This document shows positions 1 through 64,000 of a DNA stretch of 64,000 nt, piece after piece. The DNA is from Candidatus Nitrotoga sp. LAW. Lineage in GTDB: Bacteria; Pseudomonadota; Gammaproteobacteria; Burkholderiales; Gallionellaceae. The notes beneath the pieces are model-generated. The model did no database searches and was not told where the DNA came from. It was given only the letters and a program-made list of their open reading frames with translations. Position numbers and translations under genes: made by a program. Position 1 is the stretch's first letter; every line of letters begins with the position of its first letter. The stretch lies in assembly GCA_003402315.1 (NCBI GenBank), contig QFXI01000003.1:702-64701 (forward strand), written 5' to 3'.

Positions 1-130
1 TAATTCAAATGTGCACTATGAAACAACAGCAATTTTGCAACGAGCACTTGTATCGCACTTTAGCTATCTGACGTATGTACTGGTATAGCCAATATGATAT
101 TTAAAATAAACATAAGTTGCGGCGAAAAAA

Positions 131-1765
131 ATGGCTGAAAACAATTTAACCCCTACGCTGCTGCAATCGTTTGGTGGGTTCAACAGTAAGCAAAGCATAG
201 GCCTTCTGGTCGCTGCCGCAGCCACAATCGCATTGGCCTTCGGCATGTGGACATGGGGAAAAACGCCTGATTACCGTGTGTTGTATGGCAATCTTTCCGA
301 TCGCGACGGTGGGGCTATCATAGAATCTCTTCAACAAATGAACGTACCTTATAAATTCGCTGAAGGAGGCGGTGCGCTGCTTGTCCCCGCTGATCAAGTA
401 CATGAGGTACGCCTGCGCATGGCTTCACAGGGTCTGCCCAAGGGAAGCCTGGCAGGGTTCGAGTTGATGGAAAATCAAAAATTCGGCACCAGCCAATTTC
501 TAGAACAGATGAATTACCAACGCGCTTTGGAAGGCGAGTTAGCGCGTTCGGTGCAAACACTGGCTTCCGTGCAAAGCGCACGCGTGCATCTGGCCATACC
601 TAAACCGACAGTATTTGTAAAAGAGCAACAGCAACCTGGCGCATCTGTGGTACTGACACTGCATCCTGGCCGAATTTTGGATGGTAGCCAGATTAGCGGT
701 ATCGTGCATTTGATTTCCAGCAGCGTACCTAATATGCCCGCTAAAAATGTTACCGTAGTAGACCAAAGCGGCGCGCTACTAAGTTCTGTCAAAGAGGGCA
801 GTACGGGGCAGATGGACGCTACTCAAATTAGCTATGTGAGGAAAATTGAGCAAGACTATATCAATCGTATTGAAGCGATCATCACGCCATTAATCGGCGC
901 AAACAATGTGCGGGCACAAGTTACCGCTGACATCGATTTCGCACAAACTGAACAGACCGCAGAAAGCTACAAACCTAACCAAGATCCAAAAGAATCCACT
1001 TTGCGCAGTCAGCAGACCATGGCTTCGACAAATGGCGGTATCCCAAGTGCGTCTGGCGTTCCAGGCGCATTGTCGAATCAGCCGCCAGTCCCCGCTACTG
1101 CACCTATCGTCACCCCGTCCAGTTCAGTTGCGGCTGCAACTGTTGGCACAACGAGTTCTCTGAAAGAATCTACCGTCAATTATGAAGTGGACCGCACTAT
1201 TCGCCACACCAAATTGCCTGTAGGCAGCATTAAGCGCTTGTCAGTTGCAGTGGTACTAAACAATCGCACTATTACCGACAAAAATGGGAAAAAAAGCTCC
1301 AAACCGCTTAATGACAGCGAGAAGGAGCAAATCACCGCACTGGTGAAAGATGCCATGGGCTTTAACGCCAGCCGCGGTGACAGTCTGAACGTCCTGAATA
1401 GTGCTTTCAATGTTGAAAAAGAAGTGTTAATTCCAGAAGAACCCTTTTGGAAACGGCCAGAAATGATTGCTTTAGCGAAGGATATACTGAAATATCTACT
1501 AATCACAGGCATTGCGCTGTACCTGATACTGGGTGTCATCCGCCCAGCATTAAGGAATTTTTCTGCCGCCGCTGCACCTGCAGCGGAGAGCAAAACTGAT
1601 GATGTCCTGCAAGCTACGGCTTCGGAGCACAGCACTGCGCAAGATACAGCACAGCAAGCAAAGAGCTCTTATGAAAACAATTTGGAGATCGCAAAAAAAA
1701 TAGCAGGACAGGATCCCAAAATCGTGGCATCAGTCGTTCAAGGATGGGTGAATAGCAATGAGTGA
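131..1765 (+). CDS. fliF: Flagellar M-ring protein FliF
   Basis: 544-aa ORF with an N-terminal TM segment, a long periplasmic ring region and a C-terminal TM. It heads a fliFGHIJK gene order and overlaps the fliG start. Confidence 0.95.
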   Translation: MAENNLTPTLLQSFGGFNSKQSIGLLVAAAATIALAFGMWTWGKTPDYRVLYGNLSDRDGGAIIESLQQMNVPYKFAEGGGALLVPADQVHEVRLRMASQGLPKGSLAGFELMENQKFGTSQFLEQMNYQRALEGELARSVQTLASVQSARVHLAIPKPTVFVKEQQQPGASVVLTLHPGRILDGSQISGIVHLISSSVPNMPAKNVTVVDQSGALLSSVKEGSTGQMDATQISYVRKIEQDYINRIEAIITPLIGANNVRAQVTADIDFAQTEQTAESYKPNQDPKESTLRSQQTMASTNGGIPSASGVPGALSNQPPVPATAPIVTPSSSVAAATVGTTSSLKESTVNYEVDRTIRHTKLPVGSIKRLSVAVVLNNRTITDKNGKKSSKPLNDSEKEQITALVKDAMGFNASRGDSLNVLNSAFNVEKEVLIPEEPFWKRPEMIALAKDILKYLLITGIALYLILGVIRPALRNFSAAAAPAAESKTDDVLQATASEHSTAQDTAQQAKSSYENNLEIAKKIAGQDPKIVASVVQGWVNSNE

Positions 1766-2756
1766 CGCAGGCATCAATAAAAGCGCGATTCTTCTCATGA
1801 CACTGGGTGAAAATGAGGCCGCAGAGGTACTGAAATATCTCGAACCGAGGGAAGTACAAAAGATCAGTTCTGCCATGATAGCGCTCAAAAACTTGACGCA
1901 CGAACAGATTAGCAATGTTTTCGATGAATTTCATGAGATTGCCGCACAAAAAACAACCGTCGGCATGGATGCAAGCGATTATATCCGCAGCATGCTGACC
2001 AAAGCGCTGGGAGATGACAAGGCAGCAGGCTTGCTTGATCGCATTTTGCACAATAGCGACACTAGTGGAATAGAAAGTCTTAAATGGATGGATCCGGCAT
2101 CAGTCGCTGAACTGGTGTCCAACGAACACCCACAGATCATAGCCGCAATACTTGTGCATCTTGAACCGGACATGGCTGCCGGCATTTTGGGCTTATTGAC
2201 CGAACGTACGCGCAGTGACGTCCTATTGCGTATTGCCACACTTGATGGGGTGCAGCCCACCGCCCTACGTGAGCTTAACGATGTTTTAACCAAGCTTTTA
2301 ACTGGCAACGCAGTTAATAAGAAGCGTATTAAGGGCGGCGTTCGCACCGCAGCGAATATTCTCAACTTTATGGGCAGCGTGCAGGAAGGTGTCGTTATTG
2401 AAATAGTCCGCAGCCATGACGCTGACTTGGCGCAAAAAATTCTTGATGAAATGTTCGTATTTGAAAACCTGTTAGACGTCGATGACCGCGGTATTCAGGT
2501 TGTTCTGCGTGAAGTTCAGTCCGAATCCCTGATTGTGGCACTGAAAGGCGCGAGCGAAGAGCTACGTGAAAAAATATTTAAAAACATGTCGCAACGTGCC
2601 GGTGACATGCTGCGTGAAGATTTAAGTAGCAAAGGCCCAGTTAAAGTCAGCGAAGTAGAAGCGGAGCAAAAAGAAATTTTAAGGATAGTGCACCGACTTT
2701 CAGACGAAGGGCAGATCACTTTAGGTGGCAAGGGAGGGGAAGAATCCTATGCCTGA
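1758..2756 (+). CDS. fliG: Flagellar motor switch protein FliG
   Basis: 332 aa with typical FliG sequence (MSDAGINKSAILLMTLGE..., C-terminal torque helix region). Position is after fliF. Confidence 0.95.
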   Translation: MSDAGINKSAILLMTLGENEAAEVLKYLEPREVQKISSAMIALKNLTHEQISNVFDEFHEIAAQKTTVGMDASDYIRSMLTKALGDDKAAGLLDRILHNSDTSGIESLKWMDPASVAELVSNEHPQIIAAILVHLEPDMAAGILGLLTERTRSDVLLRIATLDGVQPTALRELNDVLTKLLTGNAVNKKRIKGGVRTAANILNFMGSVQEGVVIEIVRSHDADLAQKILDEMFVFENLLDVDDRGIQVVLREVQSESLIVALKGASEELREKIFKNMSQRAGDMLREDLSSKGPVKVSEVEAEQKEILRIVHRLSDEGQITLGGKGGEESYA

Positions 2757-3375
2757 TGCTGCTATCCCCAAGGAACAACTCACCGCCTATCAACGCTGGG
2801 AGCTGCCCGCCTTCGATGAGGTGAAGGTAGTGGAGCCACCTCCTCCTCCTCCAATCAATCTACCTACCGCAGCCCAGATTGAACACATACACATGCAGGC
2901 GCATGAAGAAGGCTATCAGGCTGGATATGTTGAGGGTATGAAACAGGCCGGCACAGAAGCACAACGCATAGCAAAGATACTGGAATCGCTGAACAAAGAA
3001 TTGCAAAACGTGGATCAGCAAATCGCCAAGTACTTGCTGAACCTAGCGTTAGAAATTGCTAAACAGATGTTACAACAAGCACTTAAAATTAAACCAGAAT
3101 TGCTGCTAAGTGTAGTGCATGCAGCTATTGGTGAGTTACCCTATTTCAATCAAAATGCCCATCTTGTATTGCATCCCGACGATGCAGCGCTACTGCGCAC
3201 AAGCATGGGTGAGCAGCTGCTCCATACCGGTTGGAAAGTTTTCGAAGATAACCAAATCGAACGCGGGGGTTGCCGTGTGGAAACAGCACATAGCCAAATT
3301 GACGCTACTTTGCCTAAACGCTGGCAACGGGTTGTCGCCTCTATCGGACAAGATAACGCATGGCTGGAATCATGA
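2749..3375 (+). CDS. fliH: Flagellar assembly protein FliH
   Basis: Sits between fliG and fliI. The ATG at 2749 is preceded by a GGGAGGGGAAG Shine-Dalgarno and overlaps the fliG stop. The track ORF from 2725 starts on GTG. FliH-like coiled-coil and C-terminal domain. Confidence 0.8.
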
Positions 3376-4814
3376 CCTCCCATACCCCCATTCCCCCAGT
3401 CATTCAGGCTCCTATGGGCGACCATGCCCAGTATTGGCAAACCTGCTTGCAAGACAATCAGGAATTAATCGCACAAAGCAAACCTTTGCTAATCAGTGGC
3501 CGCTTAACCAAGGTCACCGGGCTAGTAATGGAAGCCGTTGGTTTGAAGATGGCGGTTGGCAGCACGTGTGTTATCGAATTACCCAACAATCGAATCGAAG
3601 CGGAAGTGGTCGGATTCTCTGGGGAAAAAATATTTCTCATGCCAGAAAATGATGTTCATGGCCTGATACCCGGCGCGCGCGTAGTACCGCTAGAACCGGT
3701 AAGTACCCCACTGCTGGGCAGCAAACAGCGTACATTCCGGCGGCGCGCGACTGATCACACTCGCCACTTGCCAGTAGGTGACAAACTGCTAGGCCGAGTA
3801 CTGGATGGAGCTGGCCGTCCATTGGATCAGTTGGGACCGCTCGTGGCAGTAACAACCGCTCCCTCGCAAAGCCGTCCCATCAATCCACTGAACCGCGCAC
3901 CGATCAAAGACGTTCTGGATGTTGGTGTACGGGCCATTAATAATCTACTCACTGTTGGGCGCGGCCAACGCATGGGGTTATTCGCTGGCAGTGGTGTAGG
4001 AAAAAGTGTGTTACTCGGCATGATGGCACGGTACACCAGCGCCGATGTCATCGTGGTGGGATTAATAGGCGAGCGTGGCCGCGAGGTAAAAGAATTCATC
4101 ACTCACATTCTCGGAACAGAGGGTATGGCGCGTTCAGTTGTGGTTGCGGCCCCTGCAGACACCAGTCCACTCATGCGTTTGCAAGGTGCAGCCTATGCCA
4201 CAACGATCGCCGAATATTTTCGTGGCCAGGGCAAGCATGTATTGCTGATTATGGATTCACTTACCCGCTATGCCATGGCGCAGCGTGAAATTGCACTGGC
4301 GATTGGCGAGCCGCCCGCCACCAAGGGCTACCCGCCATCGGTATTCGCCAAGCTGCCTCAGTTGGTGGAGCGTGCAGGTAACGGTACGGAAGGCGGTGGC
4401 TCGATCACTGCGTTTTATACTGTTTTAACTGAAGGCGACGACCAGCAAGATCCCATCGCCGATAGTGCACGTGCCATTTTAGATGGCCACATCGTGTTAT
4501 CGCGCCGCTTGGCTGAACAAGGCCACTATCCGGCCATAGACATCGAAGCCTCCATTAGCCGCGCTATGAGCAGCCTTGTTTCAGAAGAGCATTTTACTTT
4601 GGTACACCGTTTCAAACACCTGTATGCACATTACCAACGCAACCACGATTTAATCAGTGTCGGCGCATATGTCAGTGGCAGCGATCCGCTATTGGACGAA
4701 GGGCTTGCGCGCTATCCCTATATGGAGCATTTCCTCAAGCAAGGCATGTTCGAACGTGAATCCTACTCTAGTGGCGTCGCCGCTTTTAGCCACCTATTTG
4801 AAAATCAGCACTGA
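3360..4814 (+). CDS. fliI: Flagellum-specific ATPase FliI
   Basis: Walker A GSGVGKS and F1-ATPase-like core. An alternative start at 3372 forms an ATGA overlap with the fliH stop. Confidence 0.95.
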
Positions 4815-4826
4815 GGCAACTAAACC

Positions 4827-5288
4827 ATGACCAAGACATTTTCCATGCAACCACTGGTACATTTAGCCCATCAAAAAAACGAAGATGCCAGTAAAAAATT
4901 TGGCCAACTAATCCAGCAGCAAAAAGCTGCGCAAACCAAGCTGCATACATTGGAACAGTATCGTGAAGATTATCAGACACGTCTACAACAAGCGGTAATA
5001 AACGGTATCAACCAAACTAGCCTGCGTAATTTTCAAGACTTCATACTCCGTCTGGATGAGGCAGTTGCACAGCAACGGAATGCCCTTGAACATATACTCC
5101 GCTTGATACAAGCCGGGCGCAACGAGTTGGCAAATACACAGCGCAATATGAAATCCTTCGATACGTTGGCACAACGTCACCTAGAAAGCGAAAAAAAACT
5201 GCAAGACAAATTAGAACAGCGGCAACAGGACGAACATACCGGGCGCAACTCTGCACTCAAAGCCAGGGCCGCACAAAACGAAACTTAA
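4827..5288 (+). CDS. fliJ: Flagellar export chaperone FliJ
   Basis: 153-aa coiled-coil protein directly after fliI, the conserved position for FliJ. Confidence 0.75.
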   Translation: MTKTFSMQPLVHLAHQKNEDASKKFGQLIQQQKAAQTKLHTLEQYREDYQTRLQQAVINGINQTSLRNFQDFILRLDEAVAQQRNALEHILRLIQAGRNELANTQRNMKSFDTLAQRHLESEKKLQDKLEQRQQDEHTGRNSALKARAAQNET

Positions 5289-5306
5289 CTTCAGAGAGGA
5301 GGCATC

Positions 5307-6368
5307 ATGCAAAATACAATCACCCCAGTGGCCGCACCTGCCGCGCCAGCATATACACCCACAGAAGTGGATGGCACAGCGCAGGCGGAGCTTTTTGGTA
5401 ACGTGCTGGCGCGCCAACTTGCAAATAGTGTCCAGCTTGGCGAACCTAATATTCCCGATACTGGCCTATCTATAACTTCCGCCGCGGATAATCTACTCAC
5501 GATTACGCCCAGCAACGAGCAATCTACCGAACCACAAACGCCCATCCCAGATGGTACAAACGCTTTATCCAGCGATATGCTGGCAGCATTATTACCGCAT
5601 AACATTGCCCCACAAATATCAATCCGCGGCACGCAGTCTATTCAACCAGAAGCTGTTACAGATGATAATCGGGCACAATCCATCAGTACGCGCAAAATGT
5701 CCTTGGGATACGATGCAGCGGACATTGCAAAAGCAACTTTAAAATATGGCACTCCTGACACCACACTGGAAATCATAAATTCCTTTGATGGTAACAAAAG
5801 CGTAACACCATTAATCGAGTCACAACTTTCCACTCAATCCCTTACCCAGGTAAACGCGCCGCAGCCTAATACAATAGCCCTGGCCACGCTACAAACCCAA
5901 ACATCGAGTGCCGATAACCTGAATGTACAAACACAATTTACCGTAAATACGCCATTGGTAGATGGTGCCTGGGCTGATGAATTTAGCCAAAAAATCACAT
6001 GGATGGCTACCCAGAATGGACAAAGCGCTGAATTACATTTGAATCCACCCCAACTCGGCCCGCTGGATGTGTTAATCAAAGTTGATGGTGACCAAGCTAC
6101 TGCGCTATTCAGCTCACCACATGCCGTTGTACGTGATGCGATAGAGCAAGCATTACCTAAGCTTCGTGAAATGCTGGCCGATAACGGAATCATGCTGGGC
6201 AATGCCTCAGTAAGCGATCAATCTGCCAGAGAACAGCAAGCGAAACAAACAGACCAACAGCACAAAAAAGAAGGCTGGCAAGCTAAGGTCGATCAGTCTG
6301 TTTTCGTCGGCAGCACCCAAGCTAAATCTGGGCACCACCATCAGGGATTAGTAGATACGTTTGCCTAA
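5307..6368 (+). CDS. fliK: Flagellar hook-length control protein FliK
   Basis: Low-complexity N-terminal half. The C-terminal Flg_hook-like block reads ELHLNPPQLGPLDVLIKVDGDQATALFSSPH. Position is after fliJ. Confidence 0.8.
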   Translation: MQNTITPVAAPAAPAYTPTEVDGTAQAELFGNVLARQLANSVQLGEPNIPDTGLSITSAADNLLTITPSNEQSTEPQTPIPDGTNALSSDMLAALLPHNIAPQISIRGTQSIQPEAVTDDNRAQSISTRKMSLGYDAADIAKATLKYGTPDTTLEIINSFDGNKSVTPLIESQLSTQSLTQVNAPQPNTIALATLQTQTSSADNLNVQTQFTVNTPLVDGAWADEFSQKITWMATQNGQSAELHLNPPQLGPLDVLIKVDGDQATALFSSPHAVVRDAIEQALPKLREMLADNGIMLGNASVSDQSAREQQAKQTDQQHKKEGWQAKVDQSVFVGSTQAKSGHHHQGLVDTFA

Positions 6369-6576
6369 TGGAAAAATTAATAAGCACAGTAAATATTCAA
6401 GCACTTATTTTTAAAAATTGCCCTGGTTTTATTTCACTCTTTTTATGGACAAGAGGGCTACGCTACTAAACCAGGTCATGTCTAATTGCCAAGTTAGATG
6501 GGATTCTCAGCCTTATTCCGTTTATCACACCGATTGAATTTCTCTGATAATCCCACTCAGAAGATAAGGAGCAGCA

Positions 6577-7275
6577 ATGGCAAAACCAACACCAAAAAAA
6601 GACGCATCAGACTCCGCGCCAGCTGGCGCTACGGCAAAACCAAACGGCAAAAAAAAATTGCTCATCATCATAGGTAGTGTCTTAGCGTTAGGGATTGCAG
6701 GCGGCGCAGGATGGTATTTTACTAAGGGTGGCGATCACAATGACAAGAATGCCAAAAAAGCTTCACAACACGTCGAACAACCAAAATTTATTGCATTAGA
6801 GCCTTTTACAGTTAACTTGCAACGCGAGTCAGCTGACCAATTTTTGCAAATTGGCATAACACTAAAAATATTTCAGCCAGAACTGGAAGAAAAAATTAAG
6901 CAAAATTTGCCAGAGATCCGCAGCCGCCTGCTGGTACTGCTGTCCGGCAAATATGCTTCAGAACTGGTTGCATCCAAAGGCAAAACAAAACTTGTCAAAG
7001 AAATTATTTCAGAGACTGAGACCGTACTTGGTCTGCGCACTACGCGTGCCCCACACCCTAAACCCATTGCCCCTCCCCCTCCCCCCGTAGAAGCAGCAAG
7101 CCCGGTAGAAGGAGCTAATCCAGAAGAATCACCCGCCACAACAGAAGTTGCAGAGGGAGGGGCAGAAGGAGCGGCAGGGGCAGCAGCAGTAAAAGAAGCC
7201 GTACCTGCCAAACCAAGCAACGAGGCGAATGAAAACATCATAGACGTGTTATTTACCTCTTTTATTATCCAGTAA
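6577..7275 (+). CDS. fliL: Flagellar basal-body protein FliL, with a Pro/Ala/Glu-rich insertion
   Basis: N-terminal Lys-rich tail plus a single TM, and the conserved terminal DVLFTSFIIQ. Position is before fliM. At 232 aa it is longer than usual. Confidence 0.8.
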   Translation: MAKPTPKKDASDSAPAGATAKPNGKKKLLIIIGSVLALGIAGGAGWYFTKGGDHNDKNAKKASQHVEQPKFIALEPFTVNLQRESADQFLQIGITLKIFQPELEEKIKQNLPEIRSRLLVLLSGKYASELVASKGKTKLVKEIISETETVLGLRTTRAPHPKPIAPPPPPVEAASPVEGANPEESPATTEVAEGGAEGAAGAAAVKEAVPAKPSNEANENIIDVLFTSFIIQ

Positions 7276-7282
7276 AGAATCC

Positions 7283-8284
7283 ATGAGCGATTTTCTCTCT
7301 CAAGACGAAGTTGACTCACTGCTCAAAGGAGTAACTGGAGAGCCGGATGAAATACCTGCGCCAGCCGAACCAAAAGATGCTGTACGCCCATATAACATGG
7401 GTTCACAGGAACGTATCGTACGTGGGCGCATGCCCACGATGGAAATTATCAATGAACGTTTTGCGCGTCTATTTAGAATTTCTTTATTCAACCTGATTAG
7501 ACGCACCGCTGAAATTTCAGTAGGACCGATACGCGTCCAGAAATTTAGTGAATTCCTCCGCAATCTGCCCATACCGGCCAACATCAACATCGTGCAAGCC
7601 AAACCTTTACGTGGCAATGGGCTGTTTATCTTTGATCCCAACCTAGTTTTTTTGGTGGTCGACAATATGTTCGGTGGTGATGGGCGCTTTCACACCCGGG
7701 TCGAGGGACGCGAATTCACACAAACTGAGCAGCGCATTATCCAACAACTATTAGCTGCCGTATTTGAGTCTTATAACAAAGCTTGGCAAGCTGTATATGC
7801 GTTGAAATTTGAGTTTGTGCGTTCGGAATTGAACCCGCAGTTCGCCAATATCGCCACACCAAACGAAGTAGTAGTAACCACCACTTTCGACATTGAATTC
7901 GGCGGGCTAGGCGGGGCATTTCATGTATTGACTCCTTATTCAATGATAGAACCGCTCCGCGAGCAGCTCTATAGCACCATGCAAGGCGACCATCTGGCTG
8001 TAGACAAGCGCTGGCTGCGCACACTATCCAAACAAGTACAGTCCGCAGAAATTGAGCTGACTGCGATTCTCGGCCAAGCTCAAATTACATTTGAGAAAGT
8101 ATTGGGAATGCGCAACGGCGATATCATCCCCTTGGATGTGGAAGATAGTATTACGGCGCTAGTAAATGAAGTACCCGTAATGAAATGCAAGTACGGCATT
8201 TTCAACAACCAATACGCCCTTAAAGTAGAAAAAATGCTGAGCAGCACAAGTGGCGATTTGGCTAATGGAGACAATGATGACTGA
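7283..8284 (+). CDS. fliM: Flagellar motor switch protein FliM
   Basis: The N-terminal LSQDEVDSLL CheY-P binding motif is present. 333 aa, in the expected synteny. Confidence 0.93.
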   Translation: MSDFLSQDEVDSLLKGVTGEPDEIPAPAEPKDAVRPYNMGSQERIVRGRMPTMEIINERFARLFRISLFNLIRRTAEISVGPIRVQKFSEFLRNLPIPANINIVQAKPLRGNGLFIFDPNLVFLVVDNMFGGDGRFHTRVEGREFTQTEQRIIQQLLAAVFESYNKAWQAVYALKFEFVRSELNPQFANIATPNEVVVTTTFDIEFGGLGGAFHVLTPYSMIEPLREQLYSTMQGDHLAVDKRWLRTLSKQVQSAEIELTAILGQAQITFEKVLGMRNGDIIPLDVEDSITALVNEVPVMKCKYGIFNNQYALKVEKMLSSTSGDLANGDNDD

Positions 8285-8735
8285 CGAAAATACAGACGAA
8301 ATTAGCGCCGATGACTGGGGTGCGGCAATGGCTGAACAAGCTACCAGCACACCATCCCAATCCGATGATTGGGGTGCGGCAATGGCTGAACAGGCTACCA
8401 GCACACCATCCCAACCCGCCGCCCAACCGCATGCATTCACACAATTCGCTAGCACAACTGGCGCAGCCGTGAGCAACGATCTTGATATGATCATGGACAT
8501 CCCGGTTCAACTAACGGTCGAGCTTGGCCGCACCAAGATGCCCATTAAAAATCTGCTACAACTGGCACAAGGATCGGTGGTGGAATTAACCGGCCAAGCA
8601 GGTGAGCCGCTCGATGTAATGATTAACGGCTTTCTGATCGCGCAAGGCGAGGTCGTAGTAGTGAACGATAAAATCGGTATTCGCCTGACCGACGTTATCA
8701 CCCCATCTGAACGCTTGCGCCGCCTCAGCCGCTGA
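8274..8735 (+). CDS. fliN: Flagellar motor switch protein FliN
   Basis: The C-terminal SpoA/FliN domain reads IPVQLTVELGRTKMPIKNLLQL...VVVNDKIGIRLTDV. The ATG at 8274/8277 follows GGAG and overlaps the fliM stop. The track ORF begins at 8250. Confidence 0.9.
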   Translation: MMTDENTDEISADDWGAAMAEQATSTPSQSDDWGAAMAEQATSTPSQPAAQPHAFTQFASTTGAAVSNDLDMIMDIPVQLTVELGRTKMPIKNLLQLAQGSVVELTGQAGEPLDVMINGFLIAQGEVVVVNDKIGIRLTDVITPSERLRRLSR

Positions 8736-8736
8736 A

Positions 8737-9228
8737 ATGAAAACGGTCGGCAACCTATTTATCAAACCGGGGCTCATTTGGACACGCCTCTGTCTCATCG
8801 TCGGCGTCGGCTTTTACACGCCCCTGCTCGCAACAGCGCAAAACACACGCCCTGCTTACACGCCTCCCCCACCCCCTGCGGCAATGTCATCCGGCAGCAT
8901 ACTGCAGGTTATTTTTAGTTTGCTGTTGGTATTGGCAGCGGTAGTGCTGGTTGCATGGATATTGAAACGCATTAACCTGCCTCAACATGCCGCCGGAAAT
9001 CTAATCAAAGTGCAAGCAGCGGTGGCGGTTGGCCAACGCGAACGTATCGTGCTGGTGGAAATCAACGACACTTGGTTGGTAGTTGGCGTTGCTCCCGGAC
9101 AAGTACGCACCCTACATAGCATGGCCAAAGCCGAATTACCCGCAACACAAGCGGGCATGGCTACCGGTACAAATGGGAAATTTCCGGATTGGCTGAAACA
9201 AATAATGGAAAAGCGTAATGCGCCTTAA
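8737..9228 (+). CDS. fliO: Flagellar biosynthesis protein FliO
   Basis: Small single-TM protein between fliN and fliP. Confidence 0.7.
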
Positions 9229-9964
9229 TTCACTTCTGGGGGCAACCCTGTTATTTAGCCTGATCCCCGCAGCATTTGCCGCCGATCTTGCTTTACCCGC
9301 ATTTAACAGCAGCGCCACGCCAGGCGGTGGGCAAACCTATTCGCTTAGCTTACAAACGTTATTACTGCTCACATCGTTAAGTTTTTTACCGGCCGTAATG
9401 CTGCTGATGACCAGTTTCACCCGCATCATCATCGTGTTATCGCTGCTACGTTCTGCACTTGGCACGCCCTCCTCTCCCCCCAATCAGGTACTGGTCGGAC
9501 TCGCCTTGTTTCTCACTTTCTTCGTTATGTCACCGGTGCTGGATAAAATTTATACGGATGCCTACCTGCCATTCAGTGAAAATAAATTGACGCTGGCACA
9601 AGCGTTCGATACCGGCAGCGTACCGCTCAAGGCATTTATGCTGAGACAAACGCGTGAAAAAGACCTCGCCCTTTTCGTTCAAATCTCCAATAGCGAACCG
9701 TTGCAAAGCGCAGATCAGGTACCCCTAAAAATCTTGGTTCCCGCCTATGTCATCAGCGAACTAAAAACCGCTTTCCAAATTGGTTTTGTAATATTTATCC
9801 CGTTCCTCATCATCGACATGGTGGTGGCCAGCATACTGATGTCTATGGGTATGATGATGGTATCGCCAGCGATGATTTCATTGCCATTCAAGATCATGCT
9901 ATTCGTGCTGGCAGATGGCTGGAATCTGCTCGTCGGATCGCTAGTACATAGCTTTTACACCTGA
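9218..9964 (+). CDS. fliP: Flagellar export apparatus protein FliP
   Basis: Signal peptide plus conserved FliP membrane core ([29 protein letters not shown]...). Confidence 0.95.
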
Positions 9965-9976
9965 GGCCGAACAACG

Positions 9977-10246
9977 ATGACCCCTGAAAGCGTAATGACA
10001 CTTGGTCGCCAAGCATTGGAGTTGACCCTGATGGTATCAGCACCAGTGCTGCTAACAGCCCTAATTATCGGGCTGCTGATCAGTATTTTTCAGGCCGCCA
10101 CCCAAATCAACGAAATGACCCTATCTTTTATTCCAAAACTGATTGGCATGTTCGGTGTGCTGATCATCACCGGCCCGTGGATGGTGGGCATGATGTTGGA
10201 TTATATCCAGCGCCTGTTCAGCAGCATTCCCTGGTTGGTTGGGTAA
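9977..10246 (+). CDS. fliQ: Flagellar export apparatus protein FliQ
   Basis: 89 aa with two TM segments and a typical FliQ sequence. Confidence 0.93.
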   Translation: MTPESVMTLGRQALELTLMVSAPVLLTALIIGLLISIFQAATQINEMTLSFIPKLIGMFGVLIITGPWMVGMMLDYIQRLFSSIPWLVG

Positions 10247-10253
10247 TAGCGTT

Positions 10254-10285
10254 CTATTGATCCGGCATGGCGAAGTATTAACTCC
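10254..10285 (+). repeat. Copy 1 of a short dispersed element, CTATTGATCCGGCATGGCGAAGTATTAACTCC
   Basis: Fills the fliQ-fliR spacer. A 30/32-identical copy lies in inverse orientation at 31686-31717. Confidence 0.85.
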
Positions 10286-11074
10286 ATGATTACCGTCACC
10301 AGCGCCCAGTTACTCTCCTGGCTCGCCCTATTCATTTTTCCATTTGTCCGCATCCTGGCCATGGTTGCCAGTGCACCGATACTGGGTAATAAGCAAGTTC
10401 CGGTGCGTATAAAAATAGGCTTGTCCGTATTGTTGACCATCGTTATCGCGCCTACTTTGACTATACAACCCAATGTCGATCCAGCTTCTGCGCTTGGATT
10501 TTTAATTTTGCTTCAACAGATTCTTGCCGGGCTAGCAATCGGTTTCACCATGCGCTTGATCTTCACCGCAATAGAAATGGCCGGGGATATTATCGGAATT
10601 CAAATGGGGCTGGGATTCGCCATTTTCTTTGACCCTCAAAATTCTTCCTACACGCCAGTGATAGCACAATTTTTAGGCATCCTCGCCGCACTCGTGTTTC
10701 TCAACATGAATGGACATCTCGTCATGCTGGAAGCGCTAGCAGACAGCTTCCGCACTTTTCCCATTAATAGCGCAATCCCTGCGGCAATTGCGCTGCATAC
10801 TCTGGCCTCATGGGGCGGTAGCATTTTCTCTAATGCATTGCAATTAAGCATGCCAGTGATCGGCGCGCTGCTAATCTCCAATTTTGCACTTGGCATCCTG
10901 ACGCGTAGCGCGCCACAACTTAATATCTTCGCGGTCGGCTTCCCGATTACTTTGACAATCGGTTTTGCTACAGTGATGCTATTACTGCCTTATCTCGTTC
11001 CGCTATTGGAAAACATCACCCACACCAGCTTAGAAACTGTATTACGCGTCATGCAGCTATTTGGCAAATCGTAA
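10286..11074 (+). CDS. fliR: Flagellar export apparatus protein FliR
   Basis: 262-aa polytopic membrane protein following fliQ. Confidence 0.9.
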   Translation: MITVTSAQLLSWLALFIFPFVRILAMVASAPILGNKQVPVRIKIGLSVLLTIVIAPTLTIQPNVDPASALGFLILLQQILAGLAIGFTMRLIFTAIEMAGDIIGIQMGLGFAIFFDPQNSSYTPVIAQFLGILAALVFLNMNGHLVMLEALADSFRTFPINSAIPAAIALHTLASWGGSIFSNALQLSMPVIGALLISNFALGILTRSAPQLNIFAVGFPITLTIGFATVMLLLPYLVPLLENITHTSLETVLRVMQLFGKS

Positions 11075-11208
11075 ATAGCGCAATCCTCAGCAATCTTATT
11101 TCAGCAACTAAATGAAGCCGGGTTTGGGTGGCAATAGTGATTTATAGCGGCGTCTATATGCAGTTATGCTATATTTTTCGCCCTAACCAAAAAATCTATG
11201 GAGAAATC

Positions 11209-11637
11209 ATGAAACGTTCCAAACATTACTTCTCATCCCGAATCGCAATGGCCGTATCCACCTTCCTGACTATTGCTATTCTTAGCCAGGAAGCCCAGGC
11301 AGTTTGTAATGAATGCGGTACGGTTACCGATGTAAAAACCGTAACAGTCGAAGGCCAGGGAAGCGGGCTTGGTGCTGTAACAGGCGGGGTATTGGGCGGC
11401 GTAGTGGGCCACCAAGTGGGAGGGGGAAGAGGTAAAGATTTAGCCACTATCGGGGGAGTTGTAGGTGGCGCTTATGTCGGCCATCAAGTCGAAAAAAAAT
11501 CAAAATCCGGAACTAGATATCACGTCTTTGTAGAGATGGAGGATGGTACTAGCAAAACTTTCAAATATTCTTCTAAAACCAGCTATCAGGTAGGCGATCG
11601 CGTCAAAGTGAAAAATGGCAAACTGGTTCGGGCATAA
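11209..11637 (+). CDS. Glycine-zipper (17-kDa surface-antigen-like) outer-membrane lipoprotein
   Basis: Signal peptide, then GxxxG-rich tracts (GLGAVTGGVLGGVVGHQVGGG...GGVVGGAYVG). GGAG lies 6 nt before the ATG at 11209. The track ORF starts upstream at 11128. Confidence 0.7.
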   Translation: MKRSKHYFSSRIAMAVSTFLTIAILSQEAQAVCNECGTVTDVKTVTVEGQGSGLGAVTGGVLGGVVGHQVGGGRGKDLATIGGVVGGAYVGHQVEKKSKSGTRYHVFVEMEDGTSKTFKYSSKTSYQVGDRVKVKNGKLVRA

Positions 11638-11742
11638 AAACACCACATGCCATCAATAACGGCTATCAGATTTCCGTGAATTTCAGCACGATGGACATAA
11701 GATGAGTTATCACCCTGTCCCGTAACTTTATGTGAAAAACAT

Positions 11743-12717
11743 ATGGATCGGACAGAACGCTTTTACAAAATTGAACAACTGCTGATTTCACGTCGGATAG
11801 TACCAATCTCTATATTTCTGGAAGCGCTTGGAATTTCGCAGGCCACTTTCAAGCGTGACCTGGATTACCTGCGTGACCGAATGAACATGCCCATCGAATG
11901 GGATCGGAACGCCAAGGGGTATCGGTATGTAACAACCAATCCAAATGAAAGCTCCTCTACCTTGCCTGGAATGTGGTTCAGTGCATCAGAAGTGCATGCC
12001 CTGCTGACGATGCAACACCTGCTCGCCAATCTTGGCAATGGATTGTTGAGCAGCCATATCGCACCTTTGCAGACCCGCCTTAAAGCCTTGCTTGGCAGCG
12101 CTGACCATAGCGTTGAGGAAGTGGAAAAACGCATCAAGTTGGAACACGCCAGCAGACGTGCCCTGCCCCTTCAGTGTTTTGAGACTATCGCCACGGCAAC
12201 ACTGCAACGAAAGCAATTGCAGATCACCCACTTCAACCGCCAGAACGGGCAACATAACACCCGCATCATTTCACCCCAGCAACTTCTGTTCTATCGCGAT
12301 AACTGGTACGTCGACGCATGGTGCCATCTGAGAAAAGGCATCCGCAGCTTTTCCATTGACGCTATCCGTCATGCCGAATTGGTAGCGGCACCCGCAATTG
12401 AATTACCGCAACCCGAACTTCAGGAATACTTCAAAAAGGGCTACGGCATATTCTCAGGCACAAAGGTAGCTTGGGCAAAACTCAGGTTTACCCCAGAACG
12501 GGCGCGATGGGTTTCCACTGAGCAATGGCATCCCGAGCAAAAATCCCGTTTTGATAAAGAGGGATATTATTGCTTGGAAGTCCCCTATTCCGATGACCGC
12601 GAACTATTGATGGACATACTCAAGCACGGCACTGAAGTCGAAGTAATGGCGCCTAAGGCACTGAGAGGCAGCGTCCGTAAATTGCTTGAATCTGCTTTGG
12701 CGCAATATAAAACCTGA
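11743..12717 (+). CDS. HTH + WYL domain transcriptional regulator (YafY-like)
   Basis: N-terminal DeoR-type HTH (ISQATFKRDLDYLRD). The central WYL-type block reads LLFYRDNWYVDAWCHLRKGIRSFSIDAI, followed by a C-terminal WCX-like region. Confidence 0.8.
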   Translation: MDRTERFYKIEQLLISRRIVPISIFLEALGISQATFKRDLDYLRDRMNMPIEWDRNAKGYRYVTTNPNESSSTLPGMWFSASEVHALLTMQHLLANLGNGLLSSHIAPLQTRLKALLGSADHSVEEVEKRIKLEHASRRALPLQCFETIATATLQRKQLQITHFNRQNGQHNTRIISPQQLLFYRDNWYVDAWCHLRKGIRSFSIDAIRHAELVAAPAIELPQPELQEYFKKGYGIFSGTKVAWAKLRFTPERARWVSTEQWHPEQKSRFDKEGYYCLEVPYSDDRELLMDILKHGTEVEVMAPKALRGSVRKLLESALAQYKT

Positions 12718-12799
12718 AATTTATTTCAGTAGCTCACGCCATGAGCCACCACCCCCACTATCATGGGTTCATCCAAATTAATTCAACAAGGAGAAACCC

Positions 12800-12895
12800 A
12801 TGTGGAAAGAAATCAAAATTAACCCAGACCGGGTGGTCTTTTTCGGATGCATGTTCGGTGGGATTGTGTTGGTTGTTGTGAATATGGTGTATTGA
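12800..12895 (+). CDS. Hypothetical 31-aa hydrophobic peptide (MWKEIKINPDRVVFFGCMFGGIVLVVVNMVY)
   Basis: Not in the ORF track because it is under 60 aa. AAGGAG lies 7 nt upstream of the ATG. One predicted TM helix. Located in the WYL-cas1 intergenic region. Confidence 0.3.
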   Translation: MWKEIKINPDRVVFFGCMFGGIVLVVVNMVY

Positions 12896-13047
12896 GGGGT
12901 GTGGGTGAAGGTGGTGAGCATAGGCCTGTTTCATCCCACATCTCATCTTCGAAAATGTTGGTGTCCATTTTTCCCAGTGTCACCCACCTCAGTGGCGGTG
13001 CCGGTGGCAGATTTGAACCATCGTTAAAGTTATGGAGCATTTCTAAA

Positions 13048-13995
13048 ATGGATCAATTGACTGACTTAAAAGCAATTCTGCACTCCAAACGAGCCAATAT
13101 TTACTATTTAGAGAAATGCCGTGTCATGCAGAAAGATGGACGCGTTCTCTATTTGACGGAAGCTAAAGATGAGCAACTCTACTGGAATATCCCGATTGCC
13201 AATACCACCGTTATTTTATTAGGTACCGGTACTTCTATCACCCAAGCAGCAGTACGCATGCTCGCATCAGCAGGTGTTTTGATCGGCTTTAGTGGAGGTG
13301 GTGGTACGCCACTGCTAGCAGCCAGTGAAATCGAATGGCTCACGCCGCAAAGTGAATATAGACCTACCGAATATGTACAGGGATGGCTATCGTTCTGGTT
13401 TGATGAGAAAAAAAGATTACAGGTTGCTAAACACTTCCAATTGTTGCGTATCAATTTCCTGCAAAGCGCCTGGAACAAAGACAAAGATCTGAAGAATGAA
13501 GGCTTCTTTATAGACGATCAAGCTATTACACAAGCATTTTCCGGTTTCTCAAGTAAAGTGGAGCAAGCAAGTAATGTTACTGAATTATTGTTAATTGAAG
13601 CCCAGCTTACCAAGAAGCTTTATAAAGTCGTAGTTAACCGAACCCAGCAAGAAGATTTTGTTCGTAATTATGACAGCACCGACAATGCAAATGCTTTCCT
13701 GAATCATGGCAATTACCTAGCCTATGGCCTGGCAGCCAGCACACTCTGGGTCTTGGGCATACCGCATGGTTTTGCCGTTATGCATGGCAAAACCCGGCGC
13801 GGCGCTTTGGTATTTGATGTGGCGGATTTAGTCAAAGATGCTCTAGTTCTGCCTTGGGCGTTTGTTTGCGCGAAAGAAAAAATGAGTGAACAGGAATTTC
13901 GGCAACAATGCTTGCAGAAATTTACCGAACATAAGGCACTGGATTTTATGTTTGATACCATCAAACAGGTCAGCTTACAAGGCAGCGCAATATGA
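13048..13995 (+). CDS. cas1: CRISPR-associated endonuclease Cas1, type I-F
   Basis: The N-terminus [20 protein letters not shown] closely resembles I-F Cas1 as I recall the P. aeruginosa protein. The track ORF extends to 12847, but the ATG at 13048 gives the canonical N-terminus. The stop overlaps the cas2-3 start (ATGA). Confidence 0.95.
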
Positions 13996-16922
13996 TGGTG
14001 ACTTTTGTATCCGAATGCGAGAAAAAGGCACTGGCTAGAACCCGTAGAGTTCTCGATGCCTTCGCTAACCGCATCGGCAGCCGCACTTGGCAAACCGTGA
14101 TTACTGAAGACGGCCTAATCGCTGTCAAAACTTTGTTAAGAAAAACCGCCACCAAAAATACCGCCGTGGCATGCCATTGGATACGCTCCAGAAGCCGGAG
14201 TGAACTGGTTTGGATTGTGGGAAATCGAGATCAATTTAATCCGCAAGGCATCGTACCCGTAAACACCACTTTAAAAGAATTAATCATGGATATACCAAGC
14301 AATAAACCGAATCCCAATTTCTTGTATGCCAACACTCATTTGCAACTACTAACTGAACATTTATTTGCCGTTGGCTATGTTGCAGAACATGTATACAAAC
14401 AGCTGATGCCTAATCATGCAAAGCAATCAACCGCTACTTTTGTAGCGGGGTGTTTGCATGATCTAGGAAAAATTGACCCGTGCTTTCAAGATTGGGTGAG
14501 AAATCCAAAGAAAAAGGATTTTGTAGCAGAAGATGGGCAGCATATTGATGATACAAAATTTAGTTTTGACAAACATCCTCGGCACAATGAAGTTTCAGTA
14601 TTGCTTTACCATTTACTCGATCACATAGCGCTAAAACAGATCAACACAGATAACAAAAAATCCATTAAACACGTTATCTATTGGCACCATGCCAAACCAT
14701 TTCGTAAAGAAAAAGACTTTGTAAATTATGGGGACATTCACAAAAAATTGAATGGCAACCTAAAAGACCTAACATTTACTGAATTTTTAGCAAAAGCAAT
14801 TCAATTATTGAAAAGCTTATGCACGCTCGATGTAAAGTATCGGACGGTGGAAGAGTCAGTAATTTCGAAAATCTTCAGTGAAGAAATTGATTTAGACATC
14901 ATCGAAACATTAGACGGATCACTGTTACCGTATTACAAGAAGTATGATGCTCAGGAAAGTATTGAGAAATATCCTGCACAAATTCAGCATAATGCTGACA
15001 ATAACGTCATACGTGCCTGCGTTATTTCGGCGGATCGCTGGGTATCAGCACTTACACCATCAGACTTACACGCACATATTAAAAATAACACGTTCAATAC
15101 GCTAATAGATGAACTTCTATTATTGGAATCGACGCTTTGCTCACATATTGAATTCTGTTTAACGAAATTTCCAGCCAGCGAACGCAGTAAAAAACAAAAT
15201 GAAGTTGCGAGCAAGCTAACCACCGCAAAGGCCGTTGCTGTACTTGCAGGCCCGGCGGGCTGTGGCAAAACAAAAATTGCACTGGAATGGGCTAAATTGA
15301 AAAATGCCCAACAACTAATTTGGATTTGTCCGAGGGTGCAAGTCTGCCAAGGCATATTTGATGATTTAATATCTAAAGATTATTTTGAAGAACTGCTTCC
15401 AAGTGCACAGATAGAAATTAATACCGGAGAATTTAAATATACCAATCAGTGGGGAAAACTAACCCCTGAAGATGAATATTTCTCAGGCAATATCGTTATT
15501 ACCACGATTGATCAGATATTTAGCGCCATCATCACCCACAGCAAAGTTAATACCTTAATTAATTTTCTGAATGCACATGTGGTGTTTGATGAGTTTCACG
15601 AATACGTCAATATGCCTGCTTTCAATTTGCTATTTGCTGAGTTGATCGCTTGTAAACAAAAGCAGGAGCGTTTAGCTAACACCTTATTGGTTTCGGCCAC
15701 ACCGCATTATTTTTATCTGAAACAGGTATTGCAAATCGATCCAGAAGATATCGTCGCTATGCCTTCATTTAATCCAAGTCGCTACCGCATTGAGTTCAAG
15801 GTATTTGATGAAACTAAGCAAGATGACACTAATCCTTTGTATCAACCATATCAATCCAATACCATTGTTATCAGCAATACGGCGCTCACTGCACAAAAAA
15901 GCTTTATTCGTAATCAGCATCAAGAAAACGCCGTGCTATTGCACTCAAAATTTAAAAAAAGTGATAAACAAAGATGGTTTGAAGAAGTGTATGAATCGTT
16001 CAAAAAAGACGGCACACTCAAATTTAATGTTTTACGTAGCGGACCAATTGTTCAAGCCTCCCTGAATATTACCTGTGACTGTATGGTCGCTGAAATTACC
16101 AATGCAGAGAATTGCTTGCAGCGCTTAGGTCGGCAGGATCGTTTTGGTGTCAATAAGGAGGTCAACGTTCACTGTATAGCGGTTCCTGAAGCTATTGACC
16201 AAGGCAAGGGTACAGGAGCCGCCGCCCGTTTTTTATCGCGCATGTACACTTTTGGTTCTGCAAAAGCTTGGTATCAATTTGTAAAAGCCGAGCTGAATGA
16301 CCAGCCTTTTACATTGCCGCAGCTATACGAGTTATATGAGCGGTTCTACCAGTCTGATAGTGGTCAAAAACTTATAGCATCCGATCTAGTCGCTTCACTT
16401 AAGGCAAGCGTGAATTTAATTAATCAAAAAGTGCTTGATCCAATTACTATTTCATCCAAAAAAGTGTTACTGAAAGGCCGAGCTAAAATCAGTAAGAATT
16501 CCTTGCGCGGAGAAAATCGTTTTGTGCAAATGGCGGTATGCGATGTTAATGAACCCAATCAGCCCAAATTTATTGATCAATACGCTTACCAAGCACCAGT
16601 TAATGAACGGGATGATTTTGATAATTTAACGGCTTCCATAGATGAGATCGAGGGCTATGGTGACAGTGATAGAAACTTGCTGGCCTACATGAAAACTAAA
16701 CATCACAACATTATGGGCGGCACTAAAGCCTATAAAGATTTTATCCTGCTTAATGAAGCACGAGATTCAGAATTTCCCATCTACCTGAGTTACACACCCA
16801 ATGATTTACTTCCGGTTGGGGGAGAAAGCGCACGTCATAGTCATGCCATCTATTATGCTGTGTGCGAAAAGCAGCCTATTGGCGGAATTTCCATTAAACA
16901 GCTTAATTCAAATGAGGAGTGA
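13992..16922 (+). CDS. cas3: Cas2-Cas3 fusion (Cas2/3), type I-F
   Basis: N-terminal Cas2 domain ([30 protein letters not shown]...[20 protein letters not shown]). HD motifs ([20 protein letters not shown]). Helicase Walker A GPAGCGKT and a DEFH box. Confidence 0.95.
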
Positions 16923-16925
16923 TAC

Positions 16926-17906
16926 ATGCAAAAAATAACGGGCATTAAAAGCGTGGATTTTAAAGTGGTTGCGTTGGGTCATGGGGTAGTCAACTGGAAT
17001 GGACCGACAACACTTGCAGGCGAGGATGGCAAAACAGTGGATAACCATACGCTGCCTAAACTAAGGGGATATAGCAATTTAACCGGCAAGATAAAAGAAG
17101 AAACCGGTTATAAATACAAAAAACAGGCTGCTGACATAGACTTTAAAGAAACCCCCATGTATATCAGCCAAAATTGCATCCGCCATCATTTGTTTAGAGA
17201 CCAGGCATTTGATTTGCACTATGCCAAAGATAAAAACCTGCAAAATGTGTTGGCTTCAATTACGGGTCTAATACGCGGCTATGTTGTGCCTTCAAGCCAG
17301 TGCAAACGCACAAGCCCATTACTTCTGGAGGATTTTGTTGACCAGTTGGGCAATGGCAATTTTGAGCAAATGGGGCGTTCCGGTTCAAAAGAAAAAGGCA
17401 AAGATGACAAAGGTGATGATGTCGCGAGCAATTCTTTTTTTTCCAAAACCACGTTTGGTGAAACCGAATATCTGGCCTACGGCTCGATCAGTATTGAGCA
17501 ACTACAGTTTATTTCGTTGGATAAAAAATTTGATCGTGCTTCCATGATTATTAAAGAGGGTGAAGGTGAAAAAATCGCCGAATCTGTGCAAAATTTTATC
17601 AAAAGTCTTGACCCTTCTCGAAATCCAAAAGCTACGTTTCATCAAAACTATGTTCGTGGTGGCACTATATTTGAAGAGGGTGAAGTCGGCATTTTATTGG
17701 ATAACGAAGCCATTGATATTTTGATTCAAGAAACCATCCGAATGATTAGCGAATTAAGCATTCGCCAAGCCAAAGGTTATATGTACGTAAATAGCGTGCT
17801 CATGGACTATAACGACAGCCATAAAATGATGCGCATAAAACGCTCGGAAAGCGAAATATCAGAAACACCAGAAACTAACTATGCCGTTTATTTCTACGCT
17901 AAATAG
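16926..17906 (+). CDS. cas7: Type I-F2 Cascade backbone subunit, probably Cas7fv
   Basis: Assigned by position: it is the first gene after cas2-3 in the I-F2 order cas1, cas2-3, cas7fv, cas5fv, cas6f. At 326 aa it shows no resemblance to Csy1/2/3 by eye. Confidence 0.6.
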
Positions 17907-17916
17907 AGGTGGGTAT

Positions 17917-18927
17917 ATGCGTATTACGATTAAATATGAAGCGGTTTGGCAAAATTCCTTCTTGGATGGCTCTAATAATGAGTCTTTGCCAAAGAACGGA
18001 CGTAACTTTGTCGGCTCAATGACCACAATGAAGAGTGATGGCAACTTTATTCGCCGGGCCATAGGCAAAGATACTGTGATGGGTATCTTAAACCGGTTAA
18101 TTGGTGATCAACGTAAACTGTATCAGGCACGACAGTCACCCAATTATTACTTTAAGGATATTGAAGGAGAATTAACCGTTATTGATCGTAGCAAAATCAG
18201 TAATGCAGAAGTAGTGTATATCCGCAATATTTCGGGCAACGAGGATCAGAAATCATTTACCGGCATGATTAAAGCAACCGATCCTGCTTTTACCTCTATT
18301 TTTTCGAGTCGACTTTGGAGTGTGCTGCACTTAGAGTTAAACGATGTACTGAAATTTATTAATGACCCAAGTTATACGATAAATAACAGTGATAGTTTTG
18401 ATCCTTTAAGCGTTATTAATCAATTAGAATTGCTCAACGAGCTTAAACCCATTGATGTATCAGGGGAGGTGGCGGTTACATTAGATCTTTTAAAATCAGA
18501 ATATTCTGATGTCGATTACAAATTAACTTCCAAAGGACAAATCACACCTATTACATTTTATTGTTCAGCACTTTATTTGCAAATTGAGCGTTTAAAGAAT
18601 GGATATGATTTATCGACAATATTAACGGAAAGAGGTGGATTAAGTGGTATTTCCAAGCGAGGTTTTACTAAAAAAGACTTTATGGCTCGTTATACCACCG
18701 GCAAAAAGAAGTTGATTTGGGGTAATCCCTATCTGCTGAAAGAAAGACGCAAAGGCGAAGGCGAAGTGACCTCACTGCTAACTAAAGCCAATGGAACACT
18801 CGAAATTCAGTTAAATATTGCCCAAGAAAAAGCACAGCAACTTAAGGATATGATCGAAGCCGCTGGCGTTTCAAGCTTTTATTTGGGCAAAAAAGGGGTA
18901 GCGTATGTTGATAGTCTTAGGATATAG
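17917..18927 (+). CDS. cas5: Type I-F2 Cascade subunit, probably Cas5fv
   Basis: Second gene after cas2-3. GAGGTG precedes the ATG at 17917; the track ORF starts at 17881, overlapping the upstream gene. The assignment is positional only. Confidence 0.55.
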   Translation: MRITIKYEAVWQNSFLDGSNNESLPKNGRNFVGSMTTMKSDGNFIRRAIGKDTVMGILNRLIGDQRKLYQARQSPNYYFKDIEGELTVIDRSKISNAEVVYIRNISGNEDQKSFTGMIKATDPAFTSIFSSRLWSVLHLELNDVLKFINDPSYTINNSDSFDPLSVINQLELLNELKPIDVSGEVAVTLDLLKSEYSDVDYKLTSKGQITPITFYCSALYLQIERLKNGYDLSTILTERGGLSGISKRGFTKKDFMARYTTGKKKLIWGNPYLLKERRKGEGEVTSLLTKANGTLEIQLNIAQEKAQQLKDMIEAAGVSSFYLGKKGVAYVDSLRI

Positions 18928-18936
18928 GGGAAAATC

Positions 18937-19521
18937 ATGAAACATTACCTTGAAATAACCTTATTGCCCAATCCAGACATTAACCTGCTTACTCTCTGGT
19001 CAAAAGTCTTCCAACAAATCCACCTAGGCTTAGTCGAAATGCAGGATGACCAGAAGCGAGTACCGATTGGCGTTTCATTTCCTGAATACGTCATTGGTGA
19101 AAAATATAGCGTGCTTGGCGGTAAGTTAAGACTATTTGCTCAGGATGAATTCACGCTTGTTCGGTTTGATGCTGCGAAATGGTTGGTTCGTTTAAGCGAC
19201 TATGTGCATTGCACCGGGGTTCGTTCCGTGCCGGAGAAAATAGCAGGGCATGCAATATATCAACGTTATCAACCAAAGATAAACGCCGAGCGGTTGGCAC
19301 GGCGTTATGCGCGTAGGAAAGGGGTTGATTACGATACAGCTTTGGCATGCTATGGTGAGATGTCCCATAAATGTATTCCATTACCATTCATTCGCCAAAA
19401 AAGCCTGAGCAGTGGGCAGGAATTTTGTTTGTGGATTAAAAAAAATAGGGTGACAGAGCCAGTGGGGTCAGCCTATAGCAGCTATGGATTAAGCGCGAGT
19501 ACAACAGTCCCTGAGTTTTGA
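18937..19521 (+). CDS. cas6f: CRISPR endoribonuclease Cas6f (Csy4)
   Basis: The N-terminus MKHYLEITLLPNPD...IGVSFPEY and the C-terminal YGLS...VPEF parallel Csy4. 194 aa. Confidence 0.93.
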   Translation: MKHYLEITLLPNPDINLLTLWSKVFQQIHLGLVEMQDDQKRVPIGVSFPEYVIGEKYSVLGGKLRLFAQDEFTLVRFDAAKWLVRLSDYVHCTGVRSVPEKIAGHAIYQRYQPKINAERLARRYARRKGVDYDTALACYGEMSHKCIPLPFIRQKSLSSGQEFCLWIKKNRVTEPVGSAYSSYGLSASTTVPEF

Positions 19522-19549
19522 GTTTGGTTTTTTTATTTCTTCAAAATTG

Positions 19550-19577
19550 TTGGAAAAGTGTAGCAGAATGCTACAAT
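19550..19577 (+). promoter_or_regulatory. Putative sigma-70 promoter with overlapping palindromic operator for the TA pair
   Basis: TTGGAA (19550-19555), a 16-nt spacer, then TACAAT (19572-19577). The perfect inverted repeat TGTAGCA-gaa-TGCTACA at 19559-19575 overlaps the spacer and the -10. Confidence 0.45.
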
Positions 19578-19607
19578 ATTTTTGTTGTTTGGTAGAGTGA
19601 AAGAATT

Positions 19608-20024
19608 ATGGCAAAAGCGATATCGCCCATACGATTGCAAGAAGAATTGATGCAGGCAGCGACACTGGCCGGTAAGCGCCATCACCGGAGCGCGGCAGAG
19701 CAGATTGAGTATTGGGCGGAAATAGGGCATAGCGTTGGTGCGTTCCTGAAGCCAGATGATCTATTGTTGGTCTCAGCGGGATTGGCAAATATCCGTGTTG
19801 AGCCAGTAATGGGGCAGCCTGTCATCCCGAGCGCGGTATTTCAAGAACTGGAGCAAAGCCGTGCAAGCGGCGCATTAGCATGGGCGGTTACATCCAGTCC
19901 GGTTAGGTATCAGGTTTCATTAGCTTTTCCAGGCATGTTGGAGCAAATCAGCGCAAACGGTGAAATCAAGGTGGGGAAATTCGAACACGGCCAGTTTTTT
20001 GTTAAAACTAACGAATCATCTTGA
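19608..20024 (+). CDS. ParD-like type II antitoxin family protein
   Basis: The N-terminal block RLQEELMQAATLAGKRHHRSAAEQIEYWAEIG resembles the ParD_like family. Its stop overlaps the start of the downstream P-loop gene. Confidence 0.6.
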   Translation: MAKAISPIRLQEELMQAATLAGKRHHRSAAEQIEYWAEIGHSVGAFLKPDDLLLVSAGLANIRVEPVMGQPVIPSAVFQELEQSRASGALAWAVTSSPVRYQVSLAFPGMLEQISANGEIKVGKFEHGQFFVKTNESS

Positions 20025-20608
20025 TGGAGAAGCAGCAGTTATGGCTACTTGCGGGCGGTAATGGTGCAGGTAAAAGTACGTTTTACCGCATGTATTTAGA
20101 GCCGAAAGGAATGCCCTTTGTGAACGCTGATCTACTCGCCAGGCAATTATTTCCTGATGAGTCTGAAGCACGTAGTTACGAAGCGGCGATAATCGCAGGG
20201 GAGATTCGCGCACAATTCCTGCAGGAAGGGCGTACCTTCTGCTTTGAAACAGTATTCTCGCATCCATCAAAAATTGATTTCATCGCCCAAGCAAAGGTGA
20301 TGGGCTATGAAGTCATTTTAGTGTTTATTCATTTGAGAGATATTGCACTCAACCATGCGCGGATTGCCCAACGGGTTATCGAGGGCGGGCATTATGTCCC
20401 GGCTGAAAAAGTCAACAGCAGAATACCTAGAACCCTGGCGCACATCCAGCAAACGCTGTCACTGTGTGATTACGTGTATATCCTCGACAATTCCCGTGCA
20501 GACGATCCTTTCCAGCAGATTGCCGTTTTGCGCCATGGCCAGCTAGAGATTGCCAAGCAACCACTGGCGGAATGGAGCAAAGTGATCCTGACGGATTACC
20601 TGAAATAG
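20024..20608 (+). CDS. Zeta-toxin-like P-loop kinase/ATPase (COG4185-like)
   Basis: Walker A LLAGGNGAGKST. About 194 aa, and translationally coupled to the upstream small gene (TGATG). The track ORF starts on TTG at 20021. Confidence 0.65.
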   Translation: MEKQQLWLLAGGNGAGKSTFYRMYLEPKGMPFVNADLLARQLFPDESEARSYEAAIIAGEIRAQFLQEGRTFCFETVFSHPSKIDFIAQAKVMGYEVILVFIHLRDIALNHARIAQRVIEGGHYVPAEKVNSRIPRTLAHIQQTLSLCDYVYILDNSRADDPFQQIAVLRHGQLEIAKQPLAEWSKVILTDYLK

Positions 20609-20750
20609 CGAACGGATTACCAAATTTTTTCTGGTTCTTTAACAAGTCATAGTTATCAATTGGTTACAAGGTGGCCCGATTATTTTGGTTTTTTACGTTA
20701 GAATGATGTAACCATATGTTACAAATGACTATTTGTAATGTATCGCTGAG
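20609..20750 (+). promoter_or_regulatory. CRISPR leader
   Basis: AT-rich 142 bp immediately upstream of the first repeat. It contains a perfect IHF-consensus match, TATCAATTGGTTA, at 20654-20666. It also contains the inverted repeat TTACAAAT-gact-ATTTGTAA at 20719-20738. Confidence 0.6.
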
Positions 20751-23700
20751 GTTTGCTGCCGCACAGGCAGCTTAGAAATTGATTCGGTTCGATTTACATA
20801 TGTTTCTGCAGTTTGCTGCCGCACAGGCAGCTTAGAAATACACAACGAGTAACGCTGTTCATGGTAATGTGTTTGCTGCCGCACAGGCAGCTTAGAAAGC
20901 TCTATTAAAAATGCTTGGTCAGGCGATAGTGTTTGCTGCCGCACAGGCAGCTTAGAAAGGTTTCTTCTCTGTAATCAATTCACTAGCTGCGTTTGCTGCC
21001 GCACAGGCAGCTTAGAAAAAAATACAAATGCGGAGAGTGCGGCAGCATTCGTTTGCTGCCGCACAGGCAGCTTAGAAAATTCATATTTGTATCGACCAAA
21101 TGGAGTTTTCGTTTGCTGCCGCACAGGCAGCTTAGAAATTTTTGACGAATGTTTGAACTTGTGTGTTCACGTTTGCTGCCGCACAGGCAGCTTAGAAAAC
21201 AGCAGCCTGACATCAACGTGGCTGGGCGAAGTTTGCTGCCGCACAGGCAGCTTAGAAATTTGTCGGATGGTGGTGGATTGCATGTGCTGTGTTTGCTGCC
21301 GCACAGGCAGCTTAGAAATGACGCTTCGCTTTTCTTAAATTCTTCGGTCTGTTTGCTGCCGCACAGGCAGCTTAGAAATGTGAGGTCGGCAAGTTCGATT
21401 AAATTTTCCCGTTTGCTGCCGCACAGGCAGCTTAGAAATAGTGGATATGGTCAAGAAACTACACAGTCAAGTTTGCTGCCGCACAGGCAGCTTAGAAAAT
21501 TATCTTTTTCATGGCGGCGCGCATGGCGTTGTTTGCTGCCGCACAGGCAGCTTAGAAATGCTTTTGCATTTCTCAAATGGCTTGGTGCTTGTTTGCTGCC
21601 GCACAGGCAGCTTAGAAATTTAACAGCCATGTGCAGATGCAGTGCACCACGTTTGCTGCCGCACAGGCAGCTTAGAAAATGTGTGGTGGCATTTATCCAG
21701 CTGAACGTTAGTTTGCTGCCGCACAGGCAGCTTAGAAAATTACCGCAAGCACCAGTATTACCCCAACCTTGTTTGCTGCCGCACAGGCAGCTTAGAAAGA
21801 AATAAATTTTATGGCACAAGTTATTTTTTTGTTTGCTGCCGCACAGGCAGCTTAGAAATTTAATAGATACAAATGAAAATAGGCTGTCAAGTTTGCTGCC
21901 GCACAGGCAGCTTAGAAAAAGCAATATACCAATGGCTTGGCCACCTCCGGGTTTGCTGCCGCACAGGCAGCTTAGAAAGCTACGTCACGGCTTGATTTAT
22001 TTTCAATATCGTTTGCTGCCGCACAGGCAGCTTAGAAATGCAAGTGCCGCGTCAGCCGCTGTATTTGCCGGTTTGCTGCCGCACAGGCAGCTTAGAAATA
22101 TCTTCTCCGCCAAAACCTTTTGATTAAGGTGTTTGCTGCCGCACAGGCAGCTTAGAAAAATACTTAATTTAAAGGAAAAATTACTATGATGTTTGCTGCC
22201 GCACAGGCAGCTTAGAAAGCTCCAAGTTTGCCCGCGCATTGCGGGCACCCGTTTGCTGCCGCACAGGCAGCTTAGAAAATAAAGCAATGTAAACCTCGGC
22301 AACATCTCGCGTTTGCTGCCGCACAGGCAGCTTAGAAACAATGGGTGCGAAACGGTGGCGAGTCGGAGTCGTTTGCTGCCGCACAGGCAGCTTAGAAAGT
22401 CTTTCCATTCCATAACCATTGCTTTTCTCAGTTTGCTGCCGCACAGGCAGCTTAGAAAGAATTTTCAGAAGAATGGAAGCGGTGGACGACGTTTGCTGCC
22501 GCACAGGCAGCTTAGAAATTCTGAGATTTACAGAATTCAGTCTGCGCTGTGTTTGCTGCCGCACAGGCAGCTTAGAAAACACACATCCATTCTGCGACTT
22601 TCGCGCCTACGTTTGCTGCCGCACAGGCAGCTTAGAAAGCTTGGTTGCGTTTAAAGGCAATGCCTGGGCTGTTTGCTGCCGCACAGGCAGCTTAGAAAAA
22701 AATTGGATGCAGCCATTTTAGCTTGGCAATGTTTGCTGCCGCACAGGCAGCTTAGAAAAGATATCGCGCGCAAGATCGATACGCTCGGTAGTTTGCTGCC
22801 GCACAGGCAGCTTAGAAAAATAATACGTCAATCATTTATCAGCTCCATGTGTTTGCTGCCGCACAGGCAGCTTAGAAATGTTAGACCGTGTCGACTCATT
22901 GCGATTTACTGTTTGCTGCCGCACAGGCAGCTTAGAAAATATGCAGCGCGTCGGCGGTGGTTTCCCAGTCGTTTGCTGCCGCACAGGCAGCTTAGAAAGC
23001 AAATCAATCTTGAGCAATGTCACATGTGGGGTTTGCTGCCGCACAGGCAGCTTAGAAATGACAAACGATTGGGAAAGATTTTCCGTAGCCGTTTGCTGCC
23101 GCACAGGCAGCTTAGAAAGCACAGGCGAAATCTACCAGGCGAATCCTAATGTTTGCTGCCGCACAGGCAGCTTAGAAATGAAACATCGGACTTCGTAAGA
23201 GTAGTGCAATGTTTGCTGCCGCACAGGCAGCTTAGAAAACGACTAGCGCAGGCATTGACGCGCTAGGCTGGTTTGCTGCCGCACAGGCAGCTTAGAAATC
23301 AGTGATTCTATCGCGTGGTTCCCGACATTAGTTTGCTGCCGCACAGGCAGCTTAGAAAATCAGCATTACGCACAGGCACCGCTTGCCTGCGTTTGCTGCC
23401 GCACAGGCAGCTTAGAAAATTTAACTCAAGCTCGACGCGCAGCAAATGGTTGTTTGCTGCCGCACAGGCAGCTTAGAAAGCAAGAATCCTGTTGTGCTGG
23501 GTTGACGAAGCGTTTGCTGCCGCACAGGCAGCTTAGAAAACATATACGCCCGGACCGCCGTCATTTTTGCAGTTTGCTGCCGCACAGGCAGCTTAGAAAT
23601 ATTTATTAAGCGATTTAAACGCGTTTTGAGCGTTTGCTGCCGCACAGGCAGCTTAGAAAAATTAGCAGATGATGTGCCGTACAGCATCTTCAGTTTGCTG

Positions 23701-26239
23701 CCGCACAGGCAGCTTAGAAATCTCTTTTACATTCAGTGCAGGGGAGTAATGCGTTTGCTGCCGCACAGGCAGCTTAGAAAAAAACAAGATCGTTTGCAAA
23801 GATGACGGCGGTGTTTGCTGCCGCACAGGCAGCTTAGAAAATGTATTAAAATTAGATATTACTCCTATTACTGTTTGCTGCCGCACAGGCAGCTTAGAAA
23901 ATGACATTTGCATTTAATTTTCGTGGCGCGCCGTTTGCTGCCGCACAGGCAGCTTAGAAATATATCAATTTATATTGAAAATTATGTTGTGCGTTTGCTG
24001 CCGCACAGGCAGCTTAGAAAATATTGGGCGCTGGCCCTGACATGACCGCAGAGTTTGCTGCCGCACAGGCAGCTTAGAAAAAAAATCAGCACCAGCCCAA
24101 CGGTCAGAGCGTGTTTGCTGCCGCACAGGCAGCTTAGAAAATAGTGAATAGCCATAAACGCCATCGTCTGGCGTTTGCTGCCGCACAGGCAGCTTAGAAA
24201 ACTAATACTGTAACAATAACGAATGCCGATCCGTTTGCTGCCGCACAGGCAGCTTAGAAATGTTTATTGCTTAACCATTCCTACCTCAAACCGTTTGCTG
24301 CCGCACAGGCAGCTTAGAAAACGATAACCCAGCGCTTGTTGTGCGTCCGTCTGTTTGCTGCCGCACAGGCAGCTTAGAAATGTTCTGCGAGAGCCGCCGC
24401 GTTTTGCACGGTGTTTGCTGCCGCACAGGCAGCTTAGAAATTCCATTCATCTTTTGTTAGCCACACAAGCTCGTTTGCTGCCGCACAGGCAGCTTAGAAA
24501 ACCATGAATTCAAAATAGAAGAGGTTGAATATGTTTGCTGCCGCACAGGCAGCTTAGAAATAGTGGATATGGTCAAGAAACTACACAGTCAAGTTTGCTG
24601 CCGCACAGGCAGCTTAGAAAAATTGCTGATTGGCGCAGTTGCAGGGTATTTAGTTTGCTGCCGCACAGGCAGCTTAGAAAACCAACCAGCTTTTTTGGCT
24701 GCACCATGGCACGTTTGCTGCCGCACAGGCAGCTTAGAAATTCCACACTACGCAGCCGGGCTAATAGATGCTGTTTGCTGCCGCACAGGCAGCTTAGAAA
24801 TGAGATAGCGCATCCCACCACCTTCGAACCGTGTTTGCTGCCGCACAGGCAGCTTAGAAAGTATATCGCCCCAGCGTGATCGACATAGAGTTGTTTGCTG
24901 CCGCACAGGCAGCTTAGAAAACAATGCGCGCCCTGCTGCGTGTGGAGGTGGTGTTTGCTGCCGCACAGGCAGCTTAGAAATAGCGCAAAAGACTGCCCCA
25001 TTGCCTTGCTAAGTTTGCTGCCGCACAGGCAGCTTAGAAAAACAAGGCGGTACTGGTACCTGTTCACGCATCGTTTGCTGCCGCACAGGCAGCTTAGAAA
25101 ATTATCCCGATCAAATATCAGTCATCCTAGATGTTTGCTGCCGCACAGGCAGCTTAGAAAATTTATTTAAGCGTTTCCAGCATTCAGCGTGAGTTTGCTG
25201 CCGCACAGGCAGCTTAGAAAGTTGTACTTCGCGCATCGCCAGTAACAAAAGTGTTTGCTGCCGCACAGGCAGCTTAGAAAACGAAATACAGCAGCAACCT
25301 GAGCACCTACACGTTTGCTGCCGCACAGGCAGCTTAGAAATTGCGCGTCGATGTCAGCAAGGAGCGCCAGATGTTTGCTGCCGCACAGGCAGCTTAGAAA
25401 ACTTTCAAAGCCCGACATTCGGCAAAGAGCCAGTTTGCTGCCGCACAGGCAGCTTAGAAAGCGGAAAAATCATACAGAGAAGCACTGGGACTGTTTGCTG
25501 CCGCACAGGCAGCTTAGAAAGATTATTTTTGCTATGCAGTATCTTTTCATAAGTTTGCTGCCGCACAGGCAGCTTAGAAATAGCCGCCGCCGCAGCCAGG
25601 TGATCTGGTGCTGTTTGCTGCCGCACAGGCAGCTTAGAAATGCTCAACTGGCTACACCGCGAAGTATTCGCCGTTTGCTGCCGCACAGGCAGCTTAGAAA
25701 TTTTACATTCTTGTTGGTGTCGTCCGGCTCTTGTTTGCTGCCGCACAGGCAGCTTAGAAACATCATCATGTCACCGTTACCATAGCGGGGAGGTTTGCTG
25801 CCGCACAGGCAGCTTAGAAAATGTCCTGCAGCGCAGTAATGATTTCGGCTTTGTTTGCTGCCGCACAGGCAGCTTAGAAAGATTTGCGCGATTGAAGCAC
25901 GAATCACTGACCGTTTGCTGCCGCACAGGCAGCTTAGAAAACAAACGCCCGACCCAATCCGTCTCGGGTTTCGTTTGCTGCCGCACAGGCAGCTTAGAAA
26001 TCATACGCATTTGTCCGCCAGCACAACCGCCAGTTTGCTGCCGCACAGGCAGCTTAGAAATATTTCAGACAAAGCTGCATTTAATAACCATTGTTTGCTG
26101 CCGCACAGGCAGCTTAGAAAATAACCAACTTACACAAACTCAATAATCCAAGTTTGCTGCCGCACAGGCAGCTTAGAAAAGAGTGGCGCGCCGAACAAGC
26201 GGATAACAAGGGTTTGCTGCCGCACAGGCAGCTTAGAAA
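20751..26239 (+). CRISPR. Type I-F CRISPR array: 92 identical 28-nt repeats (GTTTGCTGCCGCACAGGCAGCTTAGAAA) and 91 spacers
   Basis: The period is 60 bp and every repeat is identical on inspection. The repeat carries the I-F stem-loop CTGCC-GCACA-GGCAG and the 8-nt handle CTTAGAAA, which orients it on the + strand. Spacers are 32 nt except two of 33 nt (23419-23451, 23660-23692) and one of 31 nt (26121-26151). A possible degenerate terminal repeat starts at 26272 after one more 32-nt unit. Confidence 0.99.
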
Positions 26240-26539
26240 TCAAGCTGGCGGTAAGACTGAACCTCATGGTAGTGCTGTTAATTGCTTATTAAAGTAAATA
26301 AATAAAACCAGCTGTGCCGAGAGGCAGATACCTTGAAGTCGGCATCACCCCATGCTCGCAATGTTTCGTCGAGCCGGATTATGAGATCAGATTGATCTTT
26401 CGTACTCGGCAGTGGCGCTGTAGTCGACAGATGAGTAAAAACTCACACCTTGAGTGCCACCTGTAATTGTTGTGAAGGAAGATTAAAGAATCAAATGGAG
26501 CGGCTCAAGTCCACCCCTCAAATTCTGTTTATCCGCGTT

Positions 26540-27025
26540 TCAATAACGTCCCTGTGTTTTGTTGATGTAATTGGAAAGCTGCTGGGTTTCCTGGTTCATT
26601 CGCATTAAGTTGGAGTGGGTAACTCTGAACAGTGCGCGCATCACTTTATAGGCTAAGCGAGGGTGGGCGTCCACCACTGTGTCAAAGTCCTCCGGTGTGA
26701 GTGTGTAGACCGTGGCATCGCCTACCGCACGCAGAGTCGCCTTGCGCGGCGTCTGGTCAACAAATGCGCGGGTACCGGCGCACTCGCCGGCAGTCATTGT
26801 GTAGACCGAATTCTGCTTGCCACTAATGTCAGCGCTGAAAACGGCAAGCTTGCCAGAGGCGAGAATGAAAAGTGACTGGACGGCTTCGCCCTCGCTGACG
26901 AGCAATTCGCCATCCTTTAACTGGCGTACACCCATTTTCTCCGCCAGAATCTTAGCTTCGTCTTCTGTGATTTCCGAACATACCGCTGATTTGCCGATTA
27001 GCTTGTAGTCTGCCTTATTGCTCAT
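26540..27025 (-). CDS. Stand-alone cyclic-nucleotide-binding domain protein
   Basis: 161 aa with a cNMP-binding beta-barrel pattern (GELLVSEGEAVQSLFILASGKLAV...GECAGTRAF...RKATLRA). No HTH or other effector domain. AAGGAG lies upstream. Confidence 0.8.
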   Translation of the reverse strand: MSNKADYKLIGKSAVCSEITEDEAKILAEKMGVRQLKDGELLVSEGEAVQSLFILASGKLAVFSADISGKQNSVYTMTAGECAGTRAFVDQTPRKATLRAVGDATVYTLTPEDFDTVVDAHPRLAYKVMRALFRVTHSNLMRMNQETQQLSNYINKTQGRY

Positions 27026-27686
27026 TTCAAGGTGCTCCTTTTCTTCTATGCCGTCGAGTCAGTAATGTTGTACGTTTTATTATAGCTTAAGGGCATCCTC
27101 ATGGCGTGGTTACAAAAAAATGTCACTTTGCATGCTCGACATTCAAGACCGAGTCAACATCAGGCTGCTTGCCATTAACAATAAGGATATGAAATTTTAA
27201 GATACATTTTAAATGTATCCAAGGTTTTCAGTCGTAGTCAGTCTGGAAGTTTATGTAGAGGGGTTTTTGGATCCATACCAGATCACCCATTGTGTATCAG
27301 TGACCACCCGTGTGTCAGAAATTTCCCCTAGCCATGAGTGTGTTTGTGTATTTAATAATGGGTCAAGTTACTTGATTAATAATTAATTTACAAACCTCTT
27401 CTACTTAAATCTTCAATTCGATATCTCTGCTTATATGTACTGATCATACGACTTGAGCTGCTGCCCTAGATTGAGGAAAAAAAGAGGTTCGAGATTTACG
27501 TCAAGGGAATGGCTATCCTTAACAACCAGTACAAACGCGCTTACGTTGGCATCGGAAAACCCTAGTTACTTGAAGGTGAAGACAAAAAATGCAAAGGTGG
27601 TGTGCTGATAATGAAGCAAGACAGTGGATGTGCCGTAATTCCTTTGACGAGCGAGCATTTGGTGCAGTCATGCCCACTGGCATCAA

Positions 27687-28010
27687 TTGTGGTTAGATAT
27701 ACGACCCGATTCAGCTATCCTGATAACCCCAAATGCCTACCTCCATCTGGAGAACGACACGGTGCGGGTAGATGTGGAGCGTGAGAAAAAATTGCAGGTG
27801 CCGCTGCATCATCTGGGCAGTGTAGTGTGTCTGGTTAATATCATGCTTTCCCCTGTGTTGATGCATCGCTGTGCGGATGACGGCATTAGCCTAGTGTTGC
27901 TGAATAATCAAGGACGGTTCAAGGCGCGGCTCGAAGGTGCCGTCCCCGGCAACATTCTGCTAAGGCAGGCGCAGCATCGCTTGGCGTTGGATGAAAAATT
28001 TTCGCTGGAA
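27687..28010 (+). pseudogene. cas1: Truncated cas1, type I-C-like (N-terminal ~105 codons only)
   Basis: ILITPNAYLHLENDTVRVDVEREKKLQVPLHHLGSVVCLVNIMLSPVLMHRCADDGISLVLLNNQGRFKARLEGAVPGNILLRQAQHRLA aligns by eye to the N-terminal domain of I-C Cas1 (...LPLHNLE.IV.FGY...SPALM..CAE.GI...FL...GRFLARV.GE..GNV.LR..QYR). The reading frame ends about 20 bp before the convergent gene at 28027. No catalytic C-terminal domain, cas2 or array follows. Confidence 0.8.
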
Positions 28011-28026
28011 TCTAAAACAAAAATAA

Positions 28027-28956
28027 CTACTCTTGATCAATGATTGATGTAGGCAAACTTGTAGAAACGTTTCCTCCAATTTTATTGTTGCCAAATGAAA
28101 TTATTTGGCCACCATTTGCTAGATTCAGCCCCTGAGCGTTATTGAAAACATTTATATTCGAGATGTATATCTTTGCAGCTCCTCCATTTGACATTATTCC
28201 CGCTGCTGCGCTGTGGCTAGCAGAAGAATTTTCAATAGACATTTCGGTTGGAGCACTAGCTGAAGATGCAACAAAGCCATTGCCAGGATTAGAGTTTGCT
28301 GCAATGCTATTTCGAACAGTCGCCTTAGTCCTGTCCTCGATACGCAGACCAAATTGATTACTATCCATCGTCACATTATTGAGGGAAACTGTCGTAAAAA
28401 CACCGACTGCTGGTTTTACGAAAATTGCACCCCCATTTGTCACATTAGCTGCGTTTCGGATGACTGTATCTCTTACAAAGAGCATGCTATTCGGGGTCGA
28501 ATTTTGCGCATCAATCCCTTTTTGGGTTACATTTTCGATAACACAATTTTCGACATGCAGCTCTTTTCCAGCAATGAAACGAATCCCGTTCAATCCCGTA
28601 CGTGCGCCATTGATGTGGATGCCTCGAATTGCCACCACATCTGATGCTCCGGCGTTGACGATGATGCCATTGGTAGCGGACGATAATATGCTTGCCGTCT
28701 GTTCGCCTCCATCAATTGTGATGGCTTTAGTAATAGTTACCGCACCGAAACCACCCGGATCGAGAACACTAATTTCACCTCCCGCAGCAGTCTTTGAAAT
28801 TGAGCCAGCAAACGTTTTGCAGGGTGCAGTCCGACTGCATGGATTCGCATCATCCCCTACACCTGATACCCAGGTTCGCGTGGCTTGAGCTGACGCCAGT
28901 TGGGAGATAGCGAGCATTATGATAAGGAACAAATATTTAACTAATGGCTTCAACAT
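28027..28956 (-). CDS. Secreted right-handed parallel beta-helix repeat protein
   Basis: Signal peptide (LAISQLASAQA). The TRTWVSGVGDDANPCSRTAPCKTFAGSIS motif is followed by repetitive N/G/I-rich beta-helix turns. Confidence 0.7.
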   Translation of the reverse strand: MLKPLVKYLFLIIMLAISQLASAQATRTWVSGVGDDANPCSRTAPCKTFAGSISKTAAGGEISVLDPGGFGAVTITKAITIDGGEQTASILSSATNGIIVNAGASDVVAIRGIHINGARTGLNGIRFIAGKELHVENCVIENVTQKGIDAQNSTPNSMLFVRDTVIRNAANVTNGGAIFVKPAVGVFTTVSLNNVTMDSNQFGLRIEDRTKATVRNSIAANSNPGNGFVASSASAPTEMSIENSSASHSAAAGIMSNGGAAKIYISNINVFNNAQGLNLANGGQIISFGNNKIGGNVSTSLPTSIIDQE

Positions 28957-29089
28957 ATAAATTTCCTTTATTTAAAAATAACGCGAGTTCAAATTTGAAG
29001 TGCAACGCCTGACTTGAAGAATACCTGACTGGGTGTTTTGTACTCAAGCCTTTTTCTGGGGGGATTGTCGATGATGGACACCCACGGGT

Positions 29090-29308
29090 TTATGCCGTCA
29101 ACCTATTTTCATAGAATTGGTGCCCAAATGCGACAGGAGACAGATATTCCAGGCGTGACATTGATGGTGCCATGCCGAACTGATCGAGCAATTTTCGGTA
29201 CTCATGGACGCAATATTGGCTATCCTGGCAAGTCTTTTTGAAGTTATTTCGGATTATAGGTCTCCCTTCCTTACCGCGTACTTCACCGTATTTTCCTGGT
29301 TTTTCTAT
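29090..29308 (-). mobile_element. IS3-family transposase (OrfB) remnant with internal deletion
   Basis: The minus-strand frame reads ...GRPIIRNNFKKTCQDSQYCVHEYRKLLDQFGMAPSMSR|LEYLSPVAFGHQFYENRLTA*. This matches the D(Q/R)GSQY...LL...G...SMSR block fused directly to the C-terminal LGYxSPxxF tail. There is no start codon, and stops lie upstream. Confidence 0.45.
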
Positions 29309-29430
29309 AAATTGCGCTTGGTACTTTCTGTTTCATCCCATACATCCATTTTCAAGTTTAATAAAACGTGGGGAGCCATTTTTTCCAGCCTACCTCAATA
29401 TGAGTATTTAAAAATAGTGATGGCTTAAAC

Positions 29431-29883
29431 CTAAAGGAATTCTGGTGATATGACTGTGCGTAGTACAGCTTGTGTCCCGTCGTCGTGCAAACGGCTACTA
29501 AACCACCACACGCAGCCCTTCTTGATGCTCCAATCAGCCTCGGCGCCTGACAGCAACGCAGCAGCTATGCGCCCCAAGGTAGGCTGGTGGCCCACTATAA
29601 CTGCCGCACCCTTGGCATTCGGCCAGCCTGCTGCAGCCATTACCGACATGACGGATGCTCCTGTACCGACTTCTCTTGTGATTTCGAACTCCCGGCCCAA
29701 GGCACTTGCTGTTTGGTGCGCCCGTTTTGCCGGGCTGACCAAGATGCGCGCCCCTTCGGGAAGATGGGATTTGAGCCATCGCCCCACCTGTTGAGCTTGT
29801 TTTTCACCTTTTACGGTAAGTTTGCGCGCGTCGTCCGGCACACCGTCCTCAGCATCCGCATGCCGCCATAAGATTAGATCCAA
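29431..29883 (-). CDS. sixA: Phosphohistidine phosphatase SixA family
   Basis: N-terminal LILWRHADAE (RHG/A motif). 150 aa, histidine phosphatase fold pattern, and HQPTLG near the C-terminal half. Confidence 0.8.
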   Translation of the reverse strand: MDLILWRHADAEDGVPDDARKLTVKGEKQAQQVGRWLKSHLPEGARILVSPAKRAHQTASALGREFEITREVGTGASVMSVMAAAGWPNAKGAAVIVGHQPTLGRIAAALLSGAEADWSIKKGCVWWFSSRLHDDGTQAVLRTVISPEFL

Positions 29884-30084
29884 AGCCCAGCCCTCCTAAT
29901 AATAAATAGCCATTTTATATCCTGATTGCTACAGCCACTCACAGCCTGCCCAAAATTCGGGCACATCACCGCTCACCGTCCATACCGCCGCTACAGCCCA
30001 ATATTTCAAGCTTCATGCTGTTCTCCTGTTAACATTCACTTCACATGATGTGAAAAAAGGCAGCATTTTTCACCAATAGCCGCA

Positions 30085-31572
30085 CTATTTCCAGAATACC
30101 TTGTGCCGCGTGAAATTCCTCCATGCCTGATGCAATTCTTGCAAGCGCGCACGGCTAGAACAGGCTGTCCATCCGCTAACGATGCCAGCCGCCTGCCCGC
30201 GTGGCACAGGCAGCTCGGAGAGTAGCCGTTGCGTGACAGCGGCGTCGTTTAAGGTGCCGAGCACATCCTGAAGCGCAGCCAGTGCCACGAGGTAGAGGCG
30301 CGCACGCTTATGCGGGTAGATGCCAGCAAAAAACTCCGCCGCGTAACGCAGCTTCTTGGCGGCAATACGCAACGCATGAAGTTCAGCCGTGTTCAGCGCA
30401 GCGTGGCGCCGGCCTTTGCGGCGTATGCGTTTATGCTGCCGGGTGAGAATTTGTGTGGCAAATTTGTTAAGCGCAACGGATTCGGTTTGCAGTTCCGCTT
30501 GGCGCGCGAGCTGAAGGCCGAGTGTTAGTACCAACCTGGTGTAGTGCTGCGACCGTACAGCCTCAAGCGCTGCCTGTCGGCGGGTATCGCGCAATTCGGC
30601 GGCGTCCGCCTGCAACCGTGCCAACGCCCGATTGTCGGGCAGCTGTTCGGCAATCTGCGGCAGCGTTTGGGTAACAAATACGTCCCAATCCCGCGCTGGC
30701 CCCAGGTAGCCCATGATCCAACGCAACTCCTGAATGACGCTAACAAATGCCTCGGGAAGCACGACGCCAAACAGGCCCAGCGCCGCGAGCAACTTTCTCA
30801 TTGCAACGCGCGCCTGATGCAGGTATTCCGGATCTTGCCCCAGTTCTGCTACGTTTCCCTGGAGCTGCGCGAGGCATTCCCCGGCAATGCGGTGAAATGC
30901 TTGCGTAACCGACATCTCTGGCACCAGTCCCACTGGCTGCGCCATGCGCGGTGGAGGCCTTTCTCCGCTGCATAGCAGATAGCCGCGCTGGGCCTTGCTT
31001 ATATCTTCTACCCAGAGCGGCACTTGTTTCTGGATGGCCAGAGCGACCTCGAACAGGCTTGTCGCCTCGCCCGCCTTAAGTTCAAGTTCCACTTCGCTGA
31101 TTGGCTGGCACCTGTTACCCGCATGTACCTTACCTTGGTCCAGCGCTAGCTCAATTTCGGTCCCTTGTGCTGTGCGAAGCTGCCAGGCTGTGCGCCAGAA
31201 ATCAGTAACGAATAGCGGGCACAGCCGTGCCAATAACTTGGGTGTCAATAATAGTGCGAGCTCAGGTGCAGTGCTTGGCGCCGGTTCGGGCTTCTCGCCT
31301 CGCACCGGCCATTCCCACTCGTTGCGATGGTGCAGCCCTCCTTCCGCGCTTCCCCCACCCTTAACCGTTTGCACCCAGCATCCACTCATTCGGCGCAGGC
31401 GGAGGGCAAAGCCCGCTCGCAGCAAATCCTGCTCGGGCGTGTCAAAATAAACGCTGTGAAGCTTGTGGCGGCGAGGTTTGCCCTGCGCCATTGATTTCAG
31501 AACAGGATGGCGCCGCAAACGCCCGACATGTGCGGGATCTATGGTCAGTTTCAGCTCGATTTCAGTGGACAT
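30085..31572 (-). CDS. CYTH and CHAD domain-containing protein
   Basis: N-terminal EIELK triphosphate-tunnel motif (CYTH). The C-terminal half is His/Arg-rich and helical, which is CHAD-like. Confidence 0.85.
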   Translation of the reverse strand: MSTEIELKLTIDPAHVGRLRRHPVLKSMAQGKPRRHKLHSVYFDTPEQDLLRAGFALRLRRMSGCWVQTVKGGGSAEGGLHHRNEWEWPVRGEKPEPAPSTAPELALLLTPKLLARLCPLFVTDFWRTAWQLRTAQGTEIELALDQGKVHAGNRCQPISEVELELKAGEATSLFEVALAIQKQVPLWVEDISKAQRGYLLCSGERPPPRMAQPVGLVPEMSVTQAFHRIAGECLAQLQGNVAELGQDPEYLHQARVAMRKLLAALGLFGVVLPEAFVSVIQELRWIMGYLGPARDWDVFVTQTLPQIAEQLPDNRALARLQADAAELRDTRRQAALEAVRSQHYTRLVLTLGLQLARQAELQTESVALNKFATQILTRQHKRIRRKGRRHAALNTAELHALRIAAKKLRYAAEFFAGIYPHKRARLYLVALAALQDVLGTLNDAAVTQRLLSELPVPRGQAAGIVSGWTACSSRARLQELHQAWRNFTRHKVFWK

Positions 31573-31685
31573 GGGCGCGGTAGATAATAAAAAGCCTTGA
31601 GGTAAGATGCGGCGAAACAGGGTGATTGAAAGCGGACTGGCAGAAGTATAGCCACTCAGGCCGCACGAAGCTATTGATCCGGCAC

Positions 31686-31717
31686 GGAGTTAATACTTCA
31701 CCATGCCGGATCAATAA
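31686..31717 (-). repeat. Copy 2 of the dispersed element seen at 10254-10285
   Basis: The reverse complement is TTATTGATCCGGCATGGTGAAGTATTAACTCC, 30/32 identical to copy 1. Together with 31670-31685 it forms a 13-14 bp inverted repeat. Confidence 0.85.
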
Positions 31718-31798
31718 GGTGCCGGATCAATAAGGTGCCGGATCAATAAGGTGCCGGATCAATAAGGTGCCGGATCAATAAGGTGCCGGATCAATAAG
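31703..31798. repeat. Tandem repeat, 16 bp x 6 (GTGCCGGATCAATAAG)
   Basis: Six head-to-tail copies, the first starting AT instead of GT. Each contains GATC. An inverted partial copy (GCTATTGATCCGGCAC, 31670-31685) precedes the block. The location is intergenic. Confidence 0.95.
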
Positions 31799-31836
31799 CC
31801 TGTCGCAAGCGGAGCGGCAAGAGGTGCGTAGGTCGT

Positions 31837-32586
31837 CTATGGGCGGATAAAATGCTTGGCATATTTTTCGTTTAGCCTGGACATGGGCAATAAGATGAAC
31901 AAGTCAGCAGTATTGAAATCTGGATCCCAGGCCGGTTCACCGCCAATGTAAGCGCCCAAGCGTAAATAGCCTTTAATTAACGGGGGAATATTGACGTCAA
32001 GCGTACTGTCTAATGCTTCCAACGGTAACGGACAGCGGGGAAACACGCGATATTCGGCGGGTGCCGCATACAGCTTGTTCAATTTTTTGAAAATGCTGGC
32101 AGCGCAATGCCCACCATCGTTCATGCTAATGCTGGCGCAACCAATCAGGTATTCATGGTTGTTCTTGTGCATATAATCAGCGAGACCACTCCATAATCGG
32201 GCGATAGTTGCGCCATCGCGGTAATTTGAATGTACGCAGGAGCGGCCAACTTCAACCATGCGGTCGCGCAGATGAGCCAAGCGCGTTAAGTCAAACTCGG
32301 TTTCTGCGTAATAGCCGCAGATGGTTCGAGCGCGGTCGGGGGGCAATATCCGATAGGTACCGATCACCTTGTTGGTGCCGTTATCGCGTACTAGCAAATG
32401 TTCGCAATAACGGTCAAAAACGTCGCAGTCAATTCCTTCATGTGCGCTAACCAAAGAGGCGCCCATTTCTTCAGCAAATACTTTATACCTCAGGCGTTGC
32501 GCTTCCTCAATTTCCGAGTCGGTTCTAGCCATGCTGAGGGTAAATCTATTATGCGGCAGGTGGTGTTTTTGGTTTAGATTTAACAT
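31837..32586 (-). CDS. olsB: GNAT-family N-acyltransferase, OlsB-like (ornithine lipid synthesis)
   Basis: The sequence EIEEAQRLRYKVFAEEMGA...YRILPP...YYAETEFDL is typical of OlsB-type acyltransferases. It sits next to a PlsC-type acyltransferase. The ATG at 32586 has GGAG 6 nt upstream; the track ORF runs to 32751. Confidence 0.7.
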   Translation of the reverse strand: MLNLNQKHHLPHNRFTLSMARTDSEIEEAQRLRYKVFAEEMGASLVSAHEGIDCDVFDRYCEHLLVRDNGTNKVIGTYRILPPDRARTICGYYAETEFDLTRLAHLRDRMVEVGRSCVHSNYRDGATIARLWSGLADYMHKNNHEYLIGCASISMNDGGHCAASIFKKLNKLYAAPAEYRVFPRCPLPLEALDSTLDVNIPPLIKGYLRLGAYIGGEPAWDPDFNTADLFILLPMSRLNEKYAKHFIRP

Positions 32587-32773
32587 CGTTGTCTCCATAC
32601 GTAGGATAAAGACAAATTTAACGATGGCCTGTTGCAGGGGTATTACAGGAAAATTAAGGATTGATGAAAAGCGTACTTTAATTCGCTTGTTAAATTTTGG
32701 GGATGAAGCCCATGTTGAGCAAAAACGTGGGGGCTCAAAGGAAGAGCACAAGATGGCGTTGGCGATTGTGGCG

Positions 32774-33604
32774 CTACTCTGCTATATGACTGGCATGGCC
32801 GGATGATAGATTGGTCAGGGCCGTATGGATAGCTTCCCGCGCCTCGGAGGCCAGCATACGGCGGTTCTTTCCTGTGCATGGGATTGCCGGTAAATATACC
32901 AGAGTGACATGCAAAGAAGGACTACACAGAATTTTCCATAACGACCCGATAAATGTCATGTCGCCCACAAAAGCCGCATCGCCATTAGCCGTGCCAGTCC
33001 CATCGTGATAGCGGATAGCAACCGGACAAATAGTCGATCCAATATCAACAGGCCCTTGCAGTAGTGACGAATGAAAATGGCCAAGTTGGGTGCCATCGGT
33101 GGTTGTACCTTCCGGGAACACGGCGACACGATCTCCCTGTTCGAGCATTCCTTTAATTTGGCCGTTAATGCGCGCTGTCTCCTGTCGGATGTCACGCTTG
33201 ATAAACAGGGTGTTAATACGGTGGAATATCCAGCCCAAAACTGGCCAATCACCCACTTCAGATTTGGCGACAAAGTATGCCGGAAGCACTGCGTTCATGG
33301 AAACGGCATCCAGCCAAGAGATATGGTTGGCAACAAGCAGGCGGCCCTGCGCAGTTGCATTATGGTAACAACCATAAGTTTCCAAACCAACGTTTAGTAA
33401 ATCCAAAAACTTACGTGACCAATATTGAACGATGTGCTGTTGCGTTGATTTGTTCAGTAACGGAATTGCACCGGCAAGTAGCATGCCATAAATAATATGG
33501 AATGCTATGCGACTACCCCGGAAGCAGGCAGTTGGGGTGCTTGTCAATTGCGGTGCTTGATAGGGAGTTTCGCAGCTGTGGGAGGTGGGGTTCATAATAG
33601 CCAT
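32774..33604 (-). CDS. olsA: Lysophospholipid (PlsC-family) acyltransferase, OlsA-like
   Basis: HX4D motif (NHISWLDAV) and FPEGTT motif. Confidence 0.75.
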   Translation of the reverse strand: MAIMNPTSHSCETPYQAPQLTSTPTACFRGSRIAFHIIYGMLLAGAIPLLNKSTQQHIVQYWSRKFLDLLNVGLETYGCYHNATAQGRLLVANHISWLDAVSMNAVLPAYFVAKSEVGDWPVLGWIFHRINTLFIKRDIRQETARINGQIKGMLEQGDRVAVFPEGTTTDGTQLGHFHSSLLQGPVDIGSTICPVAIRYHDGTGTANGDAAFVGDMTFIGSLWKILCSPSLHVTLVYLPAIPCTGKNRRMLASEAREAIHTALTNLSSGHASHIAE

Positions 33605-33764
33605 GTTATTTTGTCCGCATAAGAAATGGTTTCATGGCATTAAACGCGCAAAATGTTACACCCGTATTAATACTGTTTGTTTGGGTGGTTGCTGGAGCAT
33701 AAAGTACACTTAGGAGTGTTTTGCTTGCTAAGTGAAGAACAGTTTAACGCCGATCTGGGGCACA

Positions 33765-34508
33765 CTATCTGTAGCAAATGTCAATACGTTCCGTGGCAAA
33801 CTTCTCTAAAACTTCGCGTTCAATCTCTTCCACGGTGACATGGCGCACGTCTTTGCCCTTGACCATATAAACCACATATTCAGATATATTTTTGGCATGG
33901 TCACCGACACGCTCAATGGCCTTGGCGATAAACAGAATTTCCAGCGCAGTGGAGATGGTGCGCGGGTCTTCCATCATGTAGGTGATGAGGTAGCGTAGGA
34001 TGGTACGGAATTCCTCATCAACCAAGTCATCCTGACGCACCACTTGGGCTGTGTGATGAAGATCAAGACGGGCAAAGGCATCCAACGATTTACGTAGCAT
34101 GTCCAAAGCCAGTTCAGCGATATGTTTGATCTCCGTATAACGCGGCAAGACGAGACACTTCCTCTGTGACAGCAGTTTACCTATGCGTGCTATTTTTGCT
34201 GCCTCATCACCGATACGCTCGAGGTCAGTGATAGTTTTGGCCATCGTCATCACCATACGCAAGTCCCCTGCGGCAGGCTGTCGCCGTACAATAATCTGGC
34301 TACAGTTTTCGTCAATTTGTACTTCCATCGCGTTAACGCGGTGATCATCATTAATAACACGGTTCATTGATGGCACGTCGTCACTAATTAGCGCCTCAAT
34401 AGCTAGCTGGATCTGACTTTCCACCAATCCACCCATTTGTAATACTTGCGCTCTCACCGTATCCAGATCGGCATCAAATTGTTTAGAGGTATGTTCAGTG
34501 GAGATCAT
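33765..34508 (-). CDS. phoU: Phosphate signalling complex protein PhoU
   Basis: 247 aa with duplicated PhoU repeats carrying E(R)IGD motifs (DLERIGDEA, AIERVGDHA). Confidence 0.92.
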   Translation of the reverse strand: MISTEHTSKQFDADLDTVRAQVLQMGGLVESQIQLAIEALISDDVPSMNRVINDDHRVNAMEVQIDENCSQIIVRRQPAAGDLRMVMTMAKTITDLERIGDEAAKIARIGKLLSQRKCLVLPRYTEIKHIAELALDMLRKSLDAFARLDLHHTAQVVRQDDLVDEEFRTILRYLITYMMEDPRTISTALEILFIAKAIERVGDHAKNISEYVVYMVKGKDVRHVTVEEIEREVLEKFATERIDICYR

Positions 34509-34652
34509 GTTTAAAATTCTTTTTGGATAGAAGTTAGTGGTGATACTACTCGCGTACTATGACAATTTTGTTACGTACAAAGCAAAAAGTGTACGTACCC
34601 AGACTGTGGATTTATGAGGATTTTCACTTCCAAATAAATGTTCCCCCACCAA

Positions 34653-34677
34653 TAAAAAAGACCGCAAACTGCGGTCT
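34653..34677 (-). terminator. Rho-independent terminator downstream of the PhoX-like gene
   Basis: On the minus strand: GACCGCA-gtt-TGCGGTC followed by TTTTTTATT. Confidence 0.7.
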
Positions 34678-34753
34678 TTCAGTATTAACATTTGACTAAG
34701 AGCCGAAATAAAATTATTCCCTACTCAAACAAAATTCTCATTTTGAAAAAATA

Positions 34754-36223
34754 TTATTTCTTGATTTTAAATCCCGTTATTTTGATGATGTCATCGGTGC
34801 CATATCCATCCACCATAGGCATATTCGTGTCGTCTGAATGCTGGATCGAAACATAAGCCGTATTACCGTCAGCTGAGAAAATAAAGCCGGTTGGTTCAGC
34901 GCTGGAATCTTTCACCGAAAGCATCTTTACACATCCATCTGTCTTGATATCGCGGTCAATGCCATCTGGCAGGCAAGCAAAAATATCACCATTTGAGTGA
35001 TCTTCAATCACGTACAAATTGCCAGTTTTTGGTTGAAATTCAAGGTTATCAAAGGCATTAAAATCAGTATCACCTTCAACAAACCGATTTACGTCAACAG
35101 TGCGCTTGGTTGCATCGGCGATTAACGGTTTGTCGTCCACACCACAAATAACTTCAGCAAAGTTAAACGCATCTTCGTTGCCGGTGTTAGCCCAGCAGAA
35201 ACGGATTGCTTCCGGGTTAGCGGAGTCCGTATACATCAGATCCTGATGTAAGTCTTCAGGGCGATAATAACCGGTCGCGCCTTTCACATAGGCGTCAGCC
35301 CGGGCAGTAGCTGCATTGACTGGCAACCAAGCCGCATTGCCGATTTCACAACCTTGGCCGTACTGCTGATTGTTATTCACGCAGGAAACCTGCATGGCAT
35401 AAACAGAGCCAGCAGCAAGCGGCGAATCAGCCAGATTTTCGATTTTGTCATTTTCGGTGCGGGGCGTTTGCGGCACAAACTTGAAAATAGCGCCGCCATC
35501 GGCATCAGCAGGCGTGCCAGGGCGCAGCTCATCGCCTGCGATTACCACGCCGGACGGCAGAATCGCCAATCCTTCCCAAGCCATGGTCGGCAGCGCATTA
35601 CGTTTAGCAATGTGAGCTGAGTCAGTCACCGCTCCACTGGTACGATCAAGTACTGTTTGATTGGATATATTCAGCGGATCAAGTATTTCATAAGCGCCAC
35701 CATCACTGCGCTCTTCAGTGGCCAGAATGGTGTTCCAGGGTGTCGTACGGATACCGTCGCAGGCGCTCATGCCGCGCAAGAGCGTTTCAACATGCCCTGT
35801 TGCAAGGTTAATACTCTGAACGGATGGGTTGTATTTGCCAGGGGCGAGCACAGCACGGCCTCCTTCAACACAAGTAATTAAATGGGTAGGCTTATCTACA
35901 GGGAAAAACGCCATCATGTCCGTGGCATTAGCCGCGTTACGGGTCAGATACTCCGCTTTTAGGCCTCCAGCCACCAGCACTTGGCTTGTCGCTTTCTGAT
36001 CCAATGCCCGATAGGGACCTGTCGTTGCCGGTGCGGATTTTTGTAGCGGTTTATTAAAGCCGAACAATTTCTCGGATTGCGCGTTCAGCAAGTGCTCTGT
36101 CATAGCGCCAAAGTCTTTTTTGTTGTCGGAACCGTTGAAATCGTCATCAGCTAGTGCAATATTTGAAAAAATAATCGAAGTAAGAGCAATTGCAAGCGTA
36201 GAACGTTTGAGCATAAAGTTCAT
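34754..36223 (-). CDS. Secreted PhoX/DUF839-like beta-propeller protein (putative phosphatase)
   Basis: Signal peptide MNFMLKRSTLAIALTSIIFSNIALA. The ATG at 36223 is preceded by AAGGAG. The C-terminal region NLEFQPKTGNLYVIEDH...AEPTGFIFSADGNTAYVSIQH resembles PhoX-type propellers. It lies between phoU and ppk1. The family call is tentative. Confidence 0.5.
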   Translation of the reverse strand: MNFMLKRSTLAIALTSIIFSNIALADDDFNGSDNKKDFGAMTEHLLNAQSEKLFGFNKPLQKSAPATTGPYRALDQKATSQVLVAGGLKAEYLTRNAANATDMMAFFPVDKPTHLITCVEGGRAVLAPGKYNPSVQSINLATGHVETLLRGMSACDGIRTTPWNTILATEERSDGGAYEILDPLNISNQTVLDRTSGAVTDSAHIAKRNALPTMAWEGLAILPSGVVIAGDELRPGTPADADGGAIFKFVPQTPRTENDKIENLADSPLAAGSVYAMQVSCVNNNQQYGQGCEIGNAAWLPVNAATARADAYVKGATGYYRPEDLHQDLMYTDSANPEAIRFCWANTGNEDAFNFAEVICGVDDKPLIADATKRTVDVNRFVEGDTDFNAFDNLEFQPKTGNLYVIEDHSNGDIFACLPDGIDRDIKTDGCVKMLSVKDSSAEPTGFIFSADGNTAYVSIQHSDDTNMPMVDGYGTDDIIKITGFKIKK

Positions 36224-36516
36224 CTTGAAACTCCTTAATAAAATATTAACAGGCAGATTATTGAAATTAGACATGGGTGCAGTTATCCGAATTACTACTG
36301 CGAAGCCAGTCTAATCAAGCAACGTGACAGAAATATTAATTAATCCGTACTTCCTGAATGGCGTGTCAACTTCTTTTTCAAGCAGCTATCCAATAGCTTG
36401 GGATTTTTGTTACGGTGAGCGATGTGTTTATTAGTGGAGAAAAAAGTATCAGCGCAGAACTATTATCAAGAACATTATCTGCAAAAAATCAACAGCCACT
36501 TAGCCCAAAGAATCGC

Positions 36517-38613
36517 TTATAGCGGCTCAGGCGTCGAATCGGCGAGCCGCTGTAATAATGAAAATTGCGCACATTTCAGTTCATAACGGCCGGGGATTTT
36601 CGCTCGATAATGTCCATTCGAATCCATTTGCCAGGCTTGAAAGTTGTCCTGCAGATAAACTTTCAGTCCTTCATCAATCACGCGTTTTTTCAGCTTCTTG
36701 TCGAGCACGGGAAAACATACTTCTATACGACGGAAGAAATTGCGGTCCATCCAATCAGCACTGCTCAGATACACGTTATGCGCCAGATTATTGCGAAAGT
36801 AGAATATGCGCGTGTGTTCCAAAAAACGGCCAACTATCGAGCGCACACGGATATTTTCGGATAGTCCTGGCACTTCCGGACGCAGCGCGCATACCCCGCG
36901 CACAATAAGATCCACTTTTACCCCGGCCTGTGATGCTTCGTACAGCGCCCTGATAATTTCTGGTTCAAGTAATGCGTTCATCTTGGCGATAATGTGTGCG
37001 CGCTTGCCTGTCTTGGCGAGTTTGGTTTCATTCTGAATAGCGCACAGAATCTGGCTGTGCAACGAGAACGGCGATTGCCACAGATAATTTAATTTGCCCG
37101 CTTTGCCCAGACCGGTCAGCTGTGTAAATACTTCATTGACGTCTGCACACATTTGCTCATTGCCCGTAAACAAGCCGAAATCCGTATAAAGCCGTGCAGT
37201 GCGCGGATGATAATTGCCGGTGCCCAAATGTACATAACGGCGCAGCTTGCCGTCCTCGCGCCGTACCACCATCAACATCTTGGCATGGGTCTTGTGTCCA
37301 ACAACGCCATAAACCACGTGCGCCCCGACTTCTTCCAAACGGCTTGCCCAGTTTATGTTTGCTTCCTCGTCGAAACGTGCCAGCAGTTCCACCACGACAG
37401 TTACTTCTTTACCATGTTGGGCAGCGGTGACGAGCGCCTCCATTAATTCTGAATCCACACCGGTGCGGTACACGGTCTGTTTGATGGCAACCACACTGGG
37501 ATCGGCGGCGGCCTGCTGAATAAGATCAATAACAGGTTTGAACGACTGGAAAGGGTGATGCAGCAATACATCGTTTTTGCGGATGACTTTGAACATATCC
37601 GCGCCTTTCTTCAATAGATCGCTAGGTATGCCAGGAGCAAAAGCAGGGAATTTCAGGTCATCGCGTGCGACCTGGTCGGGAATACCCATCAGGCGCACCA
37701 AATTTACCGGGCCATCTACGCGGTACAGATCATCTTGTCCCAGTTCGAATTGTTGCAATAAATAGGCGGCTACTTGGGGCGAGCAATTGTCTGTAACTTC
37801 CAGGCGCACAGCATTACCGAAGTGCCGCTGCGGCAATTCACCCTGCAAGCTGATGCGTAGATTTTTCACCTCTTCTTCATCCACAAACAGATTACTGTTG
37901 CGAGTAACACGGAACTGGTGGCAGCTTAATACGTCCATTCCGCCGAACAGCTCGCCGACATGGGCATGCAAAATAGAAGAAAGAAATACAAAGCCATGCG
38001 CGCATCCACTGATTTCAGACGGCAACAAAATGGTGCGCGGCAATACGCGCGGCGCCTGCACAATGGCCTTGGCAGAATTGCGCCCAAAGGCATCTTTGCC
38101 GACCAGCTCGACAGCAAAATTCAAACTTTTGTTAAGTACCCGAGGAAAAGGGTGCGATGGATCAAGGCCGATTGGAGTAAGAACCGGCATTACTTCACAC
38201 AAAAAGAAATTTTTAATCCAGGCGCGTTGAACATCATTCCAATTAGTGCGGCGCAGGAAACGAATACCATGCCTATCCAATACAGGCAAAATGCCGCCGT
38301 TCAGTATGCGATATTGCCGCTCGATGAGACGATGCACCTGCTCCCGTACGCGCTTAAGTGTCTGGCGTACATCCATGCCATCTGGCCCGGATGCAACACT
38401 TTTAAGGTTAATTTGCTCCTTTAACCCGGCGACACGGATTTCAAAAAACTCATCCAGGTTGCTGCTGACAATACATAGGTATTTCAGACGTTCCAGAATC
38501 GGGATGTTGGAATTTTCTGCTTGCGCCAGCACGCGCTGGTTAAATTCAAGTTGGCCTAGTTCACGATTAATAAAATGCTGCGGGCGGAAATCTTTGTCTG
38601 TTGTACGGTTCAT
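36517..38613 (-). CDS. ppk: Polyphosphate kinase 1
   Basis: 698 aa with the canonical PPK1 N-terminus (FINRELGQLEFNQRVL...ERLKYLCIVSSNLDEFFEIRVAGL) and HKxxxxD-like PLD motifs. Confidence 0.95.
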   Translation of the reverse strand: MNRTTDKDFRPQHFINRELGQLEFNQRVLAQAENSNIPILERLKYLCIVSSNLDEFFEIRVAGLKEQINLKSVASGPDGMDVRQTLKRVREQVHRLIERQYRILNGGILPVLDRHGIRFLRRTNWNDVQRAWIKNFFLCEVMPVLTPIGLDPSHPFPRVLNKSLNFAVELVGKDAFGRNSAKAIVQAPRVLPRTILLPSEISGCAHGFVFLSSILHAHVGELFGGMDVLSCHQFRVTRNSNLFVDEEEVKNLRISLQGELPQRHFGNAVRLEVTDNCSPQVAAYLLQQFELGQDDLYRVDGPVNLVRLMGIPDQVARDDLKFPAFAPGIPSDLLKKGADMFKVIRKNDVLLHHPFQSFKPVIDLIQQAAADPSVVAIKQTVYRTGVDSELMEALVTAAQHGKEVTVVVELLARFDEEANINWASRLEEVGAHVVYGVVGHKTHAKMLMVVRREDGKLRRYVHLGTGNYHPRTARLYTDFGLFTGNEQMCADVNEVFTQLTGLGKAGKLNYLWQSPFSLHSQILCAIQNETKLAKTGKRAHIIAKMNALLEPEIIRALYEASQAGVKVDLIVRGVCALRPEVPGLSENIRVRSIVGRFLEHTRIFYFRNNLAHNVYLSSADWMDRNFFRRIEVCFPVLDKKLKKRVIDEGLKVYLQDNFQAWQMDSNGHYRAKIPGRYELKCAQFSLLQRLADSTPEPL

Positions 38614-38821
38614 TTATAGTTACCAGACTGCAAACGCAAAGTCAGTCAGATCAAAAGATTTCCTGAATCTGTCGCAGTCAATTTTGAAAATTTTAGTTAA
38701 TGCGACAAGGCCATTCGCCCACCCATGATGATCATGCCAATGGTCATTTCCCACTTGCGCTTAGCCTCATGCGATTAACTTTCGTCAAACTTAATTTGAT
38801 TGCAACCATAATATATTGCAA

Positions 38822-40813
38822 TCAATTGGACTTGTGATCCCTATTCTCAGGATCATTGCGGCGGTCGATGAACAGGCTGTTGCCGTTGATTTTTTTTGCC
38901 TGCTTGTGCGCATCGGCTGCTGCTGTGGCAATCTGGTGGTGTGAATAGTACTGTCCCGGACAGACCTTGACCACGCCGAGCGACAGGCTGATCAACGAAA
39001 AGAATACTTTTCTCCCCTGCCGGTCTTCACTGACATAACCGCCACGATCCTGGTCCTCGATACTGTAATAGTGCTGGATCGCTGACTCAAAGTCGGCCAG
39101 TATCGCGCGGCAGCGCTCTTCCCAGTTCTCGCTCTGGAACAGCACCATGAAGTCATCCCCTCCAATATGGCCGATAAAATCACGGTCGGGATCACAGTGA
39201 TCGCTGAGAATCTTGCCCGTCACCTGAATGATGCCATCACCCTTGCGATAGCCATGTACATCATTGTATGGCTTGAAATAGTCCAGATCGCAGAAGCACG
39301 CGCAAAACCGTGTGTCATTTTGCAGCAAGCGGTCTATATGCTCATTGATTGGCACATTGCCGGGAAGTTGCGTAAGCGGATTGGCATAGCGCGCAGCATT
39401 GATCTGTATTTGTGTGATCTCACGCATCAGGTCGTGTCCAGTACCCATGCCAAGATATTTCCCCTGATCCATGATGATGTAGCCATTGGTCAAGTGGCGG
39501 GGATCCCCTTCCGTAATGAGGCGGCTCAAATCCTGCAAGCATGTATCTTTTTCCGTCAATAGCGGATTGGCATTCATGAAAAAGGTGCAGGATTTTTTGC
39601 CATATAGCTCGCGTTCATAGGGGCGGGCGAAATGTTCAATCATATTAATCCGATTAATCAGGCCAAGCGGCTTGCCGTTGTCAACCACTGGGATGATCTG
39701 TAGGCTCGGTTCATTCAAAAAGAGTTCATAGACCTCGTTGTTGAGGATGTCGGATGAGATGGAGGGCACTTTACGCAGCAGTTTCTGAGCAGTCGCAATG
39801 TTTTGCTGGAGTCCGTTTTTTTGTGGATAAACCGCAATACCGTTACGGATCAGTGCCTTCGCCACTTCTGCAGAAAGCGTGGTGGCAGGGGTGCTGTGGG
39901 GACGGGCAATGTGATAGCCTTGCCCGCAAGCAACGTCCAGGTCGCGGATCAGGAGCAATTCTGCCTGTGTTTCTATCCCTTCGGCGATCACCATTGTGCC
40001 GGATTGTTCTGCGATTTCCTGGATAGAGCGCACGAATTGGAGCTTGATGGGATCGCGGTTGATCCTCTGGATAAAGTGCATGTCAATCTTGACATATTCC
40101 GGTCGCAGTTCGGACCACAGCCGCAGACTGGAAAATCCTTCGCCCAGATCGTCAATAGCAATCTGGAAGCCCATGCTCCGGTAATGCATCACCGCTTCGA
40201 GTAGCAAATTATAATCGTAGGTTGGCTGGCTCTCGGTCAGTTCAATAATCACGTTTTCCGGATTGATGCCAATTTCGTGAATGTAATCGAGCGTTTCACC
40301 ATATTTCGCATCTCTTTGAAGCAGGCTTTCTGGACTGACATTGAGGAATAATTTTCCCGGCAGACCTAATTTCGCAAACCGCTCCAGTACCACGCGACGG
40401 CACAAATGTTCAACTATTACGGTCAGATTGTTCGCCCATGCCACCTTGAACAGACTTAGGGGCGAATGCATTGGACTGTCAGAGGGACCACGGATGAGGC
40501 CTTCATAGCCAATAATTTCACCGCTTTGAAGATATATGATCGGCTGGAAGATCGCATTCAACAGACGCTTGTCGATGATCTCGTTCAGTTGTGCCAGCAT
40601 CATCTCGTTGCCGTCATTTTTCAAAGCGGATATCAGCCCTTCGTTTGCAGAAGATTGTTCAAGCGCATATCCAATGTTTGTCGTACGTTGTTTGGCGTAC
40701 AACATGGTTGTCTTTTTCTGAAAAGTTCGTAAGGTTGCCAAAGGTATTTCCAGCAAGGGTATTTCCGGCGCGTCACTGGCGGGCGATGGGCACGATATAT
40801 CTTGTGGAATCAT
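38822..40813 (-). CDS. EAL - CBS pair - GGDEF-like (GGDDF) signalling protein
   Basis: EAL domain (QPIIYLQSGEIIGYEGLIRG, ELTE, DDLGEG). A central CBS-like region, then a C-terminal cyclase-like domain with the GGDDF motif. Confidence 0.85.
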   Translation of the reverse strand: MIPQDISCPSPASDAPEIPLLEIPLATLRTFQKKTTMLYAKQRTTNIGYALEQSSANEGLISALKNDGNEMMLAQLNEIIDKRLLNAIFQPIIYLQSGEIIGYEGLIRGPSDSPMHSPLSLFKVAWANNLTVIVEHLCRRVVLERFAKLGLPGKLFLNVSPESLLQRDAKYGETLDYIHEIGINPENVIIELTESQPTYDYNLLLEAVMHYRSMGFQIAIDDLGEGFSSLRLWSELRPEYVKIDMHFIQRINRDPIKLQFVRSIQEIAEQSGTMVIAEGIETQAELLLIRDLDVACGQGYHIARPHSTPATTLSAEVAKALIRNGIAVYPQKNGLQQNIATAQKLLRKVPSISSDILNNEVYELFLNEPSLQIIPVVDNGKPLGLINRINMIEHFARPYERELYGKKSCTFFMNANPLLTEKDTCLQDLSRLITEGDPRHLTNGYIIMDQGKYLGMGTGHDLMREITQIQINAARYANPLTQLPGNVPINEHIDRLLQNDTRFCACFCDLDYFKPYNDVHGYRKGDGIIQVTGKILSDHCDPDRDFIGHIGGDDFMVLFQSENWEERCRAILADFESAIQHYYSIEDQDRGGYVSEDRQGRKVFFSLISLSLGVVKVCPGQYYSHHQIATAAADAHKQAKKINGNSLFIDRRNDPENRDHKSN

Positions 40814-41127
40814 CTTTCCCTTTTATACCTTTGAACTACAGTTGTTAAAAATCTTTGCTTTATTAGCTATAAAAAATGTATAACTTTTGTGAATGGTAGT
40901 CGACATTTATTACAATATTATGACGTTTTGTAATTCCCTCCTTTTATTGATGAAAATAGGCGGTATCGTTATAAAGTCGGTCATTACCTACTGATTCGGC
41001 CAAACTATGTTTGAGGTCCGTTCGCCTTAAGCCTGTCGAAAGATGAATGGATTTCGACAAGCACGAACAGGTTACTGCTTCGATCTCGGAGTAGTTTAAT
41101 GTGTAATGGTTTTACTGGAATTAACTG

Positions 41128-41694
41128 CTAATCATCACGCTCAGGAACCGGATGCTTCTGCAATTTACGTTGTAACGTACGCCGATGCATATTGAGTGTG
41201 CGTGCGGCGGCAGAAACGTTACCGCCACAGTCAGCAAGTACCTTTTGCAAATGCTCCCACTCCAGGCGATCCACTGACATTGGTTTGGTTGTAATCGCGG
41301 CTTCAACAATACCTGGCTGATGATCGAAAGCCGCGACAATTTCATCCGCATCCGAGGGCTTGGCCAAGTAGTATGTCGCACCCAGCTTCACTGCCTCCAC
41401 GGCAGTTGCAATACTCGAATAGCCGGTGAGCACTACGATGCGTGCATCAGGCTTTCGCTCCTTAAGATGCGCTACCAATGTCAATCCTGACGGCCCCGGC
41501 ATCTTTAGATCAATTACCGCGTGAGTAGGAAGATTTTGTGCAATCACTTGAATAGCTTCGTTCACATCGTTTGCCACACTTACCGCAAAACCACGCCGGG
41601 TAAGGGCCTGCGCCAACACCGTGCAATAAGTAACGTCATCGTCTACCAACAACAATTTGCGCGGCAACGGGTTTTCCATAATTGGTAAGGTCAT
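41128..41694 (-). CDS. Response regulator, RegA/PrrA/ActR-like (receiver + Fis-type HTH)
   Basis: Receiver domain (LLLVDDD...DLKMPG). The C-terminal segment reads GGNVSAAARTLNMHRRTLQRKL. The ATG at 41694 forms an ATGA overlap with the kinase stop; the track ORF extends to 41745. Confidence 0.8.
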   Translation of the reverse strand: MTLPIMENPLPRKLLLVDDDVTYCTVLAQALTRRGFAVSVANDVNEAIQVIAQNLPTHAVIDLKMPGPSGLTLVAHLKERKPDARIVVLTGYSSIATAVEAVKLGATYYLAKPSDADEIVAAFDHQPGIVEAAITTKPMSVDRLEWEHLQKVLADCGGNVSAAARTLNMHRRTLQRKLQKHPVPERDD

Positions 41695-42959
41695 ATTGAA
41701 TTCATCACACGTAAACGGGCTAGGGGCAATACCACACAGGTACATACCCCCCCGCCATCCCGATTCGATAGTGAAAGTGTACCGCCAAACCGGCGCAGTG
41801 CGGCATTAACCAGAAATAATCCAAGCCCTTGCCCACTTTCTTTGGTGGTAAAAAATAACTCTCCGGCATGAGTTTCCGCAGTTGGGGTCAAACCTGCGCC
41901 ACGGTCAGAGACTTCGATTTTTAATTGCTCTGTAGTGCAGCTAACCTCCACCTCAACACTGTGTTCCGAAGCATCGGCAGCGTTATTTAAAATATTGGTG
42001 ATCACTTGCCCCAATACTTGTTCAGCTACGATCTGCGGCGCGGGAGATGGGCCATTCCAGTGATAACTTACCTGCACCGAGGGACGCATACTGCGCCATT
42101 GCGCCAACAAATCTTCAAAATAACTATCAAGCGCAACACTGTAACCACTTTCCGCACGCGCTTGTTCTGTAGATGACAGCATCTGGGAAAGCGTATTTTT
42201 ACAACGCGTAACTTGGTCGCGCAACAAGTGCAGCTCTTTAACCAATTCTGGCTGCATCGCATATTGATGTTCGAGCTCTTTAAGCACGACCGCCATCGTC
42301 CCCAGAGGCGTGCCTAATTCATGCGCTGCACCCACTGCCAGTGCGCCAAGCGCCACCAGATGTTCGTCACGCAGCGCGTTTTCACGCACATCCGCCAGCA
42401 TGCGTTCGCGTTCACGCAAAGTGTTACCCATCTTCACCACATAATAACCAACCAACCCTACTCCCAGAACAAAACCAAACCACATGAGCCAAGCACTTGA
42501 GTCAAGACGGGCAACGTGGTCAATATGGAAATGCGGCAGCGGAATATAAACAAACATCAAGAACGTATAACAGGCCACAATTACCGCAGCCAACAGCCAA
42601 GCATAGATAGCCAACAACGTAGCAGCGGCTATCGTGAGCGGCAACAATAGCAACAGCACAAACGGATTGGTGGTACCCCCAGCCAAATAGAGCAAGGCAC
42701 TTAACAACAGGACATCCAGCACTAACTGTCCAAACACCTCAATTTCCTGCACTGGCCATGGCAGCTTGAACCGGACCCAAGTAAGTATGTTGAGAACCAG
42801 CAACACGGTGCCAATCACTGCGAATGGCAACGGCATCCCCATACCTTTGGCAACCACCAGTACCGCCAGCGTCAGGCCGACCACAGCAATATTTTTGAGC
42901 ACCAGCACGCGTCGCAGATTTACTGGTGACAGCGTTGAAAGAGAAACAAATGGTTTCAT
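41691..42959 (-). CDS. Sensor histidine kinase, RegB/PrrB/ActS-like
   Basis: Polytopic N-terminal half, an H-box (AAHELGTPL) and a HATPase_c region (NAADAS...DRGAGL...GQGLGL). Confidence 0.75.
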   Translation of the reverse strand: MKPFVSLSTLSPVNLRRVLVLKNIAVVGLTLAVLVVAKGMGMPLPFAVIGTVLLVLNILTWVRFKLPWPVQEIEVFGQLVLDVLLLSALLYLAGGTTNPFVLLLLLPLTIAAATLLAIYAWLLAAVIVACYTFLMFVYIPLPHFHIDHVARLDSSAWLMWFGFVLGVGLVGYYVVKMGNTLRERERMLADVRENALRDEHLVALGALAVGAAHELGTPLGTMAVVLKELEHQYAMQPELVKELHLLRDQVTRCKNTLSQMLSSTEQARAESGYSVALDSYFEDLLAQWRSMRPSVQVSYHWNGPSPAPQIVAEQVLGQVITNILNNAADASEHSVEVEVSCTTEQLKIEVSDRGAGLTPTAETHAGELFFTTKESGQGLGLFLVNAALRRFGGTLSLSNRDGGGVCTCVVLPLARLRVMNSI

Positions 42960-43219
42960 TAATTAATCCGGTAATTCAATTTCTTAAGGAAAAACATAAG
43001 AATAATAGCATCTCGTACCTTGTCGCCTGTGCACCTACTCACTAACCAATCATAATTGACGCACTCCGATCATAAAAGCTGAGCAGGACGAATGTTGTAA
43101 AAATAGAAGCAGAAAAAACCTAGATAGAGGTCGTAGTGAAAATGGTGACTGGGCCTCGATGTCTACTAACCAAGGCACATCTGGGTTGGCTAACACTCTA
43201 AATTGTACCTGCTTGTCCG

Positions 43220-44780
43220 TCACAATCGTGCGAATCGACGCACGCGCACGGACCGAAGTTTGCGGCCCAGCCGCCGCCATCCAATGACGACCCCTGATAG
43301 GCTAAGCGCGGTACCGCATAGGCTGAGTGAAATAAGTACGATGTCCCACAAGGGGCGTCTTTCCAGCAGTGGCAGCCAATCCCAGTTGTGCAACATCGCA
43401 AATAGCCAGCGGCTCAGGCGTTTCGTACTGTCTGTATGTCCGAGCACTGTGCCGGTCGCCGGATCAATGTGTACCCAAGTGGCGTGGGTATTGTCGAATA
43501 CGACGCGCCACACTGGCAGAAATTTTTCCGAGCCACCCGTCATCGTGTGCGGCTCCCGTGAGTAATAATACAAATCGTAGTTGGTCAATACCTCAATGCG
43601 TGCAATGGGATCGGGAAGCAAGCGCGCAACATTAGTTTTCAATGCCTCGAAATCAGGTACATAAACATTTGCTGATTCTGCATTGAATACGGTTGGCCGA
43701 GCACTGCCACTAATATTCGCAAGCACTAAAGTCTGACCCGAAGCGCGTATCCAGTGTAATTCACGCACGCCGTTCGGCGCAGCCGCAAGCAACTGTTGCG
43801 GTGAAGCTTGCTTGCTGGAAATATTCAACGGCCCTCCGTTCATCGCTACGGTATTTAAGGCTTTGGCTCCACTGTCAAAAATTTTCCAGGGGTTCATTGA
43901 CATCAGTTCACTGAATATCCACGTCAACGTGACCAGTGCAAACAACAGCCCTAGAATATGATGCCAGCGCATCACAAAACCATAGTAGGGAGAATGTGAG
44001 CCACGCTTATAAACACGAGTAAATCGCCAACGCATGATTCCGACTGTTGCGCCGGTGAGGGCTAAACCAATACCAAGAATCGAGAGCCAGATGACGATGT
44101 CGGTCCAATATGCGTAACATATTGCCACGAAAGGGGTAGAGCCATTGGATCCACGCGCCAACGTAGTTCCATAAACGCTCGATACGCGGGACATCCCGCA
44201 CCACTTCGCCAGTGGTACTTGATACATACAGCAGCGTGGCATCAGCGTCGGCCAGTCGCACCCTATGTAGCGGGCGATGTGCGTCCAATGCGCGCGAATG
44301 GGTGAAAGCGTCTTCGTCGATGATCCCCCCATAATCGGCGGCAACCGCCAAACCGCCAAACACAGCGGCACTCGCCAACACATGCGCGCGATCAACCTGC
44401 CGCAACACAATACCTGTGCTGGCGTCTATCACCACCGTGCCGCTACCTGGTGCCACCCGGCGCCGACCACTCGCCAACCCAACATTCAGGTCACGGGCCG
44501 GTACGGCCAAATAGACCGCACGGCCACCACTCGCCACCGCCAACCGAAGATCCTGCAACGGTCCCTTGATACTGGCTGCATCGAGCGCCTGCCTAGGCGT
44601 CAATGTTATAGCCGCAGCATTTAACGGCGGCAGGTGTTGTATTCTTTCTGCGGCAGTTAGCTTCGGATAGCCCACGTACATCATGACTATTCCCGAGATG
44701 AACCACATCACAAAGAAAATGCAGGCGAAAATTCCAAGCCAGCGATGGATCAGGAATAGCCAACGTTTGGCATATGCCAT
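43220..44780 (-). pseudogene. PepSY-associated TM-helix protein, frameshifted
   Basis: Two overlapping ORFs (44007-44807 and 43220-44410) carry consecutive parts of one PepSY_TM-type protein. The frame switches between ...WLYPFRG and YWTDIVIWLS, around 44108-44130. Confidence 0.75.
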
Positions 44781-44793
44781 AAATAACGCGTCC

Positions 44794-47070
44794 TTAAAAC
44801 GCCGCATTCAAAGTAATATCGGCGGTGCGCGGCGGCCCCAGGTAATCCATCGTACTACCGACGTTCGCGGCGTAAATACGGTCCGTTACATTACGGACGC
44901 GGCCTATCATCGACATCGTCTTATTCATTTTCCAGCGCAAACCAAGATCAAGCAGTGTGTAGGCAGGCCAATTCATTGTGTTGTCAGCGTCCGCATAAAC
45001 TTTGCCGACGTGACGCACGCCTGCACTTGCTTGCCAAGCTGGTGTGATGTCATACGAAGACCACAGGTTAGCAACCGTCGATGGCGTATTGATTGGCGTT
45101 TTACCGGCCAGTGAAACGCCGTTCTGAACAAAGTTCTCAAATTGCGCATCGACATAGGTGATATTGCCCTGCAACGATAATCTGGAGGTAGGCTGCAGCC
45201 CAACAGCCAATTCCACACCTTTGGCTGATTGCTCTCCAACCAAAACGGTGAGTGCGCTATTGCCCAACACCGGAGTAGCAATATTTTTGCGGGTAATACT
45301 GTAGGCCGCGACCGTAGCCGTGCCTTTACCTTGCCAGAAATCAATTGCTACCAATTTCTGCCTGCTTGCCTGTCGTAAGGGCAGTGTTATCGCGCACAGC
45401 CGTAAAAATAGCCGTAGTAAGAATGCCAGACGGAGGGTCGGCCGCCGTTGAATATTGCGCATACAAGTTAGCGCCTGGCGCAAAGTCCCATACCAGGCCA
45501 AGGCGACCGGTCGTTGGATTGTATGTGCGCGCGAAGGTGGCGGGATTAGCTGCTGTCACCGCACGGTGATTGGTCAGATCAAATTCAATGCGGTTATGGC
45601 GCAGCGCGGTGATCAGGTTTAAAGTCGGCATGAGCGTCGTGCGGTTTTCAAGGTACAGTGCGGTTGACGTGACCTTGACTTCCCGGTCAGGATTGAAGCC
45701 TGGCGACATGCCGGGCATTTGAAAAAAACTTTCGGTAACAAAATTGTAAGGATCGGCTGTACTCACGACAGCAGGCAGGCTATTGGGGAATCGCGTCTGC
45801 TTGTTTACGCTCACGTCCAGCCCGAAAGACCAATCACTCCTAAAGCCAGCGAGTTGCCCCTTGTATAGTCCATTAACGCGATCACCAAAAACTTGATGGT
45901 CATGCCGCTGCAAAAGAGTATTCGAACGGATCACGGCTGTATTGGTTGGATTGAAAAAATAAGTTTCAACATTGCGGTAATCGCGCAGCGCATCATAAGC
46001 ATACGCAGCATTCTGGAATTGCAGCGCATCGGTCACACGCCAGTCGGTCACCGAGCGCAACCACTGTACACGCTGGGCATAAATACTGTCAGTACTGTTG
46101 TAGTTTTTGAAGCGGGTGCCGGGATCAACGCGTAACGTACCCGTAGCCGGATTGGTTACTGGCGTTCCCCAATATGGCCGGTCGACATCCTCATCCTGGT
46201 ATTCATAAGCCAATTTATGGGTCATTCCACCGCCAAAGTCTGACAGCATTGAGGCGGCAACTTGTGTGGCCTTGCTTTCAGTGCCATTTATCCAGCTACC
46301 CGCGTTACGGCGGTTCACGTCAATTCGCGCATAGTGGCTGCCCGCTCCGCCATCGCCAATGATGCGGCGATTTAATCCCAGAGACACTTCCTTGAGGTTA
46401 TAAGCGCCCAGCCGTACTCTCGCTTCTGAAAAATCGTCTCTTTCCGCGATTTTGGTGATGTAATTAATAGAGCCGCCGACCGCACCTGAGCCAAAAAGAA
46501 AACTGGATGGGCCACCCGATAACCTCAACGCGGTCGTAAATCCAGCTATCCACCGGGCGGGCTGCAATCGAATATTGCACATTAATACCGTTGAATAATT
46601 GACTAAATGACCCACTGCCAAAGTCCCGATAAAAAACACCGATATTGCCTGGCGCATCGTGTGCAGTGACGCCAGGAATTGCCCGAAGTATCTCCTGGGT
46701 GTTTTGCGCACCACGTGCATCAATGGTGGTGCGGTTAACAACCGTAACCGAGGCCGGCGTCTCGCGCGGCGTCAGCCCGAGGCGGCTGCCGGTTTCAGAA
46801 GGTTCGTCAAGGTTGAGGCGGCCATTGGCGGCTGGTACTGTGCCGACGACCTCAATTTACGGCAATGTTGCTAATTCAGGTTGGACACGGCTGGGAGCGG
46901 ACGTTATCACAAAAGCGGAGAAAATACTGATTGACAAAACCGTAGGAACGACCGTTGCTGAACGGGCGCGCGGCAACTGAGTTGCTTTAGATTCTTGAGA
47001 ACGCTGCTTACGCACTTTAAAATGCGAGCATGTATGTACGCTGGGTGCGGCGTGCTAATTTCTTGGCCAT
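44794..47070 (-). pseudogene. TonB-dependent (siderophore-type) outer-membrane receptor, multiply disrupted
   Basis: The ATG at 47070 has AAGGAG, but the frame is lost within about 20 codons. There is an in-frame TAA at 46857-46859, just before the IEVVGT TonB-box region. Further frameshifts lie at about 46515 (extra G in the ...VIG|GPSSFLFGSG plug motif) and about 45345-45365. The C-terminal barrel ends in the typical ...ITLNAAF. Confidence 0.8.
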
Positions 47071-47482
47071 AAGAAACTCCTTTTTGTTTTCCAGACCGAT
47101 CCCGGTCAAGCTAAATGCCAAGAGTTTTCACTTATAGCGCTGCTTAGACAAACATGTTTACTTTCAATAAAATAGTCACGTTTATTTGCGCAACTTTCCC
47201 CGATTTATAAGTGAACTCTGGATGATTTGCCAAATGTAGAGAATTTTGTCCACGGTAGAAAACATCGTTTGCGATAAACGCAGAACCACGGTGGTTAACT
47301 CGGAGCGCACCAAAAATTTCACTTAATATGAAGCGCACGGATCATAAGGAAGAAAAATCATCTTGAGAATGTGGCAAATTGTCGCGCGGCAATTTGCCGC
47401 ACTACGGCCAATCAGCCTATGAGGTCAACTTGAAAAATATAACCTAATGTTTTTAAATATTAAAATGTAGGTGTCAAAATAA

Positions 47483-47516
47483 AGCACCCCGCAGCTTGCT
47501 GCGGGGTGCTTTATTT
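47483..47516 (-). terminator. Rho-independent (bidirectional-looking) terminator downstream of the NYN gene
   Basis: AGCACCCCGCAG-cttg-CTGCGGGGTGCT, a 12-bp GC-rich stem, flanked by AAAATAA on one side and TTATTT on the other. Confidence 0.8.
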
Positions 47517-47604
47517 ACAATGACAAGATAGCTTGGGATGGCATATCCGTAATTGATATACCCCTCCGTTTAGCCACGCTATTTACGCATGATTTGTAGT
47601 TGTG

Positions 47605-48432
47605 TTATTCCTCCGCCGCTGGTAAACGTATGGTGTACTGACCTGCTTTTTCATCACGTACCATCATGAGCAGATTATTTTTCTGCGCGTCTTCCACCAA
47701 TTCTTTGAACGAACGGTAGCCGTAAGCCGATTCAGCAAAACCTGGTTTCCGCCGCTGCATGGTAGGCTTGACCATGGAATACCAGACTTTCTCCTCTCCC
47801 CGTTCAGCAATCAATGCTTCGATGGTTTCGACAATAAAATCGAGCGCTTCCTGCCGCTTATCATCTTCAGGTTTCAATATTGATTTTTTCGCCGTACCGC
47901 CGGCAGGTGTTTTTGCCGGAGATTTTTTTTCAGCGCGTTTTTTCTGTGCTTCTTGCTCACGTACCAGATCATCATAAAAAATGAATTCATCACAATTGGC
48001 GCTGAGCAAATCAGAAGTCGAGTCCTTAACTCCAATCCCGATCACATATTTGTTGTTCTCCCGCAGCTTTGAAACCAACGGAGAAAAGTCTGAATCACCG
48101 CTGATAATGACAAAGGTATCAACATGGGATTTGGTATAGCAAAGATCCAGCGCATCAACGACCATGCGGATATCAGCAGAATTTTTACCTGATTGGCGCA
48201 CATGCGGAATCTCAATCAATTCAAAAGCCGCTTCATGCATCGTCGCCTTAAACTCTTTATAACGATCCCAGTCACAATAAGCTTTTTTGACAACAATACT
48301 GCCCTTGAGCAATAAGCGTTCGAGTACCTTCTTGATGTCGAACTGCGCATACTTGGCGTCACGTACTCCCAACGCGATGTTCTCGAAATCGCAAAACAAA
48401 GCCATGTTGGTAATTTCTGGTTGACCAGCCAT
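47605..48432 (-). CDS. NYN (LabA-like) domain protein with C-terminal OST-HTH/LOTUS-like domain
   Basis: LFCDFENI...KAYCDW...IISGDSDFSPLVSKLRE is the NYN nuclease-fold pattern. A Lys-rich linker follows, then a C-terminal ~70-aa helical domain. Confidence 0.8.
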   Translation of the reverse strand: MAGQPEITNMALFCDFENIALGVRDAKYAQFDIKKVLERLLLKGSIVVKKAYCDWDRYKEFKATMHEAAFELIEIPHVRQSGKNSADIRMVVDALDLCYTKSHVDTFVIISGDSDFSPLVSKLRENNKYVIGIGVKDSTSDLLSANCDEFIFYDDLVREQEAQKKRAEKKSPAKTPAGGTAKKSILKPEDDKRQEALDFIVETIEALIAERGEEKVWYSMVKPTMQRRKPGFAESAYGYRSFKELVEDAQKNNLLMMVRDEKAGQYTIRLPAAEE

Positions 48433-48536
48433 CGGTTACTCCTAAGTTAAATTGATCAATGCTGCGGCGCCCATTCCCCAAACTGATAGAAAACGATCAA
48501 TTTGTTGCCCGATCCGGCGAACCCAACTATTGCCAA

Positions 48537-48956
48537 CTAGCCTCGCGTATTCGACTGCATCCCAAACTGCATCAGATCGACTAACGGCTGCGCTTGCCAG
48601 CCTGGCTTCCTGTGTTCCGCCACAATATTAGTGAAAATTCCGCCACGAACGTAAAATTTGGCGGTCAGGCGCATGAAACGCGGCTGGATGGCGGCAACCA
48701 AATCATCCAGAATTCGATTGGTTACATCTTCATGGAAATGTCCTTCATTGCGGAATGACCAGATATAGAGCTTGAGACTTTTCAGTTCAACGCAGGTCGT
48801 ATCCGCGATGTAATCGAGGATTAACGTAGCAAAATCGGGCTGGCCGGTCTTGGGACACAGACAGGTAAACTCGGGGATTTCCATGTGGATGTGGTAATCG
48901 CGCTCGAGACTGGGATTGGCGAAGGTTTCCAGAAATTTGCTGGGCAAAGCGCTCAT
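48537..48956 (-). CDS. queF: NADPH-dependent 7-cyano-7-deazaguanine reductase QueF (type I)
   Basis: Catalytic CPKTGQPD and the QueF motif [10 protein letters not shown]. The ATG at 48956 gives about 139 aa; the track ORF extends to 49073. Confidence 0.9.
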
Positions 48957-49010
48957 TTTGATATGCCTTGTGGGTCGGTTAGAATACAATGCATTATAAT
49001 GTCCAACTGA

Positions 49011-52000
49011 TTGAAATTGCGTCTTTCTCACGTCAAGATCGCTGGATTCAAATCCTTCGTTGATCCCACCCATATTGCGCTACCCGGGCAAGTCGTCGGC
49101 ATTGTCGGTCCGAATGGCTGCGGAAAATCGAACATTATTGACGCGTTACGCTGGGTGCTGGGCGAATCTCGCGCTTCAGCGCTGCGCGGTGAATCCATGC
49201 AAGATGTCATTTTCAACGGCTCCGGTAAGCGCAAACCGGTCTCACGCGCCAGCGTCGAGCTGATCTTCGATAACAGTTTGGGCAAGGCTGCCGGCCAATG
49301 GTCAAGCTACGCCGAAATCTCCATCAAGCGCGTGCTGCTGCGCGACGGTGATTCCAGTTACCATATCAACAATCAGCATGTGCGGCGCAAGGATATAACC
49401 GACATTTTTCTGGGCACTGGGCTAGGCGCACGGGCTTACGCCATTATCGAACAGGGCATGATTTCGCGCATCATTGAGGCTAAACCAGAAGAGCTGCGGG
49501 TGTTTCTGGAAGAGGCCGCAGGCGTATCCAAATACCGCGACCGCCGCCGCGAAACCGAACTTCGCATTGCCGATACGCACGACAACCTGCTACGCGTTGA
49601 TGACATCCTGCAAGAGTTAACCAAGCAACTTACCCATCTGACCGAACAAGCAGCGGTAGCCAGGCATTACCGCGAATTGGAATCGAAGCGCGACACCACG
49701 CAACAATTGCTGTGGCTGGTGAATAAACAGGAAGCCGAGACACGCCGGGGGCGCTTTGCCCACGGAATGGAGAAAACAAAAAATGAGCTGGAAGCCGAGA
49801 CTGCACGTCTGCGTGAAATGGAAAGCCAACTGGAATACACGCGCAGTGAACATTACGCGCAGGCTGATACGCTGCATGCCAAGCAGGGCGAGCTATATGC
49901 CGCCAATGCTGAAATTGCGCGGCTAGAGCAACAGATTGCCCATCTCAACGATCAACGCACGCGCCTGACCCAACAGGCAACCAATAGCAAGTTACAGGTC
50001 GAGCAGCAGCGCGTTCAGTTGCAAGGCGTGGAGTCTTTACTGGCACATTGGCAGCAACAACAACAAGAGGCAGACATCCGGGTTGAGAGTTGGGAAAGCC
50101 GCGCGAACGCCGAAGCACACCATCTGCCACAAGCGGAGGAAGCAGCGCGCGCCGAACGGGAGCGCCACAACACGATGCAACGCGAACAGCTGATCTCGCA
50201 GCAACAACTGCAACTGGCCGATACGCAACGTGAACATATCCAACGCAATGTGCAACAACTGGAAGCGCGCCGCTCGCGTTTGCTGCTGGAACGGAACAAC
50301 CTGCCACAGGTGGATAGTGAAGCGTTGGCTGAGACGCAGTCTCTATTTGTCGAGATGGAGATGGAACGCACCGCGCAACAGCAACAGTTGACACAACTTC
50401 AGGCGCAATTACCAGAGGCTGATTCGGCACGGCGCGACCAGCGCATCGCAATGCAGGAACTGGAACGGCAATTGTCGCAGGTGGAGGCGAGACTTTCCGC
50501 GTTGCAACAGCTTCAGAAACAGGTCGATAACGATAAAAATCTGAAACAGTGGTTATCCAAACACCAATTAGAGCAACTGCCGCGCCTGTGGCAATCCATC
50601 GGCATTGAGGCAGGCTGGGAAGATGCGTTGGAAGCCGTTTTGCGCGAACGTCTCAACGCGCTCGCCCTGCCCTACCTGGACAATGCTGCGCGTTGGAGTG
50701 ATGCGCCACCAGCGAGATTGGCTGTATTCGCAGCGGACGGAGCGCAAAATTTCAAAGCCCAACAAGATATTGGGCTAACCCCGCTGGGGCAGTTCGTAAG
50801 CTACCCGGATCCACAGACTGCGCCCGTGGTGACGGACTGGTTGTCTGGTGTGTATGTCACGGAAACGCTGGCACTAGGATTGAGTTTGCGTGAACGATTG
50901 CCTGCCGGCGCTTGGTTAGTGACGCCGCAAGGACATCTGATTGGCGCGCATAGCGTGCTGTTCCATGCTCCGGACAACCAGGTGCATGGCGTGCTGGCGC
51001 GGAAACGTGAAATTGAGCGATTGCAGGAGGCAGCACAGCAACAGGCAACGTCATTGGATCATGGCAAACATCAGGCGGCACTAGTAGAGGAAACTTATCA
51101 CGCTATCGAAAGCCGCATCGCGCTCTTGCGCACGGCAGACAGCGAATTGCAACAACGCCAACATGGAATACAGGTACAGATTCTAAAATTAACCCAAGCC
51201 AACGAACGCAGCCACGAGCGCGCCGTGCAGATCGCGCGCGAATTGCAGGAGCTGGCCGAACAGTCTGCTGAAGAGCAGTACCAGCATCAGGAAATCGCTG
51301 ATCGTATGGACATTCTGCGTGTAAGCATTGCGGCACAGCAGGTAGAGGTTGAGCAGGTAAGGCTGCAAGCTGCCACTCAGGAATCTATGTTACGCCAACA
51401 GCGCGAACGCTCGCAAAAAACGCAGCACGAATTGCAAGAAGCCCGCTTTTATGTCAAGACGTGCACAGAAAAAATCGCCGATCTAAAACACAATATTAAA
51501 CAGATCGGGTTGACGCTGGCGCAGTTGGAACAAACTTTAATACAAAATCATGTTGAGTTAGACCGTATAGAAGATGGCACTAGCAAGCAACAATTGCAGG
51601 AGGCACTGCAACAGCGTCAGACGCGTGAACAGGCGCTGGCCGAAGCACGCAACATACTGGAACAAACCACTAACAACCTGAACAAACTGGAACAAGAGCG
51701 CCTGTCCTGCGAACAAAAATTACATCCCCTGCGTGAGAAACTCAGCGAATTGTCGCTCAAGGAACAGGAAGCACGTCTGCAATATGAACAATGGGCAGAG
51801 CAATTGCAGGATGTGGATGAAACAACACTGCTCTCTTTGTTGGAAAGCGGCAATATCAAGCTGAATGCGTTACAGAACGAATTAAATCGCCTGAACAGCG
51901 ACATAACTGGATTGGGCTCGGTGAATCTGGCGGCGCTCGAGGAATTAAATACGGCACAGGAACGCAAAACCTATCTGGATGCTCAAGCGAAAGATTTGAC

Positions 52001-52541
52001 CGAGGCGATGGACACGCTAAGAGGGGCAATACGCCGCATTGACAAGGAATCGCGTGACTTATTGATGGCCACTTACAATGAAGTAAATCGCCATCTAGCA
52101 GAAATGTTCCCAGTGCTGTTTGGCGGTGGCGAGGCACGTCTGGTGCTAACTGGCGATGAAATACTGGATAGCGGCGTGCAGGTGATGGCACAACCACCGG
52201 GCAAAAAAAATGCCTCAATTCACTTATTATCTGGTGGCGAAAAAGCGTTAACTGCGATTGCGCTGGTGTTTTCGATGTTCCAGCTTAACCCCGCCCCTTT
52301 CTGCTTGTTGGACGAGGTAGATGCACCACTGGATGACACCAACACCGAACGCTTGTGCAAGCTGATTCAGAAAATGGCTCAGCACACCCAATTCATCTTC
52401 ATCAGCCACAACAAAATCACCATGGAGTTGGCGCAGCAATTGGTAGGTGTAACCATGCAGGAACGGGGCGTATCGCATGTGGTGGCAGTGGACATTGAGG
52501 AGGCACTGCGCCTGCGTGACGACAGTACAATAGCCGCATAG
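49011..52541 (+). CDS. smc: Chromosome segregation protein SMC
   Basis: 1176 aa with N-terminal GPNGCGKSN, long coiled coils, a hinge, and C-terminal [13 protein letters not shown] and LDEVDAPLD motifs. It starts on TTG at 49011, or at 49017 to give [14 protein letters not shown]. Confidence 0.95.
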
Positions 52542-52630
52542 CAATGCTTAATGCGCTACCTGACAGTCTTAGATATACATTCGCTATGTTGCCGTAAAAT
52601 TTTTCTCAAACTCTCTTTACGTACATAAGG

Positions 52631-53530
52631 TTAACCACGCCGCGTATTTCGCCCACGAGTAACGGCGGCGCTTTCCATCCATTTCTTGATGCGGTTGGCA
52701 TCGCCAACGCGCGTATTTTTTCCTTGTGAATCCAACAACACAATGATTACTGGACGTTGCATAATGTGGGCATGCATTACTAAACAGCGCCCCGCTTCAT
52801 TGATATAACCAGTTTTACTTACACCGATATTCCAAGATGCACTTTTCACCAATGGATTAGTATTTCCAAAGCGCAACGGAGGGAATCCAGGCACCGCAAC
52901 CAAATGTGACGCCGTAGTACTGTACTTATGGATGAGCTCATAATGTTGTGCCGCAATCAACATTTTTACCAAGTCTTGAGCAGTGGAGGTATTGCCACTA
53001 TTTAAACCAGTCGCATCACGAAAATGGGTTTTCGTCATACCCAGCTCGAGCGCTTTGGCATTCATCATCGCCACGGCTGCACTGGTACCCCCCGGATAAG
53101 TACGCGCTAAAGCTGCGGCCGCCCGATTCTCCGAGGACATTAATGCCAGATTGAGCAATTCACCACGTGTCAGCGTCATACCGATGCGCATACGCGAATG
53201 ACTACCTTTGAGAATATCAAAATCAAATACACTAATAGTAATTTTTTCTTCCAACGGTAATTCTGCGTCCAACACTACGATTGCAGTCATCAGCTTGGTG
53301 ATGGATGCAATAGGTACGACAGCATTTGCATTCTTGCTATATAGGGGGCGTTGCTCTTGTTCATCGTAAATCATCGCGATTGACGAACCCAGCTTCGGCG
53401 AAGAAGTGTATTTCATTACCGTCGATGCCAGATCGTCGACCTGTTTTTGGGTAATGGCTTTATTAGGTGCAGCCTGCGCTACCAGTACGGGCGCTAAAAG
53501 CAACACCAGCATAATAAGTTTTTTGCACAT
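52631..53530 (-). CDS. pbpG: D-alanyl-D-alanine endopeptidase/carboxypeptidase (S11, PBP7/PbpG-like)
   Basis: Signal peptide from the ATG at 53530. SITK, SSEN (SxN) and KTG motifs are present. Confidence 0.85.
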   Translation of the reverse strand: MCKKLIMLVLLLAPVLVAQAAPNKAITQKQVDDLASTVMKYTSSPKLGSSIAMIYDEQEQRPLYSKNANAVVPIASITKLMTAIVVLDAELPLEEKITISVFDFDILKGSHSRMRIGMTLTRGELLNLALMSSENRAAAALARTYPGGTSAAVAMMNAKALELGMTKTHFRDATGLNSGNTSTAQDLVKMLIAAQHYELIHKYSTTASHLVAVPGFPPLRFGNTNPLVKSASWNIGVSKTGYINEAGRCLVMHAHIMQRPVIIVLLDSQGKNTRVGDANRIKKWMESAAVTRGRNTRRG

Positions 53531-53715
53531 ATCTTCAAATCCATCGAGAAAAACTATTAAGCGGAGCATACCGCAACATGGAGATAAATCAAAGGTGTTG
53601 GTTCTTTCAATATCCAATCAGCCTGAAGCTAGATAATATTTCCTACGATAAATAGGGTTTAGCAGCTGAAGTTCTGAATCAGCCACAAAAGGCGATTGCC
53701 ACGCCTGAATGCAAA

Positions 53716-54942
53716 TTAAACAGTAGAATCCAACTGATTCTTAGGCAACACCACTATCCTTAACTTCCACAATATCAACAATAATCCCAGTAGTGCCGCT
53801 ACGGCGCTAAATGAGTACATCACGCTTGCGCCCCAGTGTTCCCATAGCGAGCCGCTCAATAATCCACCTACCATGCCGCCAGCGCCGTAAGTAATGCTAC
53901 CAAACAGTGCCTGCCCCTTGGACTGGTGCCGCCCGCGAAAAAACTGATGTACCAACGCCATAGCCACTGCATGGAAAGCACCGAAAGTAGCGGCATGTAA
54001 TACTTGCGCAAACAACATCAACGACAGCAAGCCCACTCCCCAACCAATCAGAACAAAACGCAGCACTGCACAGGCAAAACTTACAATCATTATTTGCGAC
54101 AGTGTAAAGCGCAACATTAGCCATGGCATGACAAAAAATACTGCGATTTCACAGATTACACCTAGCGCCCACAGCCAACCAACTGCGCTTTTCGAATAAC
54201 CATTCTCCACCAGATAAATCGAATAGAAAGTGTAATAAGGCCCATGCGCTAAAGCCATCAGGAAACATGCGCCAAACAACACCAGCACTTGCGGTTGCAA
54301 TACTAAACGCAGGATGGGCTGGCTGTCGGTATGGTGCGCCAATACTTCGGTGGGTGGGATTTGACGCGCGAACAGCAAAATACCTAGTTTTATCGCCACG
54401 CCTACCCACAATATCCAGACGATAGCAATGTAGTCAAACGCGTAGCCCAGCCCCAATACCGCCACAATAAAGCCAACCGAACCCCAAGAACGAATACGTC
54501 CGTAGCGCGCCGTATGCTTACCCAGATAGGTCAGCGTAGTTGCCTCCACTAGCGGCATGGAAGCACTCCAGAAAAAGCTCATGACCATCATCACCAGCAG
54601 CAAGCCGACGAATTCAGTCGTGAAGAATACTCCCAAGTAACTGATGACGCTGCATAGCGCCGCTAGTTGTACCACCAACAAACGTTGCCCAGTATGGTCG
54701 GCCAACCAGCCCCATAGTGTAGGGGACAACATCCGCATCACTGGCTGCACCGACATTAAAACGGCAATTTGCATTGCATCGAAATGGATAGATTTCAGAT
54801 ACAAACTCCAGTACGGCGCGAACATGCCCACAAAAGCGAAGTAAAAGAAATAAAAGCCGGCGATACGCCAGTGGTAGTTTTTATGGAAGGTCACAGCAAC
54901 AAAAATAGGGTTAAACCTGCGGCCAGCGTCCGCAAAAGCCAA
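53716..54942 (-). CDS. MFS transporter (MFS_1_like / HcaT-like family)
   Basis: 12-TM-type hydrophobic profile with the N-terminal block [25 protein letters not shown]. There is no ATG near the N-terminus. The start is probably TTG at 54942 or GTG at 54894. Confidence 0.75.
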
Positions 54943-54978
54943 TTATCTCACGTGAATAAAATAATATTGCGCAATGCT

Positions 54979-55004
54979 CTTGAAATCAAAAAAGTCGACC
55001 CCAT
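54979..55004 (+). promoter_or_regulatory. Sigma-32 (RpoH)-type heat-shock promoter for grpE
   Basis: CTTGAAA (54979-54985), a 13-nt spacer, then CCCCATTT (from 54999). This matches the consensus CTTGAAA-N13-15-CCCCATNT and lies 44 bp upstream of the grpE ATG. Confidence 0.6.
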
Positions 55005-55047
55005 TTTCACGTTACACATTTTTGAAAAACCATTTTTGGAGAAGCAG

Positions 55048-55584
55048 ATGGAACCCACAGAAGCCTCATCCCAACAGCCTGGGCAGGCTAGCCAAGCTGG
55101 AGATACGCATAACCCAGAGGTTATGCCAAGTATTGAAGAGATGCTGCAGCAAGCCGAGCGAAAGGCACAGGAACACTATGACGCTTGGATGTACGCCAAG
55201 GCAGAAGGCGAGAATATTCGCCGTCGCGCGCAAGAAGACGTTAGCAAAGCCAAAAAATTGGCTGTGGAACATTTTTCCAATGAAATGTTGATGGTAAAGG
55301 ATAGCTTGGAAGCTGGGTTAGCTGTTGAAACGGCCACGGTAGAAAGCTTCAAGAGCGGCATGGAACTCACTCTAAAGCAGCTCGCTGCTGTATTCACTAA
55401 ATTTAATATCAAAGATATTAATCCGCTCGGCGAAAAATTCGACGCCCACAAACACCAAGCCATCAGTATGGTTGACAGTGAACAAGAAGCCAATACGGTA
55501 GTGAGCGTCATGCAGAAGGGTTATCAGCTGCACGATCGGATATTGCGTCCCGCATTGGTAATGGTGGCCAAGGCCAAAGAATAG
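55048..55584 (+). CDS. grpE: Nucleotide exchange factor GrpE
   Basis: GrpE core ([16 protein letters not shown]..., ...FDAHKHQAI...[23 protein letters not shown]). The ATG at 55048 follows GGAGAAG. The track ORF runs back to 54769 across the promoter. Confidence 0.93.
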
Positions 55585-55664
55585 CGACCTTGTAACCGAG
55601 TGGCAATCCACTGCTTCTTAAAAATTATATTTTTGCGTAGTTTTGCGAAAAATTGATCGTAACA

Positions 55665-55693
55665 CTTGAAATACACATCTGCTGCCCACAGAT
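55665..55693 (+). promoter_or_regulatory. Possible sigma-32-type promoter for dnaK
   Basis: CTTGAAA (55665-55671), a 13-nt spacer, then CCCACAGAT (from 55685). The -10 is imperfect. Confidence 0.45.
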
Positions 55694-55746
55694 TAATGCA
55701 ACACAGGCAGCAAAGACTTTCAACATTACAACGAAAAGGAAACATT

Positions 55747-57690
55747 ATGGGCAAGATTATTGGTATTGACTTGGGCACCACGAACTCGTGTGTTGCTGTC
55801 ATGGAAAACGGCAAACCTAAGGTAATTGAGAACGCCGAGGGTACGCGTACCACGCCGTCCATTATCGCTTACATGGAAGACGGCGAAGTACTCATTGGCG
55901 CGCCGGCCAAGCGGCAAGCAGTGACCAACCCAAAAAACACGCTGTATGGTGTAAAGCGGCTGATCGGACGCCGTTTTGAAGAGCCAATGGTGCAGAAGGA
56001 TATGGGCATGGTGCCGTATGGCATCGTTAAGGCCAAGAACGGCGATGCATGGGTTAAGGTTCGTGACAAAGACATTTCCATTCCGGAAATTTCCGCGCAA
56101 GTGCTCATGAAAATGAAAAAAACTGCCGAGGATTATCTAGGTGAATCGGTTAGTGAAGCTGTTATCACTGTGCCTGCCTATTTTAACGATAGTCAACGCC
56201 AAGCCACTAAGGACGCGGGACGCATTGCCGGTTTAGAAGTAAAGCGCATCATTAATGAGCCCACTGCGGCTGCACTGGCATTTGGTATGGATAAGCAGGA
56301 AGGTGACCGCAAGATCGCAGTTTATGACTTGGGCGGTGGTACTTTCGATATTTCTATTATCGATATCGCTGAAATTGACGGTGAACACCAGTTCGAAGTG
56401 CTCTCCACTAACGGCGACACCTTCCTGGGCGGTGAAGATTTCGACATGCGCGTAATTGAATTCCTGGTAGAAGAATTCAAGAAAGAAAGCGGTATCGACC
56501 TAAAGAAAGATATGTTAGCTCTGCAGCGCCTGAAAGACGCAGCAGAAAAAGCTAAAATTGAACTGTCTTCCGCACAGCAAACTGAGGTGAATCTGCCTTA
56601 CATCACGGCAGATGCCAGCGGTCCAAAACATCTGGCCATCAAGATTACCCGCGCCAAGCTTGAAAGCCTGGTGGAAGAACTAGTCGCGCGTACCATAGCC
56701 CCCTGTAAGATTGCCATGAAAGATGCGGGTGTTTCCAGCGCCGACATCTCCGACGTGATTCTGGTAGGTGGACAAACGCGGATGCCGATGGTGCAGGATA
56801 AAGTCAAGGAGTTCTTTGGCAGGGAAGCGCGCCGCGACGTCAATCCAGACGAAGCAGTGGCAGTGGGCGCGGCCATTCAGGGTGGTGTGCTGCAAGGTGA
56901 GGTTAAAGATGTCCTGCTGCTGGATGTAACCCCACTCAGCCTGGGTATTGAAACCTTGGGCGGCGTAATGACCAAACTGATCAAGAAAAATACCACCATC
57001 CCAACCAAGGCCTCGCAAGTATTTTCTACCGCCGATGACAATCAAAATGCAGTAACCATCCACGTGCTGCAAGGTGAGCGCGAAGTTGTTTCTGGAAATA
57101 AGAGCTTGGGGCAATTTAACCTCTCCGACATTCCGCCTGCACCACGGGGCATGCCGCAGATTGAAGTAACCTTCGACATTGACGCCAACGGAATTCTGCA
57201 TGTAGGCGCAAAAGATAAAGCGACCGGTAAAGAATCCAAAATTACCATCAAGGCCAATTCCGGTTTATCTGAAGCCGAAATTCAAAAAATGGTGCAGGAT
57301 GCAGAAACGTATGCCGACGACGACCGCAAGGCAATCGAATTGGTTACATCGCGTAATCAGCTGGATGCATTGATTCACTCTACGCAAAAATCCATGAAGG
57401 AGTACGGCGAGCAACTGAGTGAAGATGAGAAAACTGCGGTGGAGTCCGCTTTGAAAGAAGCTCAGGATGTAGTGAAAGGCGACGACAAGGACATTATAGA
57501 CGCCAAAGCTGAAGCACTCTCCACCGCTGCGCAAAAACTGTCAGAAAAAATGCACGCCGCTGAAGCTAGCCAGTCCCACCAGCCTGGTGAATCTGGCGCG
57601 CAAACTGACAGCAAGAAAGATGACAGTGATGTCGTAGATGCCGAGTTCACCGAAGTAAAAGATGAAAAAGTAAAAGACGATAAGAAGTAA
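55747..57690 (+). CDS. dnaK: Molecular chaperone DnaK (Hsp70)
   Basis: Starts [18 protein letters not shown], and the full Hsp70 sequence is present. The track ORF begins upstream at 55666. Confidence 0.98.
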
Positions 57691-58020
57691 TATAAAACGG
57701 AACGGGAGATGTCTGAAAGACAATCGCTGCAACTTCGAAAATCTACGCGACATCTCTCTTGCCTTACCAAAAAATTATGATTAATTCAGCCTAATACAGC
57801 GATCTCCACTCTTGGTTATCGCTGTTATTGGTTCACTGTTGGAATTGAACAAATTAAGCATACTCGCCAGTCTAAATTTATCGAAAAAAATGATAAAAGA
57901 CTGAAGATAAAGGACTGAACAAAAAATAGATGCTATTTCTGGATTTATTAAGCTAATTCAATATTTAGAGACTCATTACATAAATTTTAACTCCTTAACC
58001 CCTTTTCGCTTCATGCAAAA

Positions 58021-59151
58021 ATGAAAAAACGTGACTATTACGAAATATTAGGCGTCAACCGTGACGCGTCAGAAGATGACATAAAGAAATCTTATCGCAA
58101 GCTGGCGATGAAGCACCATCCTGACCGTAATCCAGACAACCCCAAGGCTGAAGAGCTCTTCAAAGAGGCCAAAGAAGCGTACGAGGTACTATCCGATTCG
58201 CAGAAACGCGCGGGTTATGACCAGTTTGGGCACGCCGCTGCCGATGCCGGCATGGGCTCGGGAGGATTCAGTGGCGGCTCAGCCGGCTCCCATTTCGGCG
58301 ACATTTTCGGCGACATTTTTGGCGCCGGAATGAGCGGGGCAAGCTCACGCGGACACAACCAAATGCACCGCGGTGCCGATCTGAGCTACAATTTAGAAGT
58401 TACGTTGGAACAGGCAGCACGCGGTACCGAAACGCAAATTCGCATACCGACCATGACCAAGTGTGATACCTGCCATGGCAGCGGTGCCAAGCCAGGCACG
58501 AGCACAACTACCTGTACCACCTGCGGCGGGCACGGGCAAGTACGCATGCAACAGGGAGGATTCTTTTCTATCCAGCAAACCTGTCCACGCTGCCATGGAA
58601 GCGGCAAATCCATTATATCGCCGTGCGGCTCTTGCCACGGCTCAGGTCGCATCAAGCAGCATAAGACACTATCTATAAAAATTCCGGTCGGGGTTGACAA
58701 CGATGACCGCATCCGTCTATCCGGCGAAGGAGAACTTGGCAGCAACGGAGGTCCACCTGGCGATTTGTATGTGGTCATCCGTATCACACCGCACTCGGTA
58801 TTCCAGCGCGACCACAACGATTTGCATTGCGAAATGCCGATCAGCTTTGTTGTTGCGGCGCTGGGTGGCGAAATCGAAATCCCCACTCTGGATGGTTCCG
58901 CGCGCATCAAAATTCCACCTGAAACGCAATCCGGTAAAGTCTTCCGTCTTCGCGGCAAGGGAATCAAAGGGGTGCGCAGTTCGACCTTTGGCGACCTCCA
59001 CTGCCACGTGATGATAGAAACCCCAGCCAATCTCACTGATCGGCAAAAAGAATTGCTACGCGAATTCGAGCAAATAAACGAAGAAGATAGCGCACACCAT
59101 AGCCCACGCGCGAAATCCTGGATGAACAAGGTTAAGGAATTCTTTGGATAG
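58021..59151 (+). CDS. dnaJ: Molecular chaperone DnaJ
   Basis: J-domain with HPD, a G/F-rich region and four CxxCxGxG zinc motifs. Confidence 0.97.
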
Positions 59152-59203
59152 ATAAGTGAGTTTGCCTTAGAATATTTTGAATAGGCGATATTGCCGATAA
59201 ATT

Positions 59204-61105
59204 TTATCGGCTCTCCAACTCTTCCCAGCGCGCCATTAGTTGCAACAACTCATCCTCGATAATAGCGGTGCGTTCCTGTAGCTGTTTGGCGTGCGTGGGA
59301 TTGTCACGGTAGAGATTGCCCGCGCCCAAAGTAGCCGCAAGTTCTTCCTGCTCTTGTTCCAGGGACGCGATTCGTTGCGGAATCTGCTCTAGCTCACGCG
59401 CTTCTTTGAAGCTCAACTTGGTGGCAGGTTTGGATTTAGCTTCCGTCTGCAGCAATGGCTTGGCAGGAACAGCTGTACTTACGGGCGCCCGCTGCACGGC
59501 CTGCTGCTTCTTTACGCGCACCCAATCTTCGTAGCCGCCGACGTATTCTATCAATTTGCCATCCCCCTCAAAGGCGATGACCTGAGTCACCACGTTGTCG
59601 AGAAAAGCACGATCGTGGCTGACCAAAAACAGCGTGCCATCGTAATCGGCGAGCAAGTCTTCCAGCAGTTCCATTGTTTCAATATCGAGGTCATTGGTCG
59701 GTTCGTCTAGTACCAGCACATTAGCTGGCCGGCTAAACAAACGCGCTAGCAGCAGGCGGTTGCGTTCACCGCCGGACAAACTTTTTACCGGTGAGCGGGC
59801 ACGTTCCGGCGCGAATAAAAAGTCGCCGAGATAACTAATGATGTGCTTGCGTACGCCGCCAATTTCAATGAAATCAGCCCCCTGGCTGATAGTGTCGGCT
59901 AGCGTGGCCTCTTCATTCAATTGCGCACGCAATTGATCGAAATAGGCCACTGCCAACTTGGTGCCTAGATGTACCTTGCCGCTATCCGGGGCTAATTCGC
60001 CCAAGATGATTTTGAGCAACGTGCTCTTACCAGAGCCGTTTGGTCCCAACAAGCCAATCTTGTCACCGCGCTGAATGCGGCAGGAGAAATCTTTAATGAT
60101 TTGCCTATCACCGAATGATTTGCTGATGTGCGACAGTTCCGCCACCAGCTTGCCGGATCGGTCGCCCGCCTCTAGACTCATTTCAACTTTGCCCACACGC
60201 TCACGCCGCGCACTGCGCTCGCGCCGCAACTGCTCCAGCCGTCGTACGCGCCCTTCATTGCGTACCCCCCGCGCTTTGATGCCTTGACGTATCCATACTT
60301 CTTCTTGCGCCAGTACCTTGTCGAACTTGGCGTTGAGCACCGTTTCGTCCTGCAACATCTGCTCCTTGAAACGCAGGTAAGCCGCAAAATTTCCGGGAAA
60401 ACTGGCAAGATTGCCGCGATCTAATTCGACTATTCGGGTAGTGACATTATCCAAAAAACGCCGATCGTGGGTCACAAACAACACGCTGCCACGAAAGCTG
60501 TTAAGTAAGCCTTCCAACCATTCAATGGATGAGAAATCAAGATGGTTGGTGGGTTCATCCAGGATTAACACATCCGGCTCAGCCACCAACGCTTGCGCCA
60601 GTGCCACGCGTTTACGCACGCCACCGGAGAGATCTTCCACACGACTGTCGGCATTCAGCTCCAGACGTTGAATGGCGGTCTCAATGCGCGCCTGCACCGC
60701 CCACCCATTTTGCGCTTCAAGCTTTGTTTGCAGCGGTTGCATTGCCTCCAGCAAACTATCGTAATCGGCATCCGGTTCGGCAAGCTGATGCGACAAATGA
60801 TGGTAATCGGTAATAATTTGTTGTAGCTCGCCCAGCCCGCGCGCAACTTCGTCGAACACGGTCGCTTCGACATCTAATTCTGGTTCCTGGCTCACATAAC
60901 AGATACGCACACCGGGTGCACGCCATACGAGGCCATCATCTAACACAGCCTGTCCGGCCAGCACTTTTAACATACTGGACTTACCGCCGCCGTTGCGCCC
61001 GATCAAGCCGACGCGCTCACCTTCGTCCAGTTGGAAATTAACATGATCAAGCAATGGTACATGGCCGTAAGCAAGCGCGGCCTTATCAAGAGTAATGTAT
61101 GGCAT
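59204..61105 (-). CDS. uup: ABC-F family ATPase (Uup-like)
   Basis: Two ABC cassettes (GRNGGGKSS, GPNGSGKST; LSGG signatures), no TM domain, and a C-terminal coiled coil. Confidence 0.9.
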   Translation of the reverse strand: MPYITLDKAALAYGHVPLLDHVNFQLDEGERVGLIGRNGGGKSSMLKVLAGQAVLDDGLVWRAPGVRICYVSQEPELDVEATVFDEVARGLGELQQIITDYHHLSHQLAEPDADYDSLLEAMQPLQTKLEAQNGWAVQARIETAIQRLELNADSRVEDLSGGVRKRVALAQALVAEPDVLILDEPTNHLDFSSIEWLEGLLNSFRGSVLFVTHDRRFLDNVTTRIVELDRGNLASFPGNFAAYLRFKEQMLQDETVLNAKFDKVLAQEEVWIRQGIKARGVRNEGRVRRLEQLRRERSARRERVGKVEMSLEAGDRSGKLVAELSHISKSFGDRQIIKDFSCRIQRGDKIGLLGPNGSGKSTLLKIILGELAPDSGKVHLGTKLAVAYFDQLRAQLNEEATLADTISQGADFIEIGGVRKHIISYLGDFLFAPERARSPVKSLSGGERNRLLLARLFSRPANVLVLDEPTNDLDIETMELLEDLLADYDGTLFLVSHDRAFLDNVVTQVIAFEGDGKLIEYVGGYEDWVRVKKQQAVQRAPVSTAVPAKPLLQTEAKSKPATKLSFKEARELEQIPQRIASLEQEQEELAATLGAGNLYRDNPTHAKQLQERTAIIEDELLQLMARWEELESR

Positions 61106-61272
61106 CAGGTATTATATTTTTAATTAACAAAAAGGAATTGATGGATAAACGAAAAACGCATCGACCATAGCGCAATAGGAAAAATATTAGCGCACAACAA
61201 AATTTGGCAACCGCGAGGGAATTACGACAAAAACGAATAACGTTGCAGCCAAAATATTGCTGACAAGATTTT

Positions 61273-61863
61273 TCATTCTTTTCCAGCAGCCAATAATTTA
61301 TTCAAATCCTCAATAATTTCTTTTGAATGACGGGACGTTTCTACCTTGTCATACACCTTGCTAATTTTACCTTGCGGGTCAATCAAAAAAGTGTATCGTC
61401 GCGCCAACTTCAATATCCCAAGATTTCGTAGCACGCCATAACGCGTGGTCACCTCAGCCCCCTTGTCCGCCAGCAGCGGAAAGGGAAGAGAGTATTTTTT
61501 GGCAAAGTCGGCATGACTCTTGCTGTCGTCCACACTGATACCCACCACCTGAGCACCGAGTCCAGTTAACTGATTTAGATCGTCACGAAAGTTGCATGCC
61601 TGCTCAGTACAGCCTGGCGTATCATCCTTCGGGTAAAAATACAGCACTAACCACTTACCTTGAAAATTCGCCAAGGTATAAATCTTTCCATTCTGGTCTG
61701 GTAAATTAAAATTCGGCGCGGTTTCTCCAATTTTCGGTACTTCGCCCGCACGTGCCAACTGGCTTGCTATCAGCAATGCTAATATGCTCAACATACCAAA
61801 TATTATTAATGTCTTAATATTGTTCTCCCCATGTTTAATTTTCAGGAAAAATTTCGAAGCCAC
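61273..61863 (-). CDS. bcp: Bcp-type peroxiredoxin (thiol peroxidase) with N-terminal signal/anchor
   Basis: PKDDTPGCTEQAC active-site motif in an AhpC/TSA fold. The exact start is uncertain. Confidence 0.8.
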   Translation of the reverse strand: MASKFFLKIKHGENNIKTLIIFGMLSILALLIASQLARAGEVPKIGETAPNFNLPDQNGKIYTLANFQGKWLVLYFYPKDDTPGCTEQACNFRDDLNQLTGLGAQVVGISVDDSKSHADFAKKYSLPFPLLADKGAEVTTRYGVLRNLGILKLARRYTFLIDPQGKISKVYDKVETSRHSKEIIEDLNKLLAAGKE

Positions 61864-62336
61864 AGTGCCATAAGGACGACATCAGTTCAACACCGTAATG
61901 ATACCAGCCGAACGCTATATCACGCTTGTACTCAATTCACCTTCAGCAATTCAATTGCTTGTAATGCTTTCCTGGGTTTCTCCATTCCAACACCTTAACC
62001 TCTCTAAGTTGTTGCGGTTGGTTATTGAGCGCGCCCTTCTAATAATTTAGATTTACGAATTTTCATTTCACAGTTTGTTTACATTTGGTCTACCCGTATA
62101 GGCTTGAAAATAAATGATAGATTTTCGTTAACCACGAAATAAGGAATTTGCTTATTCTCTTTTTTTGGTTACCGCCATACTATTTAACCAACATAGATAC
62201 AAGCAAAAGCGCTACTTAAAGTGCGTTAGTCAGGTGCGTACGTTAATGGTTACAGGAGCCCGGCCAATGATGCATCGTTTGCTATTTAAGTGCCAGACTC
62301 GCAAAGCTGCATTTGACTCGGTGCGGCGGTGAATAA

Positions 62337-63008
62337 ATGGCAACGAAACGCAAAACCGCCTCTTTGCCGGGGGTACTGTTTGTCCTTGCGCTTCACGGTG
62401 CATTGTTTTACATCCTGTGGAGTCAAAAATTGATTACACTACCGAAACAGGCGGCAGTGTTCGTAAACATTATCGCCACACCTAAACCGCAAGAAGAACC
62501 CAAGCCTGAACCACCTCGCTCTACACCCAAGCCGGAACCTGTATTCCGACTTTCATCCAAGCCACAACCCATAAAGCAGCAAAAACAGCAGCAATTGGTA
62601 GCTGAAGCACCGGTATTGTCTCAAAGTGAACCTGTTGCGCCACCGCCACCGCATGAACCAGAACCAGAAAAGATAGAAGGTCCGGCAGCACCCTCTGGGC
62701 CGATGTCACTTGCGCCAGTCATGCTATCCTCGGAGCTATCGCTCACCTGTTCTAAATTAAATGCGCCTTCCTATCCGCCGCTTTCACGTCAACGTGGTGA
62801 AGAGGGTAAGGTGATGCTACGGGTAGAACTGGATGAAACCGGTCGCGTAAGCTTAGCGCAAGTAATTAATAGCAGCGGTTATAAACATCTCGACGAGGCT
62901 GCCCTGAGCGCAGTAAAAACTTGGCATTGCAATCCACCCAGACGCAATGGCCAGCCAGTTCGGGCAATCGCCATGCAACCATTTAATTTTATATTGCCAG
63001 GAGATTGA
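62337..63008 (+). CDS. tonB: Energy transducer TonB
   Basis: N-terminal anchor, a Pro/Glu/Lys-rich spacer (PKPQEEPKPEPP...) and a TonB_C domain (YPPLSRQRGEEGKVMLRVELDETGRV). Confidence 0.85.
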   Translation: MATKRKTASLPGVLFVLALHGALFYILWSQKLITLPKQAAVFVNIIATPKPQEEPKPEPPRSTPKPEPVFRLSSKPQPIKQQKQQQLVAEAPVLSQSEPVAPPPPHEPEPEKIEGPAAPSGPMSLAPVMLSSELSLTCSKLNAPSYPPLSRQRGEEGKVMLRVELDETGRVSLAQVINSSGYKHLDEAALSAVKTWHCNPPRRNGQPVRAIAMQPFNFILPGD

Positions 63009-63013
63009 ACTAA

Positions 63014-63756
63014 TGGAAAAAGGACTCGGTTTCTCACACTTTCTCTCCCAGCTCGATGACATCGGCATTGGCGTCTTTGTACTATTGCTTGCGCTGTCAA
63101 TGGCGAGTTGGTATCTCATATTCACCAAAACGATTGCCAATTTTCTGGCCGCACGCCGCGCGGAAACTTTTCTCAAGCGTTTCTGGAACGCTAATTCTTT
63201 ACAAGAGGTGAATGCGATCCTGACCGTCAATTCGATTGACAACGCCTTCGCGCAGCTCGCACAATTATCGCTGGATGCCGCCCTCGAGTCAGAAACACGC
63301 GGTTTGAAGCACCTCGCAATTACTGGTGGTGGCACAAGCGAGTTCATTACCCGTGTATTACGCAATAGCATTGAACAGGAGGCTGCGCGCGTTGAAAGTG
63401 GCCTCACAATGTTAGCCTCAGCTGGCTCGGCTGCACCCTTTATAGGCCTGTTTGGCACAGTTTTAGGTATATATCACGCGCTGGTACAAATCGGCATTTC
63501 CGGTCAAGGGACATTGGACAAGGTGGCTGGCCCGGTAGGTGAGGCACTAATAATGACAGCATTGGGATTGGCAGTGGCTATACCGGCAGTATTGGCCTAC
63601 AACGTATTTGTGCGGCGTAATCGTTTATGGCTGGCGCGCTTGGATGCCTTTGCTCATGACCTATTTGCGCTCGTCACCGTCGGCGTCAAGTCCAATAGTT
63701 CTGCGGACGATGAGCGTCCGTCACATATGGTTGAACCCATCGAAAGGAGACCGTAA
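63014..63756 (+). CDS. exbB: MotA/TolQ/ExbB proton channel protein ExbB
   Basis: The ATG is at 63014; the track ORF begins at 62947 inside tonB. Conserved block reads PFIGLFGTVLGIYHAL...GPVGEALIMTALGLAVAIPAVLAYN. Confidence 0.9.
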
Positions 63757-64000
63757 TGGCATTTGGCAACTTGAGCAGTAACCGTCAAACACCCTTGGCC
63801 GATATCAATGTAGTGCCGCTGGTGGACGTTATGTTAGTGCTACTGGTGATCTTCATAATTACTGCGCCGTTGCTTACGAATGCGGTGAAGATCGAATTGC
63901 CTAAGGCATCTAGCACCCCAAATATAACGCAATCAGAGCATATCGAATTTGGCATTCGTGAAGATGCCAGTTTATTTTGGAACGGTGAGCCTGTCGCACT
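63756..64000 (+). CDS. exbD: ExbD/TolR family protein (partial, runs off the window)
   Basis: MAFGNLSSNRQTPLADINVVPLVDVMLVLLVIFIITAPLL is canonical ExbD. The ATG overlaps the exbB TAA (TAATG). Not in the ORF track because it is truncated by the window end. Confidence 0.85.
   Translation, partial: MAFGNLSSNRQTPLADINVVPLVDVMLVLLVIFIITAPLLTNAVKIELPKASSTPNITQSEHIEFGIREDASLFWNGEPVA

Follow-up and report, generated by a model that had tools for sequence, protein, structure and literature searches.

The window, a 64,000-nt stretch of contig QFXI01000003.1 from Candidatus Nitrotoga sp. LAW, contains a type I-F2 (I-Fv) CRISPR-Cas locus, in which cas1, cas2-3, cas7fv, cas5fv, and cas6f are contiguous, cas8f is absent, and the array is built from 28-nt I-F repeats (Table 1). 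The true start of cas1 probably lies further downstream than that of its longest open reading frame. In the canonical layout the array comes straight after cas6f, and this is borne out by 53 related pair-less loci, where repeat 1 is found 130-142 bp past the cas6f stop (130-133 bp in 52 of the 53). In the window, two genes are inserted between cas6f and the leader. This insertion was the starting point of the original prediction, whose coordinates and sequence statements all hold. An Rfam scan of positions 19300-21000 matched the CRISPR repeats alone. The WYL-domain regulator gene at the left border of the island is retained beside the pair in two relatives (L001, 90% amino acid identity; L004, 94%).

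Table 1. Features of the CRISPR-Cas island and of the inserted two-gene pair (window positions).
Feature	Position	Strand	Basis and remarks
WYL-domain regulator gene	11743..12717	+	Left border of the CRISPR-Cas island; PADLOC CAS-associated WYL, E 1.4e-37
cas1 (longest ORF)	12847..13995	+	ORF; tblastn, 73-93% identity to Cas1 of related I-F loci
cas2-3 fusion gene	13992..16922	+	976-aa ORF; conserved among related I-F2 loci
cas7fv	16926..17906	+	NCBIfam NF040577 cas_Cas7fv, E 2e-148, 494 bits
cas5fv	17881..18927	+	Pfam Cas5fv_helical PF20158, E 3.6e-66
cas6f (csy4)	18937..19521	+	Pfam Cas_Csy4, E 3.8e-55; TIGR02563, E 9.7e-40
Predicted promoter of the pair	19550..19577	+	TTGGAA-16-TACAAT; TG-extended -10 (TGCTACAAT) conserved, -35 not
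Putative palindromic operator	19559..19575	.	TGTAGCA-gaa-TGCTACA; overlaps -10; perfect palindrome TGTAGCAgaaTGCTACA
Antitoxin gene, 138 aa	19608..20024	+	ParD_like N-terminus (PF11903); C-terminal part family-specific
Toxin gene, 194 aa, zeta/AAA_33-type P-loop kinase	20024..20608	+	Pfam matches, fold, invariant residues
CRISPR leader, complete, 142 bp	20609..20750	+	5' motif as in pair-less loci; comparable length
CRISPR array	20751..26239	+	92 identical 28-nt I-F repeats, 91 spacers; Rfam CRISPR-DR4

The first gene of the pair encodes the candidate antitoxin. Its ParD-like identity, as originally proposed, is confirmed by a match of residues 7-41 to the Pfam ParD_like profile (E 2.4e-8; 34.3 bits against a curated cut-off of 23), a match that spans only profile positions 3-37 of 73. 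ParD_like belongs to the MetJ/Arc clan of ribbon-helix-helix proteins. The antitoxin has 306 homologues; every one among the matches listed carries the profile, and some are annotated as 'TA system antitoxin ParD family protein'. No NCBIfam model matches the antitoxin, and the AF2 model of the monomer, which is of low confidence (pLDDT 74), features a single long N-terminal helix and gives no significant fold match. The gene lies immediately upstream of the toxin gene, and the stop/start overlap TGATG (ATGA) at 20022-20026 provides the layout for translational coupling that had been described.

The reading of the second gene as a zeta-type P-loop kinase is likewise upheld, since the protein exceeds the cut-offs of both AAA_33 (E 5.8e-9) and Zeta_toxin PF06414 (E 7.9e-9; 35.7 bits, cut-off 22.3). 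The Walker A motif GGNGAGKST occupies residues 11-19, and in an alignment of 24 homologues G11-T19 are invariant or nearly so, while K17, D36, R113, and R117 are invariant. In zeta and PezT toxins, the catalytic Asp follows strand 2 (D67 in zeta, D66 in PezT), an Arg serves both catalysis and antitoxin binding, and a GTxR motif binds UDP-GlcNAc. A scan of the 194-aa translation found no GTxR motif, and the substrate of this toxin is probably other than UDP-GlcNAc. The AF2 model of the toxin is confident (pLDDT 91.7). Its Foldseek matches to AvrRxo1-ORF1, PezT, and zeta have E values of 6e-8 to 3e-7 and query-based TM scores of 0.62-0.72, with 1gvn, 3q8x, and 2p5t at probability 1.0. A polynucleotide kinase domain from Clostridium thermocellum fits about as well as the zeta toxins do (target-based TM 0.74, rmsd 2.6 Å). 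A PDB sequence search, run both with the single toxin sequence and with its profile, retrieved the N-terminus of dephospho-CoA kinase only and neither zeta nor PezT, NCBIfam gives just sub-threshold kinase matches, and the PADLOC defence models match neither protein of the pair. Distant homologues are carried by 390 plasmids.

Several characterized systems resemble the pair. The epsilon/zeta and PezAT systems (UDP-GlcNAc kinases) share with it the P-loop kinase fold, the Zeta_toxin match, and a two-gene operon with the antitoxin first, whereas the window toxin is about 80 residues shorter, lacks the GTxR motif, has no sequence-level PDB match to them, and is paired with a ParD_like ribbon-helix-helix protein instead of epsilon or the HTH-type PezA. 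Closer counterparts are Rv0367c-Rv0366c of Mycobacterium tuberculosis (129/197 aa) and a pair from Mycobacterium sp. MHSD3 (119/195 aa), each with a PF11903 protein upstream of an AAA_33/zeta kinase of about 195 aa, as in the window (138/194 aa). Rv0366c is toxic in mycobacteria and neutralised by its partner, with K15, D36, and R116 required, and by its published description it shares the P-loop Lys, the Asp at position 36, an Arg near 116, and the lack of GTxR (PMC6362051). The MHSD3 pair is also toxic and neutralised (PMC5728571). Unlike the window pair, the mycobacterial pairs have no reported CRISPR neighbourhood or conserved operator. Sequence and analogy thus support the assignment of the two genes to the type II toxin-antitoxin pairs of the ParD_like/zeta kind, with toxicity, neutralisation, and antitoxin lability predicted by homology.

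The promoter of the pair was originally read as TTGGAA-16-TACAAT overlapped by a palindrome, and this is the sole promoter-like site within 19300-20900. The claim stood in part. The overlap of the palindrome with the -10, which is preceded by TG, is conserved in 81 loci; TTGGAA was rejected as a conserved -35, since the closest relative has CCAAAA there and other loci vary, and it is the extended -10 that is retained. The element TTGTAGCA-N3-TGCTACAAT is conserved upstream of these 81 homologous pairs whatever their genomic context, and in 78 of them it sits 39-46 nt ahead of the ATG. Across 76 distinct sequences the core pairs of the palindrome are invariant or nearly so, and in one subset the outer arms covary. 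This conservation supports an operator-promoter-like element belonging to the pair, at which repressor binding is predicted.

The original prediction proposed a check of whether such a pair recurs at the cas6f-leader junction, and it does. The pair occupies this junction in 14 of 80 genomic loci selected by Cas6f (Beta- and Gammaproteobacteria), and in about 23 of the 80 nearest metagenome relatives of the toxin (21, with 2 found later); because the latter 80 are the nearest among more than 516 relatives found with a CRISPR-linked query, the resulting figure of about 29% holds for a subfamily. The lack of enrichment next to CRISPR-cas that was named at the outset as a refutation is thus not what was found. 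The I-F2 setting is partly upheld: nine of the 14 loci are I-F2, and the remaining five (four I-F1 and one degenerate) show that the pair is not specific to this subtype. Wherever the pair was seen linked to CRISPR, it points in the same direction as the array and is followed by a full leader, with repeat 1 located 135-159 bp past the toxin in the metagenome relatives. CRISPR is missing from the neighbourhood of about 70% of the nearest homologues and of all those further away, and the remoter half of the tree is wholly without it; most close homologues are placed in unrelated, non-defence surroundings. In Cycloclasticus, a copy without CRISPR has neighbouring genes with Pfam matches to SLFN-like helicase and NYN domains. 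The pair is absent from 66 of the 80 related I-F loci and is thus dispensable for CRISPR function. Median array length is 47 repeats with the pair and 29 without, a difference that is not significant (Mann-Whitney p = 0.33). The toxin gene is frameshifted or degenerate in three loci (L013, L056, L066); all three come from metagenome bins, where the decay could be an artefact of assembly. Other toxin-antitoxin modules were also seen at the junction, namely VapBC and a second pair that by eye is GNAT/TacAT-like.

Loci with and without the pair share the same leader. Its 5' motif (a T-run plus CTCTTTAA[A/C]AAT...AAATCAG) abuts the toxin stop where the pair is present and the cas6f stop where it is not, and leader lengths are 122-146 and 130-133 bp, respectively. 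Six lineages retain a 3' remnant of cas6f together with the pair and the leader (the array is seen in five), with intact cas6f absent or unrelated. In the closest relative (L001-3), cas1 to cas6f (window positions 12902-19475) are gone; what is left of cas6f is a 46-bp stretch, and pair, leader, and two repeats are still in place. Such remnants also lie upstream of the pair in L099, L101, and L164. Between L104 and L105, the stretch of remnant, pair, and leader is 93% identical in nucleotide sequence, yet the cas6f genes ahead of it are only about 32% identical. The addiction proposed to stabilise the cas/array junction therefore affords the cas genes no visible protection, given the loss in L001-3 and the remnants in L099, L101, L104/L105, and L164. 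Judged by protein identities, the window itself is a mosaic. For Cas5fv, identity is 90% to L005, which lacks the pair, compared with 65-66% to the pair-bearing L004 and L084; for Cas6f, it is 88% to L004 and L084 and 79% to L005. Pairwise identities of Cas6f and toxin correlate (Pearson 0.69; Mantel, 0 of 2000), and the toxin is better conserved (60-100% identical) than the adjacent Cas6f (pairwise down to 24%). On this comparative evidence, the pair follows the leader and array and not the cas genes.

Carrying a CRISPR locus is costly, loss is frequent, and recombination between repeats shortens arrays. The best-studied answer to CRISPR retention is CreTA of type I-B (with versions engineered or reported for I-F as well), an RNA toxin-antitoxin under CRISPR regulation that addicts cells to Cascade. 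Both CreTA and the pair described here are toxin-antitoxins inside a type I CRISPR-cas locus, and addiction-type stabilising has been proposed for both, but here both partners are proteins and neither a creA-like pseudo-repeat nor a promoter-complementary spacer is present. Repeat-like sequence above chance was found neither in 11001-20750 nor in 30 cas6f-antitoxin spacers, a repeat hairpin occurs within 500 nt upstream in only 2 of 88 loci, and two loci that depart from the otherwise chance-level matches to CreTA-type elements (L101 and L164) look like recombination scars. The best match of an array spacer to the promoter region (19480-19650) covers 20 of 32 positions, with shuffled maxima of 18-22. 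The analogy with CreTA drawn in the original prediction thus fails mechanistically, since neither a spacer nor a pseudo-repeat is directed at the promoter. Control of the pair is therefore Cascade-independent, and a pair that persists after cas loss cannot addict cells to Cascade.

A statistical survey has described cargo toxin-antitoxin genes, in general terms, as enriched between the repeats and the nearest cas gene in types I-B, I-E, I-F1, and I-D (bioRxiv 10.1101/2023.03.03.530964). The locus shares with that cargo a repeats-cas gap holding toxin-antitoxin genes, a hotspot of gene shuffling, and related loci without cargo. The reported work stresses control by mini-arrays, mainly in I-D, whereas here a single protein family keeps a fixed position between the cas6f stop and the 5' end of the leader across deep divergence, has its own putative operator and no mini-array, and moves with the leader and array. 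A literature search covering zeta and ParD-like pairs in the setting of I-F loci turned up no account of this pair in this position; the module type is known, and the recurrent architecture appears to be undescribed.

Taken together, these observations are best accommodated by a functional addiction module of the PezAT-like kind, which the I-F leader-array block has probably carried as cargo over the long term. By analogy with known systems, the antitoxin, either by itself or together with the toxin, would bind TGTAGCA-N3-TGCTACA, and because this palindrome overlaps the extended -10 of the pair's own promoter, binding would repress the operon. The C-terminal part of the antitoxin would, by the same analogy, block the kinase. 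Upon gene loss or halted expression, the less stable antitoxin would decay and free the kinase, which may then phosphorylate a nucleotide-type metabolite and stop growth, a NAD- or dephospho-CoA-like ribose hydroxyl being a more probable target than UDP-GlcNAc. The cas6f 3' end, pair, leader, and array are inherited and exchanged as one block. Leader-proximal deletions would as a consequence be penalised, so that the pair persists and holds the leader and array in place, while the upstream cas genes would be free to be lost or swapped.

The same pair might instead serve as a back-up, abortive-infection-type defence, in which phage shut-off or the disabling of I-F leads to antitoxin decay and kinase arrest, so that the population is protected, anti-CRISPRs are penalised, and the pair is retained at I-F loci because both defences cooperate. 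The association with I-F arrays is strong, old, and specific, the toxin is conserved beyond its neighbouring Cas6f, the Cycloclasticus copy has the company noted above, and toxin-antitoxin cargo of cas loci has been suggested to follow a similar logic (bioRxiv 10.1101/2023.03.03.530964). This explanation is nevertheless unlikely, as neither protein matches a PADLOC defence model, no Cascade-dependent control element is present, the pair remains where cas genes are deleted, and most close homologues reside outside defence contexts. Similarly unlikely is a neutral passenger, for which the cas6f-leader gap would be a permissive insertion hotspot and the pair would hitch-hike without effect on moving I-F islands. 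Purifying selection is evident on both genes and the operator, a single family dominates the site while Cas6f has diverged to about 25% identity, and cas deletions repeatedly end just before the pair promoter. In favour of a passenger are the stacking of further toxin-antitoxin modules at the junction, the many related loci without the pair, the decayed toxin genes, the lack of a significant difference in array size, and the shifting of the entire island between genomic contexts.

Transcription offers another possible role, as the autoregulated promoter of the pair could provide stress-inducible read-through into the array and loss of the antitoxin could raise pre-crRNA. The shared orientation of pair and array and the abutting leader motif would allow this, and the window leader contains a single weak terminator-like hairpin (20662-20676) and no other. 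Most leaders downstream of the pair hold a -10-like TGCTATACT of their own 5-10 nt ahead of repeat 1 (by pattern alone), which argues against such coupling, although the clade of the window, unlike other pair-bearing clades, has no clear TGCTATACT there. The same leader is presumably self-transcribed in pair-less loci, a repressed toxin-antitoxin promoter would add little at steady state, and a scan for terminator-like hairpins downstream of the toxin, in copies with and without CRISPR, yielded loose AT-rich hairpins only, with no usable contrast, which together make this role improbable. It is very improbable that the kinase is no toxin and acts on a CRISPR substrate, such as the crRNA 5'-OH left by Cas6f, with the small protein as its regulator. 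The similarity in fold to the C. thermocellum polynucleotide kinase and the nearby cas6f upstream would be in keeping with such an activity, but the majority of homologues lack CRISPR nearby and plasmid-borne ones are common, homologues of matching architecture are toxic and neutralised (PMC6362051, PMC5728571), and the conserved self-operator and ATGA coupling are hallmarks of toxin-antitoxins.

If the addiction module does stabilise or mobilise the leader-array block, or feeds its transcription, it would represent a second and mechanistically distinct tie between addiction and immunity and would explain orphan I-F arrays. A bolder and rather doubtful extension holds that this ParD_like/zeta subfamily is specialised on I-F arrays as a protein guard, which would anchor the leader and newest spacers, let the leader-array block switch cas operons, and, when de-repressed by antitoxin loss in phage attack, bring about both cell arrest and extra pre-crRNA. 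Such a guard would be a Cascade-independent protein counterpart of CreTA that protects immune memory and not effector genes. The pair can also be used as a simple marker of block exchange between cas operons. Its position is constant across many I-F1 and I-F2 loci, and cas loss does not part it from the leader and array. The arrangement is present in a cultured bacterium as well: in Methyloprofundus sedimenti (assembly GCA_002072955.1), csy1-4 are followed by the pair and then by the array.

The window carries a type I-F2 CRISPR-Cas gene set in which two co-oriented genes, overlapping by ATGA (TGATG at 20022-20026), lie between cas6f and the array, as the original prediction had proposed. The features are collected in the table.

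Features of the CRISPR-Cas locus and its toxin-antitoxin pair in the window
Feature	Position	Strand	Details
WYL regulator gene	11743-12717	+	I-F2 set
cas1 ORF	12847-13995	+	I-F2 set
cas2-3	13992-16922	+	I-F2 set
cas7fv	16926-17906	+	NCBIfam NF040577, 494 bits
cas5fv	17881-18927	+	Cas5fv_helical
cas6f	18937-19521	+	Cas_Csy4, E 3.8e-55
antitoxin gene	19608-20024	+	138 aa; Pfam ParD_like PF11903, E 2.4e-8, above curated cut-off
toxin gene	20024-20608	+	194 aa, GGNGAGKST; AAA_33 E 5.8e-9 and Zeta_toxin PF06414 E 7.9e-9, both above cut-off
CRISPR array	20751-26239	+	92 identical 28-nt repeats

That the leader usually follows cas6f directly is confirmed by 53 pair-less loci, in which the first repeat begins 130-142 bp past the stop codon of cas6f (130-133 bp for 52 loci). 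In 30 pair-bearing loci, the distance from the toxin stop to the first repeat is 122-146 bp. Leaders of both groups open alike, with a T-run followed by CTCTTTAA[A/C]AAT and then AAATCAG. Given these comparable lengths and the common opening motif, the cassette, comprising the promoter and two genes, lies after the stop codon of cas6f and ahead of the 5' end of a leader that is itself complete. No cassette in the opposite orientation was found among the loci examined; position and orientation are fixed, and the downstream leader is intact.

This placement recurs. A Cas6f-based scan, with each species represented by one genome, yielded 80 loci. In 14 of these, the pair, or as a minimum its antitoxin gene, separates cas6f from the array; these 14 loci belong to Nitrotoga, Nitrosomonas, Burkholderiales, Methylococcales, and Thiotrichales. 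Nine of the 14 are I-F2; of the other five, four resemble I-F1 and L077 is degenerate, so the arrangement is not confined to I-F2 systems. From the toxin side, the 80 nearest metagenome relatives (58-95% identical, of more than 516, the query itself being CRISPR-linked) include 21 with cas6f directly upstream and/or I-F repeats 135-159 bp past the toxin gene, and two more (L099 and L115) recognised by cas6f C-terminal coding sequence. Many of these CRISPR-linked loci encode a Cas6f only 26-41% identical to that of the window, with toxins at 62-68%. Among toxin homologues on long genome contigs, one of the four looked up is CRISPR-linked, that of Methyloprofundus sedimenti, in the order csy1-4, ParD_like, zeta, array. 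In a neighbour-joining toxin tree, CRISPR linkage is absent from the whole distant half and prevails in the nearer half, where two nested escapes occur; the association thus belongs to a subfamily. Recurrence spans deep divergence, and the position of the pair at the cas6f-leader junction is not accidental. The non-CRISPR settings of pair homologues are heterogeneous; in Cycloclasticus (L165/L166, 4648-7386), the neighbours of one copy are genes that match SLFN-like helicase and NYN-domain families in Pfam, which may be another defence context.

The pair also keeps its own operator-promoter. Within 19300-20900, a single sequence resembles a sigma-70 promoter: TTGGAA-16-TACAAT (19550-19577), with TG in front of the -10. 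A perfect palindrome, TGTAGCAgaaTGCTACA, overlaps it at 19559-19575. The regions preceding the antitoxin gene were compared across all loci retrieved, and 81 of these (76 distinct sequences), with or without CRISPR nearby, contain TTGTAGCA-N3-TGCTACAAT; in 78, the centre of the loop is 39-46 nt ahead of the ATG. Both predicted elements are present, but conservation does not extend to the -35, which is CCAAAA in the closest relative, so the conserved promoter is the TG-extended -10 within the right half-site. Such a layout is what would be expected for autorepression, with binding at this conserved operator presumed. In one clade (L088, L092/93, L100, L101, L108/111, L109, L113, L120, L135, L151, and L164; window equivalent 19554-19580), the arms reach 13-18 perfect bp, their outer sequences varying by locus yet remaining complementary: 157 cells changed on both sides versus 105 ± 9 when shuffled, and 0/500 shuffles reached 157. 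This extended palindrome, 15-25 nt past the cas6f stop, could be an RNA or DNA hairpin with its own role or a product of palindrome-correcting template switching.

The cas6f 3' end, pair, leader, and array form a block that is co-inherited, sometimes recombined, and able to outlast loss of the cas operon. In the closest relative of the window's pair (L001-3; toxin 86% identical), a WYL gene is followed after ~184 bp by 46 bp left over from the cas6f 3' end. Next come the operator seen in the window, the pair, the leader, and two repeats, of which the second is degenerate, and then unrelated genes; window positions 12902-19475 have no counterpart there. A 50-codon cas6f remnant precedes the pair in L099, and L101 reads cas6f, leader, array, cas6f remnant, pair, leader, second array. 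Two further loci, L104 and L105, share 93% nucleotide identity from cas6f remnant through pair and leader, versus ~32% identity for their intact upstream cas6f. The window locus itself is a mosaic: its Cas1, Cas2-3, and Cas5fv (90%) are closest to L005, which has no pair, and its Cas6f (88%) and pair (82-96%) are closest to L004 (Candidatus Nitrotoga sp. CP45) and L084, whose Cas5fv are only 65-66% identical. Across loci, toxin identity rises and falls with Cas6f identity (Pearson 0.69; Mantel 0/2000). In Methyloprofundus sedimenti (L164), the order is csy4, solo repeat, 12-nt cas6f remnant, pair, leader, and array. The solo repeat (22/28 positions, Cas6f hairpin intact) and the remnant, at 3438-3520 of this locus (GCA_002072955.1), fall between intact csy4 and the pair operator, where Cas6f could cut read-through transcripts; a comparable arrangement occurs only in L101.

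Profile matches establish the predicted identity of both proteins as ParD-like antitoxin and zeta-like kinase, and the fold of the kinase agrees. Among the candidates, 4142 toxin homologues pass E < 1e-5, some of them annotated as zeta toxin family or AAA family ATPase, and K17, D36, R113, and R117 are invariant in an alignment of 24 sequences. The top structural matches of the confident AlphaFold model (pLDDT 91.7, pTM 0.88), all with probability 1.0, are AvrRxo1-ORF1 (an NAD kinase of the zeta family), the polynucleotide kinase of Clostridium thermocellum (its kinase domain), PezT, and zeta; a sequence-only search of the PDB gave just the P-loop/DAD region of dephospho-CoA kinase. The GTxR UDP-GlcNAc motif was not found in the 194-aa toxin. 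In three loci, all metagenome-derived, the toxin appears frameshifted or decayed. PF11903 occurs in all of the best 120 of 306 antitoxin homologues, and some of those listed bear the name 'TA system antitoxin ParD family protein'; the monomer model is weak (pLDDT 74), and a structural search with it gave no fold match. Neither protein matched a PADLOC defence model. More distant homologues (≤ 42% identity) lie on 390 plasmids.

The module type is already known as non-canonical PezAT-like, ParD_like/zeta. In mycobacteria, Rv0366c is bacteriostatic, is neutralised by Rv0367c, requires K15, D36, and R116, and likewise has no UDP-GlcNAc site (PMC6362051), and the pair of Mycobacterium sp. MHSD3 behaves in the same way (PMC5728571). 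These pairs resemble that of the window in Pfam pair and sizes, the comparison being one of architecture. A general enrichment of toxin-antitoxin genes in the stretch from repeats to cas genes, also in I-F1, has previously been reported (bioRxiv 10.1101/2023.03.03.530964). In literature available without subscription, no description was found of the ParD_like/zeta family at the cas6f-leader junction, of its conserved operator, or of a pair travelling with leader and array.

We somewhat favour the reading that the pair is a functional addiction module, carried as stable cargo of the I-F leader-array block. The pair would repress itself through the palindrome, the antitoxin would neutralise the kinase, and antitoxin decay would lead to growth arrest, so that deletions removing the leader-proximal end of the locus would be penalised. 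The original prediction had likened such addiction to CreTA, the Cascade-controlled RNA module of type I-B, and this likeness did not hold for the mechanism. No spacer of the window array matches the pair's promoter region above chance, and no degenerate repeat lies in or beside the cassette in the window or in 30 related cas6f-antitoxin spacers; CreTA-type Cascade control is therefore excluded as a family feature. A repeat hairpin within 500 nt upstream of the pair occurs only in the two recombination-scar loci, L101 and L164.

Other readings may co-exist with the addiction module. It is unlikely, though conceivable, that the pair serves as an abortive-infection back-up to CRISPR, and a neutral passenger at an insertion hotspot seems equally doubtful. 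Read-through transcription from the pair into the array is slightly less probable again, and action of the kinase on crRNA is very improbable. Arrays with and without the pair do not differ significantly in length (medians 47 vs 29 repeats, p = 0.33); among complete arrays, the top four in length are all in pair-bearing loci.

Further toxin-antitoxin modules, identified by eye from ORF translations and not by profile search, accumulate at the same junction of related loci. In L044, L048 (10790-11430), L049, and L091, VapBC genes come ahead of the ParD_like/zeta pair. In Crenothrix (L019, 10662-12749), a GNAT/ribbon-helix-helix (TacAT-like) pair is followed by a ParD_like antitoxin::VapB-type fusion and VapC, which stands in place of the lost kinase; L014 has a similar gap with an antitoxin-only match. 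Two tandem copies of cas6f precede the array in L018 (10001-12452) and L053 (3537-6201).

Because all 92 repeats of the window array are identical, the last included, it has no degenerate terminal repeat; the spacer TAGTGGATATGGTCAAGAAACTACACAGTCAA is present twice (~21439 and ~24561). From WYL gene to array end (~11670-26242), the window is collinear with L004 at ~79% nucleotide identity between unrelated flanks, and the WYL gene still adjoins the pair in L001 despite the cas deletion; this island appears to move as one unit. Some I-F2 relatives (L009, L014, L018, and L019) carry ~900 extra bp with minus-strand repeat-like matches in the cas2-3/cas7fv gap, and some I-F1 relatives (L044, L060, L064, and L075) a repeat-like match in the cas1/cas2-3 gap. 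These may be regulatory mini-arrays; the window contains none. Directly upstream of the island, fliM, fliN, fliO, fliP, fliQ, and fliR-like ORFs of a flagellar export cluster (7283-11074) are followed by an ORF for a glycine-zipper-type small protein (11128-11637), as called from ORF translations alone.
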